Source of the DNA: Candidatus Amesbacteria bacterium GW2011_GWC2_45_19
Lineage (GTDB): Bacteria > Patescibacteriota > Microgenomatia > CAZETR01 > Amesbacteraceae
DNA: 64,000 bases
Assembly: GCA_001001555.1 (NCBI GenBank)
Contig: LCKS01000001.1
Coordinates: 82,066 to 146,065 of the forward strand
Direction of reading: 5' to 3'
Within the stretch, counting starts at the first letter, position 1; every line of letters begins with the position of its first letter. Shown here piece by piece: positions 1 through 64,000 of this stretch. A model generated the notes under the pieces. That model did not search any database. It saw only the letters and a list, made by a program, of their open reading frames with translations, and was not told the DNA's origin. The translations under genes and the position numbers were made by a program.

Positions 1-5
1 AAGAA

Positions 6-455
6 ATGGTTTCCACCTTTAAGGTGGCAATTATTTTGGGGATTAAAGACAAGCAAAAGATTATTAAATTTGGCACGGTAGGTTTCGCAGGCTATGTGGT
101 CAACGCCACCGCTCTTTATCTCTTCACCAAATTAAATTGGCCCGGCTGGGCCGCCTGGGGTTTGTCCACCGAGTTGGCTATTCTCAATAACTTTACCTGG
201 AACAATATCTGGACTTTCAAAGACCAGCAAATAAACGGTTTGACTATGATTCTGTCTAAATTTTTGCAATTTAACATCACCTCGGCCGGAGGCCTGCTGA
301 TCCAGGTGGTAGTGGGCGTCGCGACAGACTATCTGACCGGCTCGCAATACCGCCAAATTGTTTTGCCTCTGACCATCGCCTTTTTAGTCATGCCCTACAA
401 CTATCTGATGTACACCCTGGTTATCTGGAGAAAAAAGGCGTCCAGTCGGAAATAG
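6..455 (+). CDS. GtrA-family small membrane protein (polysaccharide synthesis/translocation accessory)
   Basis: 149 aa, 4 predicted TM segments, N-terminal K-F-G-x-VG-x-x-G motif typical of the GtrA family; overlaps convergently with the next gene. Confidence 0.55.
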   Translation: MVSTFKVAIILGIKDKQKIIKFGTVGFAGYVVNATALYLFTKLNWPGWAAWGLSTELAILNNFTWNNIWTFKDQQINGLTMILSKFLQFNITSAGGLLIQVVVGVATDYLTGSQYRQIVLPLTIAFLVMPYNYLMYTLVIWRKKASSRK

Positions 456-1467
456 CCGCCGTATTGTGGGCCAGGAAATTTAAACTGTAGAAATACATGG
501 GAATAATTAAGAGCAGCAATGCCCATCTGACCTCTTTTTTCTCCAACACATCAGTTAAACCCAATATAACTACGGGCACCATAGGCAACGAATATCTGGC
601 TATATCCCGGTGCGATACAAATAAAATCACCGCGTAAAATATCGCTCCCCACCACCCCCAGACTGCTGATTTTCTGAACGCCCTGATCACCCCGACCGCT
701 CCGATCAAGTACATCCACAACACGTCTTCCAGCCACCAATTGCCCACCCAGGGCTGATTGCTGTCAAAAACTTTGAACGGCAATGCTTGTAAATGAATAT
801 TGTCCCCGGAATTGAAATATGCCCAGAAATCCCCGGTGCGTAAATAATAAAAACCAAATACGGCCACCAATGCAGCCGGAATCAAAAGCGTGGGCCAAAT
901 TTTTTTATCAAATTTAGACGCCAATACAAAAGCCGGGAACAGCAAAATTCCCGGGCTTTTGGTCAATGTGGCCAGGGCTCCGGCAATGGCCGCCAGCCAA
1001 TACGATTTCTTTCGGAAAGCATATAGGGCAATTACTACAAACAATATAAATAACGTTTCCGGGCTACCGATAGACCGCACCACCCACATTCTCGGCCAGG
1101 CAAACAACCACACCAGACCAGCTATCAGAGGATTTCCCCATTTAAATTCCTCAAAAATTTTGTAAATAGCCAGCGCTGTTACTGCCGAAACTACTAGATT
1201 TATCATCACGGCAGACAGCGGGCTGCCTCCAAAAAGCCAAATCAGGGCGGGGTATAGAGGAAAATGCGCCGGATAATACTCCAGTGGCAGCGGGAAAGAG
1301 AAATTATTACCGATAAACGCTTTGTCATACCAGCTTTTGGCAATCACCACATAATATAGTCCATCGAAGTTCTCATATACTTTCTGCATTCCCACCGGCA
1401 CCCATAGGGCCAATGTCGAAAATACGGAAACTACGGCCAGGATCAGCATATTTCGGCTGATTTTCAT
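421..1467 (-). CDS. Polytopic membrane protein, PIG-V-like (GT76-like) mannosyltransferase family
   Basis: 348 aa multi-TM protein with an FDG-x-YY...AFIG...FPLYPAL motif resembling PIG-V mannosyltransferases; paralog of 33090..34202. Confidence 0.45.
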   Translation of the reverse strand: MKISRNMLILAVVSVFSTLALWVPVGMQKVYENFDGLYYVVIAKSWYDKAFIGNNFSFPLPLEYYPAHFPLYPALIWLFGGSPLSAVMINLVVSAVTALAIYKIFEEFKWGNPLIAGLVWLFAWPRMWVVRSIGSPETLFILFVVIALYAFRKKSYWLAAIAGALATLTKSPGILLFPAFVLASKFDKKIWPTLLIPAALVAVFGFYYLRTGDFWAYFNSGDNIHLQALPFKVFDSNQPWVGNWWLEDVLWMYLIGAVGVIRAFRKSAVWGWWGAIFYAVILFVSHRDIARYSLPMVPVVILGLTDVLEKKEVRWALLLLIIPMYFYSLNFLAHNTAAISDWTPFFSR

Positions 1468-1484
1468 GCTACAATTGTAGCATG
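1465..1484. promoter_or_regulatory. Perfect 20-bp palindrome CATGCTACAATTGTAGCATG whose arms contain both divergent start codons; symmetric TACAAT -10 boxes; candidate bidirectional leaderless promoter/operator
   Basis: Read directly: cat(1465-1467)=start of minus gene, ATG(1482-1484)=start of plus gene, TACAAT on both strands 6-7 nt from each start; only 14 nt intergenic. Confidence 0.5.
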
Positions 1485-3638
1485 TCGAAAGGCGTCTCGG
1501 TAGTTATTCCCGCTTACAATGAACAGGACAATGTTGCCAAGTGCCTGACTTCTGTTTCTTCTGTCATAAAAAAACTTAAACTGGACGCAGAAGTAATCGT
1601 GGTCGATGATGGATCAACTGACCAAACTGGGGAAATTGCCAGGAAGTTTATTAAAAAAATCCCCAATTTAAAAATTGTCACCAATCACCCCAACCGCGGC
1701 TATGGTGGCTCTCTTAAGGCTGGGTTTGCCAAAGCCACTAAAGAATTAATTGCTTTTTTTCCCGCCGATAACCAATTCGATTTTTCCCAAATTTCTCTCT
1801 TACTGGAAAAAATGAAAGAAACCAGCGCTGATATTGTCAGTGGCATGAGAATCCACCGTCAAGATCCCCGGCATCGCCGGCTACTGGCCTGGATGTGGAA
1901 TACATTATTTGTTTCCCCTCTCTTTGGTTTCCTGGCTTTAGATATAGATTGCGGTTTTAAGCTTTTTCGCAGAAGTATATTAAAAAACGCTTATATTCCC
2001 GCGGAAAGGGGAGCTATGATCGATACTCAACTATTTGCTTCTGTGAAAGCTCATGGCCATGCTATCGCCGAAGTCCCCCTGGCTCACTACCCACGCACTT
2101 CGGGAGTTTCCACGGGTGCCAGCCCCAAAGTCATTATTCAATCTCTCATTGATTTGCTTAAATATTGGTGGCAGCTAAAGCAAGAGTTGCTCACTGAAAG
2201 AGGCAAAAATGTTTTCCGCTGGGAAGCCCTGGCTATTGTGGCCATTTTGGCGGCAGCCGCCTTTGTCCGTCTCTACAAAATTGACCAATATATGACTTTT
2301 TTGGGCGACGAAGGCCGGGATGTGTCGGTCGTCCGGGATATGTTAATAGGGCGCAAATTCACCCTGATTGGTCCCGGTACTTCCATTGGCAATATGTACT
2401 TAGGTCCTCTGTATTACTACATGATGCTGTTACCTCTGGCTTTGTTTAATTTTTCTCCCGTCGGGCCTGCTGTCCAAATCGCTTTGTTGGGGATGGCCAC
2501 CGTAGCTCTCTTGTGGTGGGTTGGCCGGCAATGGTTCGGCCGGGTTCCGGCTCTCCTAATTTCTATTCTCTATTCTCTATCTCCTGTCATAATCACCTAC
2601 TCCCGTTCTTCTTGGAATCCCAATATCATGCCTTTTTTTGCGCTTCTTTCCATATATGGTATTTGGAAAGTCTGGCGTCTGGGTTACTGGCGCTGGCTGG
2701 TTGTCACGGCCATCGCTTTCGCCTTCGTCCTCAACTCTCACTATTTAGGTTTATTATTGTTTCCCGTCCTTGGCCTATTTCGGTTCCTATCCAAAAAAAC
2801 TCCGAAAGCTAAATACTATTCTCTAATTTCTATTTTCTCATTTCTAATTTTAATGTCCCCACTTCTGTGGTTTGACCTGCGCCACAATTGGATAAATGTC
2901 AGGGCCGTCACGGCTTTTTTTACCGACCGCCAAACTACGGTTAATCTCAAAGCCTACAAAGCCCTGCCCAATCTTTGGCCTCTTTGGGTGGACATAAACA
3001 CGTCCCTCCTGGCTGCCAAAAATAAGCCGCTCGGGGCCGCCACGGCAATTTTATTGATCGGAGGACTAGTTTATTTAATCAAATCACGCCCCTCAAAAGA
3101 TTTTTGGTTTACTGCCACCTGGATGAGTGTCGGTCTAATCGGTCTGGGCTTATACAAGCAGCATATTTACGACCACTATTATGGTTTTCTTTTTCCAGCC
3201 CCCTTTTTACTCCTGGGCTTTATATTGGAAAAAATTAAAAAGTGGGCTTGGTTAGTTTTTGGGGCGCTGCTTCTGGCAAATATTTCAAATTTCCCCTTGC
3301 GTTTTTCACCCAATAATCAACTTGCTCATACCCAAGAAATTGCCGGATTTATCAAAGAGCAGGCCTCCGGCCAGCCTTTTAATCTTGCTTTAATTGCCAA
3401 AAGAAATTACGACAAGGGCTACGTCTACTTTTTAGATATCCAGAAGGCCCCTTACTACACTATCCACCAAAAACTATCAGATCAATTATTTGTAATTTGC
3501 GAAGACCCGGTTTGTGAACCTATCAACAATCCTTTGTGGGAGATTGCTGCATTCGGCTGGGCTAAAATTGACCGGCAGTGGGAATTTCCCTGGGGCACCA
3601 AACTCTTCCGTCTCGTCCACAATTCTACCGGAAAATGA
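1482..3638 (+). CDS. Fusion protein: N-terminal GT2 (DPM1/ArnC-like polyprenyl-phosphate sugar synthase) + C-terminal GT-C (PMT_2/ArnT-like) membrane glycosyltransferase domain
   Basis: N-term VVIPAYNE...VVDDGSTD...DXD GT2 hallmarks. From about aa 240 there are 10+ TM segments with LGDEGRD...GP...LGPLYYY, matching the start of the next stand-alone GT-C gene. Confidence 0.7.
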   Translation: MSKGVSVVIPAYNEQDNVAKCLTSVSSVIKKLKLDAEVIVVDDGSTDQTGEIARKFIKKIPNLKIVTNHPNRGYGGSLKAGFAKATKELIAFFPADNQFDFSQISLLLEKMKETSADIVSGMRIHRQDPRHRRLLAWMWNTLFVSPLFGFLALDIDCGFKLFRRSILKNAYIPAERGAMIDTQLFASVKAHGHAIAEVPLAHYPRTSGVSTGASPKVIIQSLIDLLKYWWQLKQELLTERGKNVFRWEALAIVAILAAAAFVRLYKIDQYMTFLGDEGRDVSVVRDMLIGRKFTLIGPGTSIGNMYLGPLYYYMMLLPLALFNFSPVGPAVQIALLGMATVALLWWVGRQWFGRVPALLISILYSLSPVIITYSRSSWNPNIMPFFALLSIYGIWKVWRLGYWRWLVVTAIAFAFVLNSHYLGLLLFPVLGLFRFLSKKTPKAKYYSLISIFSFLILMSPLLWFDLRHNWINVRAVTAFFTDRQTTVNLKAYKALPNLWPLWVDINTSLLAAKNKPLGAATAILLIGGLVYLIKSRPSKDFWFTATWMSVGLIGLGLYKQHIYDHYYGFLFPAPFLLLGFILEKIKKWAWLVFGALLLANISNFPLRFSPNNQLAHTQEIAGFIKEQASGQPFNLALIAKRNYDKGYVYFLDIQKAPYYTIHQKLSDQLFVICEDPVCEPINNPLWEIAAFGWAKIDRQWEFPWGTKLFRLVHNSTGK

Positions 3639-5002
3639 TTATTTTTCTTACCCTTTTATCCGCCTTTTTTTTAAGAATCTATAGAGTCTCTGATTTTTTA
3701 GGATTCTGGTACGATCAGGGCCGGGACGCATTAGTCATCTGGGATCTGCTTCATAAAGGCAAATTCTTCCTCATAGGCCCCACCACCGGCATTGAGGGCA
3801 TTTTCTTAGGTCCTTTTTATTACTATTTTATTGCTCCGGCTTACGCTTTAGGACGGGGCCATCCGGCTGTCGCCGCTGTATTCCTGGCTCTGGTCAATGC
3901 GGCCGCTATTTATTTAGTGTATTTGTTTGGCCGCAAGTATTTCAACCAAACTACCGGCCTTCTGGCAGCCATTCTTATTTCGTTCTCAACCAGGTTTATG
4001 CAAGACCAGCGTTGGCTGTCTAATCCCACTCCATTACCCTTGTTTGCAATTATTGCTCTTCACGCTCTTATGCAGAGCCGTTGGTGGCTTTTGGGACTAA
4101 GTGTTGGATTATCTCTGCAGCTTGAAGCCGCATCTGCAATATTTTTTCTCCCGGCGATTTTAGTTATTTTGCACCGCAAATTTAACAGGCATATGCTTAT
4201 AGGACTGCTGTTTTTTGGTCTTACCCTTATGCCCCAAATTATTTTTAATTTCCGTCACCAAAACATTTTGTTTGGTGCTTTCAAAACATTTTTAGTAAGC
4301 CAGCGCAGTTTTCAGCCGCAGCCGGTGGCTTTTCTGTCCACCCGGCTGAAGTTTTACTACGATACTTTTACTCCCAGATATTTTCGCACTCCCGGCACAG
4401 CCCTGTTTTTTTCCGTTTTTACTTTGGGAACGCTGGTTCTGGTCTGGCGTAAATTACCAAACACTCCGTTAAAAGTTCTTCTTATCTGGTGGCTGACCCC
4501 GATGGTTCTGCTTCTTTTCTACCACGGGAACAAAGGCTATGTTTGGGATTATTATTTTACAGGGGTTTTTCCCGCCCTCACCCTTCTTATCTCCGCCATC
4601 TGGGTAAAAACCGGTCGGAAATTTGCTGCCATTTTCTTAACTATCTTTCTCTACCAAAATCTTTCTGCCACTTCTGCATTTTTACGCCAGCCCCAGCCCG
4701 CTTACATTTCTCTTACTCCCCAAATTCAAGCCGTAGACTGGATTTATTCTAATGCAGCCGGTAAACCATTTAATACCGACGCTTATGTTCCCCCCGTTAT
4801 TCCTTACGCCTACGATTACCTGTTTCTCTGGCGCGGCCGGCCCGAAACCAGGCTAGTTGCCGATCTGTATACCATTCAGGAACCGGATCCCGGACATCCG
4901 GGTCTTCTTAATGCTTGGTTGGCCCGGCAGGATAGTTACTCTTCGATTAAACAAACTGTTATTTTCGGCCCGCTCACGGTTCAACACCGCACCCGGCGCT
5001 GA
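3635..5002 (+). CDS. GT-C family membrane glycosyltransferase (PMT_2/ArnT-like), subfamily with YDQGRD loop
   Basis: ATGA overlap with upstream stop; polytopic; WYDQGRDALVIWDL...GPTTGIEG...GPFYYY parallels the C-terminal domain of 1482..3638. Confidence 0.65.
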   Translation: MIIFLTLLSAFFLRIYRVSDFLGFWYDQGRDALVIWDLLHKGKFFLIGPTTGIEGIFLGPFYYYFIAPAYALGRGHPAVAAVFLALVNAAAIYLVYLFGRKYFNQTTGLLAAILISFSTRFMQDQRWLSNPTPLPLFAIIALHALMQSRWWLLGLSVGLSLQLEAASAIFFLPAILVILHRKFNRHMLIGLLFFGLTLMPQIIFNFRHQNILFGAFKTFLVSQRSFQPQPVAFLSTRLKFYYDTFTPRYFRTPGTALFFSVFTLGTLVLVWRKLPNTPLKVLLIWWLTPMVLLLFYHGNKGYVWDYYFTGVFPALTLLISAIWVKTGRKFAAIFLTIFLYQNLSATSAFLRQPQPAYISLTPQIQAVDWIYSNAAGKPFNTDAYVPPVIPYAYDYLFLWRGRPETRLVADLYTIQEPDPGHPGLLNAWLARQDSYSSIKQTVIFGPLTVQHRTRR

Positions 5003-5015
5003 TATACTGGAAAGC

Positions 5016-5753
5016 ATGGCCCAAACTTATCTTTCTATTGTTATTCCCGCCTGGAATGAATCTGCCAACATCAAAAGAGGAGCCTTAGATCAAGTTCTCA
5101 AATACCTCGCCCGGCAGAAATTTTCCTGGGAAGTAATTGTTGTTAACGATGGTTCTTCAGACGACACGCTTAGACTTTTGGAAAAATATTCCATTAAAGT
5201 CATCAACAATCCCCATCAGGGTAAAGCGGCCAGTGTCGCCTCCGGAGTTTCCCAAAGCGCGGGCCGGATAATTCTTTTCAGCGATATGGACCAAGCCACT
5301 CCCATCTCCGAGTTCGACAAATTTATCCCCAAGTTTAAAGAAGGTTTCGACATTGTCATTGGCTCCAGGTCGGGCCGCAAAGGAGCTCCAATTTACCGTC
5401 AAATCCTGGCTTACGGCATGGTAATTTTGCGTACCATTCTGCTCCGCTTGCCATACCGGGACACCCAGTGCGGTTTCAAGGCTTTTACCAAGCCAACCGC
5501 CCAAAAACTTTTTGTTATTTTTAACAAAGTTCATCCCGTCAGACCGACAACGGGGGGTGTGACCAATCCGGGTTTTGACGTAGAACTACTGTATCTGAGC
5601 CGCAAGCTGGGATTTCGCACGGCAGAAGTTACAGTAAATTGGGAGCATCAGCATGGCGAGAGAGTCCGGTTTATAAAAGACGCCATCGCTGGCACTTGGG
5701 AACTGCTTCTTGTCCGCTGGCGGTCTCTTACCAATACCTATGGCCTCCGTTAA
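5016..5753 (+). CDS. GT2 polyprenyl-phosphate sugar synthase (DPM1/GtrB-like)
   Basis: LSIVIPAWNE...VIVVNDGSSDDT...FSDMDQA (DXD)...QCGFKAF; start moved to first ATG after upstream stop. Confidence 0.75.
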   Translation: MAQTYLSIVIPAWNESANIKRGALDQVLKYLARQKFSWEVIVVNDGSSDDTLRLLEKYSIKVINNPHQGKAASVASGVSQSAGRIILFSDMDQATPISEFDKFIPKFKEGFDIVIGSRSGRKGAPIYRQILAYGMVILRTILLRLPYRDTQCGFKAFTKPTAQKLFVIFNKVHPVRPTTGGVTNPGFDVELLYLSRKLGFRTAEVTVNWEHQHGERVRFIKDAIAGTWELLLVRWRSLTNTYGLR

Positions 5754-6516
5754 ACCTCTGCTTTCGGTCATAATTCCCGCCTACAACGAAGAAAAAAGGC
5801 TGGGTTCTCATTTGGAACTGGTATTGAAATTTTTTCGTTCTCGCTACCCCAACTTTGAGTTGATTATTGTCGACGACGGAAGTAACGATGCTACCGCCCG
5901 GACAATATCTGCCGCAATCCCCAAAGAACCTCGCGCTCATCTCATTACATACCAACCCAACCGGGGCAAAGGTTATGCCGTAAGAAAAGGAGTTCTGGCT
6001 TCGCGCGGCGACCCGGTTCTTTTTATGGATGCCGATTTGTCTACCCCCCTGTCCCAGGTTCCTAAAATTTTGCAGGCCCTTTGGGGGGCTGATATTGTTA
6101 TCGGTTCCCGGGGTCAGGCCAAATCCGATATCCGTCAGCGCCCTCCACTTTTCCGCAGATTAGCTTCGTTTATATTTGACCAGATTAAATATGCTTTAGT
6201 CGGCTTGCGCCGCTTCAAGGATACTCAATGCGGATTTAAAGTTTTCCGCGGATCTATCGCTCGCCAATTGTTTGCCCAAAGCCAAGTTAACCGTTTTATG
6301 TTTGACGTAGAGATTTTATATCTGGCTGAACAAGCTAGAATGATTATTCGCGAAATACCGGTCACCTGGGCCGACGCTCCCGATAGCCACGTGCGTTTTT
6401 GGGAAGGAGTGGTCAGCATGTTCCGTGACCTCTGGCGCATCCGCCGCATACACCAGGGACACTCCTTTAAGGTTAGTCCTTTTAAGGCTAAAGATCGATC
6501 ACGGAGTTCTGAATAA
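5740..6516 (+). CDS. GT2 polyprenyl-phosphate sugar synthase (DPM1/GtrB-like); C-terminal ~20 codons read through REP-like repeat copy A
   Basis: LSVIIPAYNEE...IIVDDGSNDAT...MDADLS...QCGFKVF; last residues ...HQGHSFKVSPFKAKD are encoded by the REP sequence. Confidence 0.7.
   Translation: MASVKPLLSVIIPAYNEEKRLGSHLELVLKFFRSRYPNFELIIVDDGSNDATARTISAAIPKEPRAHLITYQPNRGKGYAVRKGVLASRGDPVLFMDADLSTPLSQVPKILQALWGADIVIGSRGQAKSDIRQRPPLFRRLASFIFDQIKYALVGLRRFKDTQCGFKVFRGSIARQLFAQSQVNRFMFDVEILYLAEQARMIIREIPVTWADAPDSHVRFWEGVVSMFRDLWRIRRIHQGHSFKVSPFKAKDRSRSSE
6456..6483 (+). repeat. REP-like repeat copy A (GGGACACTCCTTTAAGGTTAGTCCTTTT)
   Basis: One of three near-identical direct copies flanking the RAYT gene. 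Confidence 0.7.
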
Positions 6517-7180
6517 CGCTAATAGAGGCCTCTTCTAATCTTTGATCTTCCACAAAAGACTCATATGAGTTTGTACCAGCCGCAGCAAAGTATCCCAAGA
6601 TGTCTTGTGGCTTTACCCACTCCTGGTTGATCCTCCCCAGGTAATTGGGATAAGATGACGGTTGGGGACACTCCTTTAAGGTTAGTCCTTTTTGAATAGG
6701 GTTGCGATGGATGTATCTAGTGAGATGAAGGAGTTGTTCTTCAGTTTCGACCAAAACAGCCTTGTAAGTATCCTGGAAAAGACCGCCAACCCGTTTATCA
6801 TGACGGTGATTAAAGTATTGAGCATAACGGGTAGCAAGAGATCTCATGAATTTCTCAATTCCTCGCTCATTCTTTTGTTTTATCAATAAATGAAAGTGGT
6901 TTGGCATCAGACAGTAAGCCCGTAAATCAATTTCTCCAGCGAAATTATTCATCCTCAACAACTTAGCTGCTTCCGATTTTTCCTTTGGTGAAGAATCGGG
7001 ATCCGCAATTATCTGAGCTAAACTACTTACGTCTTTAGGGGACAAATACTCTTTTAAGTAAGACAAAAAGACAGCTTCGTCTTGATGGTCAACAAATATC
7101 GTTCTTTTTTCCACCCCCCGGTTATAGATATGATAATAACCGTTAGGAAGATAATCTTTGACTTTGTTTCTGGCTGGCAT
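6488..7180 (-). CDS. REP-associated tyrosine transposase (RAYT; IS200/IS605-like HUH Y1 transposase)
   Basis: N-term YHIYNRG, HUH motif NHFHLLI, catalytic Tyr context RYIHRNP. ORF reads through REP copy B, so the true C-terminus may be shorter (~160 aa). Confidence 0.65.
   Translation of the reverse strand: MPARNKVKDYLPNGYYHIYNRGVEKRTIFVDHQDEAVFLSYLKEYLSPKDVSSLAQIIADPDSSPKEKSEAAKLLRMNNFAGEIDLRAYCLMPNHFHLLIKQKNERGIEKFMRSLATRYAQYFNHRHDKRVGGLFQDTYKAVLVETEEQLLHLTRYIHRNPIQKGLTLKECPQPSSYPNYLGRINQEWVKPQDILGYFAAAGTNSYESFVEDQRLEEASISVIQNSVIDL
6665..6693 (+). repeat. REP-like repeat copy B
   Basis: GGGACACTCCTTTAAGGTTAGTCCTTTTT; lies inside the 3' part of the RAYT ORF. Confidence 0.7.
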
Positions 7181-7182
7181 AG

Positions 7183-7210
7183 GGTTACTCCTTTAAGGTT
7201 AGTCCTTTTT
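7183..7210 (+). repeat. REP-like repeat copy C
   Basis: GGGTTACTCCTTTAAGGTTAGTCCTTTTT, 3 nt upstream of the RAYT start codon; followed by tandem TAGACTAAAT x2 at 7239..7258. Confidence 0.7.
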
Positions 7211-7274
7211 GGCTTGCGGGGCAATACCGAGGATGTTAGACTAAATTAGACTAAATTAATCTGGTTGAGTTTTT

Positions 7275-8733
7275 ATGAAAATCAACGCTAAAACGATAAT
7301 AATTGGACTTTCAATATTACTTCTGGCAACTACCCTTCGTTTTTGGAATCTCAATTCATTGCCCATTTTTGCGGATGAAGCCATTTATGTGCGCTGGTCC
7401 CAGGTCATGCGCGCCGAATCCTCCTTACGTTTCTTGCCTCTCTCGGACGGCAAACAGCCTCTATTCATGTGGCTCACCATTCCTTTTTTGCGCATTGGCT
7501 GGCCTGGGCACAGTCATAGGTATCGGCCTAGCTTCCTACTTTCTATTTTCTAATATCAGGTTATCAATACTCACTACCCTGCTGGCCGCTGTCCTGCCAT
7601 ACCTGGTTTTCTTCGACCGGATGGCCCTGGCAGATAGTTTATTGGCTATGTTTTTAGTTTGGACATTTAATTTTTCTTATTTGTCTTTTATTCACCGGCG
7701 GTTAGACTTAGCCATGTTTGCCGGTTTCGCTCTGGGATTTGCCTGGCTGACTAAATCTCCCGCCATCTTCGCTTTCTTTCTCCTCCCTCTCAATTTTCTT
7801 TTTATACCTAAATATTCAGCCAAAAATATTCTAATTTCTAGTTTCTATTTTCTGGTTTCTGTCGCCATTGCCTTCGGCATGTATAATATTTTGCGTTTGG
7901 GCCCGGAGTTCCATCAGATTGCCTTGCGTAATGCAGACTATGTTTTTCCGCTGGCCGAAATTTTGCGTCATCTGCTGGATCCGCTCCTGCCCCATCTTAA
8001 AGATTCTTTTCTCTTTTTTGCCTACTTTCTCACTCCGCTAGGGCTGCTGGCCGCTATTACCGGCATTCTGGCCGGAGGCCGGTCTCGTTGGCGGACTCGT
8101 CTGGTCTTGGCCGCTTGGTGGCTAGGGCCGGTGCTGGTTCAATCCGCCATCGCCAGAGCCTTCACTGCCCGTTATTTATTGTTCACCGTTCCCTTTGCCG
8201 CGATTTTGATTGGCCACGCTTTGGAACATATTGGTCAGCGTACCCAAAAGCACTTTCTATCAATGGCTGCCGCCGGTCTGATTATCCTTCCGGCTTTGGC
8301 CATGGATTATTTGGCTGTTGCCCGCCCTGAATCTTTACCCCTACCCCGGATCGAACGGTCTGGCTATTTGGAAGACTGGACAGCCGGTTACGGTCTGCGG
8401 GACGTAGCCCAACGATTGCGCCAGTACGCCGCTGCGGGTCCGGTTTTGGTCGGCAGCGAAGGCTTTTTTGGCACCCCATTTAACGCTTTGCAACTATATT
8501 TAAACGATGTTTCCAACGTCCGTGTCATTGGCGTTGGTGTCTGGATAGACTCCGTCCATGAAAAACTTAAGAATTCCTTAGCTGATAACCAGGTGTTTTT
8601 AGTTGTTAATTCCACCCGCCTGCACGCCGACCCGGATCAAATAGGGCTAAAACTCATCGTCAGTTACCCCAAAGCTTACCGTCCCGACGGCACCCGCGAG
8701 TATCTGCTATTTTTCCAAGTTTTATCTAAATGA
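7275..8733 (+). pseudogene. GT-C (PMT_2-like) glycosyltransferase interrupted by a +1 frameshift in a T6 tract (7484..7489)
   Basis: Frame 0 gives the genuine N-terminus (ADEAIYVRW...KQPLFMWLTIPFL) and stops at 7553. The +1 frame continues with genuine TM-rich sequence (CALAGLGTVIG...) to 8733. Removing one T restores a single 485-aa ORF. Confidence 0.55.
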
Positions 8734-10388
8734 AAAAAGACCTGTTATTGCTTGTGTTGCTGGTGTTGCCTGCTTTTGCCCCGCTATTGCAGCGGGGCTA
8801 CTTCTCCATGCACGACGATATGCAATCTATCCGCCAGATGAAAATGGATCAATGCCTGGCCGACTTGCAATTTCCCTGCCGCTGGAGCTTGGATTTAGGC
8901 TATGGCTACGGATACCCGCTTTTCAATTATTACCCGCCCCTGCCGTATCTTCTCGGTCAGCCTTTCCGCTGGTTAGGCTTTCAGTACATTGACGTCGTCA
9001 AAATAGTCGGGATTTTGGGATTTGTGACCGCCACCTCATTCATGTACTTATTGGGTAAAGAGTTTTGGGGCCGTTTGGGCGGGCTGATTGCGGCCGCGTT
9101 TTACACATATGCTCCATATCACTCCGTAGATTTTTACGTCCGGGGAGCCATGAATGAATTTTGGGCTCTGGCTCTTTTCCCGGCCATCTTCCTCACCACC
9201 TACAAACTCATCTCTACCTCCCAAAAAAAGTGGATTCCCTGGGTGGCTCTTTCAGTTGCCGGCCTCATGCTTTCCCACAACCCCATCCTTATGATTTTTG
9301 CACCGGTTTTGGTTATTTGGTGTCTTTTCTGGATGTTTAAATTTAGGTCAATTAGATTAATTAGGTCAATTAGAAATTTATTCGTCTCCGCTCTCTGGGC
9401 CCTGGGCCTGGCCGCCTTCTTTACCCTGCCGGTTTTGTTTGAAACCAAGTTTGTTTCAGTCTGGACACTGACTGCCGGCTATTTCAACTACCTGGCCCAC
9501 TTTTTGGATTTAAACCAGATATTTTTGCGTATTAATTGGGGCTACGGGGAATCGGTTTACGGCCGGGGAGATACCATGAGTTTTGCCCTGGGCTACCTGC
9601 ACTGGATCATTCCCACTCTTATTTTAATTCTCCTACCGTTCTCCCAAAAACTTAAAAACTTTTCAGCTTTAATTTTGACTGTTGCATTTTTAGTTTTGAG
9701 TTCTTTATTTATGTCTCACTTCAAGGCCACTCCTATCTGGCAAGCATTTCCGCCTTTGGAATTCCTACAATTTCCTTGGCGCTTCCTGACCCTGGCTATC
9801 TTCGCCGCCTCTTTTCTCTCCGGTGCCATCGCTCAAATTTTCCCTAAAAAAATCTTAATCATTTTAATCAGCTTAGTTATCTTAATTAACGGCAATTACT
9901 TCCGTCCCCGTCAGTGGTACCCGGACACGACCGACGCTAAAAAATTCTCTGGCAAATCGTGGCAGTTACTCATTACTTCCGGAATTTTTGACTATCTGCC
10001 CATCTGGGCTCCGCAACCCCCAGCTGATCCGGCCTTAGAGGACATAAAATTTATCAGCGGCGATGGTATCTACTCTACTCTAATTAAAAAAACCAACCGC
10101 CAAGAATTTTTAATCACGATCCAGACGCCCACTGCCGTGGCCGAATTACAGACCTATTACTTCCCGGGATGGAAAATTTGGGTCGATGACAAGCAAGTCA
10201 AAATTGATCCCTCCCGCGACAAAGTCCTGGGCCGGATGCAAATCGATCTTACTCCCGGCAAACATCAAGTCCTCGCCCGCTTCACCGCCACCCCCGTCAG
10301 AACTATCGGCAACACTTTGTCTCTTATAGCTTGGGTGGCTTTAGTTTGCCATTGGTGGAGTCGAAGACCATTTGTCCGCGGTCGTTAG
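8730..10388 (+). CDS. Large polytopic membrane protein, family B (putative GT-C-like glycosyltransferase/polymerase); paralog of 24584..26089
   Basis: 552 aa, >10 TM; shared motifs FPCRW..D.GYGYP.FN.Y, YAPY..VD.YVRGA.NE, C-terminal TP(I/V)RTIGN + TM; contains an 18-nt in-frame tandem duplication at 9343..9378. Confidence 0.45.
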   Translation: MKKDLLLLVLLVLPAFAPLLQRGYFSMHDDMQSIRQMKMDQCLADLQFPCRWSLDLGYGYGYPLFNYYPPLPYLLGQPFRWLGFQYIDVVKIVGILGFVTATSFMYLLGKEFWGRLGGLIAAAFYTYAPYHSVDFYVRGAMNEFWALALFPAIFLTTYKLISTSQKKWIPWVALSVAGLMLSHNPILMIFAPVLVIWCLFWMFKFRSIRLIRSIRNLFVSALWALGLAAFFTLPVLFETKFVSVWTLTAGYFNYLAHFLDLNQIFLRINWGYGESVYGRGDTMSFALGYLHWIIPTLILILLPFSQKLKNFSALILTVAFLVLSSLFMSHFKATPIWQAFPPLEFLQFPWRFLTLAIFAASFLSGAIAQIFPKKILIILISLVILINGNYFRPRQWYPDTTDAKKFSGKSWQLLITSGIFDYLPIWAPQPPADPALEDIKFISGDGIYSTLIKKTNRQEFLITIQTPTAVAELQTYYFPGWKIWVDDKQVKIDPSRDKVLGRMQIDLTPGKHQVLARFTATPVRTIGNTLSLIAWVALVCHWWSRRPFVRGR

Positions 10389-10434
10389 GAAAAGGGATTA
10401 GTTTTGCGTTTGTCGAAATATCTTTACATCAACG

Positions 10435-10448
10435 GTAACGATCGTTAC
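10435..10448. promoter_or_regulatory. Perfect 14-bp palindrome GTAACGATCGTTAC in intergenic region
   Basis: Read directly; sits between family-B gene stop and the VapBC cassette. Confidence 0.3.
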
Positions 10449-10516
10449 TGGCGGTGTAAATATGATATAATCAGAAAATAGCTTTTGCCCTCGGATCCAA
10501 ACTGAATATTGAATTC

Positions 10517-10555
10517 CGATAATGTAAAAATAACTTCATGGCGGAAGAAGTGACG
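10517..10555 (+). repeat. Left copy of 39-nt direct repeat bracketing the VapBC cassette; includes a relic start codon and 6 codons (MAEEVT) of wzx
   Basis: cgATAATGTAAAAATAACTTCATGGCGGAAGAAGTGACGC matches 11240..11278 at about 36 of 39 positions with 1 indel. Confidence 0.7.
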
Positions 10556-10564
10556 CCAGCGAAC

Positions 10565-10602
10565 TTCAAGGAGTTGACAAGGGTTCCTTGAAGGGGTATG
10601 CT
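10565..10602 (+). promoter_or_regulatory. vapB promoter with operator-like inverted repeat
   Basis: TTGACA (10574-10579), 17-nt spacer, TATGCT (10597-10602); 8-bp inverted repeat TTCAAGGA/TCCTTGAA straddles the -35. Confidence 0.45.
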
Positions 10603-10611
10603 TTCCTTGAA

Positions 10612-10857
10612 ATGACTTATACTGCTACTCTCACTGGCAAGCAACAGCTCACTATCCCGGCCGATCTCTTCCGCCGACTCAATTGGAAAATTGGCCAAAA
10701 AGTTCTTATTTCCCAAAACGGCAGCGTGTTATCTGTCACGGCTGCCTTAGACCTGATAGACAGACTGGCAGGATCGGTACCATTACCCAAAAAGTTTAAG
10801 GGGTTGACCATTGATCAGATTATTGACCGGGCCACTAGTGAAAATCACTCCAAATGA
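10612..10857 (+). CDS. vapB: VapB antitoxin, AbrB/MazE/SpoVT-type swapped-hairpin DNA-binding domain
   Basis: MTYTATLTGKQQLTIPADLFRRLNWKIGQKVLI; 4-nt ATGA overlap with the PIN gene. Confidence 0.6.
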   Translation: MTYTATLTGKQQLTIPADLFRRLNWKIGQKVLISQNGSVLSVTAALDLIDRLAGSVPLPKKFKGLTIDQIIDRATSENHSK

Positions 10858-11234
10858 CATTTGTCGACACTAATTATTTTTTGAGATTTCTTCTAGCTGA
10901 TGTCTCCTCCCAACACAAGCTGGCCAAAGCCCTTTTCCAACAAGCCGCCGGGGGCAAAGTTTCTTTGTTTACATCCGCCGTCGTCATCTTTGAAATATAT
11001 TGGGTTCTTCTCTCTGTATATAGCAAAAACAAAGACCAAATTACCGCCACTTTAGACTCTTTACTAGACATGAGTTTTATAGATTTCGAGCACCACTCCT
11101 TGCTAAAACAAGCCATATCTCTATACGCACATTCTTCTCTCGGATTAGTCGACGCATTTAATCTTTTCTATGCCAAATCTTTGAACGCTAAGGATTTTAA
11201 AACCTTTGACACCACGCTCTCCCGCCACTTCTAA
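10854..11234 (+). CDS. vapC: VapC toxin, PIN-domain ribonuclease
   Basis: FVDTNYF (Asp1), IFEIYWVL (Glu), LVDAFNL (Asp) PIN acidic residues; 126 aa. Confidence 0.65.
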   Translation: MTFVDTNYFLRFLLADVSSQHKLAKALFQQAAGGKVSLFTSAVVIFEIYWVLLSVYSKNKDQITATLDSLLDMSFIDFEHHSLLKQAISLYAHSSLGLVDAFNLFYAKSLNAKDFKTFDTTLSRHF

Positions 11235-11239
11235 ACTAC

Positions 11240-11278
11240 CTATAATGTAAAATGACTTCATGGCGGAAGAAGTCACGC
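11240..11278 (+). repeat. Right copy of 39-nt direct repeat (native promoter/start of wzx)
   Basis: cTATAATGTAAAATGACTTCATGGCGGAAGAAGTCACGC. Confidence 0.7.
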
Positions 11279-12720
11279 TGGGGGATGTAGATTTGACCAC
11301 AGTCAAAGCCAGAACCGTTTCGGGCGTAGTCACGCTTATCAGCCGCTCATTCTTGCTCCAATTCGTAGCCACCGGCGGCTTTTTGGCCCTGTCTATTTTT
11401 TTGGGCCGTCCGGAAATTGGCCTGTTTATCGCCGTTAACGACCTGGTTTCCATCTTAGGCTATTTTTCCGACATCGGCCTGGCCGCATCCTTGATTCAAA
11501 AAAAGGACCAAGTAACCATCACCGACCTGCGTACCACCTTCACCATCCAGCAAATTATAGTATTAATTCTCATTTCTCTATCTCTATCTCTATCTCCGTG
11601 GCTGTTTAATTTCTACCACATTGGCAATGGAGGAACCTGGCTGTTTTATAGCTTATTGGCAGCTTTTTTCCTGGCTTCCCTGAAAACTATCCCTTCGGTT
11701 ATTTTGGAGCGCAAACTGCAATTTAAAGAGCTGGCGGCCGTCGAGGTGGTAGAGACCGTCATCTTCTATAGTATTGCGGTTCTTTTGGCTTGGCGGGGCG
11801 GGGGAGTCATGTCATATGCCTGGGCGGTCGTCTTCCGGGGCCTAATCGGAACTGTTATGATTTACTGGCTATCTCCCTGGAAAATCGGTCTGGCTGTCTC
11901 CATATCTTCTCTCAAATCTCTGCTCTCATTTGGATTGCCATATCAAATAAATTCTTTAGTGGCCACCGTCAAGGACCGGTTTATAAATATTATTCTCTGG
12001 AAAATTATCGGCGCCGACGGGGTGGGCATTATTGGCTGGGCTCAAACCTGGTCCCAAAAACCCCTGCGCTTTATTATGGATAATGTCACTCGGGTCACCT
12101 TCCCCAGCTTTGCTCGTCTCCAAGACAATCCCGCAGAATTGCGTCAAGCAATTGAGCGCACCCTGTTTTTTATCACCCTGATTACTTTCCCGATTCTGGC
12201 CGGCCTGGCCGTCTTTGCTCCCCAATTAATCACGCTCATTCCCCGTTATTCCAAATGGCAGCCGGCTCTTCTGGCTCTGGTTTTGTATTGTTTTAATTCT
12301 GCCTGGGCCAGCGTCTCTACTCCCCTGACCAATACCCTTAACGCCTTGGGCAAAGTCAAAACTAATACTTACTTAATGCTTATGTGGACCGCCCTCACCT
12401 GGATACTTGTCCCATACTTTGCCTACCGCCTAGGCTACAACGGAGTGGCCTATGCTACAGCTTTGATTGCCCTTTCGTCAGTCGTTCCCATTATTATCGT
12501 CAAGCGCCTAACCCACTTTAGTTTAATAAACGGCGTTCTCAAACCTTTAACTGCCACTTTGGTAATGATTGCCGGAGCTCTTCTGCTCACTCCGTTGCCC
12601 TTGATAATTAACATGATTATCTCCCTGTTACTATTTACCATTACTGTTTACTTATTGGTCGGTCCGGATCTATTTGTGCAAACATGGAAAAAAATAATCA
12701 CCGCCCGCCTTGGTCGCTAA
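11260..12720 (+). CDS. wzx: Wzx-type oligosaccharide flippase (MOP/polysaccharide biosynthesis protein family)
   Basis: 486 aa, ~14 TM, N-terminal layout typical of O-unit flippases; internal (TCTCTA)x3 microsatellite at about 11575..11595. Confidence 0.6.
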   Translation: MAEEVTLGDVDLTTVKARTVSGVVTLISRSFLLQFVATGGFLALSIFLGRPEIGLFIAVNDLVSILGYFSDIGLAASLIQKKDQVTITDLRTTFTIQQIIVLILISLSLSLSPWLFNFYHIGNGGTWLFYSLLAAFFLASLKTIPSVILERKLQFKELAAVEVVETVIFYSIAVLLAWRGGGVMSYAWAVVFRGLIGTVMIYWLSPWKIGLAVSISSLKSLLSFGLPYQINSLVATVKDRFINIILWKIIGADGVGIIGWAQTWSQKPLRFIMDNVTRVTFPSFARLQDNPAELRQAIERTLFFITLITFPILAGLAVFAPQLITLIPRYSKWQPALLALVLYCFNSAWASVSTPLTNTLNALGKVKTNTYLMLMWTALTWILVPYFAYRLGYNGVAYATALIALSSVVPIIIVKRLTHFSLINGVLKPLTATLVMIAGALLLTPLPLIINMIISLLLFTITVYLLVGPDLFVQTWKKIITARLGR

Positions 12721-14249
12721 TAATTATAGGCACTATTATCTGGTCGTTGACCATGGTCAAGAGCGGCTGGATATATCCGTATGGCATGGGTTTTTGGGGG
12801 GCCAACGGCCACGACGGCATTTGGCACCTGTCTCTTGTCGAAAGCCTGTCCCGCGGCAGTTTGGCTATGCCCATGTTTGCCGGTGAAGTCATCAAAAATT
12901 ATCACCTGGGCTTTGATCTGATCTTGGCTGGTCTGCATCGCCTAACGGGAATTCCGGTAGTGAACTTATATTTTCAGATTGCTCCACCCGTTCTGGCTCT
13001 CTTAATCGGATTTTTGACTTTTAAACTTACCCGCAATTTATGGTCGGTTTTCTTCGTTTATTTCGGCGGCAACTGGGCCTGGATTTTAGGAAAAGGGGAA
13101 TCCACTTTCTGGTCCCAGGCCTCTATTTCTACCCTTATCAACCCTCCCTACGCACTTTCGCTAGTTGTCATTTTGTTAGGCCTAATATTACTCGATAAAA
13201 AACGTTATTTACTGGCCGGATTAATTTTTGGCCTGCTGGTGCAGATCAAAATTTACGCCGCTATTCTGATCATCGCCGGGCTGGGGGTAGCCGCTTTCAA
13301 AAACCGCCACCTTTTCAAAACTTTAGTGGCCACGCTTTTGGTCTCTCTGCCGTTATATCTGATTACTAACCGCCAATCCGCGTCTCTTATCGTCTTCCAG
13401 CCTGGGTGGTTTTTGGAAACCATGATGGCTCTGTCTGACCGGCTGAATTGGCCGCGGTTTTATGAAGCTATGACCAATTATCGCGCCGCGGGCAACTGGC
13501 TCAAGGCCGCACTAGCTTACGCTGCGGCCCTGGCTATTTTTGTAATTGGCAACCTGGGCACGCGCCTAATATTTTTGGCCCGTAAATTAAATCTGTTTTA
13601 CATAACCATTATTGTCCTAGGTGTTATTTTGCCCATGTTGTTTCTGCAATCCGGTACTCCCTGGAACACCATTCAATTTTTTTATTACCCCCTCTTCTTC
13701 GCCAGTCTTCTCGCTGGCGAATATTTGAAAATTGTAAATTTCAAATTTCAAATTTTGATAGTTCTTTTGACATTGCCCACCACCCTAATTACTCTGCGTG
13801 ACGTTTATCTGCCTTCGCGGCCTCCGGCTATGATTTCCCGTTCGGAGCTGGAAGCCCTGCAATTTCTGCGCGCCCAACCGCCGGGGATTGTTTTGACGCC
13901 CGTCGTTAATCCCAACCCTTATTCTCCACCCCCCAGGCCTTTATATCTCTACGAATCAACGGCCTATGTCTCTGCCCTCTCCGGCCAGCCGGTGTATATG
14001 GAAGACGAAGTCAATCTAAACATCACCACTTATGCCTGGCCGGTCCGCCGCCAAGTTATTCTTGATTTATTCGCCACCGGCGATGCTTCTGTTGCCGCCA
14101 AATTTCTCTCTGATAATAATATCCGTTATCTCTACCTGCCCCAAGTGGCCTTCGTTCGCCCCCGCCTTAGTGAAACGGCTTTAGGCATGACCAAGCTATT
14201 TGAAAATTCCCAGGTAGCTATTTGGGCCAGGTCAATTCTGCTAAAATAG
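12684..14249 (+). CDS. Polytopic membrane protein of unknown function (possible glycan polymerase/GT-C-like)
   Basis: 521 aa, many TM; no recognised catalytic motif; context next to wzx. Confidence 0.35.
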   Translation: MEKNNHRPPWSLIIIGTIIWSLTMVKSGWIYPYGMGFWGANGHDGIWHLSLVESLSRGSLAMPMFAGEVIKNYHLGFDLILAGLHRLTGIPVVNLYFQIAPPVLALLIGFLTFKLTRNLWSVFFVYFGGNWAWILGKGESTFWSQASISTLINPPYALSLVVILLGLILLDKKRYLLAGLIFGLLVQIKIYAAILIIAGLGVAAFKNRHLFKTLVATLLVSLPLYLITNRQSASLIVFQPGWFLETMMALSDRLNWPRFYEAMTNYRAAGNWLKAALAYAAALAIFVIGNLGTRLIFLARKLNLFYITIIVLGVILPMLFLQSGTPWNTIQFFYYPLFFASLLAGEYLKIVNFKFQILIVLLTLPTTLITLRDVYLPSRPPAMISRSELEALQFLRAQPPGIVLTPVVNPNPYSPPPRPLYLYESTAYVSALSGQPVYMEDEVNLNITTYAWPVRRQVILDLFATGDASVAAKFLSDNNIRYLYLPQVAFVRPRLSETALGMTKLFENSQVAIWARSILLK

Positions 14250-14253
14250 AGGC

Positions 14254-15093
14254 ATGCTCTCGGTGGTAATTACGGCCTGGAACGAAGAGAAGGATATCGC
14301 CCGGGCTCTTTCCTCGGTTAAGAAGCTAGCGGATGAAATAGTAGTTGTCGTCGATGAGGCAACCACGGACCGCACCGCCCAAGTCGCCAAAAAACTGGGA
14401 GCCAAAGTTTTTTCTCATCCCCACGCCGGCATCGTTGAGCCCATGCGCAATTTCTCCATTTCCAAGGCTACGGGTGACTGGATTCTTCTTCTGGACGCAG
14501 ATGAGGAAATTTCGGCCAGTCTGGCCAAAAAGATCAAGGAATTAATCAAGGATCCTTCCGCCGATTACTATCGTCTGCCCCGCAAAAATATCATTTTTGA
14601 CAAATGGATTACTTCAGACCATTGGTGGCCGGATTATGTGTACCGCCTTTTCCGCCGCGGCGCCGTTACTTGGGAAGATACTGTCCATAGTATTCCTGTT
14701 ACGTATGGCCAGGGTCGGGATCTACCCGCCCAGGAAGAATTAAGTTTAGTGCATCACAATTATTCCACTGTGAGCGAGTACTTGGAACAGATTGACCGCT
14801 ATACCAAAGTCTCCTTGCCCGCAACTTTTGCGCCTTCTGACCTGGTGATTAAACCCATTGGAGAGTTTTTGAGTCAATACTTTGCCCGCCGGGGATATAC
14901 CCAGGGATTGCACGGGTTAGCCTTAGCCGGCTTGCAAATGTTTTCGGAATTCGTGCGCTATCTTAAGGCGTGGCAAAGCCGGGATTTTGTCCAAACAGAG
15001 TTCGGCTCACAGGACCTGACAGCCCAGTTAAAAAACAAAGCCCGTGAGTATCGCTGGTGGAAATCTCCTCCCTGGCTTCGGCCCTGGCTATGA
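14254..15093 (+). CDS. GT2 glycosyltransferase (short soluble type)
   Basis: LSVVITAWNEE...EIVVVVDEATTDRT...DADEEI; paralog of 15954..16712 and 30675..31490. Confidence 0.7.
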   Translation: MLSVVITAWNEEKDIARALSSVKKLADEIVVVVDEATTDRTAQVAKKLGAKVFSHPHAGIVEPMRNFSISKATGDWILLLDADEEISASLAKKIKELIKDPSADYYRLPRKNIIFDKWITSDHWWPDYVYRLFRRGAVTWEDTVHSIPVTYGQGRDLPAQEELSLVHHNYSTVSEYLEQIDRYTKVSLPATFAPSDLVIKPIGEFLSQYFARRGYTQGLHGLALAGLQMFSEFVRYLKAWQSRDFVQTEFGSQDLTAQLKNKAREYRWWKSPPWLRPWL

Positions 15094-15964
15094 AAGTAAC
15101 CATTATTGTTCTTAATTGGAACGGCGAAAAATATATTATCTCCTGTTTGCAATCTTTGCGGCGTTTGGCAGTCCGTCCCCACCGGATAGAAGTAATAGTA
15201 GTGGACAATACCTCCACCGACCATTCGGTTGGGCTGATTAAAAAAAAGTTTCCCCAGCTTTTGCTTATCCAAGCCGGCCAAAATCTAGGCTACGCCGGAG
15301 GTAACAACATTGGTCTGCAATATGCCCTGGATCAGGGCAGCGACTTCGCCTGGATTGTCAACCCCGACGTCCAAGTTCATCCCCAAAGCTTGCTGGCTCT
15401 GCTGGAGGCCGCCTCAACCCATCCGGACGGCGGTATTTTTGGCTCCAAATGTTATTTCGCCAAAGGCTACGAGTTTCACAAAGACCGTTACACTCCTTCC
15501 CAACTGGGCCAGGTCATCTGGTATGCCGGAGGCAAGATCGATTGGGCTAACCTCATTACTCAACATATAGGCATTGATGAAGTAGACATCGGCCAATACA
15601 ACCAGACCAGGGAAACTGATACTGTCACTGGCACCTCATTTTTTATCCGCAGGCAAGTTCTGGAACAAATTGGCCTGATTGACCCTAAATATTTTTTGTA
15701 TTACGAGGAAACTGATCTCTGCGTCAGGGCTTCCCGCGCGGGCTGGAAACTGTTGGCCAGGCTTCTGGCATAGGTTCACCGTTGGCCGACTATTACACTA
15801 CCCGCAACCGGTTACTCTTCGGTCTGCGCTGGGCTCTTTGGCGCACCAAACTAGCTCTTTTCCGTGAGTCGCTCCGTCTGCTTTTTTCCAGCCGGCCGTG
15901 GCAGAAAAGGGGAGTAGTAGATTTTTATCTTGGCCGCTTCGGCCGGGGATCATATGTTAAGTAG
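15090..15964 (+). pseudogene. GT2 glycosyltransferase (WbbL/rhamnosyltransferase-like) apparently disrupted by an internal deletion plus frameshift near 15760..15780
   Basis: Frame 0 (15090..15773) has VTIIVLNWNGE...VVDNTSTD...ETDLCVRASRAGWKL then a stop. The conserved C-terminal segment (GQASGIGSPLADYYTTRNRLLF...) continues in another frame (15782..15964). About 12 expected residues between GWKL and GQAS are missing. Confidence 0.4.
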
Positions 15965-16712
15965 CATCATCATTACCAAAAATGAAGAAGACATGATCGG
16001 AGAATGTCTGCTGTCTCTGGAGTTTTCCGACGAAATTATAGTGGTTGATACCGGTAATACCGATTCCACCGACGATATTGCTAAATCATTCGGAGCCAGA
16101 ATCGTTACAAGTAATAGTAATAGCTACGCCGAATTTAGGAACGCCGGGCTTAAAGCCGCCCGCGGGGACTGGATCTTGTATGTAGATGCCGACGAACGGG
16201 TAACTCCTTTACTCAAAAAAGAGATTGAGCAAATAATGTTCTCACCAGATTCAGCCTCAGCTTATCAAATTCTCCGCAAAAATATTTATTTGGGTAAAGA
16301 GATGCGTTTCGGCGGCTGGGGCGGCGACCGGGTCATCCGGCTATTTAAAAGATCCGCCCTGCAAAGATACGAGGGCCAGCTTCACGAACAACCGGTTTTC
16401 ACCGGCAATCTCCTCACTACCCACTACGAACTAACCCACTACTCACATAGAGACCTATCTTCAATGTTAGATAAGACCTTAGATTTTACAGCCTACGAAA
16501 CCCGGTTGCGCCTGGCCGCCGGCCATCCGCCTCTGGCTTGGTGGAGATTCTTGCGGGTCATGCTCACCGAGTTTTGGCTGCGTTTCGTCAAGTTGTCCGC
16601 CTGGCGCGACGGTGTGGAAGGCGTCATCGATGGAATTTTCCAAGTATTCAACATGTTTGTTATCTATGCCCGCCTTTGGAAACTGCAAAATGAAAAGCGC
16701 CGCCATATTTAG
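15954..16712 (+). CDS. GT2 glycosyltransferase (short soluble type)
   Basis: LSSIIITKNEEDMI...EIIVVDTGNTDSTD...VDADERV. Confidence 0.7.
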   Translation: MLSSIIITKNEEDMIGECLLSLEFSDEIIVVDTGNTDSTDDIAKSFGARIVTSNSNSYAEFRNAGLKAARGDWILYVDADERVTPLLKKEIEQIMFSPDSASAYQILRKNIYLGKEMRFGGWGGDRVIRLFKRSALQRYEGQLHEQPVFTGNLLTTHYELTHYSHRDLSSMLDKTLDFTAYETRLRLAAGHPPLAWWRFLRVMLTEFWLRFVKLSAWRDGVEGVIDGIFQVFNMFVIYARLWKLQNEKRRHI

Positions 16713-17706
16713 TCCAACTTGGGATTCTTTGGGGGGTGGAGAAAGATACGCCGCCGCCTTTGCCAAATTGCTTTTGGAAAAAGGCTATAAAGTTGATATC
16801 TGGTGGCCTCACAACATTTCCACTGCCATCAAAGCCAGGTTTGGCATCGACGTCTCGCGTGCCGATTTTGTCCCTTTTCCTAAAAACGATCAACTATCAA
16901 CTATCAACTATCAACTGGTATTCTGGGTCAGCAACGGCAGCCTGCCGACTTCTCTGGCTAAAAGAACTCTCGTCCATTATCAAATTCCCTTTCGCAATCC
17001 GGGATTTCTCAACAAAATCAAAGCCCGTTTTTACACTTCAGTCTGCAATTCTATTTTTACCAAGCAAGTTATAGACCAAACATACGGCATTAACTCCCAA
17101 GTAATTTACCCGCCGGTCGATTTGGAGTACTTCCCTCCTCAATCCAAAACTAACTCTATCGTTTCCATCGCCCGTTTTTCTACCCTTCTCCATGCCAAAC
17201 GTCAGGATACTCTCATCGAAGCTTTCTCCCGCATTTCTTCTCAACTCCCGGGATGGGAGCTGATTTTAGCCGGGGGTTCTACAGACCCAAAGTATGTATA
17301 TAGTCTCAGGAAACAAGTAAAAAACCTGCCTGTCAAAATTATTACTAACCCCTCTCTTCCTAAATTAAGACAACTTTTAAGCTCTGCTAAAGTTTTTTGG
17401 TCGGCTACAGGTTTCGGTGTCAGCCCTGCCGCTCATCCGGAAAAAATGGAACACTTCGGCATTACCACGGTGGAAGCCATGGCAGCCGGGGCGGTACCCT
17501 TAGTCACCAACGCCGGCGGGCACAAGGAGACAGTCGTCCCTGGTCAATCTGGCTATTTATGGGATTCGATTGATCAACTAGTAAAATACACAGTCTCTCT
17601 ATCAAAAGACGAATCGCAGCTCCAAAAAATGGCCAGGCAAGCCCAAAAGCGGAGTAAACTGTTTTCAACTGCGGTTTTTAATACCCAATTTTCAAAATTG
17701 ATATGA
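16690..17706 (+). CDS. GT4 (GT-B fold) glycosyltransferase
   Basis: C-terminal GFGVSP...E.FGITTVEAMAAGAVPLVTNAGG motif region; contains (ATCAACT)x4 heptamer tandem repeat at 16889..16916. Confidence 0.65.
   Translation: MKSAAIFSPTWDSLGGGERYAAAFAKLLLEKGYKVDIWWPHNISTAIKARFGIDVSRADFVPFPKNDQLSTINYQLVFWVSNGSLPTSLAKRTLVHYQIPFRNPGFLNKIKARFYTSVCNSIFTKQVIDQTYGINSQVIYPPVDLEYFPPQSKTNSIVSIARFSTLLHAKRQDTLIEAFSRISSQLPGWELILAGGSTDPKYVYSLRKQVKNLPVKIITNPSLPKLRQLLSSAKVFWSATGFGVSPAAHPEKMEHFGITTVEAMAAGAVPLVTNAGGHKETVVPGQSGYLWDSIDQLVKYTVSLSKDESQLQKMARQAQKRSKLFSTAVFNTQFSKLI
16889..16916 (+). repeat. Heptanucleotide tandem repeat (ATCAACT)x4 inside GT4 coding sequence
   Basis: Read directly; encodes DQLSTINYQL. 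Confidence 0.8.
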
Positions 17707-18905
17707 CCAAAACCATCGCGATTTTGGCAGTTGTTGGTCTGGCTATCCGCTTGGTACTTATCCCCATTACCATGCACGCCGACTTCCGGGCTTATAACCT
17801 GGCTGCCTATCTCATTACCCAAAAAGGCCAGCTCTTGGGTTTTTACGATTATATTAGCCGTCTCCCCCGCACCGATAGAATTTTAGAGGTCTTCATGGAT
17901 GATGGGCTGTTTATTTATCCCCCGCTGGCATATCTCACCCACGCTCTGTTTATGTGGTTATTAAGCCCTTTTTATCCCTGGCAGACTCTCAATACCCTCA
18001 TTTTATATTTTGATCATGTCCGTCCCGATCCGAATTTACCTTGGTTACTGTATTTGCTGAAACTCCCTTATTTAATAACTGACGCTGCCGGATTATTTAT
18101 TCTTCTCAAATTAGTCGACCCCCGGCGCCGGCTTTTGGCCGCATCTTTATGGATTTTTAACCCCGTCACTATTTACTCGGCTTATATGCTGGCCCAGCTT
18201 GATATTTATATTGCCGTGTTTTTACTGCTGGTCTTGCTGGCGGTTGCCCGGGGCCGGTCGCTTTGGGCCGCTGTATTTATTGGTATCGCCGCCGGATTCA
18301 AGCCTTTCCCCCTACTCCTGGCCCCCTTCTTAGGCCAGGGATTATGGGGCAAGGCCAAACACACCGGCCTGGCCTTGCTCACCTATTTGGTCATAATTTC
18401 TCCTTATCTATCGTCGCCCGCTTTCAAACAATACGCCCTGCTGGCCAATCAGACAGAAAAACTCTGGTTTGCCAAAGTCCCCGTTTCCGGCGGCCAATAT
18501 ATTTCCATTTTTTTGTTGGGATTGGTACTTCTGCTGTGGTGGAATTTCTATAAACCCAAAGCTATGTCCCTGGCCGGCTGGATTACTTCTGCGCTATTAC
18601 TCTTTTTTTCCGTAGTCCATTACCATGTCCAATGGTTTACCTGGGTCGTTCCTTCGCTCATCGTTGTCTTAACCACTAAAAAACTTCTCCTGCCGTCGGT
18701 AGTTCTGATGATTTGTTATGCAGTTATCGTTCTCTTGGGCGAACAGACATTATTTTTTGGCCTTTTTGGCAGCAACTTTTCTTTGGCATCCAAATTTACA
18801 TTGATACCAGTCGATCAATTCCTCTCTTTAACTAGATCTGTTTTTGCCGCCACCTCTGTTTATCTGATATGCGCAGATACTTCTCAAAACCGCACCGGCA
18901 AATGA
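17703..18905 (+). CDS. Polytopic membrane protein, DUF2029/GT87-like (PimE/PIG-M-like mannosyltransferase fold)
   Basis: 400 aa; W.FNP....S...AQLD...R....GIAAGFKPFPLL pattern characteristic of DUF2029. Confidence 0.4.
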   Translation: MTKTIAILAVVGLAIRLVLIPITMHADFRAYNLAAYLITQKGQLLGFYDYISRLPRTDRILEVFMDDGLFIYPPLAYLTHALFMWLLSPFYPWQTLNTLILYFDHVRPDPNLPWLLYLLKLPYLITDAAGLFILLKLVDPRRRLLAASLWIFNPVTIYSAYMLAQLDIYIAVFLLLVLLAVARGRSLWAAVFIGIAAGFKPFPLLLAPFLGQGLWGKAKHTGLALLTYLVIISPYLSSPAFKQYALLANQTEKLWFAKVPVSGGQYISIFLLGLVLLLWWNFYKPKAMSLAGWITSALLLFFSVVHYHVQWFTWVVPSLIVVLTTKKLLLPSVVLMICYAVIVLLGEQTLFFGLFGSNFSLASKFTLIPVDQFLSLTRSVFAATSVYLICADTSQNRTGK

Positions 18906-19699
18906 CCACATCAGTAGTTATCTCCAGCTTTAACGGCCAAAAACATCTGGCAAAAAACTTGCCGGCGGTTATGGCTCTGGGAGCCGATGAAGTAGTTATC
19001 GTCGATGACGCTTCCACTGATGACACAGTCCAGTTTCTGACCGCTAAATACCCAGCCGTTAAACTCGTTCGCCACTCCCGTAATCAGCGTTTTCCTATTA
19101 CCGTCAACGATGGTTTTGCCGCCGCTTCGGGTGATATAGTTTTCCTTCTTAACCAGGACGTTAATCCCCAGCCTGATTTAATTAAAAAAACCCTGCCGCA
19201 TTTTTCCAACCCGCGGGTTTTTGCTGTGACCTTTAATGAAGAAGGCCGGTCCTGGGCGGACGGGGGATGGGTTAAAGGTTTTTTGGAATTCAAAAATGGA
19301 AGGCGGGACAATCGCATTCATCAGTCCCTCTGGGCCTCCGGCGGCAGCGCCGCCTTCCGCAAAGCCATTTGGGATCAGTTGGGCGGCTTCGACCCTATTT
19401 TTACGCCCGGTTATTTCGAGGATTTAGACTTGGGGTTGCGGGCCGCGCGGGCCGGCTACAAAATTCTCTGGGTTCCTGCCTGCCGCGTAACCCATACTCC
19501 GGAAACGTCATTTAATAAGGCTTTTTCTCCCCGCCATCTTCAATACTTTAAAGACCGTAATTATCTGCTGGCCATGTGGAAAAATATGCCCCCTGGTCTG
19601 TGGCCGGTTCATCTCACTACTCTTTTCGGCCGCAGCTTGCGCCATCCCGGATTTGTTATTCCCACCGCTTGGGCTTTATGGAAAAAGTTAGCGTCATAA
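18902..19699 (+). CDS. GT2 glycosyltransferase
   Basis: MTTSVVISSFNGQKHL...VVIVDDASTDDT; ATGA overlap with upstream gene. Confidence 0.7.
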   Translation: MTTSVVISSFNGQKHLAKNLPAVMALGADEVVIVDDASTDDTVQFLTAKYPAVKLVRHSRNQRFPITVNDGFAAASGDIVFLLNQDVNPQPDLIKKTLPHFSNPRVFAVTFNEEGRSWADGGWVKGFLEFKNGRRDNRIHQSLWASGGSAAFRKAIWDQLGGFDPIFTPGYFEDLDLGLRAARAGYKILWVPACRVTHTPETSFNKAFSPRHLQYFKDRNYLLAMWKNMPPGLWPVHLTTLFGRSLRHPGFVIPTAWALWKKLAS

Positions 19700-20457
19700 C
19701 CGTCAATTGGAACGTAGCTGAATCATTAGCTCGTTGCCTAAACTCAATTCGGACTACCAAATATCCTAATTTAGAAGTCATAGTTATCGACAACGCTTCT
19801 TCCACCCCCATTCATCCCAAAGGCGTCATCTTTATTCAGAATCAAACTAATATTGGCCTGCCCCGAGCTTGGAACCAAGGTCTAGAACAAGCGACGGGAG
19901 ATTATATTCTAATCCTTAATCCCGACACCCGCCTCTCTGCCGATTTTTTTACTAAATCTATCGCATATCTCAAATCCCATCCCGGCGTGGGCGTGCTCGG
20001 TCCCAAATTTCTCGACCCCGACGGCACTCCCCAGGGTTCTGTTTTCCCCGAGCCGTCTATTATTGCCGCCATCCGTGAATACTGGCTGGGCCAAAAAGGC
20101 CTAACCCAGAAACATACTCCCCTCAACTCACAACCCACAACCGTCTCCTCAATTTCCGGCGCCTGTATGTTCTTGCCCAAATCTACGGTCGTACAAGTGG
20201 GCAAATTTACCGAAAAAGTTTTTATGTATTACGAAGACCTGGACTATTGCCGCCGCCTGCGCCGCGCCGGACTGAAAATAATTTTTCACCCAGGAATCAC
20301 AATTGTTCACGAGCACGGCCAAAGTGCAGCCAAGTCCGGCGGCTCTGCCCAGAAATACCTCCGCGATGCCTCCCTGTGGTACAATGGCCCCATAAAGCAC
20401 TATCTCCTTTGGTTTATTACTTGGACGGGCCAAAAGATACTAAAAATATTAGCGTAA
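19678..20457 (+). CDS. GT2 glycosyltransferase
   Basis: VSVITVNWN...VIVIDNASS...YYEDLDYCRR. Confidence 0.7.
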   Translation: MEKVSVITVNWNVAESLARCLNSIRTTKYPNLEVIVIDNASSTPIHPKGVIFIQNQTNIGLPRAWNQGLEQATGDYILILNPDTRLSADFFTKSIAYLKSHPGVGVLGPKFLDPDGTPQGSVFPEPSIIAAIREYWLGQKGLTQKHTPLNSQPTTVSSISGACMFLPKSTVVQVGKFTEKVFMYYEDLDYCRRLRRAGLKIIFHPGITIVHEHGQSAAKSGGSAQKYLRDASLWYNGPIKHYLLWFITWTGQKILKILA

Positions 20458-20472
20458 GGGTGATGCTGTGCT

Positions 20473-20508
20473 AATCCCGTTTTTTCACGGCCGCGAAAAA
20501 ATGGGATT
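20473..20508. terminator. Extended inverted repeat between convergent genes, candidate bidirectional terminator
   Basis: AATCCCGTTTTTTCACGG|CCGCGAAAAAATGGGATT, ~17-bp arms with one mismatch. Confidence 0.45.
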
Positions 20509-20529
20509 AATGGAGCGTGGGAGTTATCT

Positions 20530-21393
20530 CTAAACTTCTTCTACTAATTCCGGAAGGACCTGGATATAGGCTCTAACTAAATCCCACTTTCCCCACACGG
20601 CCCAGGCGGGAATTCTAATAGCACAGCCAAAAAGTAAAACCAACTTTAGCAGAAACCGTTCAGGAGCCGAATTGTATTTTTTAAACCAATACAGATAACC
20701 ACGCATTTCTCCCAAAAAAGAATTGGCGTAGGTTTTAACGCTTTGGCGAGCCAGATGCACACATTGGGCGCCCGGAAAATAATAGGTATCAAAGCCGGAT
20801 TTTTGGGTGCGGTACATCCATTCGGTTTCCTCTCCATACATATAAAAATTCTCGTCAACCCCCCCGGTTTTTTCGTAGACTCCACGCTTGAGCATCACAA
20901 AAGCCCCCATCACCCAGTCGACTTTTTGTGTGGTAGTAAATCTGGATAGGTCGCGGACGTGGACCGAATCGACGAATTTACGGATAACTGGGAAGTTGTC
21001 AACAAAGATTTGAAACTGAAGAATCCTGCGCAGAGTGGGGAAATATCCCCAGGAAGGTTGTATCGACAGGTCTTCGTTGAGTAGTTGGCAACCTAAAACA
21101 TCGTAATCTAGGGCATAACACTTGGCTAGAGTATCCGGATAGACAAATGCGTCACTGTTAAGAAGCAAAATTTTATCGCCTTTAGCTACTCTCATACCTT
21201 TGTTGTTATTGGCTCCAAATCCCAGGCGGGTGGGATTATTAATTATTTTCACTTTCGGAAAAACCAGTTTATCTTCCGGGGTGTTATTAATTAAAATAGT
21301 CTCAAATTCTATTTCCCGGGATCTATACAAATGCTGCAAACATTTGAACGTGACATCCGGGGTTCCGTGATTTATGATAATTACAGATAGCAT
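20530..21393 (-). CDS. GT2 glycosyltransferase
   Basis: MLSVIIINHGTPDVT...ILINNTPED...NSDAFV; start codon overlaps the divergent GT-C start (CATG). Confidence 0.7.
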   Translation of the reverse strand: MLSVIIINHGTPDVTFKCLQHLYRSREIEFETILINNTPEDKLVFPKVKIINNPTRLGFGANNNKGMRVAKGDKILLLNSDAFVYPDTLAKCYALDYDVLGCQLLNEDLSIQPSWGYFPTLRRILQFQIFVDNFPVIRKFVDSVHVRDLSRFTTTQKVDWVMGAFVMLKRGVYEKTGGVDENFYMYGEETEWMYRTQKSGFDTYYFPGAQCVHLARQSVKTYANSFLGEMRGYLYWFKKYNSAPERFLLKLVLLFGCAIRIPAWAVWGKWDLVRAYIQVLPELVEEV

Positions 21394-22987
21394 GAGCTGG
21401 ATTCTTAGCCTTATTTTAGCACTTAGCCTTATTTTACGCGTTGGGTTGTTGAATCAGGTTCCTCCGGAACTATTTGGTGATGAAGTCGACGTAGGTTACC
21501 AAGCCAGATCGCTCTTGCAAACCGGTCGGGATTTGTACGGCCAGGTATTGCCCACCTATATTCATTCTCTGGCCGAGTGGCGGGCCCCGCTTCTGATGTA
21601 CGCCACCGTTCCCACCATAGCTGTCTTTGACAACTCCGTCCGGGGCGTCCGCCTGCCGGAAGTCATTTTTGGTACTCTTGGCCCCCTGATTCTATTTCTT
21701 TTGGTTTACCAAATTTCGAAATCTTGGAAGTTTGGAGTTTTGGCGTTTTTGGTTATGGCCACCATGCCCTGGCATATTTATTATTCCCGGGCCGCCTTCG
21801 AAGTGGTTCTCATGCTCAACCTGGTCATGTTGGGCACTCTCCTTTTTCTTAAAAAACGTTTTGCACTTTGCACTTTGCACTTTGCACTAGCTATGTACAC
21901 TTACAGTACCGCCGTCCTATTTGTCCCGCTTTGGCTGGTTGTTCTGCACTTTCTTACTAAAACAAAACCCAAAGTTGTTTCCCTGTTATTATTTACGATT
22001 ATTGTTGCTCCATTGATATATCACATCGTCGCCGGCCCGGCCCGCGGCCGGTTTGGAGGTTTAAGTATTTTTAACCAGCAGGAACTGGTGAGAAATATTA
22101 ATGATTTGCGCCAGGAAGACAATAATCCCATCGCGCCCCTTTGGCACAACAAACCGGAAACTTACGCTTCGGCCATTATGGCCAATTACTTAAGAGCCTT
22201 TTCTACCGACTTTTTGTTTATCCGGGGCGATCCCATCTACCGCCACAGTATCCAGATAGTGGGTCAACTGTTAGCTATCTCTTCCCCGTTTGTGCTTCTG
22301 GGTTTGTGGTCCTTAGGCTCAAGGCGGCAATGGCTCTGGTTGTCCTGGCTGATTTTAGCTCCAATTCCGGCTGCCTTAACTGCCGACGGGGGATATCATG
22401 CTACCCGCCTCTTTCTCATGATCCCTCCTCTGGCCGTGGCCACCGGCACCGGTTTACTTTTAGTTCTGCAAAAATTACCCAGGATTTTAAATATCCTGTT
22501 AGTATTACTGTTTACTGTTTACATCGCGTGGCTGGGTCATTATTACGTGGCCCATTACGCCAAATCTTCCTGGCGCTGGTGGCACGTCGGGTTTGAGCAA
22601 GCGATGGTTCAATTAAACAAACTATCTCCTCAATACTCGCGGGTATTTATTAATAATACTTACGAACCGTCTTTAATTAGATTCTTGTTTTGGACCAATT
22701 ATTCTCCTGCCAAGTTTCACCGCCAATTCACTGTCGACCAGCCGCAGGATAACATCGTTCCCAATTACAACGGCTTTTCTCTGGACGGCAAATATTTCTT
22801 TGGCAATTTTAATAAATCAAACTGGACAGAATTTTTACTCCCCAACAGTCTGTATCTTATTTCCCAGCGCGACAATGTCGCCGGGGATTGGGACTGGCGC
22901 CGCACTCCGCCAGATAATATCCGCGTTCTCTTTACCAGCACCAATGCCTATGACCAGCCCGTCCTATATTTGATAACCAAGATATAA
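21392..22987 (+). CDS. GT-C family membrane glycosyltransferase (PMT_2/ArnT-like), paralog 1 of tandem array
   Basis: LFGDEVDVGYQARSLLQTGRD first-loop DE motif, 12+ TM; contains (TTTGCAC)x4. Confidence 0.65.
   Translation: MSWILSLILALSLILRVGLLNQVPPELFGDEVDVGYQARSLLQTGRDLYGQVLPTYIHSLAEWRAPLLMYATVPTIAVFDNSVRGVRLPEVIFGTLGPLILFLLVYQISKSWKFGVLAFLVMATMPWHIYYSRAAFEVVLMLNLVMLGTLLFLKKRFALCTLHFALAMYTYSTAVLFVPLWLVVLHFLTKTKPKVVSLLLFTIIVAPLIYHIVAGPARGRFGGLSIFNQQELVRNINDLRQEDNNPIAPLWHNKPETYASAIMANYLRAFSTDFLFIRGDPIYRHSIQIVGQLLAISSPFVLLGLWSLGSRRQWLWLSWLILAPIPAALTADGGYHATRLFLMIPPLAVATGTGLLLVLQKLPRILNILLVLLFTVYIAWLGHYYVAHYAKSSWRWWHVGFEQAMVQLNKLSPQYSRVFINNTYEPSLIRFLFWTNYSPAKFHRQFTVDQPQDNIVPNYNGFSLDGKYFFGNFNKSNWTEFLLPNSLYLISQRDNVAGDWDWRRTPPDNIRVLFTSTNAYDQPVLYLITKI
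21860..21887 (+). repeat. Heptanucleotide tandem repeat (TTTGCAC)x4 inside GT-C coding sequence
   Basis: Read directly; encodes FALCTLHFAL. Confidence 0.8.
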
Positions 22988-22988
22988 C

Positions 22989-24587
22989 ATGCGCCGTTTA
23001 TTAATTCTGGCCCTGATTATCGGATCGCTCACGCGTCTCTTGTGGATCTCCCGCTATCCGGCCGGATTCACTGCCGACGAAGCAGCTTTTGGCTACAATG
23101 CCTACTCGCTCTTGCTTACCGGCCGTGACGAATGGGGGACTCCCTGGTGGCAATTGTTTTTTACCAACCTCCGTTCCTTTGGGGATTATAAACTTCCCCT
23201 TTACGCTTTCCTGGCCGTTCCCTCCGTTAAAATATTTGGTCTGACTGAATTTGCCGTCCGCCTGCCCAACGCCATTTTTGGCATTCTGGCTATCACAAGC
23301 ATTTACTTACTGGCAAAAAAGTTATACCTCACCTCTCACCCCTCTCCTTTAAAAGGAGAGGGGAACGCAAGGGGTGAGGTACTGGGAGTAACTTCTGCAT
23401 TACTGCTAGCCATCAGCCCCTGGCATATTCAACTGTCCCGGGGTGCCTTTGAAGCCAATCTGGCCACCTTTCTCTTGCCGATGGGGATCTATCTGCTTCT
23501 GGAAAGCCATCCTCTCCTTTCCACCCTCTTTTTTATCGCCTCGGCCTACTCCTATCATTCCGCCAGACTAATATTGCCGTTCATCCTCGTTTTTCTTTTT
23601 ATATACTTCCGGGATAAATTCAAACCCCTATTAATTATTCCTCTTCTGATCTCGCTTTGGGGGCTGACTTCCCCCCGGGTGGCTGACGTAAGCATTTTCA
23701 GCCCTACCGATAACTGGTTAGGAGTAGCCACCCGCCGTTTTGAAGCCCGGGCCCTGGGTCTTCCGGACCAAATAGCCCGCGTTTTTTCCAACAAACTGGT
23801 TTATTCACTTTCTACATTCACCCAAAATTATATTTCCTATTTCTCTCCCAACTTTCTGTTCACCTCCGGGGCCGGCGAATCCTTTTACGGCATGATGCCG
23901 GGCAGGGGAGTGCTTTATTTGATTGAACTGCCAATTTTGATCATGGCCCTAATTTATTTCATCCGTCGGCCATCAAAACTATATTTACTATTACTTTTAC
24001 TATTACTAATCTCCCCTATTCCCGCCGCTTTGGCCAAAGGTCCCGGAGCCGCCGCCAACCGCGCGGCAATCATGCTTCCCTGGCTGGTAATTTTTCTCTC
24101 TACCATTATTGTCCGCCTTCCGCGCAAATGGCTGGCTCTTTTAGCCGGCGCTTACGTTATTAGCTTCGTCTTTTTCGTCGAGGATTATCTATATCATTCC
24201 TCTTATATTACCGCCCCTTCCATGTCTTACGGATGGCGGGAATTGGTGCCGCGCCTCAAGCCTTTTTCCGACCGCTTTTCCGATGTGCGCTTCAGCCGCT
24301 CTCTTTCCGAACCGCATATTTTTGTGGCTTTTTATTCCCGTTTCGATCCCCGGGAGTATCAAAAAGCCGCGGCTTCCTGGCCCCGCCATATCAAGTTTTT
24401 GGACCAGTTTGATGGTTATTATTTGGGTAAATACCGTTTCGGCGACATTCATCCCCAAGATCCGGTAATCACTCCTACACTTTTCATTGGTAAACCGGAG
24501 GATTTTCCCGCCGGTTTTCCCCAATATTTCCAGATTGATTATCCTTCTTCCCGGCCGGCTATCATAGTCGCCCAAAAACTTCCATGA
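22989..24587 (+). CDS. GT-C family membrane glycosyltransferase, paralog 2; carries in-frame palindromic mini-element insertion
   Basis: FTADEAAFGYNAYSLLLTGRDEWG; extra 17 aa (SHPSPLKGEGNARGEVL) relative to paralogs, encoded by nested inverted repeats. Confidence 0.65.
   Translation: MRRLLILALIIGSLTRLLWISRYPAGFTADEAAFGYNAYSLLLTGRDEWGTPWWQLFFTNLRSFGDYKLPLYAFLAVPSVKIFGLTEFAVRLPNAIFGILAITSIYLLAKKLYLTSHPSPLKGEGNARGEVLGVTSALLLAISPWHIQLSRGAFEANLATFLLPMGIYLLLESHPLLSTLFFIASAYSYHSARLILPFILVFLFIYFRDKFKPLLIIPLLISLWGLTSPRVADVSIFSPTDNWLGVATRRFEARALGLPDQIARVFSNKLVYSLSTFTQNYISYFSPNFLFTSGAGESFYGMMPGRGVLYLIELPILIMALIYFIRRPSKLYLLLLLLLLISPIPAALAKGPGAAANRAAIMLPWLVIFLSTIIVRLPRKWLALLAGAYVISFVFFVEDYLYHSSYITAPSMSYGWRELVPRLKPFSDRFSDVRFSRSLSEPHIFVAFYSRFDPREYQKAAASWPRHIKFLDQFDGYYLGKYRFGDIHPQDPVITPTLFIGKPEDFPAGFPQYFQIDYPSSRPAIIVAQKLP
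23326..23380 (+). repeat. Palindromic mini-element (MITE/REPIN-like) inside GT-C coding sequence
   Basis: Inner perfect palindrome CCCCTCTCCTTT-A-AAAGGAGAGGGG (23339..23363); outer arms CTCACCCCT / AGGGGTGAG; preceded by 7-mer periodic CCTCACC TCTCACC CCTCTCC. Confidence 0.65.
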
Positions 24588-26089
24588 AAAAATATATTTT
24601 TATCCTCTTGGTTCTTTTAATTCCCGCATTTTCTCTCATGCTCCGCCCGGGCATTTTTACCATGCATGACTTTCACCCTTTCCGGCAGTATGAATTTTCC
24701 CAATGCGTCGCCGCTAAAACTTTCCCCTGCCGCTGGGCCCCTGATGCCGGCATGGGTTACGGTGAACCGGTATTTAATTTTTACGGCCAATTTCCCTACT
24801 GGGTCGGGCAAATTTTTCACTCTCTGGGGTTACAAATCATTGATTCCGTCAAAGCCAATTTTATTCTGACCATCATAGTTTCGGCTGTCGGCATGTATTT
24901 GCTGGGCAAAAAATATTGGGGAAACTTGGGCGGGATGATCGCGGCCCTGTTTTACATTTATGCGCCTTACCGGGCGGTAGACGTCTGGGTCCGCGGCTCT
25001 CTCAACGAGGCTTACGCTCTGGCTCTATTTCCTTTTATATTTCTCTCGCTGGACAACTTTCTGGACGACCATCAGCCCCGGCACTTATGGTGGCTGGTTT
25101 TCTTTGCCTCCGCACTACTCATAACCCACAACTTATCCGCACTCATGATTGCTCCGTTTCTGGCCATTTGGGTTTTTAAGAAATTCCCCGTGCCCTTCTC
25201 CCGCCTGATTGCCGCGGCAGCCGCCGTTTTTCTCTTGAGTGCTTTTTATTTACTGCCGGTTATTTTTGAAAGCCGGTTAGTCACCCTGAATTTGACTACC
25301 AGCTCCTATTACAATTATCAGCTCCACTGGACTACTCTCAAACAACTCTTTATTTCCCGTTTCTGGGGTTACGGCGGCTCCACCTGGGGCCCCAATGATA
25401 CTATGAGTTTTTCTGTGGGCTACCTGCAATGGCTCGTCCCTCTATTTCTTCTTCTTCGCAAAAAGTCCCTCGCGTTTATCGCTTTTGGCTTCTTTGCCGT
25501 TTTTCTCACTCACGGCAAGTCGGAATTTATCTGGAAACTTTTTCCGCCCCTGGCTTATATCCAATTCCCTTGGCGTTTCCTGGCCGTCTCTACTTTCTTT
25601 TTGTCTCTTTCCTCCGGCGCCATCTCTCAAGTTTTCTCCAAAAAAATTCTAAGTCTCTTAATCATCTTAGTTATCTTAATTAACTTTTCTTTCTTCCGTC
25701 CGGATATTTGGCGCAGCATTGGAGATAAAGAACAATTCTCGGGAGCCTTGTGGGACGAACAGCGCTCTTCCGCTCTTCAGGATTTTTGGCCTAAGACGGC
25801 CAAACAACTTCCCACCGGTTTTGCCCCACGCCTCCCCCAGGTTTTACTTACTACTGACACTTATCAAAAAATCCAATACCCAATTGTTTATTTCCCCGGC
25901 TGGAAATCCCAAGTCGAGCTGTTTCCATCGGGCCCATTGGGCCTCATCACTGCCCGGGTTCCCCTGGGCACTCAAATTAACCTGAAATTTACCAACACCC
26001 CAATCAGAACCATCGGCAACATTACTAGTTTGGTCGCTTTGCTATGTCTCATCTTAAGTGGCTATTACTTATTACCGCGGCGGGTCTAA
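24584..26089 (+). CDS. Large polytopic membrane protein, family B (paralog of 8730..10388)
   Basis: FPCRWAPDAGMGYGEPVFNFY...YAPYRAVDVWVRGSLNE...TNTPIRTIGN. Confidence 0.45.
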   Translation: MKKYIFILLVLLIPAFSLMLRPGIFTMHDFHPFRQYEFSQCVAAKTFPCRWAPDAGMGYGEPVFNFYGQFPYWVGQIFHSLGLQIIDSVKANFILTIIVSAVGMYLLGKKYWGNLGGMIAALFYIYAPYRAVDVWVRGSLNEAYALALFPFIFLSLDNFLDDHQPRHLWWLVFFASALLITHNLSALMIAPFLAIWVFKKFPVPFSRLIAAAAAVFLLSAFYLLPVIFESRLVTLNLTTSSYYNYQLHWTTLKQLFISRFWGYGGSTWGPNDTMSFSVGYLQWLVPLFLLLRKKSLAFIAFGFFAVFLTHGKSEFIWKLFPPLAYIQFPWRFLAVSTFFLSLSSGAISQVFSKKILSLLIILVILINFSFFRPDIWRSIGDKEQFSGALWDEQRSSALQDFWPKTAKQLPTGFAPRLPQVLLTTDTYQKIQYPIVYFPGWKSQVELFPSGPLGLITARVPLGTQINLKFTNTPIRTIGNITSLVALLCLILSGYYLLPRRV

Positions 26090-27549
26090 TTTTACGGCTG
26101 GCTGCCATTAATTTTTTGCCGCCCAGTCTCAACTGGGACGAAGTGTCACTGGGCTACAACGCTTACTCGCTTCTTAAAACCGGCCGGGATGAATGGGGAA
26201 CAGTTCTGCCCACTATTTTTCGCGCTTATGGCGATTACAAATTGCCTGTTTACGTTTATCTGGCCACAGTCATGCCCTTTTTTGTGCGCCTGCCCTCAAT
26301 CATTCTGGGCACCCTGCTCATTGTAATCACCTATCTATTAGGCCGCCGGCTATCTTCTCCGTTCGTGGGCTTGACTTCGGCTTTGCTGGTAGCCATCTCT
26401 CCCTGGACCTGGTGGATGTCCCGCATCGCATTGGAAGCCAATGTGGGGGTCTTGCTCATTGTCGTAGGTGTCTACTGTCTACTAATCCGTAAACTTAACT
26501 TGGGAATTCTCTTTTTGGGACTGTCAGTTTGGGCTTACAACTCCGCCCGTGTTTTCTCCCCCCTATTTTTATCCGCTTATTTTTTGATTTATCGTCCCAA
26601 ATTATCTATTGTCTCCTATTCTCTAATTTCTATTTTCCTCATCCCTATGATTATTCAGCTCTTGTCTCCGGTTGGTCAAGCCCGCCTCAACTGGCTGACT
26701 CTTTTGGATTCTGGAGCTATTTCCCGCATAGAGAACCTGCAAACCACCCGCCCCGGCGGCCGTCTGCTGTACAACAAGGCCACTTATTTTACCTACCGTT
26801 TCGTTCAAAATTACATCAGTTACTTTTCTCCCAATTTCTTATTTCTCAAGGGAGGAAACCATTATCAATTCAGCGTCCAAAACTTCGGCCTTCTTTATCT
26901 AATCTGTTTGCCATTTTTTTACATTGGGATTTTGAATTTATTTGGATCTTCGAATTTTAAATTTAGAATTTTACTTCTCATATGGCTCTTGTTGGCCCCA
27001 ATTGCTGGTAGTTTGACCCGTGACGCGCCTCATGTCTTACGCGCTGTCCCCCTGCTTCCTTTACCCATGCTGCTTATCTCCCTCGGCCTGGACCGTTTCG
27101 GCCGTAACGTTAAAGCCTTTTTCTTCACGGGTCTCCTAATATCTATTATCTACTATCTAGTATCCGCGAATAGTTACCGTAGTAACTATTCGCAATCTTG
27201 GCAATATGGTTATTCCCAGGTAGTTCAATTTATTAAACCCCGGTACTCCCAATACGACCAAATCGTTTTTACCAAAAAGTATGGGGAGCCTCACGAATTC
27301 GTGGCTTATTTCTGGCCCTGGGATCCCGCTGACTTTGCCAAAAATAAATCCTGGGACTACCACGCCAATTGGTATTGGGTAAACGCTTTGGATAAGATAA
27401 AGTTCGTAAACGATTGGGAGATTAAAAACATGGCCTTTAAACCGAACACTTTGGTTATTTCCAGTCCCGAAAGTGAAATTGCCGGCCGCGAGATAACCAG
27501 AATTAATTTTCTCGACGGCCAACCCGCCTTTATCATTTATGAGAAATAG
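26044..27549 (+). CDS. GT-C family membrane glycosyltransferase, paralog 3
   Basis: LNWDEVSLGYNAYSLLKTGRDEWG; shares exact 22-nt string CTATTCTCTAATTTCTATTTTC (26616..26637) with 2816..2837. Confidence 0.65.
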   Translation: MSHLKWLLLITAAGLILRLAAINFLPPSLNWDEVSLGYNAYSLLKTGRDEWGTVLPTIFRAYGDYKLPVYVYLATVMPFFVRLPSIILGTLLIVITYLLGRRLSSPFVGLTSALLVAISPWTWWMSRIALEANVGVLLIVVGVYCLLIRKLNLGILFLGLSVWAYNSARVFSPLFLSAYFLIYRPKLSIVSYSLISIFLIPMIIQLLSPVGQARLNWLTLLDSGAISRIENLQTTRPGGRLLYNKATYFTYRFVQNYISYFSPNFLFLKGGNHYQFSVQNFGLLYLICLPFFYIGILNLFGSSNFKFRILLLIWLLLAPIAGSLTRDAPHVLRAVPLLPLPMLLISLGLDRFGRNVKAFFFTGLLISIIYYLVSANSYRSNYSQSWQYGYSQVVQFIKPRYSQYDQIVFTKKYGEPHEFVAYFWPWDPADFAKNKSWDYHANWYWVNALDKIKFVNDWEIKNMAFKPNTLVISSPESEIAGREITRINFLDGQPAFIIYEK

Positions 27550-29101
27550 AATTATTCTCTTATTCATAGTCCTACTTGGGCTGGGACTTAGACTGTTTCG
27601 TCTAGATTCCCGCCCGTTAGGCTTTACCTGGGACGAAGCCGCTCTTGGTTACAACGCTTATTCGCTTCTTAAAACTGGCCGGGACGAGTATAGCAAAGTC
27701 CTACCCGTCGTTCTCAAATCCTTTGGCGACTACAAACCCGGCGCCTATGCCTACCTGGCTGTTCCTCCTATCGCCACTTTCGGCTTGAACGAGTTCGCCA
27801 CCCGTCTGCCCTCAGCCATCTTTGGAACGTTGCTTATTGTTATTGTTTACCTGCTCACCCGGAATATGTTTGCGGCCGGACTTTTGGCCATTAATCCCTG
27901 GTCGCTTTATTTTTCCCGCGGGGCTTGGGAGGCCAATGTCGCTCTTACCCTCACCGTTCTGGGCGTCCTTTTGTTTATCCGCCGCCGTTATCTGGTTTCG
28001 GCTCTCTTTTTTGGTTTGACCTTTCTTACTTACCAGGGAGCCAAAATGTTTACTCCGCTTCTTATTTTGTCCCTTCTTCTAATCTACCGTCCCAATATTA
28101 AATCATTAATTAAACCCCTGATCTTCCTGATCTTCCTGATCTTCCCCATCCTCCTGGGTCTCACCACCCAATCCGGCCGCCTGAAGGTCTTTAGCGTCTT
28201 CAGTTATTCGCGTTCTCCTTCCGTCGTCGGGGAAATAGAACGTCAGGATAATAACAATCCTTTTCTTTTCACTCTCTTCCATGCAGAAATTATTGACCAG
28301 GGCCGGGGAGTACTGCAAAGATATCTCAACCATTTTTCTCCTTATTATCTGTTCTTCGCCGGAGACTGGCAAAACCTGCGCCACTCCATTCCTTACTACG
28401 GCTACTTCCACCTTCCGGAAATAGTTACTGTCGTTCTAGGTCTTATTTTCCTAATCTCTAATTTCCAATCTCCAATTTCTAAAGTTCTTCTCACTTGGCT
28501 GCTGCTGGCCCCTTTGCCCTCCGCCCTTTCCCGCGACCTAGTCTCCGGCGTCCGCTCCCTGCCCCTGCTGGTACCCCTGGTCGTGCTTAGCGGCATTGGT
28601 TTGTCCCAACTTTTTCGCCATCGTCTTCTCTTATACTCTTACGCTCTGATACTTTTATTTTTCTTCGTCTATTATCTTGATTTATTCTATATCCACGCCC
28701 CCAATTTCACTGCCGTTGACTTCCTTTATCCCTATCGCCCCGCGCTTCAGACAATCAAACTTCTTGTCTCAAATTATAAAAAGATTGTTATCACTTCCCA
28801 ACTTGGTCAACCCTACATATTTACTTTATTTTATTTGCAAATCGACCCCCGCATATATCAATCTCAAGCCCGTTTGCGCGAAAATCCCCAAGGGGACGTA
28901 GGCGAAGTAGAAAAATTTGATATATTCGAATTCCGTCCCATTTTCTGGCCGGCTGATAGGGGATTGTCATCAACTCTATTTGTGGGTGGCCAGTACGAGC
29001 TTCCCGAATCAGATTTACAGACCACTCCCAATCTGGAAAGAGTTTCCGATATCACTTACCCCGGCGGGGCCCCCGCCTTAAAAATTGTTGGCCTCAAATG
29101 A
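27539..29101 (+). CDS. GT-C family membrane glycosyltransferase, paralog 4
   Basis: FTWDEAALGYNAYSLLKTGRDEY; contains (CCTGATCTT)x3. Confidence 0.65.
   Translation: MRNRIILLFIVLLGLGLRLFRLDSRPLGFTWDEAALGYNAYSLLKTGRDEYSKVLPVVLKSFGDYKPGAYAYLAVPPIATFGLNEFATRLPSAIFGTLLIVIVYLLTRNMFAAGLLAINPWSLYFSRGAWEANVALTLTVLGVLLFIRRRYLVSALFFGLTFLTYQGAKMFTPLLILSLLLIYRPNIKSLIKPLIFLIFLIFPILLGLTTQSGRLKVFSVFSYSRSPSVVGEIERQDNNNPFLFTLFHAEIIDQGRGVLQRYLNHFSPYYLFFAGDWQNLRHSIPYYGYFHLPEIVTVVLGLIFLISNFQSPISKVLLTWLLLAPLPSALSRDLVSGVRSLPLLVPLVVLSGIGLSQLFRHRLLLYSYALILLFFFVYYLDLFYIHAPNFTAVDFLYPYRPALQTIKLLVSNYKKIVITSQLGQPYIFTLFYLQIDPRIYQSQARLRENPQGDVGEVEKFDIFEFRPIFWPADRGLSSTLFVGGQYELPESDLQTTPNLERVSDITYPGGAPALKIVGLK
28117..28143 (+). 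repeat. 9-nt tandem repeat (CCTGATCTT)x3 in GT-C paralog 4
   Basis: Read directly; encodes LIFLIFLIF in a TM segment. Confidence 0.8.
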
Positions 29102-30675
29102 AAAAATTTCTCCTCATTTTCATTCTTATCCTGGCATCAGTCCTGCGGCTCTACAAACTGTCTTCATACCCGGCTGGTCTAAACGCCGATGAAGCCGCGT
29201 TAGGTTACAATGCTTATTCTTTGATGCTGACCGGCCGTGATGAGCACGGCCATCCCTGGCCGGTGAATCTGGAATCGTTCGGCGATTTCAAGCCTGCCGG
29301 CTACGCGTATTTGCTCATTCCTTTCATCAAAGTTTTCGGCCTGACCGAACTGGCCGTCCGCCTCCCCTCGGCTATCTTCGGCATCCTAGCCGTTCTCTTC
29401 ATCTATTTACTGGTCAAAGAGCTGAGCACTGAGGGCTGCGCGCTGATAGCTGCGATATTGCTAGCAATATCGCCGTGGCATTTGCACTTCTCCCGCGGCG
29501 GCTGGGAAGTCAACGTGGCCACCACTCTGATTCTCATCGGCGTCTGGCTCTTCCTCAAACGTCGCTTTGCCCTTTGCACTTTGCCCTTTGCACTTTCGAT
29601 GTACACCTACCAATCAGCCCGCGTCATCGTCCCTTTTCTGGGATTAGGACTAATATTACTCAATCGCCCAAAAAAGATTCTGTCTAGCGGCTTATTACTG
29701 TTACTGTTATTATCTCCTCTGGCCCTCTCGGTACTTCGTTCAGACGCCGCCTCCCGTTTATCCGGCGTGGGGCTGCTGGCCGATGAAGGGCCTCTTAACC
29801 GGGCCAAAGAACTGCGCGGCCAACATGCAAACTGGAGTTCTCCTCTGTCCCGGATTCTCCACAACCGGCCCGTTCTCTACACCATCCAATTCTTGAAAAA
29901 TTACACAGATCATTTTTCCGGCGACTTTCTTTTCGTCAACGGCGACGTCATCCCCCGGAACCGGGTTCCCGAAACCGGCCTGCTGTATTTCACTGATTTC
30001 ATCTTTCTGGCTCTGGGCGTGGTCTATCTTCTCCGCACTACTCACTACTCACTACACACCCGGGTTATCTGGCTCTGGTTGCTCGTCGCCCCTCTTGCTG
30101 CGGCTCTGACGTTCCAAATCCCCCACGCCCTGCGGGCCCACACCTTGGTCATTCCCCTCACGATCTTGATCGCGGCCGGCGGATACTCTTTAAAGGAGAC
30201 TCCTTTTAAGTTTAAAAGGAGTCTCCTTTTTATAGTGGCTGTGATTTATTTGTGGCAATTTGCCAGATATCTGCACCAGTATTACATCCACTATCCCCAA
30301 ACTTATCCTTACGCTTGGGAGTACGGTTTCAAAGAACTGGTGGCTTACGTGGGATCGGTCCAAGACAAATATGAAAAGATTTTAGTCACCGATAAATATG
30401 ACCAGCCATATATTATCTTTCTCTTTTATTCCAAGTATCCGCCTCAATTATTCCAAAATAATCACCAGCTTACTTTCAGGGATAAGTTTAATTTCTCTAC
30501 CGTCCGCGACTACGGCAAGTTCCATTTTGCCGCCACTCCCTGGTCAACCGTCCGCGATATCCATTCCTCGCTTATTGTGGCCGCCCCGGAAGATATTCCC
30601 GAAGTAGGTGTTAATATAGTTAAAACCATTAATTTTCCCAATGGCCAGCCCGCATTTAAAATAATCAGCAACTAA
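29098..30675 (+). CDS. GT-C family membrane glycosyltransferase, paralog 5
   Basis: LNADEAALGYNAYSLMLTGRDEHG; closest to paralog 1 (RRFALCTLPFALSMYTY). Confidence 0.65.
   Translation: MKKFLLIFILILASVLRLYKLSSYPAGLNADEAALGYNAYSLMLTGRDEHGHPWPVNLESFGDFKPAGYAYLLIPFIKVFGLTELAVRLPSAIFGILAVLFIYLLVKELSTEGCALIAAILLAISPWHLHFSRGGWEVNVATTLILIGVWLFLKRRFALCTLPFALSMYTYQSARVIVPFLGLGLILLNRPKKILSSGLLLLLLLSPLALSVLRSDAASRLSGVGLLADEGPLNRAKELRGQHANWSSPLSRILHNRPVLYTIQFLKNYTDHFSGDFLFVNGDVIPRNRVPETGLLYFTDFIFLALGVVYLLRTTHYSLHTRVIWLWLLVAPLAAALTFQIPHALRAHTLVIPLTILIAAGGYSLKETPFKFKRSLLFIVAVIYLWQFARYLHQYYIHYPQTYPYAWEYGFKELVAYVGSVQDKYEKILVTDKYDQPYIIFLFYSKYPPQLFQNNHQLTFRDKFNFSTVRDYGKFHFAATPWSTVRDIHSSLIVAAPEDIPEVGVNIVKTINFPNGQPAFKIISN
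29565..29596 (+). repeat. Degenerate heptamer array (CTTTGC[A/C])x4 in GT-C paralog 5, homologous position to (TTTGCAC)x4 in paralog 1
   Basis: gCTTTGCCCTTTGCACTTTGCCCTTTGCACTTTcg. Confidence 0.7.
30192..30229 (+). repeat. Perfect 18-bp inverted repeat with 2-nt spacer (REPIN-like doublet) inside GT-C paralog 5
   Basis: AAAGGAGACTCCTTTTAA-GT-TTAAAAGGAGTCTCCTTT; core GACTCCTTTTAAG resembles REP core CACTCCTTTAAGG. Confidence 0.65.
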
Positions 30676-31490
30676 TGAAGTATCACCCCTCCTCACTACG
30701 TTCGGTTTCCCCTCTTAAATTAAGAGGGGACAAAGGGGTGATATTGTCTGTTGTTCTTGCCACTCGCAATGAGGAGGCCAATCTAACTCGTTGTCTGGAG
30801 GCGGTAAAATCGATTGCCAATGAGATAATCATTGCGGACGAGCAATCAACCGACAAAACAGTGGGAATAGCCAAAAAATTCGGGGCAAAAGTCATTTCTG
30901 TTCCGCATCAGGAAAATTTCCATATCACCAAAAATATCGCCATAGACGCCGCCCGTGGAGACTGGATCCTCCAATTAGATGCCGACGAAGTCGTCTCCCC
31001 CGAACTGGCTTGCGAAATTGTCTCTACTATCAACCATGAATCATCAACCATGAACGGTTATTGGGTTAACCGCCGCAATTGGTTTCTCACCCGCTTCTTA
31101 TCTAAAGGCGGCCAATATCCGGATCCCACTCTCCGCCTGTACCGCCGGGGAAAAGGAAGACTTCCGGCCAAAGACGTGCACGAGCAAGCACAGATCCAGG
31201 GTCCAACCGGCCGCTTGCGGAACGATTTGTACCACTACCGGGATACCAGTTTCGCCAAGTACTTAGATGGTTTTAATCGCTATTCATCGTTTTTGGCGGC
31301 AAATATTAACCCCGAGGTCAATTTGCGGCAAACTCTCAACTACCTGGGCTGCAAACCAGTGGTAACGTTTTGTAAAATCTATTTTCGTCACCGGGGTTAC
31401 GTTGACGGTTACCCTGGTTTTGTCTTTGCCCTCTTTTCCGGCCTCACCCACGCCATCGCCTATATTAAATATTGGCAAAGGTTATTATGA
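30675..31490 (+). CDS. GT2 glycosyltransferase (short soluble type); true start possibly GTG at 30738
   Basis: VVLATRNEE...EIIIADEQSTDKT...LDADEVV. The first 21 codons (KYHPSSLRSVSPLKLRGDKG) are encoded by a palindromic mini-element and are probably not native coding sequence. Confidence 0.65.
   Translation: MKYHPSSLRSVSPLKLRGDKGVILSVVLATRNEEANLTRCLEAVKSIANEIIIADEQSTDKTVGIAKKFGAKVISVPHQENFHITKNIAIDAARGDWILQLDADEVVSPELACEIVSTINHESSTMNGYWVNRRNWFLTRFLSKGGQYPDPTLRLYRRGKGRLPAKDVHEQAQIQGPTGRLRNDLYHYRDTSFAKYLDGFNRYSSFLAANINPEVNLRQTLNYLGCKPVVTFCKIYFRHRGYVDGYPGFVFALFSGLTHAIAYIKYWQRLL
30681..30743 (+). repeat. Palindromic mini-element (same architecture as 23326..23380) at gene junction
   Basis: Outer perfect 10-bp arms TATCACCCCT / AGGGGTGATA; inner CCCCTCTTAA-A-TTAAGAGGGG (30709..30729). 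Confidence 0.65.
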
Positions 31491-32464
31491 TCAAGGTTGG
31501 TTTCATTACGGCTCCTCTTCACGACGCTAACGCAGTCCGCGGCGTCGGGTCATATACCCGCCGCCTTCTTCCGGAACTCAAAAAACAAACCTCTGATTTT
31601 GGATTTGAAATCGTTGAAAATGACACGTCTGCAGAGATTATCCACTATCCGTATTTTGATTTATTTCGGCACACTTTACCAATATTCAAAGATGCCAAGA
31701 CTATAGTTACCGTCCATGACGTTATTCCTTTGGAATTTCCCGATCATTATCCACCCGGCCTGCGCGGCTGGTTTAATCTGCAACTACAAAAACTAGCCCT
31801 GAGCGAAGTCGAAGGGGTGATTACCATTTCGTACCACTGCGTTAAGACAATTCATAAGTACTTAAACGTACCTCACGGCAAGTTGAAATTGGTTTACGAA
31901 GCCGCTGACTCCATATTTAAAAAGATTTCTAAACCCAAAAATAAATTTAACCTGCCCAAAAAATTCGTTCTCTACGTTGGAGATGTAAATTGGAATAAGA
32001 ATATACCCAATTTAATTAAAACCTGTGAACAAATAAATTACCCATTGGTAATGGTGGGTAAACAAGCAGCTGAAGTAGAAAAATTGGACTTAAATCATGC
32101 CGAACTGCGGCATTTACAAGGAGTAGATTGGAGTAAAGTTATGAAATTGGGATTCGTGTCCGCTGCAGACCTAGTGGACATTTACAATTTGGCCACTGTT
32201 TATTGCCAGCCTTCATTTTCAGAAGGTTTTGGCCTGCCGGTGGTGGAAGCTCTGGCTTGCGGTACTCCGGTGGCCTGCAGTAATACTTCATCTTTGCCGG
32301 AAATAGCCGGCGACTCTGCCACCTACTTTGATCCCCATGATGTAAACGATATGGCTAAAGCTATCAAAAAGGCCAAGCCTAGCACTGTACAACCCAAGTT
32401 TTCCTGGGCCAAAGCCGCCGCCCAAACTTTGCAAGTCTACCAGGAAGTATTAGAGTTGGTTTAA
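31487..32464 (+). CDS. GT4 (GT-B fold) glycosyltransferase
   Basis: PSFSEGFGLPVVEALACGTPVACSNTSSLPE; ATGA overlap with upstream gene; last 30 nt duplicated downstream of BrnTA. Confidence 0.7.
   Translation: MIKVGFITAPLHDANAVRGVGSYTRRLLPELKKQTSDFGFEIVENDTSAEIIHYPYFDLFRHTLPIFKDAKTIVTVHDVIPLEFPDHYPPGLRGWFNLQLQKLALSEVEGVITISYHCVKTIHKYLNVPHGKLKLVYEAADSIFKKISKPKNKFNLPKKFVLYVGDVNWNKNIPNLIKTCEQINYPLVMVGKQAAEVEKLDLNHAELRHLQGVDWSKVMKLGFVSAADLVDIYNLATVYCQPSFSEGFGLPVVEALACGTPVACSNTSSLPEIAGDSATYFDPHDVNDMAKAIKKAKPSTVQPKFSWAKAAAQTLQVYQEVLELV
32425..32452 (+). repeat. Left copy of 28-nt direct repeat bracketing the BrnTA cassette (3' end of GT4 gene)
   Basis: AACTTTGCAAGTCTACCAGGAAGTATTA vs 33049..33076 AACTTTGCAAGTCTACCGGGAAGTATTA (27/28). 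Confidence 0.7.
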
Positions 32465-32467
32465 CTA

Positions 32468-32496
32468 TTGACAATCGATATTGTTTGTCATACACT
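32468..32496 (+). promoter_or_regulatory. brnT promoter with operator-like inverted repeat; -10 box 7 nt upstream of GTG start (leaderless)
   Basis: TTGACA(32468-32473)-17 nt-TACACT(32491-32496); inverted repeat TGACAA...TTGTCA overlaps the -35 and spacer. Confidence 0.45.
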
Positions 32497-32502
32497 ATAT
32501 AA

Positions 32503-32787
32503 GTGAAATATGTGGATTGGAATGCAGCCAAAAACGAGATTCTAAAAACAGAGAGAGGAATTTCGTTTGAAGATGTTATGGCAGCATTCGTAGAAGAAGG
32601 TTTACTTGACATTATTAAACATCCAAATGAACAAAAGTATTCTCATCAAAAAATGATTATAGTTAATGTTGACGATTATGTTTATCTGGTTCCGTTTGTC
32701 GAAGACGATGAAAAGATTTTTTTGAAAACCATACTGCCCAGCCGAGAAGCAACAAAACGTTATCTAATCCAAAAAGCAAAAAAATGA
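32503..32787 (+). CDS. brnT: BrnT-like toxin (DUF497 ribonuclease toxin of type II TA)
   Basis: GTG start; VDWNAAKNEILKTERGISFEDVMAAF...IIVNVDDYVYLVPFVEDDEKIFLKTILPSREATKRY fits DUF497/BrnT layout. Confidence 0.6.
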   Translation: MKYVDWNAAKNEILKTERGISFEDVMAAFVEEGLLDIIKHPNEQKYSHQKMIIVNVDDYVYLVPFVEDDEKIFLKTILPSREATKRYLIQKAKK

Positions 32788-33050
32788 GCCAAAAATATTT
32801 TGATTTAACTTCAGAAGAACAAAGATTACTAACTTCATTCGAAGCTGGTGAATGGCGTAGTGTCGCGGATTTGGAAAAATCTAAGAGACTGTATCGTCAG
32901 TATGCAGCAAACACTCTGGCTAAAGCCAAGAATGTAAATTTAAGATTGGCAGAAAAAACAGTCTTGAAATTTAAAGCAAAAGCAGCTTCCGAAGGAATTC
33001 CTTATCAGACTCTCATGTCTTCAGTACTTCACAAGTACGCAAACCAATAA
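32784..33050 (+). CDS. brnA: BrnA-like antitoxin (RHH/CopG-like, DUF4415-type)
   Basis: C-terminal VNLRLAEKTVLKFKAKAASEGIPYQTLMSSVLHKY is the BrnA signature; ATGA overlap with brnT. Confidence 0.6.
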   Translation: MSQKYFDLTSEEQRLLTSFEAGEWRSVADLEKSKRLYRQYAANTLAKAKNVNLRLAEKTVLKFKAKAASEGIPYQTLMSSVLHKYANQ

Positions 33051-33076
33051 CTTTGCAAGTCTACCGGGAAGTATTA
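33049..33076 (+). repeat. Right copy of 28-nt direct repeat bracketing the BrnTA cassette
   Basis: Starts at the last two nt of the brnA stop codon. Confidence 0.7.
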
Positions 33077-33089
33077 AAATGATCCGTAC

Positions 33090-34202
33090 ATGAGTTTTTC
33101 CCGCCTGTTTAAGATTTTTGTCCTCTGGCAAGCCGCAATCATTATCGTGACTATGGCCGCCCAATATTCTTCACTGCCCCTGCGGGAAACGTTTTTGGGC
33201 AGTGGCACTCAAGCGTATGTGGAAAAGCCCTGGGCTTACTCCCGGGAAAATTTTGACGGCATGCATTACACGTATATCGCCAGCCGCGGCTATGGCTATT
33301 CCCAGCAGGCTTTCTTCCCTCTTTATCCGGCTCTCATGCGCCGCCTGATGACCCTGCCAATTCTTAACAACGCCGTCACTGCCGGCGTTTTAATTTCTGT
33401 AGTGGCTTTTCTGGCCGGCCTGTATCTGTTCATCAAATTAATTCTTTTGGATTATTCCTCATCTGTTGCTAAGTGGACTATCCTGGCCCTGCTGTTTTTT
33501 CCCGCCAGTTTCTTCTTTACTTCCGTATACACCGAAGGCCTATTCTTTTTCCTGACTATTGCCGCTTTTTACTCCGCCCGCACCCGCCACTGGTTGCTGG
33601 CGGGTATATTCGGGGCCCTGGCCAGCTACACCCGTTTCATCGGCATCTTTCTCTTTCCGGCTCTTTTAATCGAATGGTGGCAGCAGGGCCGCCGCTTCAA
33701 GCACTTCTTGCCTCTTCTTTTGATTCCGCTCGGCTTAATAATTTACATGAATTATTTGAATAAGACAACGGGGGACCCCTTAGCCTTTTTCCACGTCCAG
33801 GTGAATTTTGCCCAACTGCGAAGCGAGAAACTCATTCTGCTTTATCAAGTTTTCTGGCGTTACCTCAAAATGCTTCTGACCGTCAACCGTTCCGACCCGC
33901 TGTATCTGACCATCGTTCTCGAATTTGTGACCGGAGTGGTATTTCTAGTAACCACTGTCTACTCGTTTATCAAACACCGCCTGTCCTACGCCGTCTTTAA
34001 CTTCTTGACCTATATTATCCCCACCTTGACCGGCACCTTTACCTCTTTGCCCCGCTACGTTCTGCTTTGTTTCCCCTCGTTCCTGCTAATTGGCGAGTTA
34101 TTATCCCGCTCGCCCCTAGCCCGCAAAATTATCCTCGGCATCTTCGCTGTCGCCTTTATTATTTTTCTCTCCTTCTTCGCCCGGGGATATTGGGTGGCAT
34201 AA
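33090..34202 (+). CDS. Polytopic membrane protein, PIG-V-like (GT76-like) mannosyltransferase family; paralog of 421..1467
   Basis: FDGMHYTYIASRGYGYSQQAFFPLYPAL motif; 370 aa, ~9 TM. Confidence 0.45.
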   Translation: MSFSRLFKIFVLWQAAIIIVTMAAQYSSLPLRETFLGSGTQAYVEKPWAYSRENFDGMHYTYIASRGYGYSQQAFFPLYPALMRRLMTLPILNNAVTAGVLISVVAFLAGLYLFIKLILLDYSSSVAKWTILALLFFPASFFFTSVYTEGLFFFLTIAAFYSARTRHWLLAGIFGALASYTRFIGIFLFPALLIEWWQQGRRFKHFLPLLLIPLGLIIYMNYLNKTTGDPLAFFHVQVNFAQLRSEKLILLYQVFWRYLKMLLTVNRSDPLYLTIVLEFVTGVVFLVTTVYSFIKHRLSYAVFNFLTYIIPTLTGTFTSLPRYVLLCFPSFLLIGELLSRSPLARKIILGIFAVAFIIFLSFFARGYWVA

Positions 34203-34943
34203 ATGAACACTATTAAATTGTCGGTAGTTATGCCGGTCTACCGGCAGGAAAAGAACGTGGTCCGATATCTGCGGGCTCTGGGTAAAGTCTTGGCGGGATT
34301 GAATGTTGTTTACGAAATGATTTGCGTTGTAGACGGCCAAGTGGACAATACTTATGAGAATGCCAAAAAGGCCAAAATCCCAAAACTTAAAGTCTTCACT
34401 TATCCCAAAAATCAGGGGAAAGGCAACGCGGTCCGGTTTGGCATGTCCAGAGCCAGGGGGGAAGTAATCGGTTTTGTAGACGGAGGATTTGACCTTAAAT
34501 ATTCATCCATTCCTTTGGCCTTGGAGCATATGAAGTGGTACAACGCTGATATTATGATCGGATCCAAACGTCATCCCGCTTCCAAAGTCACCTATCCATG
34601 GCAGAGACGGATTTTGTCTTGGGGATATCAAATGGGCGTAAGGCTACTTTTTGGAATTAATGTTAGAGATTCACAGGTTGGTATTAAATTCTTCAAAAGA
34701 AAAGTTGTTAAAGAAATAATGCCAAAATTATTGATAAAAGCTTTTGCTTTTGATATCGAAATGTTGGCAGTAGCCAACCGGATGGGCTTTTCCAGAATTT
34801 ACGAATTTCCCATAGAATTAAAATTGGAATTTGGCACATCTTCAATTGCCTCAATCGGCTTTTTCAAGACTAGCTGGAATATGCTGTGGGACACTCTGGC
34901 TGTCTTTTACCGCCTGAAAATCCGGTGCCACTACGATAAATGA
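34203..34943 (+). CDS. GT2 polyprenyl-phosphate sugar synthase (DPM1/GtrB-like)
   Basis: LSVVMPVYRQEKNV...CVVDGQVDNT...FVDGG...; GC falls from ~48% to ~33% inside this gene. Confidence 0.65.
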   Translation: MNTIKLSVVMPVYRQEKNVVRYLRALGKVLAGLNVVYEMICVVDGQVDNTYENAKKAKIPKLKVFTYPKNQGKGNAVRFGMSRARGEVIGFVDGGFDLKYSSIPLALEHMKWYNADIMIGSKRHPASKVTYPWQRRILSWGYQMGVRLLFGINVRDSQVGIKFFKRKVVKEIMPKLLIKAFAFDIEMLAVANRMGFSRIYEFPIELKLEFGTSSIASIGFFKTSWNMLWDTLAVFYRLKIRCHYDK

Positions 34944-36712
34944 GAAAATTCTGGTTCTCATTAATGACTCCTTTTTTAATTGCCGTTTCTTCGGCTGGGG
35001 CGGCGGATGATAAATTTATCACTGTCGTAAACCCGGTCAGGATTTCTATTTATAATTCTGATCCGGTGGCCAGCATAAAAGCTCAGTATGCAGTAATAAA
35101 CAAATTGAATTTACCGGCAACCTGGCTTGTGACTTATGATGTACTAAATCAACCAGAAATAATTGCCGAATTTAAAAAATTTTCATCCAATCAAGAACCC
35201 GGAATTTTCTTGGAGATTACTCCGGAATTTTCTAAAGTTGCGGGAGTCAAGTACCACAACACCGGCTCCTGGCATTTTGCTAATGCCGTCTTTCTTTCTG
35301 GTTACACCCAAGAAGAGAGGATCAAATTTATCGATACAGTATTTGCTAAATTCAAAGAACAATTCGGCTATTATCCAATTTCCGTAGGTGCTTGGTGGAT
35401 AGACAGTTTTTCTTTAAATTACATGCATAATAAATATGGAATTATAGCCAATTTAGGAGTAGCAGATCAGTACTCTACCGATAATTATCAAGTCTGGGGG
35501 ACTTATTGGTCTATCCCGTATTACCCCAGCAAACTTCACGCCGGTATTCCCGCGGGAAGGGTGGACAATAAAATAGGAGTAGTTATCCTGCAGTGGGCTC
35601 CGCGCGAACCCCGCCGGGGTTATTACAGCAGTCTGTATAGCACCCAGGATTATTTCACCACTCCAAAGCTTGATATCAATTATTTTTCCCAGCTAATTGA
35701 TATATTCCCCCAAGTTACTGTAGGTTTGGAAAGTGACTTTACACCTGAAGCCTATGGGGGTGAATATACCAAGCAAATGCAAATTGTAGCCCAAAAAACC
35801 GCAACCAAGATGACAATGAAAGATTTTGCCAAATGGTACGCAGATAAGTTTCCCGAGGTATCGCCGGAACAAAAGATCGAGTCAGACGGCATGCTCTGGT
35901 ACCAATCGCCTTTTTACCGGTTGAGTATAGATAAGACAAATTTCAAAATAATCGATTTTAGAGTCTATCCGCCGGATTTGCGCGAGCCGTACTATCTGTG
36001 GCCAAACCGGGAAAAAGACTTGCGCATCAATACCCCGTCTTTAATTGATTCTATCCAAAATCCTTCAGAAACTTGGACGATTACTGATCTGAATATCAAA
36101 ACTACTCCAAAATATTTTGAATCAATGAACAAACCGCCCCAAAGTTTTTTCAAGTCAAAATTAATCAAAATTACCCCAATTAACAATAATTGGCGGATAG
36201 AAATAAATACTGAATTAGAGAATTTAACAGACGGGGTCGTTTTTAGTGACTGGAGCCTGGCCACAAAACACTTGCTCAAGGCCCCTAAAAGTCTTATCAG
36301 AGCCATTATTTCTTTCGACTGGAATAAATTTAAGAAAGAAAAATATTGGATTTCTCCGGAAGAAATTATCGGACTGGACAAGTTGAGGCAGCTGCCCGCC
36401 GGCAAAGTGTTGGTCTATAATCACGAATGTTTGCAGTGTGAGTATTTTGGCAAATACCGCCCGGCAGCCTTTGCCAATTCCAGAGGCTATATCCAAAAAT
36501 ATTCCGGGAAAGCCATAATTTACAACAGCGGGATTTTTGAAGCGAAATCTCAAGCTGGGCTGAAATCTAAATTAAAATCTACGGATGCAGGCTATATTTA
36601 TGTAAGCAAATACGCGCCCGGGGTCGAACTATTGAGATTTTCTCCCGGCGACTACGGTATCCGGAAAATATTTGAGAACGCCATGGTCCAGATTTGGAAA
36701 GTAGTAAAATAG
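34940..36712 (+). CDS. Exported hypothetical protein with N-terminal signal peptide (possible carbohydrate-processing enzyme)
   Basis: MRKFWFSLMTPFLIAVSSAGAADD signal peptide; 590 aa soluble, Trp/Tyr-rich; no recognised catalytic motif. Confidence 0.45.
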   Translation: MRKFWFSLMTPFLIAVSSAGAADDKFITVVNPVRISIYNSDPVASIKAQYAVINKLNLPATWLVTYDVLNQPEIIAEFKKFSSNQEPGIFLEITPEFSKVAGVKYHNTGSWHFANAVFLSGYTQEERIKFIDTVFAKFKEQFGYYPISVGAWWIDSFSLNYMHNKYGIIANLGVADQYSTDNYQVWGTYWSIPYYPSKLHAGIPAGRVDNKIGVVILQWAPREPRRGYYSSLYSTQDYFTTPKLDINYFSQLIDIFPQVTVGLESDFTPEAYGGEYTKQMQIVAQKTATKMTMKDFAKWYADKFPEVSPEQKIESDGMLWYQSPFYRLSIDKTNFKIIDFRVYPPDLREPYYLWPNREKDLRINTPSLIDSIQNPSETWTITDLNIKTTPKYFESMNKPPQSFFKSKLIKITPINNNWRIEINTELENLTDGVVFSDWSLATKHLLKAPKSLIRAIISFDWNKFKKEKYWISPEEIIGLDKLRQLPAGKVLVYNHECLQCEYFGKYRPAAFANSRGYIQKYSGKAIIYNSGIFEAKSQAGLKSKLKSTDAGYIYVSKYAPGVELLRFSPGDYGIRKIFENAMVQIWKVVK

Positions 36713-36716
36713 GTCA

Positions 36717-37724
36717 ATGAACTTTCCTGGAGTTAGCATCATTATTCCGGTTTTAAATAACGAACGTACTATTAAAAAGTGCTTGGAATGTGTTACGTTC
36801 CAAGATTATCCTAAAAACAAAGTCGAGATCCTGATTCTTGATGGGGGAAGCACTGACAAAACCATAGCAATCTCAAAATCTTCTAAAAGCATAAACCTTC
36901 ACATTATAAAAGGTGGTTACCGCAACAATATGGAGGCCAGGAGATCTATAGGCTTCCAAAAAGCAAAGCACAATTTAGTATTGGTTTTAGATTCAGACAA
37001 CTACCTATATAGCCCAGACAGCCTTCGAAAGTTAGTCAAGCCCATGCTCGGCAAGGATCGTCTGGTTGGGTCATTCACACTTCATTACCATTATGACTCC
37101 AGATTGCCGCTCTTTACTAGATATATCTCTCTATTTGGCAACCATGATCCTGTTGCCTACTATTTACACAAGGCTGATCGGCAAAAGATTACTCAAAAAA
37201 CCTGGCCACATAAAAATCAAATCGTGTCTACAAAACCGGAATGGACTATTGTTCAATTTAATAAAAAAGATTTCCCGACCCTCGGCTGCAATGGGTTTCT
37301 CATAAACAAAAAATACCTGCACTTAAAAGATATTAAACCGGAGAATTTTTTACATACAGATATTCTCTATGACCTTCTCGATAAAGGATTAAATAAATAT
37401 GCGGTGGTTGATGCTCAGGTTGTTCACGATAGCAGCTCCAGCATTAAACGGCATTTAGAAAAAAGGTATGAATATATGCAGCTCCACCATATTTCTCTGG
37501 CTAAAATAAGGCGCTACAAAGTCTTCGATTCTGACTCGCCCCAGGATCGTCTCCGTCTTGGCAAATTTATTTTATATACTATTACCATTGTCAGACCTCT
37601 CTATGAATCAATCGAAGGATTTTTTCAAAAACCTGATCTCGCCTGGTTTATTCACCCATTTTTATGCTGGGCATTTCTAATCACTTATTCATTTGCGGTA
37701 GTTAATCCTTACAAAAAAGGATGA
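36717..37724 (+). CDS. GT2 glycosyltransferase
   Basis: VSIIIPVLNNERTI...ILILDGGSTDKT...LDSDNYL. Confidence 0.6.
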   Translation: MNFPGVSIIIPVLNNERTIKKCLECVTFQDYPKNKVEILILDGGSTDKTIAISKSSKSINLHIIKGGYRNNMEARRSIGFQKAKHNLVLVLDSDNYLYSPDSLRKLVKPMLGKDRLVGSFTLHYHYDSRLPLFTRYISLFGNHDPVAYYLHKADRQKITQKTWPHKNQIVSTKPEWTIVQFNKKDFPTLGCNGFLINKKYLHLKDIKPENFLHTDILYDLLDKGLNKYAVVDAQVVHDSSSSIKRHLEKRYEYMQLHHISLAKIRRYKVFDSDSPQDRLRLGKFILYTITIVRPLYESIEGFFQKPDLAWFIHPFLCWAFLITYSFAVVNPYKKG

Positions 37725-38833
37725 ACATATTAATTTTAAACTGGAAAGATCTTAAGCATCCACAAGTGGGTGGGGCCGAAATCATAGTCTACGAATTGGC
37801 AAAGAGGCTTGTATCAGTGGGACACGAAGTAACTTGGTTTTGCAGAAGCTTCAAATACGGCAAACATGAAGAGACTATAGACGGAGTCAAGATTGTAAGA
37901 AGAGGCAATCTAGTGACTATGTACTTTCACGCGCCAATATACTATTGGAAACTCCGGAAAAAACCGGATGTTGTAGTCGATATCTCCAACACAATATATT
38001 GGCAAACTCCTTTGTGGGCATGGCAATCAAAAAGAATCGCTTATCTGAACCAACTTGCCCAAGAGGTATTTTATTATGAATACCCGGTCTTTGTATCCAG
38101 ATTCGGTAAATTGGCAGAAAGGCTTCAATACTTGGCATATTTAAACACCAAGTTCGTTTGTTACGCCCAAAGTACAAAGGCAGACTTGATATCAATGGGA
38201 ATAAACGATTCCATGATAAGCACATTCTCATTAGGAGTTGATCACGATAGATATTTTCCTGGCAAAAAGTCAAAAAACCCGTTATTTATATGCGTTAACC
38301 GATTGGTGAAGATGAAAAGAACAGATTTGGTTATCAGAGCCATGGAGATTGTTCATAAGCGTTTTCCTGACACCAGATTAGTAGTCGTAGGATATGGTTA
38401 CGATAGAATAAGACTTGAGAAATTGAGGGATAGTTTGAATCTGGAAGACTCAGTAAAGTTTGCGGATGAAAATATATTATTTTTCACCAAAAACTCAAAG
38501 GATAAAAAAGTAACACTTATGCAACAAGCTTGGGCATTGGTCTTTCCTTCAGTCAAAGAAGGGTGGGGGATGACTGTTACTGAATGTGCAGCCTGTGAAA
38601 CCCCGGCTATAGTGTCCGGCGTCAGCGGACTAAAGGATTCGGTGGTCGATAATCAAACGGGTATTATTCTCTCCCCAAATCCATCGCCTGAAGAAATTGC
38701 CGGCGCAATGGTTAGCTTAATTAAAAACCCGAAACTTCGCAACCACCTGTCTAAACAAGCCAGACTTTACTCGCGAAAATTTAGTTGGGACAAAAGTTAT
38801 CGGGAATTCGCAAACATAATTAGTCGACTATGA
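37721..38833 (+). CDS. GT4 glycosyltransferase, tandem paralog 1 of 3
   Basis: MNILILNWKDLKHPQVGGAEI...EGWGMTVTECAACETPAIVS. Confidence 0.65.
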   Translation: MNILILNWKDLKHPQVGGAEIIVYELAKRLVSVGHEVTWFCRSFKYGKHEETIDGVKIVRRGNLVTMYFHAPIYYWKLRKKPDVVVDISNTIYWQTPLWAWQSKRIAYLNQLAQEVFYYEYPVFVSRFGKLAERLQYLAYLNTKFVCYAQSTKADLISMGINDSMISTFSLGVDHDRYFPGKKSKNPLFICVNRLVKMKRTDLVIRAMEIVHKRFPDTRLVVVGYGYDRIRLEKLRDSLNLEDSVKFADENILFFTKNSKDKKVTLMQQAWALVFPSVKEGWGMTVTECAACETPAIVSGVSGLKDSVVDNQTGIILSPNPSPEEIAGAMVSLIKNPKLRNHLSKQARLYSRKFSWDKSYREFANIISRL

Positions 38834-39960
38834 ATATCCTAATGCTTTCCTGGAGAGGACCAGGTCATCCCAACTCTGGTGGTGCAGAAATAAACACGCT
38901 TGAAAATGTCACTGCATGGACCAAAGCCGGACACAGCGTTACCTGGTTCACTTCGACCTTTCCGGGCGCAACCCCTTTCGAGGTTGTTAACAAAGTGAAA
39001 ATTGTTAGACGCGGATCCCAAAATTTTAAAGTTAATTTAGCGGCATTTACTTGGTATCTTTTTAAACCCCATGAGAGATTTGACATAGTCGTTGATCAAT
39101 TTCATGGATTGCCCTTCTTTACTTCTCTGTACGTTAAGGTTCCTAAACTTGCGTTTATTCATGAAGTGGCCCGTGAGGTTTGGTGGCTAAATCCCTGGCC
39201 TAAACCGTTTAACCTTATTCCAGCCATAGTCGGCAGCTTTCTTGAGCCATGGATATTTCGCATTCTTTACAAAGATATTCCTTTTATGACAGTATCTAAT
39301 TCGACCAAAGAAGATTTAATTAAATATGGAATTCCTGAAAAAAATATATCGGTATTTCTTAGTGGAGTTAATCTTTCCATCCCGTCTCCTTTACCCCCTA
39401 AAAACAAGATTCCAACGATTGTATTTTTAGGAGCATTGTCTAAAGACAAAGGAATAGAAGACGCATTACTTACCTTTTCTTTTATTAGTAAACTCCGTCC
39501 ATCTTGGAAATTCTGGGTGATAGGTCAGGGCGAAACCAACTATCAACTCTATTTAGACACTCTTTGTCAGAAACTGCAGGTAGATAAAAAGGTCAAGTTT
39601 TTGGGTCCGGTTTATTCACTGGAGAAGTTTAAGTTGCTATCACAATCGCACATTTTGATTAATCCTTCAATCCGGGAAGGATGGGGCCTGGTTAATATTG
39701 AAGCTAATGCCGTAGGAACTCCGGTAGTAGGATACTCTGTTCCAGGCACTAAAGATTCAGTTCGTCATCAAATTACCGGTCTCCTCTGTCCTCCCCATCA
39801 TCCAGAGTTGCTGGCCGGGAATACGATCCGGTTAATTGAAAACAAAAAATTATATAAACGACTCGTTTCCAATTCTCTACGTTGGAGTAGACAATTTTCT
39901 TGGGACAAGTTTACTAAACAAAGCTTAAATCTTATTGAAAACCTAGCGGGTAAGAAATGA
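38830..39960 (+). CDS. GT4 glycosyltransferase, tandem paralog 2 of 3
   Basis: MNILMLSWRGPGHPNSGGAEI...EGWGLVNIEANAVGTPVVGY; ATGA overlaps. Confidence 0.65.
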   Translation: MNILMLSWRGPGHPNSGGAEINTLENVTAWTKAGHSVTWFTSTFPGATPFEVVNKVKIVRRGSQNFKVNLAAFTWYLFKPHERFDIVVDQFHGLPFFTSLYVKVPKLAFIHEVAREVWWLNPWPKPFNLIPAIVGSFLEPWIFRILYKDIPFMTVSNSTKEDLIKYGIPEKNISVFLSGVNLSIPSPLPPKNKIPTIVFLGALSKDKGIEDALLTFSFISKLRPSWKFWVIGQGETNYQLYLDTLCQKLQVDKKVKFLGPVYSLEKFKLLSQSHILINPSIREGWGLVNIEANAVGTPVVGYSVPGTKDSVRHQITGLLCPPHHPELLAGNTIRLIENKKLYKRLVSNSLRWSRQFSWDKFTKQSLNLIENLAGKK

Positions 39961-41087
39961 ACATTTTAATGCTTTCCTGGCGCGGTCCCGGCCATCCAAA
40001 CTATGGCGGAGCTGAAATCTCCACTTATCATCATATCCGGGCCTGGGTCAAGGCGGGCCACCAGGTTTATTGGTTTACTTCTTCCGTTCTCCATAGTCCG
40101 TCTGAGGAAACTATCGACGGTGTACACATTATCCGCCGGGGGTTCCAGATTCTGCAAGTCCAATTCGCAGCCGTTATCTGGTATTTTTTCTCTCCCCATC
40201 CCAAATTTGACCTGGTAGTCGATCAGTTTCACGGAATCCCTTTTTTTACCCCTCTTTTTGTTAGATCCAAAAAATTAGCGTTCATTCATGAGGTGGCTAA
40301 AGAAGTTTGGTGGATAAATCATTTGCGCTTTCCCGCCAATTACATATTTGGCACAGCCGGGTTTATTTCCGAACCCTTAATTTTTCGACTTTTTTATCGT
40401 CACATTCCCTTTTTTACCGTATCCCAGTCCACGAAACAAGATTTGATCAAATGGTCCATCCCCGCTTCAAATATTTATATCATACCTAACGGAACCACTA
40501 CTTTGCCTGCTAAATTTGCCAAAGAAAAAACCCCAACCGTGATTTTTTTAGGCGCTGTCGCTCATGATAAGGGAATTGAAGATACACTATTTGCCTTTTC
40601 ATACATTATTAAACTACATCCTCAATGGCGTTTATGGATTGTTGGCAAGAGTGAACCGACCTATCAGGCTAAGCTGGATGAACTCGGTCTTCACTTAGGC
40701 ATTAATTCTCGGCTCAAATTCTGGGGTTTTGTCAATCAACGGAAGAAATTTGAACTGCTGGCCAAAGCTCATGTGATGCTTAACCCGTCCATCAGAGAGG
40801 GTTGGGGATTAGTAAATATTGAAGCTAATTCTGTCGGTACACCCGTTGTCGCCTATGACGTTCCTGGTTGTCGAGATTCTATCCAAAACGGCACAACTGG
40901 CCTTCTCTGTCCCAAAGGCGATATTTCCTGTCTTGCCAAAACCTGCGTTCGTCTCGTGAGTGATAATAAACTATATGAAAAAACGTCAGCTCAAGCTAAG
41001 AAGTGGTCTCTACAATTTTCCTGGGCTAAATCCGCCTCTCTTAGTCTCAAGCTTATTGAGACTTTACGCACAACAAGTTTGCATTAA
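39957..41087 (+). CDS. GT4 glycosyltransferase, tandem paralog 3 of 3
   Basis: MNILMLSWRGPGHPNYGGAEI...EGWGLVNIEANSVGTPVVAY. Confidence 0.65.
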   Translation: MNILMLSWRGPGHPNYGGAEISTYHHIRAWVKAGHQVYWFTSSVLHSPSEETIDGVHIIRRGFQILQVQFAAVIWYFFSPHPKFDLVVDQFHGIPFFTPLFVRSKKLAFIHEVAKEVWWINHLRFPANYIFGTAGFISEPLIFRLFYRHIPFFTVSQSTKQDLIKWSIPASNIYIIPNGTTTLPAKFAKEKTPTVIFLGAVAHDKGIEDTLFAFSYIIKLHPQWRLWIVGKSEPTYQAKLDELGLHLGINSRLKFWGFVNQRKKFELLAKAHVMLNPSIREGWGLVNIEANSVGTPVVAYDVPGCRDSIQNGTTGLLCPKGDISCLAKTCVRLVSDNKLYEKTSAQAKKWSLQFSWAKSASLSLKLIETLRTTSLH

Positions 41088-41937
41088 ATAGTGAACTTTT
41101 AGGATAATTTTTTAACATCTGTTGAAACGAGATTTTGGATACTTTATTAGCAGTACTATCTATTTCATAAACTTTAAACTTATAAGCCTTAAGTAATTCC
41201 AAATAATCTCTACCCGAACTACCGCTTAGATATAATCCCCTCGGCCAAAATTCAGTTAGGATTTTCATTTTTTTGTTCTTTCTTAACACCTCTGACGCTC
41301 CTGTTAAAGCCTTTACCTCTGAGCCTTGAATATCCATCTTAATGACATTAATTCTTTTCTCTTTATTTTTGAAAAAAGTGTCCAATTTGATTGTTCTGAT
41401 AGAAGTAGATCGCCTATTACCTTCTGGATCATAAATGCGTTGGTCTCCAAAATTATCTTCATTACTTAAAAAAAGTTTACTCTTGCCATTTTTGTTCGAT
41501 ACAGCTTTATTTACCAACACTACATTTTTATATCCATTAACTTCCACATTTTTTTTAAGCAACTCAAAATTTTTGGGAAGTGGTTCAAATGCATATACCT
41601 TCCCTTTTGGTCCAACCCTTTTTGCTGCTATCAACGTGTAGTATCCAATATGGGCACCTATATCTATAACGATGTTTCCTGGTTTAATATTCTGTTCAAA
41701 CAGACTTGCCTCAAACTTCTCCCACTTTCCACTCAATATCAGTTCCAGCGAAATCACTCGGTCATCTTTGTCAATGTACATCCGATGGCCGCCAATAATC
41801 AATGATTCGGGTTTAAAAAAATTAACTACCGGCGAGACGACGGCTTTAGTATATGGATTTTCATAAATTTGGTGCACTACGGTCCACAAAACTCCTCTGC
41901 CAATATTTTTATATATTTTTCCAAACACAAGTATCAT
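41053..41937 (-). CDS. FkbM-family SAM-dependent methyltransferase
   Basis: VIDIGAHIGYYTLIAAKRVGPKGKVYAFEPLPKNFELLKKNVEVNGY...MDIQGSEVKAL. Confidence 0.6.
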   Translation of the reverse strand: MILVFGKIYKNIGRGVLWTVVHQIYENPYTKAVVSPVVNFFKPESLIIGGHRMYIDKDDRVISLELILSGKWEKFEASLFEQNIKPGNIVIDIGAHIGYYTLIAAKRVGPKGKVYAFEPLPKNFELLKKNVEVNGYKNVVLVNKAVSNKNGKSKLFLSNEDNFGDQRIYDPEGNRRSTSIRTIKLDTFFKNKEKRINVIKMDIQGSEVKALTGASEVLRKNKKMKILTEFWPRGLYLSGSSGRDYLELLKAYKFKVYEIDSTANKVSKISFQQMLKNYPKSSLFNANLLCVKSQ

Positions 41938-41940
41938 TAT

Positions 41941-42969
41941 ATGCTAAACTGGCAAAATTACCTTATGACACCCGAGCAAAAAACTTATCTTCCAGTGTCT
42001 CAATTGGCCTTGGAAACTTTCAGACAAACTCCGAACCATGATTTAGAACTTCTCATCAAAACCCCCACGGGTACTTACCAGACGGCTTGGGAACGGGCTT
42101 ATGGAGAACCAGCTCTGAATCCCGATTCCCGACTGCCCGGCCTATTGGGTGGTGAAGATTTCATGCCTCCCGGGAAAAGAAAGCTTCTTTTTGGTACCCA
42201 TCTTAATGGCCGTTGTCCGGCCGACTGCCTAGATTGTCCCTTTGGCTCAACTACCATAAGAGCCATTTACGCTTCCGAATCCGATTTGCACTACACTCTG
42301 GCCCGACCGATTACTCCAGCTGAACTGTCGGCTTTTCTGGTCAGAGCCAAACAAATAGCAGTCGAGCGGGGAATTTTAAAATCTGGTGAAACATTTAGTG
42401 CTGGAGCTTTACTTTCCGGGGATCCTGGTTATAACCGACATACAGCCGAACTTGTTGCCGCTGTAAGTCGAGTTCCAGACTGTGAAGCCTGTCGTTGGTC
42501 GACCATTGCCCCCGATACTGGCCACAACGTCTTAGCGGCTTTTATAAAAGGAGCGCAGCTCGCCCGGGAAATAGACCCAGCCCACATTTCCAGTTTTCAA
42601 GCCTCCCTTCACAGTACCGATCATGAGGTTCGCGTGCGGCATACGGGAGTCACCCGTCTTCTTTCAATGAGTGATATTGCCGCGGCCTCACAGGAAATTT
42701 ATCAAATTACCGGTAGAAAACTGTCGTTAGCCTTCGTACTGCATGCAGGTTCGGTGATAGACCATCGGGTATTAAAAGATAACTTTTCGCCTGATCACAA
42801 TATTATTTCTCTCCGGCCTATCTATTCCGCCACTACACTACCCATGAATCCGGATAACACGATAAAACTCTATTCGCAGCTAAGAAAAGATGGCTGGGAT
42901 GTAGTTTACATGCCCCCAAACCAAGGTAATGGTGGGCCACCGATTGAATTACACAATATGAGAGGCTAA
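41941..42969 (+). CDS. Hypothetical protein with CX3CX2C cysteine cluster (candidate radical-SAM-like Fe-S enzyme); higher GC than neighbours
   Basis: LLFGTHLNGRCPADCLDCPFG with later SGDPG; start chosen at first ATG after the divergent FkbM start; ~50% GC vs ~38% around. Confidence 0.4.
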   Translation: MLNWQNYLMTPEQKTYLPVSQLALETFRQTPNHDLELLIKTPTGTYQTAWERAYGEPALNPDSRLPGLLGGEDFMPPGKRKLLFGTHLNGRCPADCLDCPFGSTTIRAIYASESDLHYTLARPITPAELSAFLVRAKQIAVERGILKSGETFSAGALLSGDPGYNRHTAELVAAVSRVPDCEACRWSTIAPDTGHNVLAAFIKGAQLAREIDPAHISSFQASLHSTDHEVRVRHTGVTRLLSMSDIAAASQEIYQITGRKLSLAFVLHAGSVIDHRVLKDNFSPDHNIISLRPIYSATTLPMNPDNTIKLYSQLRKDGWDVVYMPPNQGNGGPPIELHNMRG

Positions 42970-43790
42970 GTGAGTGGATTATAGTAGCCCGTTGCCGCCT
43001 TAATAGCCATTAGGAGAACGTCCAGCTTTTTTCTAAAGCCGACTATTTTGGTGGGAGTTTTACCCTGCGGAGGATAGCTGCGGATAACCGGGATTTCCAC
43101 ACTACGCAGTCCCAATCGGTTTGCGCGGGCGGTCACATAAAACAAAATCTCATAGCTATTAAAAACGCCCCGGAATAATTTCAAGTTTGGATCAAGAAGT
43201 AACTTCTTGCTGTAAGCCCGATGCCCATTACTTGTGTCTGTGTACCATTTGCTAGCGGCCAAGCTAAGCATTGGAGAGAATAAATATTTAATTGCCACCT
43301 CTCGTTCTAAAGGAGTATTTATTCCCCGGCCGCTCTTAATAAACCTGGATCCCTGGATATAGTCATATCCCATATCCAAATACTTCACAAAATTTGGAAT
43401 AGCTTTAGAATCATCCTTACCATTACCGTCAATGTGTAATACCCCTGCATAACCATTTTTAAGGGCAAAGGCATAAGCCATTCGATATTGAGCCCCCAAT
43501 CTCCCTGAACCAGTTTTTACGAGCAAGGTAGTCACTCCTTGATTTTTCAAAAATTTTGGGTCGGTGGAACCGTCCGTACTTCCTCCATCGGCAATAATAA
43601 TGTCCACTAGTTTCGAATACCTTTTTACTTTTTTCAACTGTTTCTTAAACTTGTCTCCCTCATTAATAACGGGAATAACCAAACAATATTTAGTCTTTCT
43701 TTTTTTAAATTCAAATTTTTCAAAATCCGGCACCTCCCAATCCTTTTTCATCACCCAATTATACAGTTGTATAATTGTCTTGTGGTACAA
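42966..43790 (-). CDS. GT2 polyprenyl-phosphate sugar synthase (DPM1-like); probable true start at 43751 (MKKDWEVP...)
   Basis: CLVIPVINEGDK...IIIADGGSTDGSTD...HIDGNGKDD. The ORF's first 13 codons overlap a palindromic promoter; a minus-strand TATAAT sits 7 nt upstream of the internal Met. Confidence 0.65.
   Translation of the reverse strand: MYHKTIIQLYNWVMKKDWEVPDFEKFEFKKRKTKYCLVIPVINEGDKFKKQLKKVKRYSKLVDIIIADGGSTDGSTDPKFLKNQGVTTLLVKTGSGRLGAQYRMAYAFALKNGYAGVLHIDGNGKDDSKAIPNFVKYLDMGYDYIQGSRFIKSGRGINTPLEREVAIKYLFSPMLSLAASKWYTDTSNGHRAYSKKLLLDPNLKLFRGVFNSYEILFYVTARANRLGLRSVEIPVIRSYPPQGKTPTKIVGFRKKLDVLLMAIKAATGYYNPLT
43756..43777. promoter_or_regulatory. Palindrome CAATTATACA-GT-TGTATAATTG with TATAAT on both strands; candidate bidirectional promoter
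   Basis: Read directly; minus-strand TATAAT is positioned for a leaderless start at 43751. Plus-strand TATAAT (43769-43774) is ~30 nt upstream of the GtrA ATG at 43806. Confidence 0.45.
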
Positions 43791-43805
43791 ACTTCTATAC
43801 AGCTC

Positions 43806-44189
43806 ATGCGGTTTGTGTTTGTAGGAGGACTGGCGGTGGGGGTTGATTTTATGGTTTATTTTGGGTTGTTATTTTTACTATCGGGTATTTCTACTCCTTT
43901 GGCTAAGGCTATATCTTACATCTGTGGGGCAACAGTTTCGTTTGTGGGCCACCGGTCTTTTGTATTTGCAGCCCACGATCGGCAGGCCAGACATCAAGTC
44001 CTGCCTTTTATTATTCTGTATGGAAGTTCTTTAATAGCCAACAATCTAATTAACCAAGTTATTTTAAATCTGACAGGGGTAAGAGTCCTGGCTTGGTTTA
44101 TAGCCATTTGCTCCTCAACTACCATAAACTATCTGGGGATGAAATTTGGAGTGTTTAGAGACGGATCTTTACACTTGCCAAAAATGTGA
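43806..44189 (+). CDS. GtrA-family small membrane protein
   Basis: MRFVFVGGLAVGVDFMVYFGLL..., 4 TM, 127 aa. Confidence 0.55.
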   Translation: MRFVFVGGLAVGVDFMVYFGLLFLLSGISTPLAKAISYICGATVSFVGHRSFVFAAHDRQARHQVLPFIILYGSSLIANNLINQVILNLTGVRVLAWFIAICSSTTINYLGMKFGVFRDGSLHLPKM

Positions 44190-44204
44190 TATAAACTTCG
44201 GTGT

Positions 44205-45245
44205 ATGAAAGTATTAGTTACCGGGGGATGCGGATTTGCAGGCAGTCATGTTTGTGAATACTACAAAAAACAAGGCGCGAAGGTAGTAGCTTATGATAAT
44301 CTGACTAAATTTGAACTCCGCAGGACTGGTTATTCTACTGAAAAAGCCAGGTTTCATAACGTTGAGTTTCTAAAAAAACTAAAAGTAGAAATAGTCAGAG
44401 AGGACATTAGAGACAGACAAACATTGGAAAATTACGCCAAAAAAGCAGACTTTATAATTCACACTGCCGCCCAGCCAGCCATGACAATTTCCTGGGAAGA
44501 CCCAGAGTTGGACTTTACCACCAACGTGGTAGGAACATTTAATATCTTAGAAATTGCCCGTAAATATAAAATTCCGACTGTATCTTGCGCGACTATCCAC
44601 ATATATGGAAACAAAATTAATGACGAGGTCAAAGAAGGCAAGACTCGCTACATCAGGCGTCCGGCAGAAATAGATGAGAGTCATAGATTGGTCGAAGGCT
44701 TGTTGACACCATTGCATGCTTCCAAACATACCCTAGACCTTTATACTCAAACTTACATTGATACCTACAAACTTCCCTTGGCCTCTTTTAGGCTCACAGG
44801 ACTATATGGATCGCGTCAGTTTGGTGGAGAGGACCACGGTTGGGTAGCCAATTTCGCCATTCGTTCTGTTATGGATTACCCATTAACTATTTTTGGAACA
44901 GGTAAGCAAGTCCGCGATATCCTTCACATTTCCGATTTAGTCAGAGCATTTGACGCATTTTACAAAAAACAAAAAGCCGGTGTCTATAATATTGGCGGTG
45001 GAACTAAAACTATACTTTCATTGATAGAGTGCATACACTTGATAGAGAAAATATTGGGTAAAAAATCAGAGATTAGTTATCAACCCTCTCGAATGGGAGA
45101 CTTGGTCTATTTTGTCTGTGACATCACTAAGGCTAAGAAAAATTTAGGCTGGTCTGCCAAAGTTTCTCCGGAAAAGGGTGTTCGGGAGCTTGTTAATTGG
45201 GTCCAACAGAACAAAAATCTTTTCGAAATCAAAGATGCAAAATAA
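44205..45245 (+). CDS. NAD-dependent sugar-nucleotide epimerase/dehydratase (extended SDR; CDP-/UDP-sugar epimerase-like)
   Basis: MKVLVTGGCGFAGSH Rossmann; YxxxK region present (ASKHTLDLY). Confidence 0.7.
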   Translation: MKVLVTGGCGFAGSHVCEYYKKQGAKVVAYDNLTKFELRRTGYSTEKARFHNVEFLKKLKVEIVREDIRDRQTLENYAKKADFIIHTAAQPAMTISWEDPELDFTTNVVGTFNILEIARKYKIPTVSCATIHIYGNKINDEVKEGKTRYIRRPAEIDESHRLVEGLLTPLHASKHTLDLYTQTYIDTYKLPLASFRLTGLYGSRQFGGEDHGWVANFAIRSVMDYPLTIFGTGKQVRDILHISDLVRAFDAFYKKQKAGVYNIGGGTKTILSLIECIHLIEKILGKKSEISYQPSRMGDLVYFVCDITKAKKNLGWSAKVSPEKGVRELVNWVQQNKNLFEIKDAK

Positions 45246-46014
45246 GATAAGAATCGGTGTTATACCTGCCGCTGGTTCCGGAAAACGGTTGGGCTACCTT
45301 TCTTCACTCCTTCCCAAGACACTTTTTCCTCTTTATGACCGTCCAATAATTCACTATGTAGTTGATCAAATGCAAAGTATTGGTATAGAGGACATATATA
45401 TCATTGTCAATATTTACAAAGAAAAAATAATTGAGTATTTCAAATTTGTCCAAATGGATTTGCGGGCTAATATCTACTTCATTGAACAAAAAACCTTAAA
45501 CGGTAATGGTGAGGCAATTCTTTTAGCTGAGCAATACACCAAAAAGGAACCTTTCATGGTCATATATGGCGATGATTGTACAGTGTCTGAATCATTGGAC
45601 GGCATGATTCAAAATTTTTTAAAATCGACGGCAATTGTCATGGAAGGTGTAGTGAAAGAGGAAGACTTGGCAATTCTTAGACAAACTTGTTCGGTCAAGT
45701 TGGCAAAAAACGGCCGCATGATAGAGATTATCGAAAAGCCTGAAAACCCGCCGCACATGTTCCGTGGTTGCGGGGTATATTTATTCCGCCCGGAAGTATT
45801 TAGTCATATTCGAAACACGCCAATACACCCAATCCGTCAAGAACGGGAAATCACATACACCATTGATCGATTGGCAAAACTTGGTAAAGCCTACGGACAC
45901 TTAATTAATGGCAGTAATGTAAATATTAATGATTATGATGAATTAATTAAAGCTAGCCAGATGTTAAAAGACCACAAAAAGGCGTCTAAAAAATTGGTTG
46001 AGGTTTTGTTTTAA
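45235..46014 (+). CDS. Sugar-1-phosphate nucleotidyltransferase
   Basis: IRIGVIPAAGSGKRLG...LPKTLFPLYDRPIIHY G-x-G-x-R-L signature. Confidence 0.65.
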   Translation: MQNKIRIGVIPAAGSGKRLGYLSSLLPKTLFPLYDRPIIHYVVDQMQSIGIEDIYIIVNIYKEKIIEYFKFVQMDLRANIYFIEQKTLNGNGEAILLAEQYTKKEPFMVIYGDDCTVSESLDGMIQNFLKSTAIVMEGVVKEEDLAILRQTCSVKLAKNGRMIEIIEKPENPPHMFRGCGVYLFRPEVFSHIRNTPIHPIRQEREITYTIDRLAKLGKAYGHLINGSNVNINDYDELIKASQMLKDHKKASKKLVEVLF

Positions 46015-46030
46015 CTTCAGCCAAACACTG

Positions 46031-46036
46031 TATAAT
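46031..46036 (+). promoter_or_regulatory. TATAAT -10 box 7 nt upstream of GTG start (leaderless configuration)
   Basis: ctgTATAATcactataGTG. Confidence 0.4.
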
Positions 46037-46043
46037 CACTATA

Positions 46044-47027
46044 GTGAAGTGTCTCGTTACTGGCCAATCAGGCCTAATCGGCTCTCATCTAGTAGACTTG
46101 CTATTAAAAAACGGACATGAGGTATATGGAATTTCCAGAACCAACAGAAATAAGATCCCGGGAAGCCGTAACTTTTGTTTAGATCTTAGAGATACAAAAA
46201 AGGCGAGAGAAACTATTGAATTAATTGCTCCGGAAGTGGTATTTGCATTGGCAGCTAATGCTGCAGAGGGTAAATCTTTTTTTTCACCCATCGAGATTTC
46301 TACCAGCTGCATAGATACTTTCTTTAATACTCTAGTTCCCTCCATTAGAACTAGAAAGCTTAAACGTTTTGTATTCACTTCAAGTATTGCCGTTTATGGT
46401 TCCATCCCCACTCCGTTTAAAGAGTCTAACAATCCACAGCCAAAGGATATTTATGGGATTAGCAAACTTACAGCCGAGAAAGCCCTTAAGGTTATGAGTC
46501 AGGTGTATGGGTTCGAATATGTAATTGTCAGGCCTCACAATGTCTTCGGTCCCAGACAAAACATGTCTGATCCATATCGAAATGTCGTCACACTTTTTAT
46601 GAACCAAATTTTAAAAAATGAACCTTATGTTATATATGGCAACGGGGAAATGAAGAGATGTTTTTCTTACATTGACGAAGTGGTTGAAATAATTCATCGT
46701 TGTGGATTTGAGGATGTAGCGGGAATGATATTTAATGTGGGCTCTAATCTTAGTTGGTCTATCAACGAGTTATCAGCGGCGATACAGAAAATAACAAGAT
46801 CTAAAGTTAAGCCAACTTACTTGCCCGAAAGAGTGAACGAAGTTCAACAGGCTATTTCCGATCACTCTCTGCTAGAGCGAGTATTCGGTTACAATGACAC
46901 TCCTTTAGAGGTAGCCCTTAGGAGAACCTGGAAATGGGCTAAAGCTCAGGGGCCTCAGAAATACAAGTTTACAAGACTCGAATTGTCCCATCCACACGTA
47001 CCCAAGAATTGGAAATCGAGGGCATAA
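46044..47027 (+). CDS. NAD-dependent sugar-nucleotide epimerase/dehydratase (extended SDR)
   Basis: GTG start; VKCLVTGQSGLIGSH...YGISKLTAEK (YxxxK). Confidence 0.7.
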   Translation: MKCLVTGQSGLIGSHLVDLLLKNGHEVYGISRTNRNKIPGSRNFCLDLRDTKKARETIELIAPEVVFALAANAAEGKSFFSPIEISTSCIDTFFNTLVPSIRTRKLKRFVFTSSIAVYGSIPTPFKESNNPQPKDIYGISKLTAEKALKVMSQVYGFEYVIVRPHNVFGPRQNMSDPYRNVVTLFMNQILKNEPYVIYGNGEMKRCFSYIDEVVEIIHRCGFEDVAGMIFNVGSNLSWSINELSAAIQKITRSKVKPTYLPERVNEVQQAISDHSLLERVFGYNDTPLEVALRRTWKWAKAQGPQKYKFTRLELSHPHVPKNWKSRA

Positions 47028-47029
47028 AA

Positions 47030-48436
47030 CTAATTTGATTGGTATTTCTTGTTTATTGCTAAGTATACGTATTGATAGGCAAAATGCTGGGTAAGTAGTC
47101 TAGCCAGTACTATGCCGATACTCGTAAAAAACGGAGCGGGGGTAACTTGTTTAGAAATAATAGAATACTTTGATCTATTGATTAACTCTTGGGAAGATTT
47201 ATCTGTAAAAAAATGTAAATGGGTGGAATCAAAAGGACCGCGGGTGAACTTATGTCTTGGAAAAAGAAAACGCAGTATTCGAGCAGGTAAATAATTAGAA
47301 TTAGGTAAGGAAACTATTAAGTATTTAGAGTTAATTTGATTTATTACTGTCTCCGGCTTGTTTAAATGTTCAAGAACATCTGCGGCCACAGTGACTTCTG
47401 AAGATGTCTTTGGAAGAGGTTTATTTAAGCTTCGCCAATAGACAGTCGAATAACGGTTAATGGCTGCAAATCTTTTCCAACTATGGCTTTTTTCTATACC
47501 GATGAGATCTCCTTGCCAAGTCGGACCTAGTGCAGAAGCTAAGAATCCTCCAGCACAGCCTAAATCAAGAACTGTACGAAAGTTGCATTTTTTAATTAGA
47601 GAAGCAATAAGCATATGACTGGAGTTAGAGTGATGCTTAAAGCTGTAAGGGGAGACAGAATAAATTGAATCTTTAATGAGTCCTAACTGAGATAATTGAT
47701 ATTTAAGTACTGCATTGAGACAGCTTAAACCGTAGGAGAACACCTTGACTCCGCTTTTGCTGCCTGGTCCGTAATAAGTGGGAATGGGCACTTCAATTAT
47801 TCGATATCCCAGATGATTGAGAAATATTATCATTTCTGTGTCAAAGTGGTATGAATTTGACAGTTTAGACAGGGGAATTGCTTTAAAGACGTTAGTATTA
47901 TATGCACGATATCCCGAGTGGAATTCGGAAAAATTTGTACCTAGAATTATGTTTTCCAAATGAGTTAGTATTTTGTTACCAATAAATTTGTAATAAGGCA
48001 TACCACCTTCCAAGGGCCTGCCTAGCATTCTGGAACCCATTACTACACCTATTTGCCTCCAATCCTGTTCTTCGAAGGGTTTTAAAAGCAATGGCATTTT
48101 TTCAGGTGAGTATTGGACATCGCCATGCAGCATAACTACAACGTCGAGTTTTTGGGTTATGGCATAGCGGTATCCACGTTTTTGATTTCCACCGTAGCCT
48201 AAATTTCGGGGATTTCTAAATACTCGAAACTTTTCAATTCTTCGAAGTAACTTGTAACCCATGGCTGCAAAATAAGTATTGTCCCCGGAGTGATCATCAA
48301 GACAGTAAATGGTGGAAGCACCCCTTTTAATTTTTACCGGAATGCGTTCGTATGCCGCAATAAGGGTAGACGCAACATTGTAGGCAAGAATGAAAATTCC
48401 GTAGCGTAACTTGTTCTTCATATTTGTTCTAAGCAT
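47030..48436 (-). CDS. Bifunctional GT2 (DPM1-like) glycosyltransferase fused to C-terminal class I SAM-dependent methyltransferase
   Basis: N-term FILAYN...CLDDHSGDNT...LHGDVQY; C-term VLDLGCAGGFLASAL...ADVLEHLNKPE methyltransferase motifs I and post-I. Confidence 0.6.
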   Translation of the reverse strand: MLRTNMKNKLRYGIFILAYNVASTLIAAYERIPVKIKRGASTIYCLDDHSGDNTYFAAMGYKLLRRIEKFRVFRNPRNLGYGGNQKRGYRYAITQKLDVVVMLHGDVQYSPEKMPLLLKPFEEQDWRQIGVVMGSRMLGRPLEGGMPYYKFIGNKILTHLENIILGTNFSEFHSGYRAYNTNVFKAIPLSKLSNSYHFDTEMIIFLNHLGYRIIEVPIPTYYGPGSKSGVKVFSYGLSCLNAVLKYQLSQLGLIKDSIYSVSPYSFKHHSNSSHMLIASLIKKCNFRTVLDLGCAGGFLASALGPTWQGDLIGIEKSHSWKRFAAINRYSTVYWRSLNKPLPKTSSEVTVAADVLEHLNKPETVINQINSKYLIVSLPNSNYLPARILRFLFPRHKFTRGPFDSTHLHFFTDKSSQELINRSKYSIISKQVTPAPFFTSIGIVLARLLTQHFAYQYVYLAINKKYQSN

Positions 48437-49962
48437 TTAGACACCTTCTCTCTGAAAGCCATCGTTTCGTTGGAAATTGTACCATTAAAATCTACCGACC
48501 AGGCATAAATGTTGGTTTTCAAAATGGGTTTCCCTTTTTGGTTATCGGGAGCCGCATATTTAAAGGTAATTTCTTCTCTTTTATTGTTGGGAGCGCAGAT
48601 CCATTCTGCAGCAGCATCCCAATTCGAAAACACCGTAGGAAACATTGCAGAATCCCGTAGACCCTTGAAATAAGCATAAGCATAGGGGAACCAGCCAGAC
48701 ACTAAGTTGCTCCTAGATGTATGAATAACCAAAGCGCGGGGTAGTGAATCAACGGTGGTATCGTTCACAATTTTTTGATAGATTGGTTTTACAAGATTAG
48801 CATTTCTTAACGAGCTTTCAATGCTCAATACATACGTAGAGTATTTTAAAAACATTATGAGCAATGGGACAAACACTAGTATCTGCTTCAACTTAGATAA
48901 CTTTGACAAAAGAAGTCCAATCATAAGAAGCACTCCAATACCTATGCCGGCCATATATCTGTGGGAGGATCCGACCATTGTGCTCGGTCCACCGCTAGCA
49001 TACATCCAGTTAGGAATAAACATAAAGGCCATCCACAAAAAGATGGTGGCCGTGGATTGCCAGAACTTTGAGCGGGTAACCAGAAAGACAATAGTTACAA
49101 CTACTGTAGTAATAAAAAAAACCTTTCCAATAAGTAGACTTAGGAAGGAGATTCTTCCTACTAATCCTCCTTCCTCGGCTAATGGGAAAATAGGAATTCG
49201 TAGCAGGTTACCAATATTACTAAATAAGATGTCTAGGTGTGAGTAACTTTCTGAGAGAACATGGGAATAAGAAAATCCAGAGGTGTTAACAGCTGGATCT
49301 CGAATGATAATTATTAGTATTACAATTACGAGTACTAAAAATCCGAAATACTTGGCTAAAAATTTACTTGGACGAAGATAGAAGTGGAAAAACGTGGAGA
49401 TAGCCAGTAGTGGGAATATTCCTATTACCCGTCCAAAAAAAGAAAATAAACTCATTATTGCAGAAATACAAATGCCTAAGAAGTAAAGTGGTCTCTTAGT
49501 TTTTAGAAATAAATTATGGAATGCAAATGCTAGTAGTGAAAAGAATACCGCAAGACCTGTAATTCTATGCCAGGTATACACTTCTACACCTCCGCTGTAA
49601 CCCGCGTACAATAAAGAAGATAGAATCGAGGAGGTTTTATTTTTAGTAAAAGTGTACACCAGTAGCAAGACGGCGGCGCTATTAAGAAATTTTAGATAAA
49701 TTCCGGTAGATTGAAACTGCTCAAAGGAAATTTTGTCGTATAAGCGAGTGTAAGGGAGCATGAAGAGGCCCGTTTTTACTTGCCAACCATCTGGAGTACC
49801 TCCAATTTCTCTATATACTGCCGCCGGATTTAACTTATTGGCCCACATAAAAATCCAGTCGTCCTTCCAATAATAGAAATTCTTTACATTTGGTAAACTG
49901 ATATAGCTAATTAACAGCAGCAAACCAGAAGTAATTATTACGCGACTATTTACTTTCAGCAT
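48418..49962 (-). CDS. Polytopic membrane protein of unknown function (family C; putative glycan polymerase/GT-C-like)
   Basis: 514 aa, >10 TM, no recognised motif. Confidence 0.4.
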   Translation of the reverse strand: MLKVNSRVIITSGLLLLISYISLPNVKNFYYWKDDWIFMWANKLNPAAVYREIGGTPDGWQVKTGLFMLPYTRLYDKISFEQFQSTGIYLKFLNSAAVLLLVYTFTKNKTSSILSSLLYAGYSGGVEVYTWHRITGLAVFFSLLAFAFHNLFLKTKRPLYFLGICISAIMSLFSFFGRVIGIFPLLAISTFFHFYLRPSKFLAKYFGFLVLVIVILIIIIRDPAVNTSGFSYSHVLSESYSHLDILFSNIGNLLRIPIFPLAEEGGLVGRISFLSLLIGKVFFITTVVVTIVFLVTRSKFWQSTATIFLWMAFMFIPNWMYASGGPSTMVGSSHRYMAGIGIGVLLMIGLLLSKLSKLKQILVFVPLLIMFLKYSTYVLSIESSLRNANLVKPIYQKIVNDTTVDSLPRALVIHTSRSNLVSGWFPYAYAYFKGLRDSAMFPTVFSNWDAAAEWICAPNNKREEITFKYAAPDNQKGKPILKTNIYAWSVDFNGTISNETMAFREKVSKCLEQI

Positions 49963-51718
49963 ACTTGATTCTTTTTAGTAACTCTCTCTTCTCATCTGTA
50001 ATATCATATAGGGTTTTATTTTCAAGTTTATATGCATAAATATTTTCCAACTCCACAGGTCCATAAGGCCCGGGCATGAACCTTTTTAATGATTCGCCGT
50101 CCTGATAGGCCGAGACTACTTCTTGCCAATTTTCAGTGGGGGCAACGTTGTACCAGGGACCGGAGATATTAAACTGATAGTGAGATATTACCGGCCAGCC
50201 GAATATAAACGAGTGGTATATAACTTCAGGATTATCTCCTTCAAAATAAAACACCAGTGGAATGTTGGGTTTACCAAAGTTTTTAGGCGGCTTAACTGAA
50301 TTTCTTATTCTGGTAGTTAACTCAATCCCCCTCACTTCGGATAAGTGATACAAGTATTTGTAACTGACCTTGGCGTGTAAGCTAAACATAAATCCAAACG
50401 AGAGAATTAAGATAATCTTGCTTCTAAATTTGGTCTTTACGGCTAGAAGCATAGCCATAAGCCAGGCTAAACCGGCACCTGATACAATCAAGTATCGTCC
50501 AGTGATCTCATATAATTGACCCGGATATCTAATCCAAAAGAGAATGAAACCGCTGACAAGCATGAGTATGGATAACACCAGCCCGAGGCGCAGAGATGGC
50601 TGGGTTTTAGCGTTGAGCCACAATAAGCCTAAACCTATCAGAATATAACCGCCCAGTAGGTAAGTTAGTAATTCAAATGGTTGGAGAGCACTATTAGACG
50701 GCGGCATGAATGTTTGCCAGATAAACGCAGTCCAACCAGCTGCCAATATGAGGGCCGCTACTAGTTGACGCTGGCGGGTCTTAAAAATAACTAAAGCTAG
50801 CCCAAATAGAACAAATGTCGGTCCGACTACCCGGCGAAAGGTTCTAGGTAATCCCCATACCTCTATTCGCTGGTACATAAAATCGTTGGGGAGAATTATG
50901 GAACCGATTTGGCTCACTGGAGACACCAGTATTTTATAGTTTTTGTCGTTAATTAGCTGGATTACCTGTTGGAAATTTTGGGACAGAGCTTTACTGCCGC
51001 GTAAACTTACCGCTCCACCATAGTTGGTGTACTTTAAAATTGTCATTAGCAAAAATATATATAAGCTTATTCTCAGTAGTCCCAGCCCAACATTTTTTAA
51101 GTTAAAGTTGGTAATTAACCAATATATTTCTAGCCCAACTATCAGAATAGGTAGGAACATAGTCCTGACAGGTTGAGATATGATAGCCAAGACAAATAAG
51201 GCCGCTGATGCAATCCAAATTAATAAGTGATTTTTCGTTCGAGCCAAAATAAAACAGCCCAAAAAGGTATTAGCTAAGGCGATAGCTATATATGAGGGCA
51301 TGTTAAATGACCAGTCGGTGGCTTCTAACCCGGTAGTTGTCACCGCAAAAAAGGCAGCCGCTCCGATACTGGCCCATTTGTTTTTGGTTAAGGTGTATAC
51401 CGGCCACAAAAAGGATAAAGCCGCTAAGAATCTCAGCGCGAAAGAGAAAATGTAGTAAACTTGATGATTAAATCCAAAATAGTGGTGGATAACGGCCGTT
51501 AGCATATCCATCGGACCGTAATCGGTGAAGAAGTAGGACCAGTTACTTAACGTTTCACCTCCCCAGCCATTATGATAAAACTGATACCGCCATAGTCCCA
51601 AATAATCATCCCCGGTCAAAGCTAAATTAAAACTGGGAAACAGGGTAATAAAATATATACCGAATAATAACAAAATTCCCACAATCCAAAATTTATGCGT
51701 TTTCATAAACATCATCAT
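49946..51718 (-). CDS. Polytopic membrane protein of unknown function (family C-like); start possibly at an internal Met
   Basis: 590 aa, many TM; MMMFMKTHKF has several candidate starts. Confidence 0.4.
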   Translation of the reverse strand: MMMFMKTHKFWIVGILLLFGIYFITLFPSFNLALTGDDYLGLWRYQFYHNGWGGETLSNWSYFFTDYGPMDMLTAVIHHYFGFNHQVYYIFSFALRFLAALSFLWPVYTLTKNKWASIGAAAFFAVTTTGLEATDWSFNMPSYIAIALANTFLGCFILARTKNHLLIWIASAALFVLAIISQPVRTMFLPILIVGLEIYWLITNFNLKNVGLGLLRISLYIFLLMTILKYTNYGGAVSLRGSKALSQNFQQVIQLINDKNYKILVSPVSQIGSIILPNDFMYQRIEVWGLPRTFRRVVGPTFVLFGLALVIFKTRQRQLVAALILAAGWTAFIWQTFMPPSNSALQPFELLTYLLGGYILIGLGLLWLNAKTQPSLRLGLVLSILMLVSGFILFWIRYPGQLYEITGRYLIVSGAGLAWLMAMLLAVKTKFRSKIILILSFGFMFSLHAKVSYKYLYHLSEVRGIELTTRIRNSVKPPKNFGKPNIPLVFYFEGDNPEVIYHSFIFGWPVISHYQFNISGPWYNVAPTENWQEVVSAYQDGESLKRFMPGPYGPVELENIYAYKLENKTLYDITDEKRELLKRIKYAESK

Positions 51719-51729
51719 TATAATATAAT
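51719..51729 (+). promoter_or_regulatory. Overlapping TATAAT boxes (TATAATATAAT) 7 nt upstream of ATG 51736 (leaderless configuration)
   Basis: Read directly; only 17 nt between divergent ORFs. Confidence 0.4.
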
Positions 51730-51735
51730 CTCTTC

Positions 51736-52569
51736 ATGGCTAAACCACTGGTGTCAATCATTATTCCGGCATATAACGAGGAAAAAGTTATTGAATGCTT
51801 ACTTGCGTCTATCAATAATCAGTCTTATCCCAGAATTGAAAGTATAGTAATCGACGATAGTTCCACGGACGGAACTTTTAAAACAGCCTCCCGGATGGCC
51901 ACCGTAGCCATTAAGAGAAAACATGCAGAGAGAAGCATTCAAAGAAACTTTGGAGCCTCCAAAGCTCACGGACAATATCTGATATTTTTAGATGCTGATA
52001 TGGAACTCACATCTGACGTTGTTTCGGAATGTGTGCAAACTATTCAAAAAGATTCCACTATTGGGGCCATAGCAATTCCTGAATTACCAATAGCTACAAA
52101 TCATTTAGAAAAAATAAAAGCCTTTGAAAGGTCTTTTTATAGTGACTTTGGAGATCCGGATACAGACGCTGCTAGATTTTTTCCCAAAAAAATATTCGAC
52201 CAAATAGGTGGTTACGACACTAGTTTAACTGGGCCGGAAGATTGGGATTTGCCTGAAAATGTTGTCCGTAAAGGTTATAAAGTGGGGCGGATTTCTTCCC
52301 GAATTAAACATTATGAGAGAATAAGATCAATTCTGCACTTACTTAAAAAGAAATATTATTATGGCATCTCTTCACACCGTTATTTTAAAAAACACAAGCT
52401 TTCTCTCATTGGTCCTAAAACTATTTACTTTTTACGCCCCATTTTTTATAAAAACTGGCAAAGGCTTGTGCAAAACCCGGGACTAACAGTAGGCATGATT
52501 GTAGTTTTGACTCTTGAGCAGTTTTTTGGAGGACTTGGTTATTTGGTTGGCCGAATCACAAAAGCATGA
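51736..52569 (+). CDS. GT2 glycosyltransferase
   Basis: LVSIIIPAYNEEKVI...IVIDDSSTDGT...LDADMEL. Confidence 0.7.
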   Translation: MAKPLVSIIIPAYNEEKVIECLLASINNQSYPRIESIVIDDSSTDGTFKTASRMATVAIKRKHAERSIQRNFGASKAHGQYLIFLDADMELTSDVVSECVQTIQKDSTIGAIAIPELPIATNHLEKIKAFERSFYSDFGDPDTDAARFFPKKIFDQIGGYDTSLTGPEDWDLPENVVRKGYKVGRISSRIKHYERIRSILHLLKKKYYYGISSHRYFKKHKLSLIGPKTIYFLRPIFYKNWQRLVQNPGLTVGMIVVLTLEQFFGGLGYLVGRITKA

Positions 52570-53675
52570 AAATACTTCAACTAACATCTCATTACTATCC
52601 AAATTTAGGAGGAGTGGAAACCCATCTTCAAGATTTAATCAGAGAGTTAATTAAAATGAAACATCAAGTATTTGTCCTCACATACCGACCTCTATCCACC
52701 AATTCTCCATGGTCAATTTGGGAGACCTCCCAATTCTTAAAGGTGTTTCGTATCCCATGGTTTCCCGGGCTATTTAACAAACTATCTCCCTATCCAGTTT
52801 TAGAATTTCTATACCTAGCACCTGGACTATTCATTGCCCTTCCCTTGCTATTGATTATTTCAAGACCCCAGGTAATTCACTCTCATGGACTAGTTGCTGC
52901 ATTTGCAGGGGTAATTTGGGGCAGATTATTTGGTATTCGGGTGATCGTTTCTACCCATTCAATTTACCATTTTCCTTCCAGTGGTCTTTATAGATGGTTA
53001 GCCAGAGTTATTTTTGAATCTGCCGATTACAACCTGTGCTTGTCAAACCAATCTGCAAGTGAACTAATTAAGCAAGGTGTATCACCTCAAAAAGTGGGCC
53101 GTTTTACTTACTGGGTGGATTTAGATAAATTCTCTCCTAAAGATAAATTATTAAGCAAAAAAGCGCTTGGTTGGTCAGGTCAATTTGTGGTTCTTTTTGT
53201 GGGCAGATTGGTCTCTGAAAAGGGGATACCGGAGCTGCTTAAAGCAGCCAAAAAGTTCAAGTCCGGAATTAATCTCAAAATAGCCGGTTCAGGTCCTCTC
53301 GAAGATCAAGTAAAAAAATTTTATATTGGCCGTATTTCCCAGGACATGCTCTCCCTCTATTACTCTGCCGCCGATCTCACAATCGTTCCCAGTACTCACG
53401 AGGAAGGTTTCGGCAGGGTTATCATCGAATCCTTGGCCTGCGGTACGCCTGTGATTGCTGCCAATCGTGGAGCAATTCCAGAAGCTATGGACAATACCGT
53501 TGGAAAATTAATTGATATCACACCAAAAAACATAATCGATACAATTAATCACTTCCTTTTACACCAGGATCGATTAACTTCCTTGTCTAAGAAAGCCAGA
53601 ACTTTTGCCGTTTCAAATTATAGTAATAACAACGCAGGTCAAATTATTTCAGCGTATGGTTTTCCAACTGGATAG
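52566..53675 (+). CDS. GT4 glycosyltransferase
   Basis: MKILQLTSHYYPNLGGVETH...EGFGRVIIESLACGTPVIAANRGAIPE. Confidence 0.7.
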   Translation: MKILQLTSHYYPNLGGVETHLQDLIRELIKMKHQVFVLTYRPLSTNSPWSIWETSQFLKVFRIPWFPGLFNKLSPYPVLEFLYLAPGLFIALPLLLIISRPQVIHSHGLVAAFAGVIWGRLFGIRVIVSTHSIYHFPSSGLYRWLARVIFESADYNLCLSNQSASELIKQGVSPQKVGRFTYWVDLDKFSPKDKLLSKKALGWSGQFVVLFVGRLVSEKGIPELLKAAKKFKSGINLKIAGSGPLEDQVKKFYIGRISQDMLSLYYSAADLTIVPSTHEEGFGRVIIESLACGTPVIAANRGAIPEAMDNTVGKLIDITPKNIIDTINHFLLHQDRLTSLSKKARTFAVSNYSNNNAGQIISAYGFPTG

Positions 53676-53720
53676 AAAATTTGCAAAAAGTGTTAGAATA
53701 CTTATCTAGTAATTAAAATC

Positions 53721-54704
53721 ATGGCCACAAATAAAAAAATCAGGGTGACAGTAACAGGCGCCGGTGGATTCATAGGACACCACCTCGTAAAATTTCTAAA
53801 GAAAAAGGATTATTGGGTGAGAGGGGTTGATATTAAAAACCCAGAATTTGAAAAAACGGTTGCCGATGAATTTTTGTTATTAGATCTTCGTATTAAAAGA
53901 AACGCCTTAAAAGCTACTAAAAACGTTAACCAAGTATACAATCTGGCCTCCAATATGGGTGGAATCGGTTTTATAAGCAGCGTAAAAGCTCGGCTTATGA
54001 ATGACAATATTTTGATTGATACTAGCATGATTGAGGCGTCTCGACAAAATAATGTTAGCAGATTTTTTTATCCTTCATCGGCTCTGGTTTATCCGAATTT
54101 TAAAGAACCTAAAAAAAATTTAGGACTAAAAGAAAGTTATGCTTACCCTGCACTTCCTGATAGCGAGTATGGCTGGGAAAAACTATTCGCTGAAAGGCTT
54201 TGTGCTAATTATTACGAAGATTATGGATTAGAAACTCGGGTAGCCAGATTTCATAATATTTATGGTCCATTAGGAGTATACGAAGGCGGACGGGAAAAGT
54301 CGCCCGCCGCAATTTGTAGAAAAATTGCTTTAGCTAGAAACGGGGATGAAATTGAAGTTTGGGGCGATGGTAAACAAATGCGATCATATTGTTATATAGA
54401 CGACTGTATTCAAGGAATTTACAGACTTACTCTTTCTGAAATACATCAGCCTGTAAATATCGGCACTGACGATGCAGTCTCGATAAACGAATTTATTGAT
54501 ATGACTTCGGAAATTGCGGGAAAAAGAATAAAAAAACGATACGATTTGTCGAAACCGCAAGGCGTGAGATGTAGAAATTCCGACAACACACTGGTTAGAA
54601 AATTTCTCGGATGGGAGCCCAAGATTCCGCTAAAAGTCGGTATTAGGAAAAACTATGACTGGATAAAAAACGAATTAGACAAAAAAGGGATGAAAAAAAA
54701 TTAA
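53721..54704 (+). CDS. GDP-mannose 3,5-epimerase-like NAD-dependent epimerase (GME family)
   Basis: Motifs shared with GME: ITGAGGFIG, FxxxDLR, NLAxxMGGxGFI, RFFYxSSAxxYP, GWEKL, RFHNIYGP, GGREKxPAAxCRK, VRxRNSDNTL, LGWxP. Confidence 0.6.
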   Translation: MATNKKIRVTVTGAGGFIGHHLVKFLKKKDYWVRGVDIKNPEFEKTVADEFLLLDLRIKRNALKATKNVNQVYNLASNMGGIGFISSVKARLMNDNILIDTSMIEASRQNNVSRFFYPSSALVYPNFKEPKKNLGLKESYAYPALPDSEYGWEKLFAERLCANYYEDYGLETRVARFHNIYGPLGVYEGGREKSPAAICRKIALARNGDEIEVWGDGKQMRSYCYIDDCIQGIYRLTLSEIHQPVNIGTDDAVSINEFIDMTSEIAGKRIKKRYDLSKPQGVRCRNSDNTLVRKFLGWEPKIPLKVGIRKNYDWIKNELDKKGMKKN

Positions 54705-55669
54705 TGAAGTATCTAAATTATTTCAAAGGAAGGAGAGTCGTTATAACTGGTGGGAACGGTTTTTTTGGAACTCACATTATTAATCACTTACGACAAATAA
54801 AGTGCGAAATTCTTGTTCCCAGAACAAAAGAAGGAATTGATTTCAGAAAACGTGAGGATTGTTTTTCCTATCTAAACATAGCTAAACCTGATTTAGTAAT
54901 CAACTGCGCAGCCAACCAAGGTGGAATAGGTTATCACGAGGGGAAACAAGCGGATTTACTTATGGATAATCTTCTAATGGGGATATATTTGATGAATGCC
55001 TCTCAACAAACGGGTGTCAAAAAATTCATCAACATTGTTGCGGGATGCTCTTATCCTGGATATGTCGAGAGTAGTGAAATGAATGAGGAAGATTATTGGA
55101 ATGGTTGGGTTCATGACAGTATATTTAGCTATGGATTTGCTAGAAAAGCCTCCACGGTGTATGGACTTGCTCTTAAAAGGCAGCATAATTTCAACTCTAT
55201 TCACCTTGTTATGGCTAATATGTATGGCCCGGGAGAACATTTTAATCCCGAGCAGAGCAAGGCTCTAGCTGGTCTTATCAGAAAAATTTACGAGGCTAAG
55301 AAAAAAAAGCTACATTTTGTCAAAGTTTGGGGGACAGGAAAACCCATTAGAGATTGGCTATATGTAAAGGACGGAGCAGAGGCTATTTTAAGAGCAGCTT
55401 CGACATATAACAACGTAGATCCATTAAACATTGCCACTGGGGTCGGCATCTCAGTTTCCGAACTTGCCGAAACGATCAAGGAAGTACTAGGTTACGAAGG
55501 CAAGCTGGTATACGACACTAGTAAGCCAGACGGAGCACTCCATAAACTGTTTGGAATTAAAAAAATGAAAAAAATTCTCAATTGGATACCTCCAACCTCG
55601 TTGAGAAAAGGGATTAAAGAAACAGTTCAATGGTTTGATAAAAATTATCAACGAGCAATTTCATATTAA
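54704..55669 (+). CDS. GDP-L-fucose synthase-like (Fcl/GMER family) NAD(P)-dependent epimerase/reductase
   Basis: Collinear with E. coli Fcl: INCAAxxGGI, SSCxYP, ANxYGPxxxFxPxxSxxxxxLIRK, VWGTGxPxRxxLxVxD, SKPDG. Confidence 0.55.
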   Translation: MKYLNYFKGRRVVITGGNGFFGTHIINHLRQIKCEILVPRTKEGIDFRKREDCFSYLNIAKPDLVINCAANQGGIGYHEGKQADLLMDNLLMGIYLMNASQQTGVKKFINIVAGCSYPGYVESSEMNEEDYWNGWVHDSIFSYGFARKASTVYGLALKRQHNFNSIHLVMANMYGPGEHFNPEQSKALAGLIRKIYEAKKKKLHFVKVWGTGKPIRDWLYVKDGAEAILRAASTYNNVDPLNIATGVGISVSELAETIKEVLGYEGKLVYDTSKPDGALHKLFGIKKMKKILNWIPPTSLRKGIKETVQWFDKNYQRAISY

Positions 55670-55672
55670 GCC

Positions 55673-56437
55673 ATGAAAACATTAGCAGTTATTGGCGGCA
55701 GTGGAACGTTGGGGTCTGATTTGGTTCAATATTTTTCAACTAAATTTGTTGTTATATCAATAAACAGAGGTAATTATCGGGATCAAATAGGAAAACTTTT
55801 TGATGTTGTGATAAACGCAAATGGGAATAGTAAGCGTTTTTGGGCAAACCAAAATCCCGTAGAAGATTTTTTCGCTTCTTCTGCTTCTGTAATCAAAAGT
55901 ATTTTCGATTTTCCTTGCGACGTTTATATTTATATTTCCTCTCCAGATATATACGAGAACCACAGTGAACCTAAGTACACTAAGGAAAACGTGCAAATTA
56001 ACCCAAAAAGACTAGAACCGTATGGACTTCATAAGTATTTAGCAGAGCTCATTGTAAAGAAATATAAAGAAAAATTTCTTATCTTAAGACTTTCGATGTT
56101 TCTTGGGAAAAAATTAAAAAAGGGACCAATTCACGATGTCATCAAGGATAACCCGATTTACGTTACTCTTAACTCAAAACTCCAACTTATAAGCACTTTT
56201 GCAGTCGCCGAAGTGATCGAAGTCCTCCTGAATAAATCTATCAGAAATGAAGTCTTTAATGTCGGTGGAGTTGGAACTTTCTCCTTTTTGGATGCAAAAA
56301 AACTTTTAAAAAAGAATATCCAGGTCAGACCAGACGCAAAGAAGCAGTTATACGAAATGGATACCAATAAACTAAAACGTTTATATCCAGCTTTAAAAAC
56401 CTCCGAGGAATACTTGCGACAGTTTCTATTAGTGTAG
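55673..56437 (+). CDS. Short SDR-family NAD(P)-dependent sugar-nucleotide reductase (RmlD-like)
   Basis: MKTLAVIGGSGTLGSDL Rossmann; YGLHKYLAE (YxxxK). Confidence 0.5.
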   Translation: MKTLAVIGGSGTLGSDLVQYFSTKFVVISINRGNYRDQIGKLFDVVINANGNSKRFWANQNPVEDFFASSASVIKSIFDFPCDVYIYISSPDIYENHSEPKYTKENVQINPKRLEPYGLHKYLAELIVKKYKEKFLILRLSMFLGKKLKKGPIHDVIKDNPIYVTLNSKLQLISTFAVAEVIEVLLNKSIRNEVFNVGGVGTFSFLDAKKLLKKNIQVRPDAKKQLYEMDTNKLKRLYPALKTSEEYLRQFLLV

Positions 56438-56465
56438 AGTTTCGTGTTACAATTTATCTGTTTTC

Positions 56466-57614
56466 ATGAGCGTTAAAAAGAAAAATTACACATTAAGCGA
56501 AGATCTGATTCGGCCATGGTCGACATTTGTTCCCAAGCAAGCAGCGATTGAAGTGTCCAAAACTTTGAAATCAAAATGGATTAATACGGGAGTCAAAGAA
56601 AAAGAGTTAAGAGAAAAAGCTTGTAAAAAATGGAGCTTTCGCTACTGTGTTGCTGTCTCCAATGGGACTGCCGCGCTAAGGTCCAGCCTTGCGATGCTGG
56701 GAGTTGGTTCTGGTGATGAAGTGATTTCTACTCCTTTCACTTTTATTGCTACAAATACAGCAATTTTAGAACAGAGAGCAGTACCTGTTTTTGCTGACAT
56801 CAAATACGATGATCTTAATATAGATCCCAAAAGCATTGAGAAAAGAATCACTTCAAAAACAAAAGCAATCATGGTGGTTCATTACGGCGGAAACCCCGTT
56901 GATTTAGATGAAATACGAAAGATAGGGACAAAATACAAGCTTCCTTTAATTGAAGACGCAGCTCACGCCTTAGGGAGTAAGTACAAGAATGATTACATTG
57001 GTTTAAAAGGAGAACTTGTGTGTTTTTCTCTGCAAGTTGTAAAAATCATCACCTCGGGAGATGGCGGTTTAATCGCAACTTCTAACCAAGATTATTATCA
57101 AAAACTCAAAAAAATCATTTGGTACGGCATTGATAGAGAGGAAAAAAAAACAAATCTTATAGATCCCTTGCCCAATAACTTTAAAGGTGACGTGCTCGGC
57201 TTTAAATATAATATGAACGACATAACAGCTACTTTAGGGATAGTTGGAATTGATCACTTCAATGAGGCGGCCAAAAAAAGAAAAGTCATAGGCGAGCGCT
57301 ATAGAAATGAGCTCTCAGGGCTACCAAAAATAAAGCTCATGAAGTACCATGCTGACCGAAGCCCCAATTATCAGATATTTCCAGTTCATGTTGAAAACCG
57401 TCTGCGCTTTGCAACATACTTAAGGGACCAAAATATCATGGTAAACATCAATAATCGCAGAAATGATATATATCCAATATTTGGCGGCCTTAGGAAAGAT
57501 CTTACATCAACCGCGCGAGCTGATCAGGACGTTATCCTCCTCCCAATACATGCTGACCTTACCCAACGGCAAGTGGACCATATTATTAAACATGTTAAAG
57601 AAGCCGTTAGATAA
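56466..57614 (+). CDS. DegT/DnrJ/EryC1/StrS-family PLP-dependent sugar aminotransferase
   Basis: AVSNGTAALRSSL...DEVISTPFTFIATN...IEDAAHALGS...SLQVVKIITSGDGG (Schiff-base Lys present). Confidence 0.7.
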   Translation: MSVKKKNYTLSEDLIRPWSTFVPKQAAIEVSKTLKSKWINTGVKEKELREKACKKWSFRYCVAVSNGTAALRSSLAMLGVGSGDEVISTPFTFIATNTAILEQRAVPVFADIKYDDLNIDPKSIEKRITSKTKAIMVVHYGGNPVDLDEIRKIGTKYKLPLIEDAAHALGSKYKNDYIGLKGELVCFSLQVVKIITSGDGGLIATSNQDYYQKLKKIIWYGIDREEKKTNLIDPLPNNFKGDVLGFKYNMNDITATLGIVGIDHFNEAAKKRKVIGERYRNELSGLPKIKLMKYHADRSPNYQIFPVHVENRLRFATYLRDQNIMVNINNRRNDIYPIFGGLRKDLTSTARADQDVILLPIHADLTQRQVDHIIKHVKEAVR

Positions 57615-57619
57615 ATTAG

Positions 57620-58777
57620 TTGAGGATGAATAAGTCAATTGTCTATATCAACTACTCACCCTACGAAAATTCAGGAAAAATACTAGACTACCTGCTTGAT
57701 AATTTTGTTAACGTATTTCATTTTTCTATAGGGTTTCATAATTTAAAAAATAAAAAAAATTACAACAGACTAATAATTTTCAAAAACGGAAAATTAGAAA
57801 AAGAATTCGTCCTCTTTCAACTACCCATACCCTCATCACTTGTGTTTATATTGCTACCAATTAGGTCACTAATCAATTTTCTTCAGATTATTAGATATAC
57901 GGTTTGGCTCAAATACAAATATAAGACAATCAACATCTATTTCACAGTCAATGCGTTCATTGCCTGGATCGGAAATCTCCTTAGAGGTTTTGGGGTTGTA
58001 GAAAAAACCGTCTTTTGGGTTTGGGATTATTACCCGCCTATTCATGAAAATAAAATCATCATGCTTATGAGGTATGTTTATTGGCAATTTGACAAGATTA
58101 GTTCCTACTCGGATAAGGTAGCTTTTGTTAACCACAGATTACTTAATTTACGTAAAGACATGGGGATTTATGAAAGAAATGCCAAACATCCAATTATCCC
58201 AATCGGAACCGATAAATTTGCATACACCAAAAGGAAAAATGCCAAGAAAGTAATATTTGGGTTCATAGGTGTGCTTAAAAAGAGCCAAGGACCCGGAATC
58301 ATTTTTGATCACTCTCACGCATTGTTCAAAAAATTTAAAACCTTTCAGTACGAAGTTGTCGGGTCAGGTCCGGATGAGGAATATTTAAAACACAGAGCGT
58401 ATGAAACAGAAGTCCAAACTAAGTTTTATGGCTATCTTGAAGGCGAATCGTTTAATCAGGTTTTGAACAGATGCACTATTGGTATAGCCACTTATATTCC
58501 TGATCCGAGTAATGTTTCCTATTATGGGGACCCCGGAAAAATTAAAAGATACATTAGTCTAGGGTTACCTGTTATATGTACTGATGTCTTGGAGTTTTCA
58601 AGAGAAATAGAGAGATCAGAATCAGGAATAATCGTTAATTACGATGATTCCAAAGCGTTTGTAGCCGCCGTTGGAAAAATTATGTCAAAATACCCTTTTT
58701 ACAGCAAGAACGCGTACAAATTGAGTCAAAAATATTACTACAAAAAAATTTATCCTGAGATGTTTGACCTTAACTAG
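57620..58777 (+). CDS. GT-B-fold glycosyltransferase (GT4-like), AT-rich
   Basis: 385 aa; C-terminal half with Rossmann-like pattern (VIFGFIGVL...EVVGSGPDEEYL...IGIATY); weak similarity only. Confidence 0.4.
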   Translation: MRMNKSIVYINYSPYENSGKILDYLLDNFVNVFHFSIGFHNLKNKKNYNRLIIFKNGKLEKEFVLFQLPIPSSLVFILLPIRSLINFLQIIRYTVWLKYKYKTINIYFTVNAFIAWIGNLLRGFGVVEKTVFWVWDYYPPIHENKIIMLMRYVYWQFDKISSYSDKVAFVNHRLLNLRKDMGIYERNAKHPIIPIGTDKFAYTKRKNAKKVIFGFIGVLKKSQGPGIIFDHSHALFKKFKTFQYEVVGSGPDEEYLKHRAYETEVQTKFYGYLEGESFNQVLNRCTIGIATYIPDPSNVSYYGDPGKIKRYISLGLPVICTDVLEFSREIERSESGIIVNYDDSKAFVAAVGKIMSKYPFYSKNAYKLSQKYYYKKIYPEMFDLN

Positions 58778-58810
58778 TAAAATTCTAACCATTTTGTATA
58801 ATCTGGTTAA

Positions 58811-59719
58811 ATGGCCGCTAAATCAGAAAGACGAATTTTAATTACGGGAACAAGTGGATTTATCGGATCAACGTGCATTCATACATTAGCTGGTAGAAAA
58901 GATTACTCACTAGTTTGTCCTTCATCGGCGCAGATGGACATAACTAACAAGCATGCAGTAGAAGACGCAGTAAAACAATATCGACCGGATACTATTCTAA
59001 ATTTTGCAGCCCACCGAAACGCTAACACAGCAGAAATCCAGAGAGGCGACGAAGAAGGCAGTGCCTGGATGATAAATGTTGTAGGAGCCAAAAATCTTGC
59101 CGAAGTCTGCAATATATACAGAATATATTTGCTTCACGTTTCTACAGATATGGTTTTTAGTGGAAAAGAAACGCGGAAGGGACCATACTCCGAAAGTGAT
59201 ACACCCGAAAATGATCCCAACAATCTATCCTGGTATGGTTGGACTAAAAGACTGGCAGAACAAGCCGTCATTTCAAATGAGAACGCTTGTGTTGTGAGGA
59301 TAGGCAATGTGACTAAACCCATCTATGATCCTAGTTTAGATTATATTGGAAAAATTCAGTGGCTCTACGATACAGGTAATTCATACCCGCTTTTTCATGA
59401 TCAAAATATAACTTTGACATACATACCTGAACTTGTAGATTCAATGATACAACTAATTGATGCCAGAATGAGTGGTGTATATCATGTAGCAAGCGACAAC
59501 GTTACTACTCCGGTGGAGCTGGCTAAGTATTTGATGTCTAATGTGCGCCCAGATAGAAATAAAATCAAAGAAGTCCGTATCGACGAATATCTTAGTGCGC
59601 ATCCAAACAGATATCCCAAAGATGGTGGATTGAAAAGTCAAAATACTCAAAAAAAACTAGGAAAAAAGTTTAGATCATGGCAAATGATAGTAGACTGTTT
59701 TATTAAATACGCCACATGA
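58811..59719 (+). CDS. RmlD-like NAD(P)-dependent 4-keto sugar-nucleotide reductase
   Basis: ILITGTSGFIGS...RPDTILNFAA...LLHVSTDMVFSG...PYSESD...YGWTKRLAE matches dTDP-4-dehydrorhamnose reductase family. Confidence 0.6.
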   Translation: MAAKSERRILITGTSGFIGSTCIHTLAGRKDYSLVCPSSAQMDITNKHAVEDAVKQYRPDTILNFAAHRNANTAEIQRGDEEGSAWMINVVGAKNLAEVCNIYRIYLLHVSTDMVFSGKETRKGPYSESDTPENDPNNLSWYGWTKRLAEQAVISNENACVVRIGNVTKPIYDPSLDYIGKIQWLYDTGNSYPLFHDQNITLTYIPELVDSMIQLIDARMSGVYHVASDNVTTPVELAKYLMSNVRPDRNKIKEVRIDEYLSAHPNRYPKDGGLKSQNTQKKLGKKFRSWQMIVDCFIKYAT

Positions 59720-60744
59720 CAAGAATGATTAAATGGCCAAAGGTATCATTCATTTTGCTCACATTAAATGGTGGAGACGGCATTCGTAAATGCCTAGAAT
59801 CACTTAAAAAACAATCATACCCTGCTGATCTGATTGATGTCGTAGTCATCGATAACGGATCAAAAGACAACAGTGTTGAAATAGCTAAAAGCCTTGGAGG
59901 AAGAGTATTCATCCACCCTGAAGGAAATTTATATTCCAACTGGGTAAGAGGGCTTCATAAAATTAGAGGGGACTTCGTTTTTTATTTAGAACAAGATATC
60001 GTTCTAAGGGGGAGAGATTTTATCAAAAACATGATCAAACCCCTTCTTGACGACAACCGGCTGGTTGCAACGTTCACTAAGGAATATCCGCATAAAAACA
60101 TGCACTGGGTTCCCAGGTTTCTTTCTTATCACTATTGTCAGTGCGATCCGCTTTTAGAATTTCTTTTTTTGCCTGTGGAAAAATCTTTTATCGAAAAAAA
60201 GAACGGCTATATTGTATGTAAATACCAAGACAAAAAAATCCCACCGGCCGCTCGTATGTTTTATAGAATCAAGTATTTAAAAAAGACACCTAACTGGACC
60301 ACAAAAAATTATTTTGATCATGATTTTATTATTAATTGCGTGCGGTCAGGTTATCCTTATTTTGCCTATGTTCCCGAACCGGGTTATTACCATTACCATG
60401 CTAGGAACTTACAGCATTTAATGCAAAAGAGAGTCCGTAACATGGGTATGCATTTCTTTCCTGAATATGGAAAATATCATTACACCATCTTGAATACGAA
60501 GAATAAACATGAAGTCCTGTGGTTAATTTTGTTCGTCATTTACGCCAATCTCTTTTTTCCTGCCGCAATAAGAGGGTTTATTCGCTTTCTGAAACATAAG
60601 GATTGGGCGCTCTTGATGGAACCTGTCATTACATTAGCGATAACAGACTCGCTTTTACTCGCTTTTCTAAAAGACAAGAGTGGTAGGAAGTTTATAACCG
60701 ATTCCATAAATTCATTTATTAAGGTTCAGCCTGTCGCATCATAA
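59716..60744 (+). CDS. GT2 glycosyltransferase
   Basis: VSFILLTLNGGDGI...VVVIDNGSKDNS...EQDIVL. Confidence 0.6.
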   Translation: MTRMIKWPKVSFILLTLNGGDGIRKCLESLKKQSYPADLIDVVVIDNGSKDNSVEIAKSLGGRVFIHPEGNLYSNWVRGLHKIRGDFVFYLEQDIVLRGRDFIKNMIKPLLDDNRLVATFTKEYPHKNMHWVPRFLSYHYCQCDPLLEFLFLPVEKSFIEKKNGYIVCKYQDKKIPPAARMFYRIKYLKKTPNWTTKNYFDHDFIINCVRSGYPYFAYVPEPGYYHYHARNLQHLMQKRVRNMGMHFFPEYGKYHYTILNTKNKHEVLWLILFVIYANLFFPAAIRGFIRFLKHKDWALLMEPVITLAITDSLLLAFLKDKSGRKFITDSINSFIKVQPVAS

Positions 60745-60749
60745 TTTCT

Positions 60750-62750
60750 ATGCTTAGGAAATTAATACTGTTTATATTGATCCCGTTTCTTTTGACGTCA
60801 ATTTGGTTTGGACCAAGAAAAATTATTGCCCATGCCGAAGAGGGTTTACTCTTTTTTAATCCAATTAGGACGTATCTAATTTCATCGCATCTCTGGCAGG
60901 ATACAGGATTGGGATTTGTTAATCTGTTCTCAACACCACGAATAACGTTGTATATATTCTCTGCTGGACTAAGCAGCTTAAAAATTTCCAATTTTGTTGT
61001 TCAACAATTGATTTTCTTTTTGTTAATTTTAGTACCGCTAGTATCAATACCCCCCCTGACTAAACTATTGTTACCTGACTCGAAAAGCAACGTTGGTACC
61101 TACGCTGCACTATTTTATGTATTTAACTTATTTTTTGTTTCCCAGGTTCTGCAGCGATTTATTATAGAGTTATTTTTTTTGTGGTCATACCTTCCACTAT
61201 TTATCTACCTTTGGGTTAGATGGTTAGAGTCGAGTAAGCTAAAGTATCTTATATTATTAATCCTTTCGTCCGTCATTTATTCTACATCCTTCGCAATTAT
61301 TGCTTCTGTTTTCGCACTTTGGATACCAGCCGGGGTTTTATGGTTAAAGTATCGAAGATTTCCACCCTTGATAGTTGGGGCCGTAATTTGGTTTCTGGCA
61401 GCAATTTGGTGGTGGTATCCATTAGTTGTCATAAAAGATAATCCTTATAATCAATTTTTAAACTCAGCTCAAAACCTAATCTCACTTGTAGATGTCAGTA
61501 AATACTATTCTAATTCCGACATTTTATTATTAAAGCAAAAATACTATTTTTCTCCCCAAACTATCTGGTTCAACTTTTTTTCCCGCCCACCCATAAATTA
61601 TCTTAGCTGGGTTTTTCCCATCTTACTCGCTGTGGGTTCAATTTGGGCTATCAGATCTAGATCAAGCAGGCTTTTAATTATCTGGCTTATAGTGGGTTGG
61701 TTTTTTGTCAAAGGAGCCAATCCTCCCTGGGGTACCCAATTTTACGAATGGTTGTTTGAAACCCTTCCGTTCACCATGGTCGTACGCAATCCATACGAAA
61801 AACTTGGAGTAATTTTTCTCCTTCCTTATTGTTTGCTCATGGCACTGGGATTGTCCAGGATACCAATTCGTTTTGTTCGAGTAGTCATTGTCTTTGCTGT
61901 GTGCTTCTTCTTGTTAAGGCCAATGTGGAACGGCCAGGTTTTTACGGGATATCAGGTTAAAGTTCCTCTGTCTTACGAGCTAGCAGACCACTATCTCAAC
62001 TCTCAGAGTAATCTTCGCCTCCTTCACTTGCCTTTTGTTCATGGATCTGGGGTAGGATATAACTGGGGGTATTTGGGAGACGAACCTTCAGAATTTACGT
62101 TCGATCGGCCTTCTTTGTCCAAAACATACAATTTCTCAGGCGATCCTTATATGCTAATTTATCAATACTTACGCTCACCAAACGTTTATCGGATTCTTCA
62201 GCAATTTGCCATAGACACCGCGGTTTTACATAAAGACATTTTGCCAGGAGTGACTTTACAAGAAAATTATGCAGGTGCCAAAGCAATGATCGGACTGATG
62301 GAAAAGGTTAAACTTACAAAATCATTTGATGATCTGGATATATACCAACTTGAAGACGCGCCTGTAGACTGGGGCTACTTAAGCAACAACATTACAGAAG
62401 TAAAATCATTAAAAGAGGGCTTAGATATGGTTTTAAACAATGAGAGGTTTATTCCTCTTTACTCAGCTTTTACCTTGCGAACAGACATTCCGAATATAAA
62501 ACAATCAATTCTTCCACAATATCAAATTAATAAGATTTCGCAAGTTCACTATCAATTTCAAATCTACAATGCCGCCTCACCCTATTTTCTTATCCTTTCT
62601 AATAGTTTTAATCCCCTTTGGATTGCTAGGATCAATGGATTAATCGTCACAGACCATTTTCAAATAAATGGTTACGCTAATGGATGGCTTATCAATAAAA
62701 CTGGGAATTACACAGTTGATATTACATTCAAAGTCTGGCCATGGGATTAA
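60750..62750 (+). CDS. Large polytopic membrane protein (666 aa) with C-terminal soluble domain; putative GT-C-type transferase/polymerase
   Basis: >12 TM in first ~420 aa then hydrophilic C-terminal ~240 aa; no recognised motif. Confidence 0.4.
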   Translation: MLRKLILFILIPFLLTSIWFGPRKIIAHAEEGLLFFNPIRTYLISSHLWQDTGLGFVNLFSTPRITLYIFSAGLSSLKISNFVVQQLIFFLLILVPLVSIPPLTKLLLPDSKSNVGTYAALFYVFNLFFVSQVLQRFIIELFFLWSYLPLFIYLWVRWLESSKLKYLILLILSSVIYSTSFAIIASVFALWIPAGVLWLKYRRFPPLIVGAVIWFLAAIWWWYPLVVIKDNPYNQFLNSAQNLISLVDVSKYYSNSDILLLKQKYYFSPQTIWFNFFSRPPINYLSWVFPILLAVGSIWAIRSRSSRLLIIWLIVGWFFVKGANPPWGTQFYEWLFETLPFTMVVRNPYEKLGVIFLLPYCLLMALGLSRIPIRFVRVVIVFAVCFFLLRPMWNGQVFTGYQVKVPLSYELADHYLNSQSNLRLLHLPFVHGSGVGYNWGYLGDEPSEFTFDRPSLSKTYNFSGDPYMLIYQYLRSPNVYRILQQFAIDTAVLHKDILPGVTLQENYAGAKAMIGLMEKVKLTKSFDDLDIYQLEDAPVDWGYLSNNITEVKSLKEGLDMVLNNERFIPLYSAFTLRTDIPNIKQSILPQYQINKISQVHYQFQIYNAASPYFLILSNSFNPLWIARINGLIVTDHFQINGYANGWLINKTGNYTVDITFKVWPWD

Positions 62751-63487
62751 AATCAAAAAAATTTAAAGACTGGACTATTTCATATTTTAATGAAGTCGAG
62801 TTAAATGAAATGTTAAAAGAACTATACGAGAAAAAATATTATCAGTTTGATACCTCAAAACCAGACCCGGTTATATTTGACGTTGGAGCCCTGATTGGTG
62901 AAACAGTTTTATATTTTAAAGAGCGATTTCCGCGAGCGAAAATCACGGCTTTCGAACCCAGTCCACGCAGTTTCTCTCTGCTCAAAAAAAATATCAGCAG
63001 AAACCGCGTTACCGGCGTCCGGTTACTTAACTTGGCAGTAGGCAAAGTTGCTGGCAAAATGGATTTCTACATAGACAAAAATGAAAACGTACCCTGGGGT
63101 AGGGGAGACTCCCTGAAAAATACAAAATTCACCAATCCGTCAATCTCAAAAACGGTTAAAGTTCAAGTAGTTCGACTTTCCAAATATATCAACGCTAATG
63201 TCGACTTGCTAAAATTGGACGTGGAGGGAGCGGAAACGGAGATCGTCTGCGAAATTGAAAAAAAACTCAAATTTGTTAAAAACATTATTCTCGAATTCCA
63301 TGAGAGCGTCTACAACCCCGAAAACAAGTTCTCGATCGTAATTGGCGTTCTTAAAAAAAATGGATTTAGAATAAGCATTTATCTTGGTAAATGGCCGTTG
63401 CCGGAGATCGCGGTAATTTTGGCCAGAGTCGTGCTAAAATTAGTGAGTATCGACGAATATTGGCTGCGCATTTATGCAAAACATTAA
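62741..63487 (+). CDS. FkbM-family SAM-dependent methyltransferase
   Basis: VIFDVGALIGETVLYFKERFPRAKITAFEPSPRSFSLLKKNI...KLDVEGAETEIV. Confidence 0.6.
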   Translation: MGLKSKKFKDWTISYFNEVELNEMLKELYEKKYYQFDTSKPDPVIFDVGALIGETVLYFKERFPRAKITAFEPSPRSFSLLKKNISRNRVTGVRLLNLAVGKVAGKMDFYIDKNENVPWGRGDSLKNTKFTNPSISKTVKVQVVRLSKYINANVDLLKLDVEGAETEIVCEIEKKLKFVKNIILEFHESVYNPENKFSIVIGVLKKNGFRISIYLGKWPLPEIAVILARVVLKLVSIDEYWLRIYAKH

Positions 63488-63508
63488 TGAACATTTTATT
63501 TCGTCAGC

Positions 63509-64000
63509 TATGAAAGTTATAATCCTGTGCGAAGGTTTTGGTACTAGATTGTCGTCAATTATTTCCGATAGACCCAAACCTTTAGCCCCGATTGCGGGAA
63601 AACCTTTTATAGAGCACATCATAAAGTGGCTTTGTAAATACGGCTACAGAGACATAATTTTCTGCGTTAGTTATAAAGCTGAACAAATTGTAAAATTTAT
63701 AGGAGATGGTAAGAAATTCGGCATCAAGGCAACATATTCCCAAAGGGCCCAACCTTCAGGGACAGGCGGAGCTATCAAGTTTGCCGGTCGATTGTTGCAA
63801 GATAAAAATGAAAGTGTATTAGTACTTAATGGAGACACTTTATTTGACATTAACTTGAATAAATTTGTAGAATTTCACGATAAAAACAAATCGTTTGCAA
63901 CTATCGCCCTTAGTCACGTTTTGGATGTGCATCAATATGGAGAAGTCAGTATCGATTCCGGATATCAACTAATCAAATTCAGCGAAAAAAATCCAGAAAG
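63509..64000 (+). CDS. Sugar-1-phosphate nucleotidyltransferase (mannose-1-P guanylyltransferase-like), 3'-truncated by window edge
   Basis: MKVIILCEGFGTRLSSIISDRPKPLAPIAGKPFIEHII...GTGGAIKFA; not in ORF track because no stop codon before the window end. Confidence 0.6.

Follow-up and report, generated by a model that had tools for sequence, protein, structure and literature searches.

A minimal vapBC operon of Candidatus Amesbacteria probably inserted at the start of wzx with long target duplication

A vapBC operon between two copies of the wzx start

The window, the whole 64-kb stretch of DNA that we analyzed, comes from an uncultured groundwater member of Candidatus Amesbacteria (CPR) and carries glycosylation genes together with one RAYT-like gene. 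All window features described below lie on the forward (+) strand. Inside a tightly packed glycosylation operon of this window, a small vapBC operon separates a gene for a 552-aa membrane protein with a weak PTPS_related match in Pfam (8730-10388) from a gene for a Wzx-like flippase of the MOP family (11260-12720). The assignment of the latter is based on its orthologues and on the Pfam match of its 486-aa product to Polysacc_synt_3 / Polysacc_synt (E 1.4e-47).

The vapBC operon is bracketed by a direct repeat. Local alignment of the left copy (10516-10556, 41 nt) with the right copy (11239-11278, 40 nt) yields 37 identical positions and one 1-nt indel, and an ungapped core (10527-10556 and 11249-11278) matches at 28 of its 30 positions. 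When the 30-mer is searched with up to three mismatches, exactly two sites are found in 64 kb, compared with 0.00 expected from 100 shuffles. The near-identical repeat proposed in an earlier sequence-only reading of this DNA is thus confirmed against a chance expectation of 0, with the correction that the copies are separated by 682 nt rather than 684 bp. That reading also placed the elements ATAATG, an ATG and the codons for MAEEVT in both copies, and all of these are present.

The duplicated segment comprises about 40 nt around the translation start of wzx (about −21 to +20). The right copy contains the real wzx start, with its ATG at 11260, as had been proposed; Wzx orthologues from other genomes share the same N-terminal residues. 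The left copy starts with the last bases and stop codon of a higA relic (see below), continues through a spacer of 17 nt and ends in the wzx sequence, of which it includes the first 19-20 nt. Its duplicated start codon opens the relic reading frame that had been predicted at 10538-10591, which encodes MAEEVTPANFKELTRVP followed by a stop codon and runs into the promoter-like site of vapB. The repeat may, as was further claimed, duplicate a promoter: −10-like hexamers (TATAAT and TAAAAT) are present, but a promoter scan of the wzx-start repeat found no full promoter.

Joins at repeats can be chimeric in metagenome-assembled genomes, and the structure might in principle have arisen in assembly, either as an artefact or by collapse of strains that carry the cassette with strains that lack it. 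This explanation, which the sequence-only reading had left standing, can be dismissed with near certainty because the same two-copy structure recurs in at least seven independent assemblies. It is identical in JGI 3300025308, 3300025030 and 3300009285, in NCBI GCA_001002035.1 and GCA_000999805.1 and in ENA ERZ27254745 and ERZ27254739. The contigs concerned are 25-227 kb long and derive from several projects and assemblers, and the same four of 41 positions distinguish the left copy from the right in every assembly. Such non-identical copies are unlike the products of collapse or artificial duplication. The VapC sequence is, moreover, listed by index in 48 blocks of the collection.

The vapBC cargo and its junctions

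The vapB gene (10615-10857) encodes an 80-aa antitoxin of the AbrB/MazE (SpoVT-type) family, with a match to MazE_antitoxin (PF04014) of 26.4 bits at a cut-off of 24.7. The vapC gene (10854-11234) encodes a 126-aa PIN toxin (PF01850, E 2.7e-12, 47.8 bits, cut-off 23.6) in which the acidic quartet D5, E47, D100 and D119 is intact, as it is in ten homologues. The stop codon of vapB overlaps the start of vapC by 4 nt (ATGA, 10854-10857). Upstream of both genes, a region that is conserved in the related loci L096, L105, L100, L102 and L106 (10564-10611) contains a promoter-like site, TTGACA-17-TATGCT (10574-10602, 10 of 12 consensus matches). This site is overlapped by three putative operator half-sites, TTCAAGGA / TCCTTGAA, at 10564-10572, 10585-10593 and 10603-10611. 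The description of the insert as a self-contained vapBC module with its own −35/−10 elements and operator repeats is therefore consistent with our predictions, since promoter-like site, half-sites, vapB and vapC all lie between the repeat copies. In each of these respects (PIN toxin with four acidic residues, upstream AbrB/MazE antitoxin, 4-nt overlap and, as predicted here, a palindromic operator over the promoter) the module resembles other members of the VapBC type II toxin-antitoxin (TA) family. In itself it is ordinary. Solved structures and NCBIfam supplied no name for either VapC or the BrnT protein described below, and VapC has no close relative among solved structures.

Members of this vapBC family also occupy a conserved ftsH / vapBC / tRNA_bind locus, where VapC is 65-80% identical to that of the window. 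Homology to these ftsH-locus copies delimits the minimal operon in the window (10563-11241), as it sets in at the left operator arm and breaks off after the initial base of the native stop. The cargo thus delimited would be exactly the functional unit. Between the left repeat copy and the cargo lie six junction or filler bases, CAGCGA (10557-10562), which match neither the target nor the ftsH-locus copies. At the other locus the native VapC proteins end in RRFQTT followed by the stop, and the window VapC is three codons shorter than is normal for the family owing to a CAA-to-TAA change. From this alignment, the native vapC stop codon appears to have been destroyed at the junction, with a nonsense mutation later substituted for it. 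That the cargo ends fall on stop codons with single-base precision is tidy for illegitimate recombination, but a bias of these small genomes toward deletion could account for it.

Empty sites, other cassettes and arrays at wzx in relatives

Comparison with related genomes reveals the empty site that the sequence-only reading had suggested seeking. In L011, L015 and L024 nothing separates the upstream gene from wzx. The two genes abut or overlap (by ∼31 nt between the 3′ end of the one and the start of the other), and the repeat sequence GGTATAATGATTCCATGGCCGAAGAAGTTACGC is present in a single copy. Together with the repeat itself, these single-copy sites support the earlier proposal that vapBC entered at the wzx start and that a long stretch of the target was duplicated.

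Other relatives carry a different cassette at the same point. In L016, L019 and L098 a Gp49/HigB-like toxin gene (Pfam E 1.6e-25 and 5e-25) and an HTH antitoxin gene occur there, flanked by the wzx-start repeat at a length of ∼34-40 nt. The HigB-like toxins begin MDSEVTLG, MAEKVTPG or MTEEVTPG, residues that derive from the duplicated wzx codons with which the toxin gene is fused in frame. A trace of such a cassette is recognizable in the window, where positions 10473-10515 align with the 3′ end of the higA gene of L019 at 38 of 43 positions with one 2-nt gap. The score of this alignment is 54, compared with a maximum of 30 in 300 shuffles. The relic of the HigA-like HTH antitoxin gene (10473-10522) ends with the stop codon TAA at 10520-10522, and is what is left of an earlier higBA-type cassette at the wzx site. 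Because the left repeat copy includes this stop codon, the duplication is later than the higBA-type cassette.

The order of elements in the window is therefore higA relic, repeat, vapBC, repeat and wzx, as read from these alignments. L098, from a sister lineage, carries an array in the opposite order: vapBC, repeat, higBA, repeat and wzx. Its flanks are 100% identical to those of L096 over 1330 + 1452 + 1542 nt, and these two strains differ only by the repeat-flanked higBA. In the L096/L098 lineage vapBC lies at the same site with the same right junction, at 91.5% nucleotide identity to the window. Judged from these arrangements, the wzx site appears to be a recurrent insertion hotspot at which cassettes form arrays. 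The repeats were probably generated by insertion and also used for later homologous exchange.

The same data speak against the description of the insertion as fresh. The repeat copies differ at four of 41 positions in every assembly, the cassette is found in another lineage at the identity just given, and the loss of the native vapC stop at the junction appears to have been followed by a nonsense replacement.

Comparable events at other gene junctions

The sequence-only reading predicted that further TA cassettes flanked by gene-edge duplications would be present, and one occurs in the same window (32425-33076). Here a minimal brnTA operon (32453-33048; brnT 32503-32787, brnA 32784-33050) lies between two 28-nt repeat copies that match at 27 of 28 positions. 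The left copy (32425-32452) forms part of the 3′ end of a GT1-family glycosyltransferase gene (31472-32464), and the right copy (33049-33076) is located just 5′ of a gene for a PIG-V-like mannosyltransferase (33090-34202). A promoter-like site, TTGACA-17-TACACT, with an overlapping palindrome is found at 32468-32496. The match of the toxin to BrnT_toxin (Pfam E 6e-7, 30.1 bits) falls below the cut-off of 34.5, and the brnA product reaches or exceeds the cut-offs of BrnA_antitoxin and CopG_antitoxin. The G+C content of the brnTA cargo is 34.6%, compared with 43.2% for the window. In L108 the corresponding repeat copies are identical at 30 of 30 positions, and in L029, L030 and L032 the site is empty and the repeat sequence is single.

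Two further events involve DUF4143 AAA-ATPase genes. In L028 such a gene is flanked by a 39-nt duplication (35 of 39 identical) of a sequence that is present once in the window, at 34170-34207. In L100 a DUF4143 ATPase gene is flanked by a 36-nt repeat (35 of 36 identical), and L102 and L106 have the empty site. Insertions that lack a repeat also occur at the same junctions, namely a 438-aa ATPase in L028 and AbiE in L108. Over the five events the repeats are 28-41 nt long. Those of different sites are unrelated in sequence, and neither a common motif nor a common hairpin was seen among them. When the window was scanned for direct repeats with a minimum length of 20 nt and a spacing of 250-3000 nt, five pairs emerged, which are the two TA repeats, two pairs of a RAYT-associated 28-mer and one pair of paralogues.

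Synonymous divergence of cassettes and flanks

Synonymous divergence (dS) is 2-6 times lower in the cassettes than in the genes that flank them. Between the window and L096, dS is 0.17 for vapB and 0.32 for vapC, and 1.02, 1.08 or saturated for four flanking genes. Between the window and L108, brnT and brnA have values of 0.50 and 0.58 while their flanks range from 0.93 to 1.43, and between L098 and L019 the values are 0.29 for higB, 0.90 for higA and 2.2 for wzx. On these dS values, which take the flanking genes as reference in place of housekeeping genes, the cassettes appear to be younger than their flanks. Polysaccharide loci often recombine, and the divergence of the flanks could be inflated for that reason.

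These values bear on an alternative in which vapBC is ancestral at the wzx site and has been inherited vertically, the repeat arose by tandem duplication in place and deletion between its copies removed the cassette from the empty relatives. Such a deletion would leave exactly one repeat copy, and any single pair of occupied and empty sites fits insertion or repeat-mediated deletion equally. Furthermore, the closest lineages by Wzx, the window and L096/L098 (90.7% amino acid identity), both carry vapBC with the same right junction. However, vertical inheritance does not account for a cassette dS that is 3-6 times below that of the four flanking genes. Nor does it account for empty sites in lineages whose Wzx is 64-86% identical and whose genes retain a compact, overlapping layout. 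The closest other family members reside at a different conserved locus and possess the native stop that is destroyed here, and the left repeat copy contains the stop codon of another cassette's antitoxin. We therefore consider vertical descent a poor explanation, with roughly the standing of an outside chance, and favor insertion of the cassette.

Mobility functions and rejected carriers

The vapBC and brnTA inserts consist of TA genes only, with no integrase or transposase in the cargo or adjoining it. Among the approximately 57 proteins scanned in the window, no integrase or recombinase was found apart from the product of the RAYT-like gene, which is located 3.3 kb upstream of the vapBC site. 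The vapBC and brnTA repeats each occur exactly twice in 64 kb. The RAYT-associated 28-mer is located at 6456, 6665 and 7182. Weak copies of it occur at 30180 and 46894.

Several carriers were considered and rejected. Involvement of RAYT was discarded on the absence of its 28-mer from the cassettes. Y1 HUH transposases (IS200/IS605 family) need hairpin ends and insert without target duplication; an IS200/IS605 or RAYT-mobilized element was set aside, as no copy of the 28-mer is found at the cassettes and the target is duplicated. For a transposon, IS or MITE, no inverted repeat pairs the cassette ends, and the duplication is 28-41 nt rather than less than 15 bp. An integron with attC sites was rejected given that there is no integrase and that the repeats have neither a common sequence nor a hairpin; the 76-nt repeat of an array in L107 gives a z-score of +0.86 and no attC-like fold. 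A phage or viral carrier was rejected as IMG/VR contains no close relative of VapC or BrnT. Searches of Rfam with E values up to 1 detected no RNA element in the repeat or the leader, and inspection of the junctions by eye found no clear microhomology (at most 1-4 nt).

It is also conceivable that a dedicated integration system acts in trans, with an enzyme that cuts at points ∼30-40 bp apart and inserts promoter-to-stop cassettes, giving rise to integrase-less arrays. Candidates for the enzyme would be an integron-like recombinase, a Cas1/casposase-like integrase or a RAYT-type HUH enzyme. Two unrelated cassettes have duplicated nearly the same ∼40-nt segment, repeat lengths cluster at 28-41 nt over five events, cassette boundaries are precise and arrays occur in both orders, all of which such a system would explain. 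The nearby RAYT-like gene, and a RAYT in the same junction in L022, would also be in keeping with it. Yet RAYT is the only such gene in 64 kb, its 28-mer is lacking from the cassettes and its Y1 HUH class would give no target duplication. The repeats of different sites share no sequence or structure, the cassette ends share no motif or inverted repeats, the L107 repeat does not fold like attC and repeat-less insertions occur at the same junctions. On balance we judge a dedicated system unlikely, if somewhat less so than vertical descent.

Proposed mechanism

We conclude that the locus is probably a minimal vapBC type II TA operon that arrived by insertion with long target duplication. The need for a duplication follows from the ancestral layout, in which the upstream gene and the start of wzx overlap: both neighboring genes would stay usable only if the shared stretch was copied during insertion. 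In the result, wzx is still started by the right copy, and the left one is a dead relic. The duplication itself was probably an illegitimate, recombinase-independent event. At a staggered break, or between two sister copies, foreign DNA might have been joined in; alternatively, replication might have switched templates out of the target and then back in.

Once established, the cassette and its repeats would constitute a unit for homologous recombination, permitting excision, re-integration and transfer from strain to strain. Such recombination would yield arrays with a copy of one and the same repeat between successive cassettes. Repeat-flanked inserts should be deleted easily, and addictive TA cargo would resist this loss, which might account for the over-representation of addiction modules. 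Such modules may be the survivors among otherwise unstable repeat-flanked insertions.

The two unrelated cassettes at wzx duplicated almost the same segment, and repeat lengths fall in a narrow range. This near identity and narrow range could reflect an enzymatic ruler rather than random breaks followed by selection. A speculative and rather improbable extension is that Amesbacteria, and perhaps CPR bacteria generally, capture cassettes without an integrase. A ruler of ∼30-40 bp would place promoter-to-stop addiction modules precisely at gene junctions, and the duplicated target would be re-used as an attachment site, building integron-like arrays of TA and ATPase genes inside essential operons.

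How chromosomal TA modules spread without plasmids, phages, transposons or integrons is poorly understood. The signature seen here combines a minimal cassette, a gene junction duplicated over 28-41 nt, empty sites with a single copy and the formation of arrays. It can be searched for, and points to TA modules moving without any transposase. It also suggests that very compact genomes with overlapping genes can still gain selfish cassettes.

Comparison with known systems

Integron cassette arrays likewise contain TA cassettes with their own promoters between repeats, in an order that varies among strains, and the TA cassettes of Vibrio super-integrons are thought to stabilize the array (PMC2654758). 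The present arrays differ from integrons in lacking IntI and attI, and their repeats are local copies of the target that differ for each site rather than attC hairpins. Site-specific islands, such as those that target tRNA genes, are also flanked by a direct repeat of 30-50 bp, through which the target gene regains its 3′ or 5′ end. In contrast to these islands, the inserts described here have no integrase within or near them, their cargo measures only 0.6-1.5 kb and their repeats are unrelated between sites. A lone chromosomal TA operon (PMC3184786) resembles our cases in its position between conserved housekeeping genes and in being present, decayed or absent according to the strain. For ccdO157, the text consulted links this plasticity to REP elements and not to target duplication.

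The closest counterpart is the class of insertions with long target duplication that has been described for restriction-modification gene units (Nobusato et al. 2000, Gene 259:99; Furuta, Abe and Kobayashi 2010, PMC2853133). By the published criteria, this class is recognized by repeats of more than 30 bp, by an empty site in which the repeat is single and by the absence of a mobility gene (PMC2853133). The repeats of vapBC (41/40 nt), higBA (34-40 nt) and the two ATPases (39 and 36 nt) exceed 30 bp, and that of brnTA is borderline at 28-30 nt. One-copy empty sites exist for the wzx, brnTA, L028 ATPase and L100 ATPase insertions, and the inserts are free of mobility genes and flanked by repeats that are not multicopy. 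The cargo, however, is VapBC, BrnTA, HigBA-like or a DUF4143 ATPase rather than a restriction-modification system, and our cases therefore represent a variant of the class and not members as originally defined. In the literature that we searched, no description was found of TA cassettes with long target duplications, or of such insertions in CPR bacteria.

The likeness to restriction-modification units includes a small addiction-type unit that lacks a mobility gene, target-duplication repeats of more than 30 bp that often overlap gene ends and a one-copy empty site in siblings. Fusion of genes at the junction is possible in both, and the repeats of restriction-modification units have been proposed to allow later amplification or release. 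The units described here differ in that the cargo consists of type II TA modules with RNase toxins and of DUF4143 ATPases in a CPR host, and in that the repeats are 28-41 nt long, compared with 45-420 bp. Serial events at one site have also produced arrays, unlike the situation for restriction-modification units. Because the toxins are RNases, the published trigger, in which the element cleaves DNA itself, is inapplicable to the TA cases. If these arise in the same way, the process would not require that the cargo cleave DNA, and a little-known mode of gene mobility, which the papers searched describe for restriction-modification systems, would extend to TA modules of the RNase type.

A long direct repeat brackets vapBC at the start of wzx

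As the sequence-only reading had claimed, a near-identical long repeat brackets the vapBC cassette at the start of wzx, the Wzx-like flippase gene (11260-12720, +). The left (10516-10556) and right (11239-11278) copies, 41 and 40 nt in length, align with 37 matches and a 1-nt indel, and 28 of the 30 positions in the ungapped core are identical. A 30-mer search of the whole 64 kb with up to 3 mismatches retrieves only these two sites, and shuffled sequence yields none. Both copies include ATAATG, an ATG and the codons MAEEVT. The right copy is the start of a 486-aa Wzx-like MOP flippase (Polysacc_synt_3, E 1.4e-47), and the left copy opens a relic ORF, MAEEVTPANFKELTRVP followed by a stop codon, at 10538-10591. 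Exact protein matches assign the locus to Candidatus Amesbacteria (Microgenomates, CPR). An assembly artefact is excluded, since independent NCBI, JGI and ENA assemblies (GCA_001002035.1, GCA_000999805.1 and several JGI/ENA groundwater assemblies) all contain vapBC and both non-identical copies, with the same four differences.

The copies are separated by 682 nt, not the 684 originally read. The description of this segment as a self-contained module otherwise stands, as it holds a promoter-like site found by sequence scan (TTGACA-17-TATGCT, 10574-10602), three half-sites (TTCAAGGA / TCCTTGAA), vapB (10615-10857, MazE/AbrB type) and vapC (10854-11234, PIN, E 2.7e-12), whose product retains the acidic quartet D5, E47, D100 and D119. 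Relatives of this VapC with 65-80% identity occupy another conserved locus, arranged ftsH (-) / vapBC (+) / tRNA_bind (-). In alignments with this locus, homology begins at ~10563, in the left operator arm, and stops at AAACTACCT, the first base of the native stop codon. Thus, the cargo extends exactly from operator to stop. Native VapC proteins end in ..RRFQTT, and their stop codon is destroyed by the junction, such that VapC of L096, a related locus with vapBC at the same junction, runs to 133 aa and ends at a TGA within the repeat. The window VapC has 126 aa, its stop restored by a CAA-to-TAA change. The ftsH genes beside the conserved vapBC locus (L100:516-3647, L105:141-3293) encode proteins of 1043-1050 aa with an intein carrying a LAGLIDADG homing-endonuclease domain; intein-free FtsH in other lineages has 632-636 aa.

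Empty and occupied wzx junctions

A Wzx scan using one genome per species gave 17 related loci. The proposed insertion with target duplication is supported: in L011, L015 and L024, whose Wzx proteins are 86, 71 and 64% identical, the gene for the 552-aa membrane protein upstream (8730-10388, + in the window) directly abuts wzx, and the repeat is present as a single copy, GGTATAATGATTCCATGGCCGAAGAAGTTACGC. The upstream ORF of L011 ends 31 nt past the wzx ATG. In these empty sites the hexamer TATAAT is found 6 nt 5' of the wzx ATG (L011:3985-4003), and a possible 7-bp hairpin, TGACTTC...GAAGTCA (-5.1 kcal/mol, z = -2.5), surrounds the start codon in the right copy (11253-11275); together these hint at a leaderless or structure-controlled wzx start.

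Other junctions are occupied by different material. L016 and L019 carry a Gp49/HigB-like toxin and an HTH antitoxin (higBA; Pfam E 1.6e-25 and 1.1e-12), L012 has 2.3 kb of other genes together with relics of such a cassette, and L013, L014 and L018 have small ORFs without known identity. In Candidatus Amesbacteria GWB1_47_19 (L022:2988-3674), a RAYT homologue of 228 aa fills the junction, where no duplicated wzx start was detected. The higBA cassettes of L016, L019 and L098 are bounded by a ~34-40 nt repeat of the same wzx segment and have no start codon of their own; their toxins begin MDSEVTLG, MAEKVTPG or MTEEVTPG, which are duplicated wzx codons that continue in frame into the toxin body. 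The L098 toxin (L098:1335-1661) is missing 7 residues found in those of L019 and L016 (..FYKVESFLN versus ..FFESARGEKIVESFLS), which suggests that it is at the start of decay.

The insertion in the window had been called fresh. It is not, and the history of the site is more complex than first seen. Of the 43 nt abutting the left copy on its 5' side (10473-10515), 38 are identical to the 3' end of the HTH antitoxin gene in L019 (alignment score 54, shuffle maximum 30). The antitoxin stop codon falls within the first bases of the left copy, and the right copy duplicates those bases; thus, the vapBC-flanking duplication was made, or used, where a higBA-type cassette had already been. Between this relic and the end of the upstream gene lies an imperfect palindrome with 24-nt arms (10420-10463; ATCTTTACATCAACGGTAACGATC / GATCGTTACTGGCGGTGTAAATAT), and, compared with its orthologues, the upstream gene has a rearranged C-terminus.

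The closest VapC (91%) comes from the same wzx junction in another lineage. There the order is upstream gene, vapBC, wzx in L096 and L097, and upstream gene, vapBC, higBA, wzx in L098 and L099, the latter being the reverse of that in the window. The right vapBC junctions of the window and L096 are identical, and the left junction of L096 equals that of the window minus 23 nt (GGCGGAAGAAGTGACGCCAGCGA). The simplest reading of this pattern is a single insertion that made a long duplication, followed by deletion of the relic in the L096 lineage. L096 and L098 match at 100% across 4.3 kb of flanking sequence and differ solely in the repeat-flanked higBA, which is a very recent gain or loss via the repeat.

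Cassettes are also less diverged than their flanks. Between the window and L096, nucleotide identity is 91.5% for vapBC and ~80% for the flanks, with dS of 0.17 (vapB) and 0.32 (vapC) against flank values of 1.02, 1.08 and two that are saturated. The corresponding values are 0.50 (brnT) and 0.58 (brnA) against 0.93 and 1.43 for the window and L108, and 0.29 (higB) and 0.90 (higA) against 2.2 for wzx in L098 and L019. These dS values, which carry no housekeeping calibration and come from recombination-prone polysaccharide loci, indicate that cassettes moved between lineages into the same site.

The same signature at other junctions

Further toxin-antitoxin copies flanked by gene-edge duplications had been predicted, and brnTA (32453-33048) is one. 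It lies at the junction of a GT1 gene and a PIG-V-like gene (32425-33076) within a 28-nt repeat (27/28; 30/30 in the related locus L108), and the site is empty and single-copy in L029, L030 and L032. This cassette extends from promoter to stop codon and has a GC content of 34.6%, versus 43.2% for the window. DUF4143 AAA ATPase genes show the same arrangement at the next junction downstream in L028 (39-nt repeat, 35/39; single-copy empty site at window 34170-34207) and between vapC and tRNA_bind in L100 (36-nt repeat, 35/36; single-copy empty sites in L102 and L106). In every event, the repeat covers either an upstream 3' end and a downstream initiation region or two convergent 3' ends.

Some neighboring inserts lack repeats. 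Past the PIG-V-like gene, L108:2540-4300 holds an AbiEi/AbiEii pair, for which no flanking repeat was found, along with a promoter-region relic of the ATPase cargo seen in L028. Therefore, the same operon junctions take cassettes repeatedly, with or without duplication. At the junction corresponding to the brnTA site, L028:2688-4004 carries a second DUF4143 AAA ATPase (438 aa) with no detectable repeat, its stop overlapping the GTG start of the downstream gene. In an unrelated context (L107:3501-5925), a brnTA 85% identical to that of the window precedes an array in which two 76-nt repeats (73/76) flank an AbiEii TA pair; an alpha/beta hydrolase gene and then a partial repeat follow. Folding of this 76-nt repeat gave no hairpin (z = +0.86), unlike an attC site, and the array may be a further, longer serial insertion with target duplication.

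Mobility genes and a possible integration activity

The window is otherwise a glycosylation island of GT2, GT1/GT4, PMT_2-like, PTPS_related, PIG-V-like, Wzx, epimerase, DegT and FkbM methyltransferase genes, with tandem paralogues and many membrane proteins among the GT2, GT1/GT4, PMT_2-like, PTPS_related and PIG-V-like members; only a RAYT and the two TA cassettes fall outside this category. Scanning the window for direct repeats ≥20 nt long with 250-3000 nt between copies gave five pairs: the two TA repeats, two RAYT-associated 28-mer pairs and one paralogue pair. The RAYT-like gene (REP-associated tyrosine transposase, Y1_Tnp; 6488-7180, minus strand, within 6456-7209) has three direct copies of the 28-mer GGGACACTCCTTTAAGGTTAGTCCTTTT, at 6456 (past the stop, doubling as the 3' end of the adjoining GT2 gene), 6665 (within the ORF) and 7182 (5' UTR, bearing an AAGGAG ribosome-binding site). 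L011 has a truncated RAYT bounded by a similar 29-mer, and in L065 a RAYT is bounded by palindromic 29-mers.

This gene aside, the 64-kb window contains no integrase or transposase. The repeats of different sites have no sequence or hairpin in common, and no motif is common to the cassette ends, which also lack inverted repeats. The main alternative is that a dedicated activity acts in trans and integrates cassettes with a ruler of ~30-40 bp. It would accommodate three features: two unrelated cassettes re-used almost the same segment, repeat lengths fall in a narrow range, and the cargo ends are precise to the base. With no recombinase found and neither a site nor a structure common to the events, however, we consider it unlikely.

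Comparison with insertion with long target duplication

We favor insertion with target duplication, which could proceed as follows. Illegitimate insertion would occur into a staggered break, between sister copies or by template switching, and would be filtered by the need for both overlapping neighbor genes to stay intact. Homologous recombination via the repeats or flanking genes would then cause spread, rearrangement and loss, and would thus account for the occurrence of arrays in either order, for strains that are identical but for a cassette, and for cassettes being younger than the sequence around them. Addictive cargo would survive preferentially, because repeat-flanked inserts would otherwise be easily deleted.

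The class known as "insertion with long target duplication" was established for restriction-modification units. Its defining features are a repeat of >30 bp, a sibling genome whose empty site has one copy, absence of a mobility gene and occasional gene fusion at the junction (PMC2853133). As a possible mechanism, DNA breakage by the cargo has been suggested (PMC2853133; PMC3874152). In the literature searched, it is not described for type II TA cassettes or CPR bacteria. The vapBC/wzx pattern fits this definition, and would represent a variant of an obscure but known mode of gene mobility that generalizes over several events and is testable in existing metagenome data.

Follow-up and report, generated by a model that had tools for sequence, protein, structure and literature searches.

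Six consecutive GT-C glycosyltransferase genes, in the order A1, A2, B2, A3, A4 and A5, are present in Candidatus Amesbacteria, a tiny uncultured bacterium from groundwater. We propose, with a probability of about 0.6, that this array is a conserved operon for stepwise extracytoplasmic glycosylation from polyprenyl-phosphate sugars by non-redundant enzymes. Its probable role is the assembly or decoration of a glycan on the cell surface, beyond the cytoplasm. Coordinates refer to the window, the whole 64 kb stretch of DNA that was analysed.

All six genes lie on the + strand. A1 (21374..22987) encodes 537 aa if translation begins at ATG 21374 and 531 aa if it begins at ATG 21392; both starts are possible, though a promoter-like site at 21350-21378 favours 21392, the start given in the original prediction. 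A2 (22989..24587, 532 aa) starts 1 nt past the A1 stop codon, and B2 (24584..26089, 501 aa), a PTPS_related protein (Pfam PF10131) interleaved between A2 and A3, shares 4 nt with the A2 stop. A3 (26044..27549, 501 aa) overlaps the end of B2 by 46 nt, A4 (27539..29101, 520 aa) overlaps A3 by 11 nt, and A5 (29098..30675, 525 aa) is identical to UX99_C0005G0023 of Candidatus Amesbacteria GW2011_GWB1_47_26. Thus, the five A reading frames expected from 21392, 22989, 26044, 27539 and 29098 are all present and intact, and because the interleaved B2 also has the GT-C fold, the array is counted as six consecutive GT-C genes. Consecutive genes abut or overlap from first to last, and terminator-like sites are no commoner than in shuffled sequence.

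The five A proteins (about 500-540 aa, precisely 501-537 aa, including a C-terminal domain of ~120 aa) are clear paralogs, with pairwise BLASTP identities of 26-35% and E-values of 1e-32 to 1e-85, well past chance (A1 against A5, E 3e-57). The shared N-terminal DE..GY..TGRD loop is real, with 11 positions invariant in all five paralogs (D36, E37, G41, Y42, A44, S46, L47, T50, G51, R52 and D53 in A1 numbering) and two minor deviations from the longer motif, A1 having L for the trailing E and A5 having M for the second L of SLL. The D-E pair is also invariant across 32 aligned A homologs, and 328 of the 360 family members from related loci carry the loose motif D[DE]xxx[GAS][YFW]. In the structural model, helix 30-45 follows TM1 (residues 2-18) and carries the pair at its N-terminus, and by the positive-inside rule this loop (EL1) would face outside; the predicted topology comprises 11 transmembrane helices, of which TM7 is followed by a large loop. 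Since all of A1-A5 retain the D-E pair where the first external helix begins, they are probably all active enzymes.

This bears on the idea that the A paralogs form obligate hetero-oligomers like Pmt1-Pmt2 or EmbA-EmbB, with fewer reactions than genes and some subunits mainly structural. The overlapping stop and start codons provide tight translational coupling suited to stoichiometric co-production, and tandem-encoded GT-C paralogs are known as heterodimers, EmbA-EmbB and Pmt1-Pmt2 structures both being present among the structural matches of the A proteins. However, none of the A proteins looks like a pseudoenzyme, since all five keep the full catalytic loop, and arrays of other lineages lose or duplicate single members, which is harder to square with a fixed complex. 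We consider such oligomers improbable.

The predicted A structures superimpose on solved GT-C enzymes (Foldseek). As had been predicted, these membrane proteins are glycosyltransferases of the GT-C fold that keep an Asp-Glu pair in their first external loop; neither assignment to a non-glycosyltransferase family nor absence of the DE loop was found. The best structural matches include STT3, AglB and PglB, and EmbA/B/C, AftA, AftB, AftD and PimE are also matched. No solved GT-C protein, PMT and ArnT included, gave a significant E-value with the A-family sequence profiles, so that the assignment of the catalytic residues rests on their position in the model and on general GT-C knowledge. Against Pfam PMT_2 (PF13231; gathering threshold 26.1 bits), A5 scored 37.8, A2 24.5 and A4 22.6 bits, while A1 and A3 had no match to PMT_2, and A3 none to any Pfam family; A5 exceeds the thresholds for both PMT and PMT_2.

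STT3, AglB and PglB use diphosphate-linked oligosaccharides, and one A paralog weakly matches EpsG (15.7 bits). These matches could indicate that the A proteins are polymerases, ligases or transferases of non-sugar groups acting on diphosphate-linked or other lipid donors instead of sugar transferases with monophosphate donors. This is very unlikely, as the window holds four DPM1/ArnC/GtrB-type synthase genes, including one fusion with a related GT-C domain, no WaaL/Wzy-type Pfam match was obtained, and the WaaL structure was matched only with a Foldseek E-value of 0.3.

Orthologs of the A proteins are labelled 'glycosyltransferase family 39' or 'ArnT-like' by NCBI and JGI, and the original prediction likewise called them PMT_2/ArnT-like. 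The GT-C fold and the A5 scores agree with this label, but membership of GT39 or GT83 is not established. Assignment to GT83 was rejected, there being no NCBIfam ArnT match to any A or B protein, no profile match to ArnT structures and no linkage to the arn pathway: ArnA, ArnB and ArnD annotations do not adjoin the array, though ArnC-like GT2 genes are present. For GT39, PMTs are classically recognised by a DE motif in loop 1, and such a motif is invariant in A1-A5; the A-family D-E pair would correspond to that of PMTs. The sequence relation to characterised PMTs was rejected for want of a profile match to solved PMTs. PMT and ArnT thus share with the A proteins the overall fold and a DE- or Asp-bearing first external loop, but four of the five A paralogs fall under the PMT_2 threshold, and both the MIR domain and the arn operon are absent here.

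It is possible, if rather unlikely, that A1-A5 are acceptor-specific protein O-glycosyltransferases comparable to the eukaryotic PMT1-7 or TMTC1-4, which would transfer the same or a similar sugar to different secreted or surface proteins such as S-layer proteins or pili instead of lengthening one glycan. The two Pfam hits of A5, the loop 1 motif, the PMT-like predicted 11-TM topology with its large loop after TM7, and a diverged EL4 and C-terminal domain, which would fit differing protein acceptors, point in this direction. Against it stand the failed profile matches, the sub-threshold scores of the other four paralogs, and the many GT2/GT4 genes and the Wzx flippase around the array, which are typical of polysaccharide assembly.

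The proposal of non-redundant enzymes draws on how the paralogs differ and how their order is kept. Mean pairwise identity among the A paralogs is 0.44 in EL1, 0.52 in TM2 and 0.54 in EL2, compared with 0.24 in EL4 and 0.21 in the C-terminal domain. Divergence had been predicted for the extracytoplasmic loops and low-complexity transmembrane segments. It is indeed found in EL4, a long loop, as well as in the C-terminal domain and the late transmembrane helices, but not in EL1-EL3, the most conserved regions of these proteins.

At least 20 loci of Ames-, Collier-, Woese- and Shapirobacteria repeat the order A1-A2-(B)-A3-A4-A5, and the labelled order A1-A2-A3-A4-A5 was counted on a single strand in 20 loci. 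Each positional class was monophyletic in 75-98% of 200 bootstrap replicates, a partly circular result in that the loci were picked by tree-derived labels. Median identity is 39-48% at the same position versus 27-33% across positions, and A5 orthologs in other genomes share 57-86% identity, versus 26-35% among paralogs. Position-1 (A1) orthologs were found in 64 loci, and five or six is the commonest copy number per locus. B is missing in many arrays outside Amesbacteria, and the five-class scheme is not universal, because the arrays of Gottesman- and Daviesbacteria are composed differently.

The genes flanking the array are conserved as well. A divergent GT2 gene (20530..21393, - strand; Pfam GT2) lies on the left, and a GT2 (30675..31490, + strand) and a GT4 gene (31472..32464, + strand), both assigned by Pfam, lie on the right, this pair (30675..32464) being translationally coupled to A5. 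Downstream is a gene for a GT-C-type, PIG-V-like (Mannosyl_trans2) polytopic protein (33090..34202, + strand; PF04188, 35.9 bits). The related locus L001 has the same array order and flanking genes, with equivalents of the left-flank GT2, the right-flank GT2-GT4 order and the PIG-V-like gene in matching positions. A small polytopic protein at 421..1467 (- strand), with a weak PMT_2 match below the cutoff (23.8 bits), is related to the PIG-V-like protein (BLASTP E 6e-11).

The original prediction had regarded the array as a tandem expansion. Recent tandem multiplication of a single GT-C gene in one lineage, for instance to vary a surface antigen, would suit adjacent genes of similar length on one strand and a family with very many members in metagenomes (5723 clusters at 50% identity with E<=1e-30). 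It is nevertheless scarcely credible, for the paralogs are just 26-35% identical, closer same-position orthologs exist in Collier-, Woese- and Shapirobacteria, and a related genome has identical order and flanks. Instead, the A genes represent five ancient distinct orthologous groups whose order is common to several Microgenomates lineages, and on these sequence comparisons the operon is old and conserved and did not arise by amplification within one lineage.

Because the paralogs agree in the donor/catalytic part (EL1, TM2, EL2 and EL3) but differ in EL4 and the external C-terminal domain, and because the positional classes are conserved across lineages, five different transfers are most likely. 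The five A enzymes would then perform five distinct, non-redundant transfers, each with its own position, linkage or acceptor, on a single glycan or glycoprotein of the cell surface. Gene order and the divergence pattern suggest stepwise action on one glycan, and the same data fit acceptor-specific isoenzymes.

Gene context points to a polyprenyl-phosphate-linked sugar as the donor. Four DPM1-like GT2 enzymes had been noted in the window, and their best PDB matches bear this out. The first is the N-terminal domain of C1 (1482..3638, + strand), an ArnC/DPM1-like GT2 domain fused to a GT-C (PMT_2) domain (Pfam GT2 118 bits, PMT_2 38.5 bits), which matches ArnC best (E 7e-18). The others, all on the + strand, are candidate polyprenyl-phosphate sugar synthases: a GtrB/DPM1-like enzyme (4857..5753, catalytic part from ~5013) matching GtrB sll0501 (E 1e-15), DPMS and ArnC; a DPM1/ArnC-like enzyme (5710..6516) matching DPMS 5MLZ (E 4e-16), ArnC and GtrB; and a DPM1-like enzyme (34203..34943) matching Dol-P-Man synthase 5MLZ (E 2e-14), then GtrB. 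The right-flank GT2 (30675-31490), used as a control, matched GmaR and SunS best, not DPM1-type enzymes. The C1 GT-C domain has a paralog, C2 (3578..5002, + strand, likely start ATG 3635; PMT_2 33.6 bits; 26% identity, E 4e-26), which matches the A profile with a probability of 98.2% (hhalign); the distant two-member subfamily proposed originally is therefore genuine. A GtrA-family small membrane protein (43767..44189, + strand; PF04138, 69.8 bits) is a candidate polyprenyl-phosphate-sugar flippase; its gene lies 13 kb away from the array in a region of differing GC content and may serve another pathway. The Wzx/MOP-type polysaccharide flippase gene is at 11260..12720 (+ strand; PF13440, 162.8 bits).

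In the proposed mechanism, the cytoplasmic DPM1/ArnC/GtrB-like GT2 enzymes would load sugars on polyprenyl phosphate, a flippase, with the GtrA-like protein as candidate, would carry the lipid-linked sugars to the membrane's outer face, and the GT-C enzymes would pass them to an acceptor outside the cell membrane. A lipid-linked donor synthase, a flippase and a GT-C transferase form a published paradigm, and several GT-C enzymes act on one mycobacterial arabinan (PMC11127046). As in the three-component systems (GtrA/GtrB/serotype-specific GT-C; CsbB-GtcA-YfhO; GT136 pentofuranose), all three parts occur within the window. Those known systems, however, have one synthase and one GT-C enzyme adding a side-chain sugar to a finished polymer, whereas here five or six GT-C genes stand in fixed order in one operon, with the synthases and the GtrA-like gene elsewhere in the island. 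We infer the functional pairing of these parts, since their genes share the 64 kb island but are non-adjacent.

The mycobacterial arabinan and mannan sets (embC-embA-embB, AftA-D, PimE) also comprise several GT-C paralogs, some in tandem, which modify one polymer in succession on the outside of the membrane with a polyprenyl-monophosphate donor. They share 10-14% sequence identity with the A proteins, in which the large carbohydrate-binding domains found at the C-termini of Emb and AftD are missing. Identity as Emb/Aft arabinosyltransferases (~600-1400 aa, with such domains) was rejected for proteins of 501-537 aa, and no DprE1/2, phosphoribosyl-transferase or UbiA-type genes were found among the window genes scanned. 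The ER-lumenal ALG3/9/12/6/8/10 enzymes differ in being eukaryotic, encoded by unclustered genes and active on a diphosphate-linked N-glycan precursor; they exceed AglB, STT3 and ArnT by a small margin, which indicates no specific relationship to the A proteins.

Overall, the original prediction stands for the GT-C fold, the DE loop and the accompanying lipid-sugar synthases, and is revised for the expansion, the divergence pattern, family B and a supposed sixth A copy. Family B is indeed duplicated, B1 (8730..10388, + strand, 552 aa) and B2 sharing 41% identity (BLASTP E 1e-115), but at 552 and 501 aa these are not giants, being no larger than the A proteins. Calling them polytopic was correct but incomplete, as the AF2 model of B2 (pLDDT 87.2), with Foldseek PDB matches to STT3, AftD, ArnT, AftA and ALG12, predicts that family B is of the GT-C fold too; D29 in its first loop is invariant. 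Likeness to YfhO/PTPS_related proteins is seen in this fold, in the PF10131 score of B2 (37.2 bits; gathering threshold 26.4 bits) and in some B homologs that match PF09586 (YfhO) or PMT_2, but B1 falls below the threshold (19.2 bits) and B is absent from many arrays outside Amesbacteria.

The supposed frameshifted sixth copy, P (7275..8733, + strand), is indeed out of frame, its N-terminal 72 codons lying in another frame than the remainder, but it belongs to a separate GT-C subfamily: BLASTP gave no match to any A copy, and profile comparison (hhalign) places it nearer B (E 6e-27) than A (E 3e-12). The disruption is an out-of-frame deletion at ~7484, where intact P orthologs have 14-15 additional residues (LKxxxDPLLAGRxLS), and appears in the DNA alignment as a gap of 41 or 44 nt, not a simple slip.

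Five intact open reading frames on the forward strand encode the GT-C paralogs of the array, A1 (21374-22987), A2 (22989-24587), A3 (26044-27549), A4 (27539-29101) and A5 (29098-30675), and a sixth gene on the same strand, B2 (24584-26089), lies between A2 and A3. A1-A5 share 26-35% pairwise identity in BLASTP comparisons (E 1e-32 to 1e-85), and the alignment of the five proteins contains 52 invariant columns, among them the loop D36-E37-x3-G41-Y42-x-A44-x-S46-L47-x2-T50-G51-R52-D53. The original prediction of five intact paralogs with a shared loop motif was therefore correct, and the similarity is far beyond chance. A1 could start at ATG 21374 or at ATG 21392. The originally predicted start, 21392, agrees better than 21374 with a promoter-like site at 21350-21378, and apart from this one site upstream of 21392 the promoter and terminator scan gave nothing informative. 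Because neighbouring genes abut or overlap through the entire array, and terminator-like sites within it show no excess over shuffled sequence, the array looks like a single operon. The 5' end of A1 overlaps that of the divergent GT2 gene, by 20 nt with the 21374 start or 2 nt with the 21392 start, so that the promoters of both must lie within coding sequence; in L001, a related locus used for gene-order comparison, this pair abuts as well. A5 matches UX99_C0005G0023 of Candidatus Amesbacteria bacterium GW2011_GWB1_47_26 at 100% identity; this organism belongs to Microgenomates, within the Candidate Phyla Radiation (CPR). B2 is UX99_C0005G0020 in the same record.

Pfam profiles gave weak support to the PMT_2-like assignment of these proteins. 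A5 alone exceeds the thresholds (PMT_2, 37.8 bits; PMT, 27.2 bits), A2 and A4 fall slightly under the PMT_2 threshold, and A1 and A3 have no Pfam match. The NCBIfam scan of the A proteins returned only weak, far sub-threshold matches to Agl23 and archaeal STT3. Searched against all PDB chains, a profile of five A sequences had no match at E<=1, and one of 32 sequences matched STT3 alone (E 0.045). Since sequence-based placement in a family failed, structure prediction was needed. The A5 model, built from the 32-sequence alignment (pLDDT 85.7, pTM 0.87), matched AglB, STT3, PglB, ArnT, ALG9/12, Emb and Pmt4 in a Foldseek search against the PDB, and this predicted structure firmly places the A family in the GT-C fold. 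No one CAZy family among GT39, GT83, GT22 and GT66 stands out; database labels on A orthologs, which read "hypothetical" or loosely "glycosyltransferase family 39" or "ArnT-like", should be taken at the superfamily level only. The family is large: of 1.8 billion cluster representatives searched with its profile, 5723 matched at E<=1e-30, giving thousands of 50%-identity metagenome clusters without a characterised or solved member.

B2 and its paralog B1 (8730-10388) are 41% identical, in agreement with the duplication originally proposed for this family. B2 exceeds the Pfam threshold for PF10131 (PTPS_related), and some B homologs also match YfhO or PMT_2. The B2 model (pLDDT 87.2) has structural matches to STT3, AftD, ArnT, AftA and ALG12, and the first-loop aspartate D29, within a conserved M-H-D, is invariant in 31 homologs. 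By its predicted structure B is a second GT-C family, making the array six consecutive GT-C genes.

The original prediction described the array as a tandem expansion. A recent, lineage-specific expansion is contradicted by closer orthologs elsewhere, by conserved gene order and by positional classes. A5 orthologs in other genomes are 57-86% identical, far closer than any paralog within the window. L001, with an A5 of 66% identity, shows the order GT2(-), A1, A2, B, A3, A4, A5, GT2, GT4, PIG-V-like, GT2, the same as the window. More than 545 encoding stretches came out of a motif-based scan restricted to a single genome per species; among the best 80 of these, all that are named belong to Microgenomates (Ames-, Collier-, Woese-, Shapiro-, Davies- and Gottesmanbacteria). 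The best window matches of successive genes in related loci run A1, A2, (B), A3, A4, A5, and 77 related loci contain 360 A-family members, most commonly five or six per locus. In a neighbour-joining tree, exact bootstrap recovery of the very large clades was poor (0-9/50), and 20 loci with the labelled order A1-A2-A3-A4-A5 on a single strand were used instead. In these collinear loci each positional class was monophyletic in 75-98% of 200 bootstraps, a partly circular test as the loci were chosen by tree labels; the best-match order and the L001 gene order are free of this circularity. Median identity is 39-48% between genes at the same position and 27-33% between different positions. On these sequence comparisons, A1-A5 are five distinct orthologous groups, which cautions against counting them as a simple "expansion". 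Many arrays outside Amesbacteria are without B, and those of Gottesman- and Daviesbacteria differ in composition. The closest relatives (L003, L004, L007, L008 and L052) carry between A1 and A2 two genes missing from the window, one for a membrane protein like F (the product of 17703) and one, an extra copy, for an A4-like GT-C protein on the opposite strand. Among the genomes with the best matches, many bear the title "uncultured Gammaproteobacteria" or "Pseudomonadales", although by gene content and similarity they belong to Microgenomates; the taxonomic labels of such third-party assemblies seem mistaken.

For each of the GT2 domains at 1482, 4857/5013, 5710 and 34203, the best matches of solved structure are Dol-P-Man synthase (5MLZ), ArnC and GtrB (E 1e-14 to 1e-18), upholding the earlier call of four DPM1-like lipid-sugar synthases. 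A control GT2 at 30675 best matched GmaR and SunS instead. NCBIfam matches of the synthases agree in direction, far under cutoffs. The more distant GT-C subfamily of the original prediction was also recovered, as a GT2+PMT_2 fusion (1482-3638) and its paralog (3578/3635-5002). The fusion of one synthase domain to a GT-C domain argues for a functional coupling. A three-component scheme of extracytoplasmic glycosylation has been published (PMC11127046), and the GT2 synthases, a GtrA-family protein (43767-44189), a Wzx-type flippase (11260-12720) and the GT-C proteins of the window correspond to its parts.

From the helices of the A5 model and the positive-inside rule, we infer 11 transmembrane helices (TM) for the A proteins, an internal N-terminus and an external C-terminal domain. 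Mean pairwise identity among the paralogs is highest in extracytoplasmic loops EL1 (0.44), EL2 (0.54) and EL3 (0.47) and in TM2 (0.52) and TM9 (0.51). It is lowest in EL4 (0.24), the C-terminal domain (0.21), TM7 (0.20), TM11 (0.17) and the cytoplasmic loops (0.19). Divergence in extracytoplasmic loops, as first proposed, thus holds for EL4, alongside the C-terminal domain, and fails for EL1-EL3. On the modelled topology, the pattern fits a donor and catalytic module common to the paralogs, around which the parts facing the acceptor have diverged. A serious rival reading is that the A enzymes are acceptor-specific protein O-glycosyltransferases of the PMT/TMTC type; a lesser one is that they form hetero-oligomers. 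In our preferred reading, by analogy with the mycobacterial Emb/Aft or the ER ALG series, the six GT-C enzymes would catalyse distinct, non-redundant transfers from polyprenyl-phosphate sugars to one surface glycan or glycoprotein. The A1-A5 operon may be a five-step extracytoplasmic assembly line conserved across much of Microgenomates, in which every enzyme takes a particular sugar from a polyprenyl-phosphate donor and adds it to a single envelope glycan or glycoprotein as this grows, a tentative proposal to which we assign a probability of about one in three.

CPR bacteria are dependent on other cells and carry genomes of about 1 Mb, and to our knowledge nothing is known of their cell-surface chemistry. 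The gene order kept in several Microgenomates lineages points to a conserved, probably important envelope glycan or glycoprotein. If the assembly line exists, it would be a counterpart, in bacteria beyond Actinobacteria, of mycobacterial arabinan/mannan synthesis or the ER-lumenal ALG pathway, and would make a signature cell-surface polymer of ultra-small, probably host-attached bacteria with a GT-C family without a characterised member. The five orthologous groups offer concrete targets both to heterologous expression studies and to work on the glycans of enrichment cultures. No description of the six-gene operon was found in literature searches on CPR/Microgenomates and GT-C glycosyltransferases, an absence that is no proof of novelty. 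The fold and pathway type are already known; what appears new is the conserved GT-C operon of five plus one genes, together with the A family, which is uncharacterised.

The disrupted gene P (7275-8733), originally read as a frameshifted sixth copy, is indeed out of frame, being read in two frames, yet it is nearer B (E 6e-27 over 391 columns in profile comparison) than A (E 3e-12) and BLASTP finds no similarity between it and any of the A copies. The first loop of P carries the motif ADE[AS]IY[VI]RW[AS]Q. Compared with intact orthologs in 80 related metagenome loci, it lacks 14-15 residues (LKxxxDPLLAGRxLS), a conserved Arg among them, corresponding to an out-of-frame DNA gap of 41 or 44 nt. 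This ortholog alignment traces the break to a 41-44 nt deletion and not to slippage in the T6 run (7484-7489). P is either a pseudogene or an error of assembly. An IS200/Y1-type transposase-like gene (6488-7180, reverse strand; PF01797, 50 bits) adjoins P on its upstream side. Elsewhere in the island, a GT2 gene (15057-15773) is apparently truncated, with a GT2-like C-terminal continuation (…YYTTRNRLLFGLRW…) in another frame to ~15930, which suggests a second frameshifted gene or assembly error.

The entire 64 kb window is devoted to glycan biosynthesis, with many GT2/GT4 genes, FkbM methyltransferases, epimerases, a nucleotidyltransferase and a DegT aminotransferase. At ~34 kb the GC content steps down, from 0.46-0.49 (1-34000) to 0.37-0.40 (34000-64000), against the roughly 47% that the name of the genome implies. 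The low-GC half, which contains three GT4 and further GT2 genes, FkbM methyltransferases, epimerases, the nucleotidyltransferase, the DegT aminotransferase and the GtrA-like gene, is a second glycan cluster, perhaps variable or acquired. L001 differs from the window in genes downstream of the array. Four polytopic proteins without a Pfam match (12684-14249, 48418-49962(-), 49946-51718(-) and 60750-62750) have a GT-C-like layout of one N-terminal helix, an 80-130-residue loop and many hydrophobic segments; if they are GT-C proteins, they would bring the number of such genes in the window to about 16. In hhalign comparisons with the A, B, P and C (fusion subfamily) profiles, these four (E, J, K and L, in order) and F gave no significant match, with two weak exceptions, L to B (84%) and F to a PIG-V-like family (85%), and none of the five was counted as GT-C. 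Two toxin-antitoxin pairs, a MazE-like antitoxin with a PIN toxin (10588-10857 and 10854-11234) and a BrnT-like toxin with a BrnA/CopG antitoxin (32503-32787 and 32784-33050), occupy the sole sizeable gaps of the glycosyltransferase island.

Follow-up and report, generated by a model that had tools for sequence, protein, structure and literature searches.

When a repeat of non-triplet unit length occurs inside a gene, it is usually taken for a phase-variation switch, with length polymorphism as the distinguishing sign. The tetranucleotide contingency tracts of Haemophilus influenzae are long, highly length-polymorphic and located in the 5' part of the gene. Tetranucleotide simple-sequence repeats (SSRs) have been surveyed at 28 loci across 16 genomes of this species (PMC2651432). 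Its heptanucleotide SSRs include repeats in the hmw1A and hmw2A promoters and an (AATTTTG)14 tract inside hmw1a of strain PittAA, and a genome of about 1.8 Mb holds only 0–4 heptamer SSRs of at least 3 units (PMC2651432). In Neisseria meningitidis, phase variation of pglE is controlled by a heptanucleotide repeat, with both ON and OFF states observed among carriage isolates (PMC7157529). Many bacteria have a surplus of heptameric SSRs, which has been put down to the footprint of the polymerase active site (PMC4692102, citing Mrazek 2007). Our literature search returned no paper joining the Candidate Phyla Radiation (CPR) or Patescibacteria with phase variation or with simple-sequence or heptanucleotide repeats.

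We analysed a 64,000-nt stretch of DNA from an uncultivated groundwater bacterium sampled at Rifle, Candidatus Amesbacteria (contig LCKS01000001.1, positions 82,066–146,065; hereafter the window), in which a first-pass annotation had proposed heptamer arrays inside glycosyltransferase genes as slipped-strand switches. The period-7 arrays and the genes that carry the three main ones are listed below, with positions counted from the start of the window.

21374..22987, + strand: P1, a 537-aa polytopic membrane protein, predicted GT-C/PMT_2-like, 28–30% identical to its neighbours
21860..21888, + strand: (TTTGCAC)x4.1, codons 163–172 of P1, encoding FALCTLHFAL
22505..22522, + strand: perfect (TTACTGT)x2.6, in a C-terminal TM-like segment of P1 (LLFTVY)
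29098..30675, + strand: P6, a predicted 525-aa GT-C glycosyltransferase (PMT_2 37.8 bits, cut-off 26.1; PMT 27.2 bits)
29565..29596, + strand: perfect 14-mer (CTTTGCCCTTTGCA)x2.3, at the P6 site homologous to the P1 array, encoding FALCTLPFAL
30036..30059, + strand: (CACTACT)x3.4, in a short polar loop of P6 (LLR-TTHYSLHT-RVIWLWL)
16666..17706, + strand: gene for a predicted GT4 glycosyltransferase, 346 aa as called (Glycos_transf_1 78.6 bits)
16885..16916, + strand: (AACTATC)x4.6 with a mismatch at 16888, equivalent to (ATCAACT)x4 at 16889–16916, in the N-terminal domain of the GT4 gene
16415..16446, + strand: degenerate (CACTACC)x4.4, in GT2 ORF 15930..16712
2816..2854, + strand: TCTAATT/CTATTCT-type 7/14-mer, in GT2–GT-C fusion ORF 1482..3638, with an exact 22-mer in common with the array at 26616
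7829..7860, + strand: (TTCTAGT/TTCTAAT)x4.6, in GT-C-like ORF 7303..8733, past a basic loop, in the TM helix that corresponds to the site of the arrays at 2816 and 26616
26616..26637, + strand: CTATTCTCTAATTTCTATTTTC array, in GT-C paralog 26044..27549, at a TM position homologous to the arrays at 2816 and 7829
27136..27164, + strand: (CTAATAT)x4.1, 86% matches, in GT-C paralog 26044..27549
28447..28479, + strand: 14-mer x2.3 (7-mer x3.4), in GT-C paralog 27539..29101

Two of the three main arrays read as annotated. (TTTGCAC)x4 at 21860–21887, in GT-C paralog 1, is perfect, and TRF extends it to 21860–21888 (4.1 copies, 100% matches). (ATCAACT)x4 at 16889–16916, in the GT4 gene, is likewise perfect and, in the register AACTATC, runs from 16885 to 16916 (4.6 copies, one mismatch, G16888). 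The third, at 29565–29596, does lie at the position homologous to the P1 array, but 'degenerate' was the wrong word for it, since its 14-mer, composed of half-units TTTGCCC/TTTGCAC, repeats perfectly; treated as a 7-mer, it has 4.6 copies at 88%. All three are translated through within intact + strand ORFs (RFALCTLHFALAMYTY, KNDQLSTINYQLVFW and RFALCTLPFALSMYTY). The P1 array forms the beginning of a hydrophobic segment after a KKR turn, and the GT4 array encodes N[D/Y]QLSTINYQL, immediately upstream of a conserved NYxLVFWVS strand. Every period-7 array of the window lies inside an ORF and the units are diverse, in contrast to repeats of the Xanthomonas/Nostoc type, which lie mainly between genes and share a single consensus unit in each genome. 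The context 5' of the two perfect arrays is nearly identical (CTTTTTCTTAAAAAACG vs CCTTTTCCTAAAAACG), which raised the idea of a shared inserted element. We rejected it: the context is ordinary conserved coding sequence, for LFLKKR in all GT-C paralogs and PFPKN in GT4 orthologs, and neither array is an insertion.

P1, named 'Glycosyltransferase RgtA/B/C/D-like domain-containing protein' in one source, has no Pfam match of its own. It is 29% identical to P6 over its whole length, carries GDEVDVGY and displays 9 overlapping TM-like windows, with Kyte–Doolittle hydropathy as the sole basis of the topology. A PMT_2/PMT profile match (in P6), polytopic topology and a first-loop acidic motif mark P1 and P6 as predicted glycosyltransferases of the GT-C fold. 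The P6 ORF is the sixth in the tandem run 21374–30675; leaving out the PTPS_related-type ORF 24584..26089 makes it the fifth. For the GT4 gene, profile matches also include Glyco_trans_1_4 (55.7 bits) and, slightly under its cut-off, Glyco_transf_4 (25.9 bits), so that a C-terminal Glycos_transf_1 and an N-terminal Glyco_transf_4 domain together predict a GT4 enzyme. Its true start is likely the ATG at 16690 (MKSAAIF), giving 338 aa as in orthologs. Next to the arrays, a GT2 gene within the window shows a gene-inactivating 34-nt deletion polymorphism.

Codon shuffling bears out the view that such arrays are unexpected by chance. In the 21 ORFs of 1–32.5 kb that were shuffled, six period-7 runs of at least 11 matched bases were observed, versus a mean of 0.017 after shuffling (never more than 1 in any of 300 shuffles). 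Among perfect arrays with 2.5 or more copies, the window has six at period 7, two at period 5, four at period 6, none at period 8 and one at period 9. An in-frame 9-mer array lies at 28117–28156. The period-7 arrays are confined to the first 32 kb; no such heptamer arrays were found in the second glycan cluster (32–64 kb). The related loci, 1.91 Mb in total, contain 78 runs of 11 or more matched bases at period 7 and 47 at period 14, but no more than 15 at any other period between 5 and 15. A count of arrays with three or more units tells the same story, with 25 heptamer arrays in 1.9 Mb versus 1–8 for each of periods 5, 6, 8 and 9. Over-representation of 7-nt units, the mark of the heptameric SSR excess described in other bacteria, is thus observed here. 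The arrays belong to a lineage-wide 7- and 14-nt tandem-repeat excess, where 'lineage-wide' refers to a biased sample, the 1.9 Mb of Microgenomates loci having been picked around GT-C genes. Within this sample, arrays are densest in non-ORF DNA (63/Mb), followed by GT-C ORFs (48/Mb) and other ORFs (28/Mb). A 4.3-unit heptamer array even lies within the class-I aminoacyl-tRNA synthetase gene of a distant relative; such arrays alone are therefore no sign of a switch in this lineage.

Position and length of the arrays are conserved. An alignment of 12 GT-C paralogs (consensus RRxxLxxLxFGLxxxxY) contains no indel at the array, and the array segment is unchanged in length in orthologs of P1 at 63–82% identity and of the GT4 protein at 59–81% identity. 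Every ortholog examined, from about 30 related species, has four units. These alignments indicate that the arrays are not insertions and that they fill protein segments of equal length in paralogs and orthologs. The periodicity recurs at the same codons in orthologs of 59–82% identity and in a paralog, in agreement with the annotation's proposal that the periodicity is old. In the loop that holds the second P6 array (30036), at least 8 species have heptamer arrays of 3–4 units with unrelated unit sequences (GACCAAA, TACAAGA, ATCCAAC, AAAATTn and others). Between two same-species assemblies that differ by only four SNPs in 17 kb, one of the four falls in the GT4 array (G16888T).

Inside the arrays, unit sequences change together. 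The GT-C tracts of the window and of six other loci read as follows.

Window: (TTTGCAC)x4
L007: TTTGCCC TTTGTCC TTTGCCC TTTGCCC
L006: (TTTGCAC TTGGCAC)x2
L040: (TTTGAGC TTTGCGT)x2
L012: TTTGAAT TTTGCGT TTTGAAT TTTGCCT
L114 (Shapirobacteria): (TTTGTTT TTGGTTT)x2
L123 (Woesebacteria): (TTATTGT TTCTTGT)x2.5

Units co-vary within each genome despite being read in different frames. Among 86 distinct homologous tracts, the 14-nt halves agree at 12 or more of 14 positions in 12 tracts, and the same level of identity is reached at offset 7 in 6; at the other offsets from 6 to 21 it was reached in 0/86. When half 1 of one tract was paired with half 2 of a tract from another genome as a control, only 0.6% of pairs agreed this well. 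The GT4 array is a perfect (AACTATC)x4.6 in L002 and also in L156, a 73%-identical ortholog from another continent. In L153, L154 and L155, GT4 units 3 and 4 have both become AACTATG, which is why I->M accompanies Q->E in 4/4 GT4 proteins. Synonymous sites inside the GT4 array are frozen: pairs that encode the same amino acid use an identical codon in 83.7% of cases within the array versus 47.8% gene-wide, and 0/310 other 11-codon windows reach the array's value. Equal array length, co-varying units and frozen synonymous sites together point to concerted evolution at the DNA level, with selection on the protein fixing the length. P1–P6 nucleotide identity peaks sharply at the array (80% over 20 codons versus a gene mean of 45.5 +/- 9.7%), which shows that exchange between paralogs contributes too.

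As the annotation had stated, gain or loss of one unit shifts the frame. In silico, P1 shrinks from 537 to 169 aa (3 units) or 197 aa (5 units), the GT4 protein from 346 to 133 or 100 aa and P6 from 525 to 191 or 187 aa; a TAG lies directly 3' of the P1 array in the -1-unit frame. Two hallmarks of contingency loci, an in-ORF unit of non-triplet length and loss of the full-length product on a one-unit change, are therefore present in silico. A third, tract-length polymorphism among strains and related species, is absent at the level of assembly consensus: about 40 same-species assemblies and about 30 related species yielded neither a length variant nor an OFF allele. The exact four-unit protein was found in 38 blocks of a protein collection, and every member of the 90% clusters has four units. 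Loci displayed in a look-up of gene neighbours carry the 537-aa P1, and the other contigs read were collapsed because most of their neighbouring proteins were the same. The predicted 1-, 2-, 3-, 5-, 6- and 7-unit products (ten length variants, exact look-up) were absent from a collection of 15 billion proteins, and a homology search of this collection with the concatenated out-of-frame tails gave no match. In 150 related loci no tblastn match breaks at the array; the sole break nearby, in L065, maps to a T9/T8 run that precedes the array position. Alignment of near-identical locus pairs, about 370 kb in all, reveals no 7n indel at any array and one 7-nt indel, outside the arrays. Gap lengths in ortholog proteins show only a weak shoulder at 7 aa, and we set these aside as evidence, the pairs being non-independent.

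The N-terminal 162 aa of P1, used as a query, returned many short homologs. Those on long contigs (P0140, P0146, P0147, P0148/P0161 and P0166) were rejected as truncated alleles, being broken elsewhere than at the array. P0141 ends exactly before the array, where its contig continues with unrelated sequence or stops. The annotation had itself named a lack of unit-number variation across strains, or a fixed in-frame copy number in all relatives, as refuting its proposal; at assembly level this is the outcome, with four units everywhere. Nor can we endorse its description of a 'classic' contingency architecture, because classic tracts are longer and length-polymorphic (PMC2651432), whereas four units are present here throughout. 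That number is above the permissive 3-unit threshold for heptanucleotide SSRs in the same study and below the 13–38 units of the tracts described there.

How, then, are the arrays best explained? They could be adaptive contingency loci, kept by selection for mutability, in which a 7- or 14-nt unit is reversibly lost or gained, toggling individual glycosyltransferases and diversifying the surface glycan of an episymbiotic CPR cell, as a defence against phage, for instance, or an aid to host attachment. Structural constraint on the segment that holds the array would leave four units as the only ON length, and repeated OFF-to-ON cycles would homogenise the units. Much of the architecture agrees with this: a non-triplet unit in the first third of the gene, shifted frames that end quickly (as with the TAG after the P1 array), glycan genes arranged as a series of six or more paralogs, each likely dispensable, and a precedent in the meningococcal glycosyltransferase gene pglE (PMC7157529). 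The 34-nt inactivating deletion polymorphism in the neighbouring GT2 gene, an array position that is kept while unit sequence turns over, and unit co-variation at a distance of 14 nt, the expected product of delete-then-reduplicate cycles, can be added. Against it stand the complete lack of OFF or other-length alleles in the 38 blocks, all cluster members and the orthologs of about 30 species, and the absence of predicted variant products and out-of-frame tails from the 15-billion-protein collection. The tracts are also far shorter than the expression-linked heptanucleotide tracts of H. influenzae (13–38 units; PMC2651432), a like array occurs in an aminoacyl-tRNA synthetase gene, and the glycan cluster at 32–64 kb has none. 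We consider selection for mutability unlikely, and are equally doubtful that the arrays act as contingency loci of a length-clamped kind, in which reversible frameshift switching would run at a low rate and four units would be the sole ON state.

Similarity between arrays might instead stem mainly from short-tract gene conversion between GT-C paralogs, or from horizontal exchange of a ~60-nt module, with nothing happening within an array. The P1–P6 identity peak sits exactly at the tract, two haplotypes (GCMC type and GAGC/GCGT type) each occur in P1 and P6 orthologs of different genomes, and an exact 22-mer and 19-mer link the arrays of other paralog pairs (2816/26616 and 9872/25666). Such exchange, however, neither creates nor maintains tandem identity within one array; changes 14 nt apart, such as TTTGCAC -> TTGGCAC in units 2 and 4 or GAGC -> GAAT in units 1 and 3, need within-array copying, and the GT4 array behaves alike with no paralogous partner in the window. 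As the main cause, it seems improbable to us. DNA-level conservation that exceeds the protein's needs could also signal a cis-acting DNA or RNA element within the coding sequence (an operator, a protein-binding platform or a translational pause site). We give this very little credence: unit sequences vary between genes and species, so no shared motif is available for recognition; no promoter- or terminator-like site occurs at the arrays, regional counts of these being near shuffle expectation; the window has no Rfam match; and direct repeats cannot form a hairpin. Finally, hydrophobic, T-rich codons combined with codon bias could imitate a repeat, and the arrays do lie in T-rich TM-coding DNA, where the mean match at offset 21 (seven residues) is raised too. 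The codon shuffles and the offset test already refute this, with enrichment specific to offsets 7 and 14 and co-variation that joins residues read in different frames.

On balance, the arrays are probably slippage-prone, length-clamped SSRs carried in frame by surface-glycan genes. The 7/14-nt excess would arise from a polymerase-slippage bias for heptamers of the kind known in other bacteria. Against this reading, length clamping alone does not account for the surplus of period 7 over the non-triplet periods 5, 8 and 10, for which the account given is a published hypothesis. A tolerant protein segment, such as a TM-helix start or surface loop, may acquire a repeat, after which out-of-register pairing of units would keep transferring changes between them, possibly via mismatch repair or via unit loss and regain. 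Each base of the unit occupies every codon position somewhere in the array, so selection on the protein fixes the net 28 nt (four units) and restricts the unit sequences. The expected outcome would be an array fixed in position and length and uniform inside, with a unit sequence that drifts between species. With no length variant of any array seen, slippage or conversion is inferred from its evolutionary footprint. Of the slipped-strand switch that had been proposed, slippage-type dynamics therefore survive in the co-variation of units, but variation in unit number is absent from assemblies and relatives. A one-unit slip would truncate the protein, making each array a latent frameshift site, and nothing points to use of the arrays as a present-day switch.

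Here, non-triplet repeats stay at one in-frame length and position across species 20–40% apart in protein, and their units are still copied mutually. If this is non-adaptive, slippage or conversion can keep perfect, frameshift-prone repeats in place over the long term, which cautions against phase-variation calls from sequence alone. If the arrays were contingency loci after all, they would represent a new, hidden style of such loci in ultra-small episymbiotic bacteria of little-known surface biology, and the first simple-sequence-repeat phase variation described in the CPR, to which strain-to-strain length comparison is blind. Arrays in most of at least six tandem GT-C paralogs and in GT2 and GT4 genes would then provide a combinatorial surface-glycoform repertoire, and recurrent 7- or 14-nt delete-and-reduplicate cycles would account for the concerted evolution. 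The 7/14-nt excess itself carries the unexplained bacterial heptamer bias into the CPR.

Set beside the systems described so far, the arrays resemble pglE in that the ORF for a surface-glycan glycosyltransferase contains the 7-nt unit, plus or minus one unit shifts the frame and the gene is one of several combinable glycan genes; unlike pglE, the Amesbacteria tract is fixed at four units in all assemblies and species examined and lies in a structurally constrained segment. With the heptamer SSRs of H. influenzae they share a tie to surface-protein genes, one intragenic H. influenzae case being associated with a frameshift. Those tracts, in contrast, have 13–38 units, the number differing among the strains listed (PMC2651432), and against the handful per H. 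influenzae genome the Microgenomates loci hold 25 in 1.9 Mb, short and length-invariant, and in the window a pair with four or more units sits within 5 kb. The tetranucleotide loci of H. influenzae lipooligosaccharide glycosyltransferases likewise associate non-triplet SSRs with glycan genes; the Amesbacteria arrays differ from those tracts in being four units long and in conserved structural segments. With the heptameric SSR excess of the Xanthomonas/Nostoc type, the likeness lies in a specific 7-nt surplus, ascribed to polymerase slippage and lineage-wide rather than gene-confined. Heptamers of that type are mostly intergenic and G-rich, with one consensus unit per genome and lengths that vary between close relatives, whereas those of Amesbacteria have diverse units, lie mostly in ORFs, are translated and keep a fixed length at positions conserved across species.

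Three heptanucleotide arrays in the window lie within intact plus-strand ORFs, with translation running through each of them.

21860-21887, plus strand: TTTGCAC x4 in P1 (21374..22987, +; 537 aa), a GT-C paralog reading ...KKRFALCTLHFALAMYTY... across the array; Tandem Repeats Finder 21860-21888, period 7, 4.1 copies, 100% matches.
16889-16916, plus strand: ATCAACT x4 in the GT4 gene (16666..17706, +; Pfam Glycos_transf_1, 78.6 bits), reading ...PKNDQLSTINYQLVFW... across the array; Tandem Repeats Finder 16885-16916, period 7, 4.6 copies, 96% matches.
29565-29596, plus strand: third array, in the GT-C paralog P6 (29098..30675, +; 525 aa; Pfam PMT_2, 37.8 bits, and PMT, 27.2 bits), reading ...KRRFALCTLPFALSMYTY... 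across the array; Tandem Repeats Finder period 7 at 88%, period 14 at 100% (2.3 copies).

The window sequence and Tandem Repeats Finder bear out the perfect four-unit heptamers that the first-pass annotation had described in P1 and the GT4 gene. Its description of 29565-29596 as a degenerate version does not hold: this array is a perfect 14-mer assembled from the half-units TTTGCCC and TTTGCAC, matching at 100% over 2.3 copies, and is no decayed copy. P1 has no Pfam match of its own and aligns over its full length to its neighbours at 28-30% identity. By hydropathy, its array codes for the start of a hydrophobic segment after a KKR turn, and a second P6 array (30036-30059) falls in a short polar loop. 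A protein identical to P1 is present in 38 blocks of the assembly collection. P1-bearing contigs originate from Rifle aquifer groundwater (PRJNA268031; JGI 3300025308 contig Ga0209211_10000103), and sources give the organism as Candidatus Amesbacteria bacterium GW2011_GWB1_47_26 or GWC2_45_19; the nearest other genomes are also Amesbacteria (Microgenomates within the CPR).

Seven-nucleotide arrays had been called unexpected by chance in coding DNA, and the counts agree. Counting perfect arrays of 2.5 copies or more gives six at period 7, none at period 8, and two, four and one at periods 5, 6 and 9. All six period-7 arrays sit inside ORFs in the first 32 kb, and codon-shuffling 21 first-half ORFs yielded a mean of 0.017 period-7 runs (maximum 1; 300 shuffles). 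The second half of the window (GC ~38% vs ~47%) is without any period-7 array, though it too holds a glycan cluster, coding for GT2, GT4, a PIG-V-like protein, an epimerase and a DegT aminotransferase. The drop in GC occurs near 32.5 kb, a BrnT/BrnA-like toxin-antitoxin pair lies at the ~32500 junction (gene calls for L001), and the low-GC half, 32501-64000, may be a more recently acquired island. Separately, TM-coding DNA contains in-frame repeats of other kinds: (CCTGATCTT)x4.4 at 28117-28156, encoding LIFLIFLIF; (TCTCTA)x3.7 at 11575-11596, giving SLSLSLS in a flippase-like gene; and (TTACTA)x4 at 23985-24008, giving a run of eight leucines.

The arrays are genuine and ancient; their position is conserved and their length is clamped. 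An alignment of twelve GT-C paralogs from the window has no indel at the array, and the array segment fits the GT-C family consensus RRxxLxxLxFGLxxxxY. The proposal that the periodicity is old is upheld across genomes: P1 orthologs from other aquifers (63-82% identity) have the same length at the array site, and GT4 orthologs (59-81% identity) all read NYQLSTxNYxL at equal length, so the aspartate in the window (G16888) is a derived change. The sister assembly L002 has T at 16888, which makes its array perfect over 4.6 units; over 17 kb the two assemblies differ by only four SNPs, this one included. At the loop that has the (AACTATC) array in the window, a 48%-identical GT4 ortholog carries (AACTAAT)x2.7 (L016, 996-1014).

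Unit number was compared across strains and relatives by several routes, none of which turned up variation; the comparison is of assembly consensus sequences, in which minor within-sample alleles are invisible. Every array-covering member of the 90% identity clusters (GT4, 8 members; P1, 8; P6, 2) has four units, the shorter ones being either fragments or called from another start codon. The predicted products of length variants (P1 with 1, 2, 3, 5, 6 or 7 units, GT4 with 3 or 5, P6 with +/-14 nt) had no occurrence in a 15-billion-protein collection, nor did concatenated out-of-frame tails retrieve a match. P2, the gene neighbouring P1, was read on 24 contigs; the two that are displayed both have P1 at 537 aa, and the remaining 22 were grouped together as sharing most neighbouring proteins. 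Using tblastn against 150 related loci, we found no match that breaks at an array; the sole nearby frameshift is in a T9/T8 run in L065. Truncated P1 homologs on long contigs break elsewhere, none at the array.

Several disrupted genes were recorded alongside this survey. Related contigs contain several P1-like genes with interruptions outside the array (L065 ~1385-1430, L040 ~1500, P0166, P0148/P0161); one has an in-frame TAA five codons past the array, its contig being named with a coverage of 3, and some on long contigs have several breaks each. These may be pseudogenes or sequencing errors. The 156-aa P1-like ORF P0141 (L159 1368-1838, L160 652-1119) ends right after ...FIKKR, where the array would start; L159 continues with TAA and unrelated sequence, and the L160 contig ends at that base. 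A rearrangement breakpoint, or a branch of the assembly graph at the array, could account for this end. Finally, 34 nt (ATTACGTGCCGGAAAGCATAGTCTGGCACCGGGT; L001 4347-4380) are absent at window 15753|15754 and present in two other same-species assemblies. The loss frameshifts a GT2 gene (238 aa in the window vs 302 aa in L001), and the lost segment, bounded by GT microhomology, includes an inverted repeat (GTGCC...GGCAC); the difference is either a true polymorphism that inactivates a gene of the glycan cluster or an artefact of assembly.

Orthologs retain the 4 x 7 nt layout at the P1/P6 site, with units that differ between genomes and co-vary within each.

Units at the P1/P6 site
Window P1: (TTTGCAC)x4
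Window P6: (TTTGCCC TTTGCAC)x2
L007: TTTGCCC TTTGTCC TTTGCCC TTTGCCC
L006: (TTTGCAC TTGGCAC)x2
L040: (TTTGAGC TTTGCGT)x2
L012: TTTGAAT TTTGCGT TTTGAAT TTTGCCT
L079/L080 (P6 orthologs): TTTGAGC/TTTGCGY pairs
L114/L115 (Shapirobacteria): (TTTGTTT TTGGTTT)x2
L123 (Woesebacteria): (TTATTGT TTCTTGT)x2.5

The reading frame differs between units 1 and 3, and residues 2/7 of the segment pair as A/H, A/P, E/S or E/N; the co-variation is therefore not protein-level. Among 86 distinct ungapped homologous tracts, the two 14-nt halves were at least 12/14 identical in 12, five of them perfectly so. At an offset of 7, 6/86 tracts reached this threshold, and at the other offsets from 6 to 21, excluding 14, none did. 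Half 1 of one genome reached it against half 2 of another in 0.6% of pairs. The GT4 array behaves similarly: L002 and L156, the latter a 73%-identical ortholog of Hainich aquifer origin, both have a perfect (AACTATC)x4.6; in L153, L154 and L155, units 3 and 4 both read AACTATG, and I->M is accompanied by Q->E in 4/4 sequences. For same-amino-acid pairs, codon identity is 83.7% inside the GT4 array vs 47.8% in the rest of the gene; the array value is reached by 0/310 11-codon windows outside the array (maximum 74.6%). Orthologs of the second P6 array have heptamer arrays of 3-4 units at the same loop with unrelated units (CACTACT, GACCAAA (x4 in L079), AACyAwG, TACAAGA, ACTyAGC, AGCTAyA, ATCCAAC and AAAATTn). 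Changes in one unit are copied to others by a process acting on the DNA.

The window also contains a second GT4 gene (31472..32464), which lacks an array. In its L078 ortholog, an ATGAACT-type array, (AACTATG)x2.6, occupies a loop that exceeds the window's by 7 aa (21 nt, three units), and (TCAAAGT)x2.6 is present too; the two lie at 13298-13315 and 13362-13379. At the site of the latter, L083 has (AAGGCTC)x3.3 (12496-12518) with length unchanged; the window counterpart region is 31487-31786.

Paralogs exchange array sequence as well. Nucleotide identity between P1 and P6 peaks exactly at the array (80% over 20 codons vs a gene-wide mean of 45.5 +/- 9.7%; 17/20 residues identical), and P1 and P6 orthologs of different genomes share the same unit types. 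Exact matches of 22 nt (2816-2837 / 26616-26637) and 19 nt (9872-9890 / 25666-25684) join arrays of other pairs at homologous TM positions in GT-C and PTPS_related paralogs that have otherwise diverged widely, which points to array-centred short-tract conversion. Copying within arrays is therefore supplemented by short-tract conversion between paralogs.

The lineage has a general excess of 7/14-nt repeats. A census of 1.91 Mb of Microgenomates loci, with a single threshold of at least 11 matched bases across all periods, returned 78 runs at period 7, 47 at period 14 and at most 15 at each other period from 5 to 15. Period-7 density was 48/Mb in GT-C ORFs, 28/Mb in other ORFs and 63/Mb outside long ORFs. 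Arrays of at least 3 perfect units comprised 25 heptamers and 5, 8, 3 and 1 at periods 5, 6, 8 and 9; H. influenzae genomes (~1.8 Mb) have 0-4 such heptanucleotide repeats (PMC2651432). The other host genes examined are mostly glycan genes (GT2, GT4, YfhO, UDP-glucose dehydrogenase). In L148, from a distant Patescibacteria genome, the gene for a 1029-aa class-I aminoacyl-tRNA synthetase has in-frame (AACTCAA)x4.3 at 5771-5800 and (GAATTAT)x2.9 at 7131-7150; thus, in this superphylum, four-unit heptamer arrays in ORFs also occur outside surface genes.

We consider it probable that the arrays are slippage-prone repeats clamped in length. Unit copying would proceed by out-of-register (slipped) pairing, resolved by length-neutral repair or by unit loss and regain. 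Each unit base falls at every one of the three codon positions, and the protein would therefore constrain both length and unit sequence. Deletion and reduplication would pass through OFF intermediates and would equal slow phase variation, and repair would proceed without them. The synthetase case suggests that there must be a length-neutral route, or one that gains 21 nt at once.

The interpretation of the first-pass annotation is borne out in part. An adaptively maintained switch, as in its phase-variation reading, seems unlikely: the arrays have the structure of contingency loci, but the accompanying unit-number polymorphism is absent at the consensus level. What probability remains is shared by paralog conversion alone, a cis element and chance. 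There are no promoter- or terminator-like sites at the arrays, regional counts being near shuffle expectation; Rfam has no match in the window, and the opposite strand has no long ORF at the arrays. Similar sequence before the two perfect arrays, considered as the mark of an inserted element, proved to be ordinary conserved coding sequence. Elsewhere, a 28-nt motif (GGGACACTCCTTTAAGGTTAGTCCTTTT) occurs at 6456-6483, 6665-6692 and 7182-7209 (100%, 100% and 93% identity). Its minus strand has an AAGGAG Shine-Dalgarno-like core, with the last copy directly upstream of the start of minus-strand ORF 7180..6488; a leader or regulatory role for this repeated motif is possible.

Our literature search found nothing tying CPR bacteria to repeat-mediated phase variation or heptanucleotide repeats. 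Functionally, the nearest precedent is pglE of N. meningitidis, a glycosyltransferase gene whose phase variation is controlled by a heptanucleotide repeat, with ON and OFF states seen among isolates (PMC7157529). Next are the H. influenzae hmw heptanucleotide tracts, which span 13-38 units and differ in number between listed strains (PMC2651432). The portion of PMC4692102 citing Mrazek 2007 reports heptameric repeats as over-represented in many bacteria and hypothetically ties the excess to the DNA length held in the polymerase active site; the Amesbacteria arrays are consistent with this known excess. Unlike Xanthomonas and Nostoc repeats, they are translated, unit-diverse, length-fixed and position-conserved across species. 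Coding heptanucleotide repeats are of a known kind, and the evolutionary signature of the Amesbacteria arrays is unusual.
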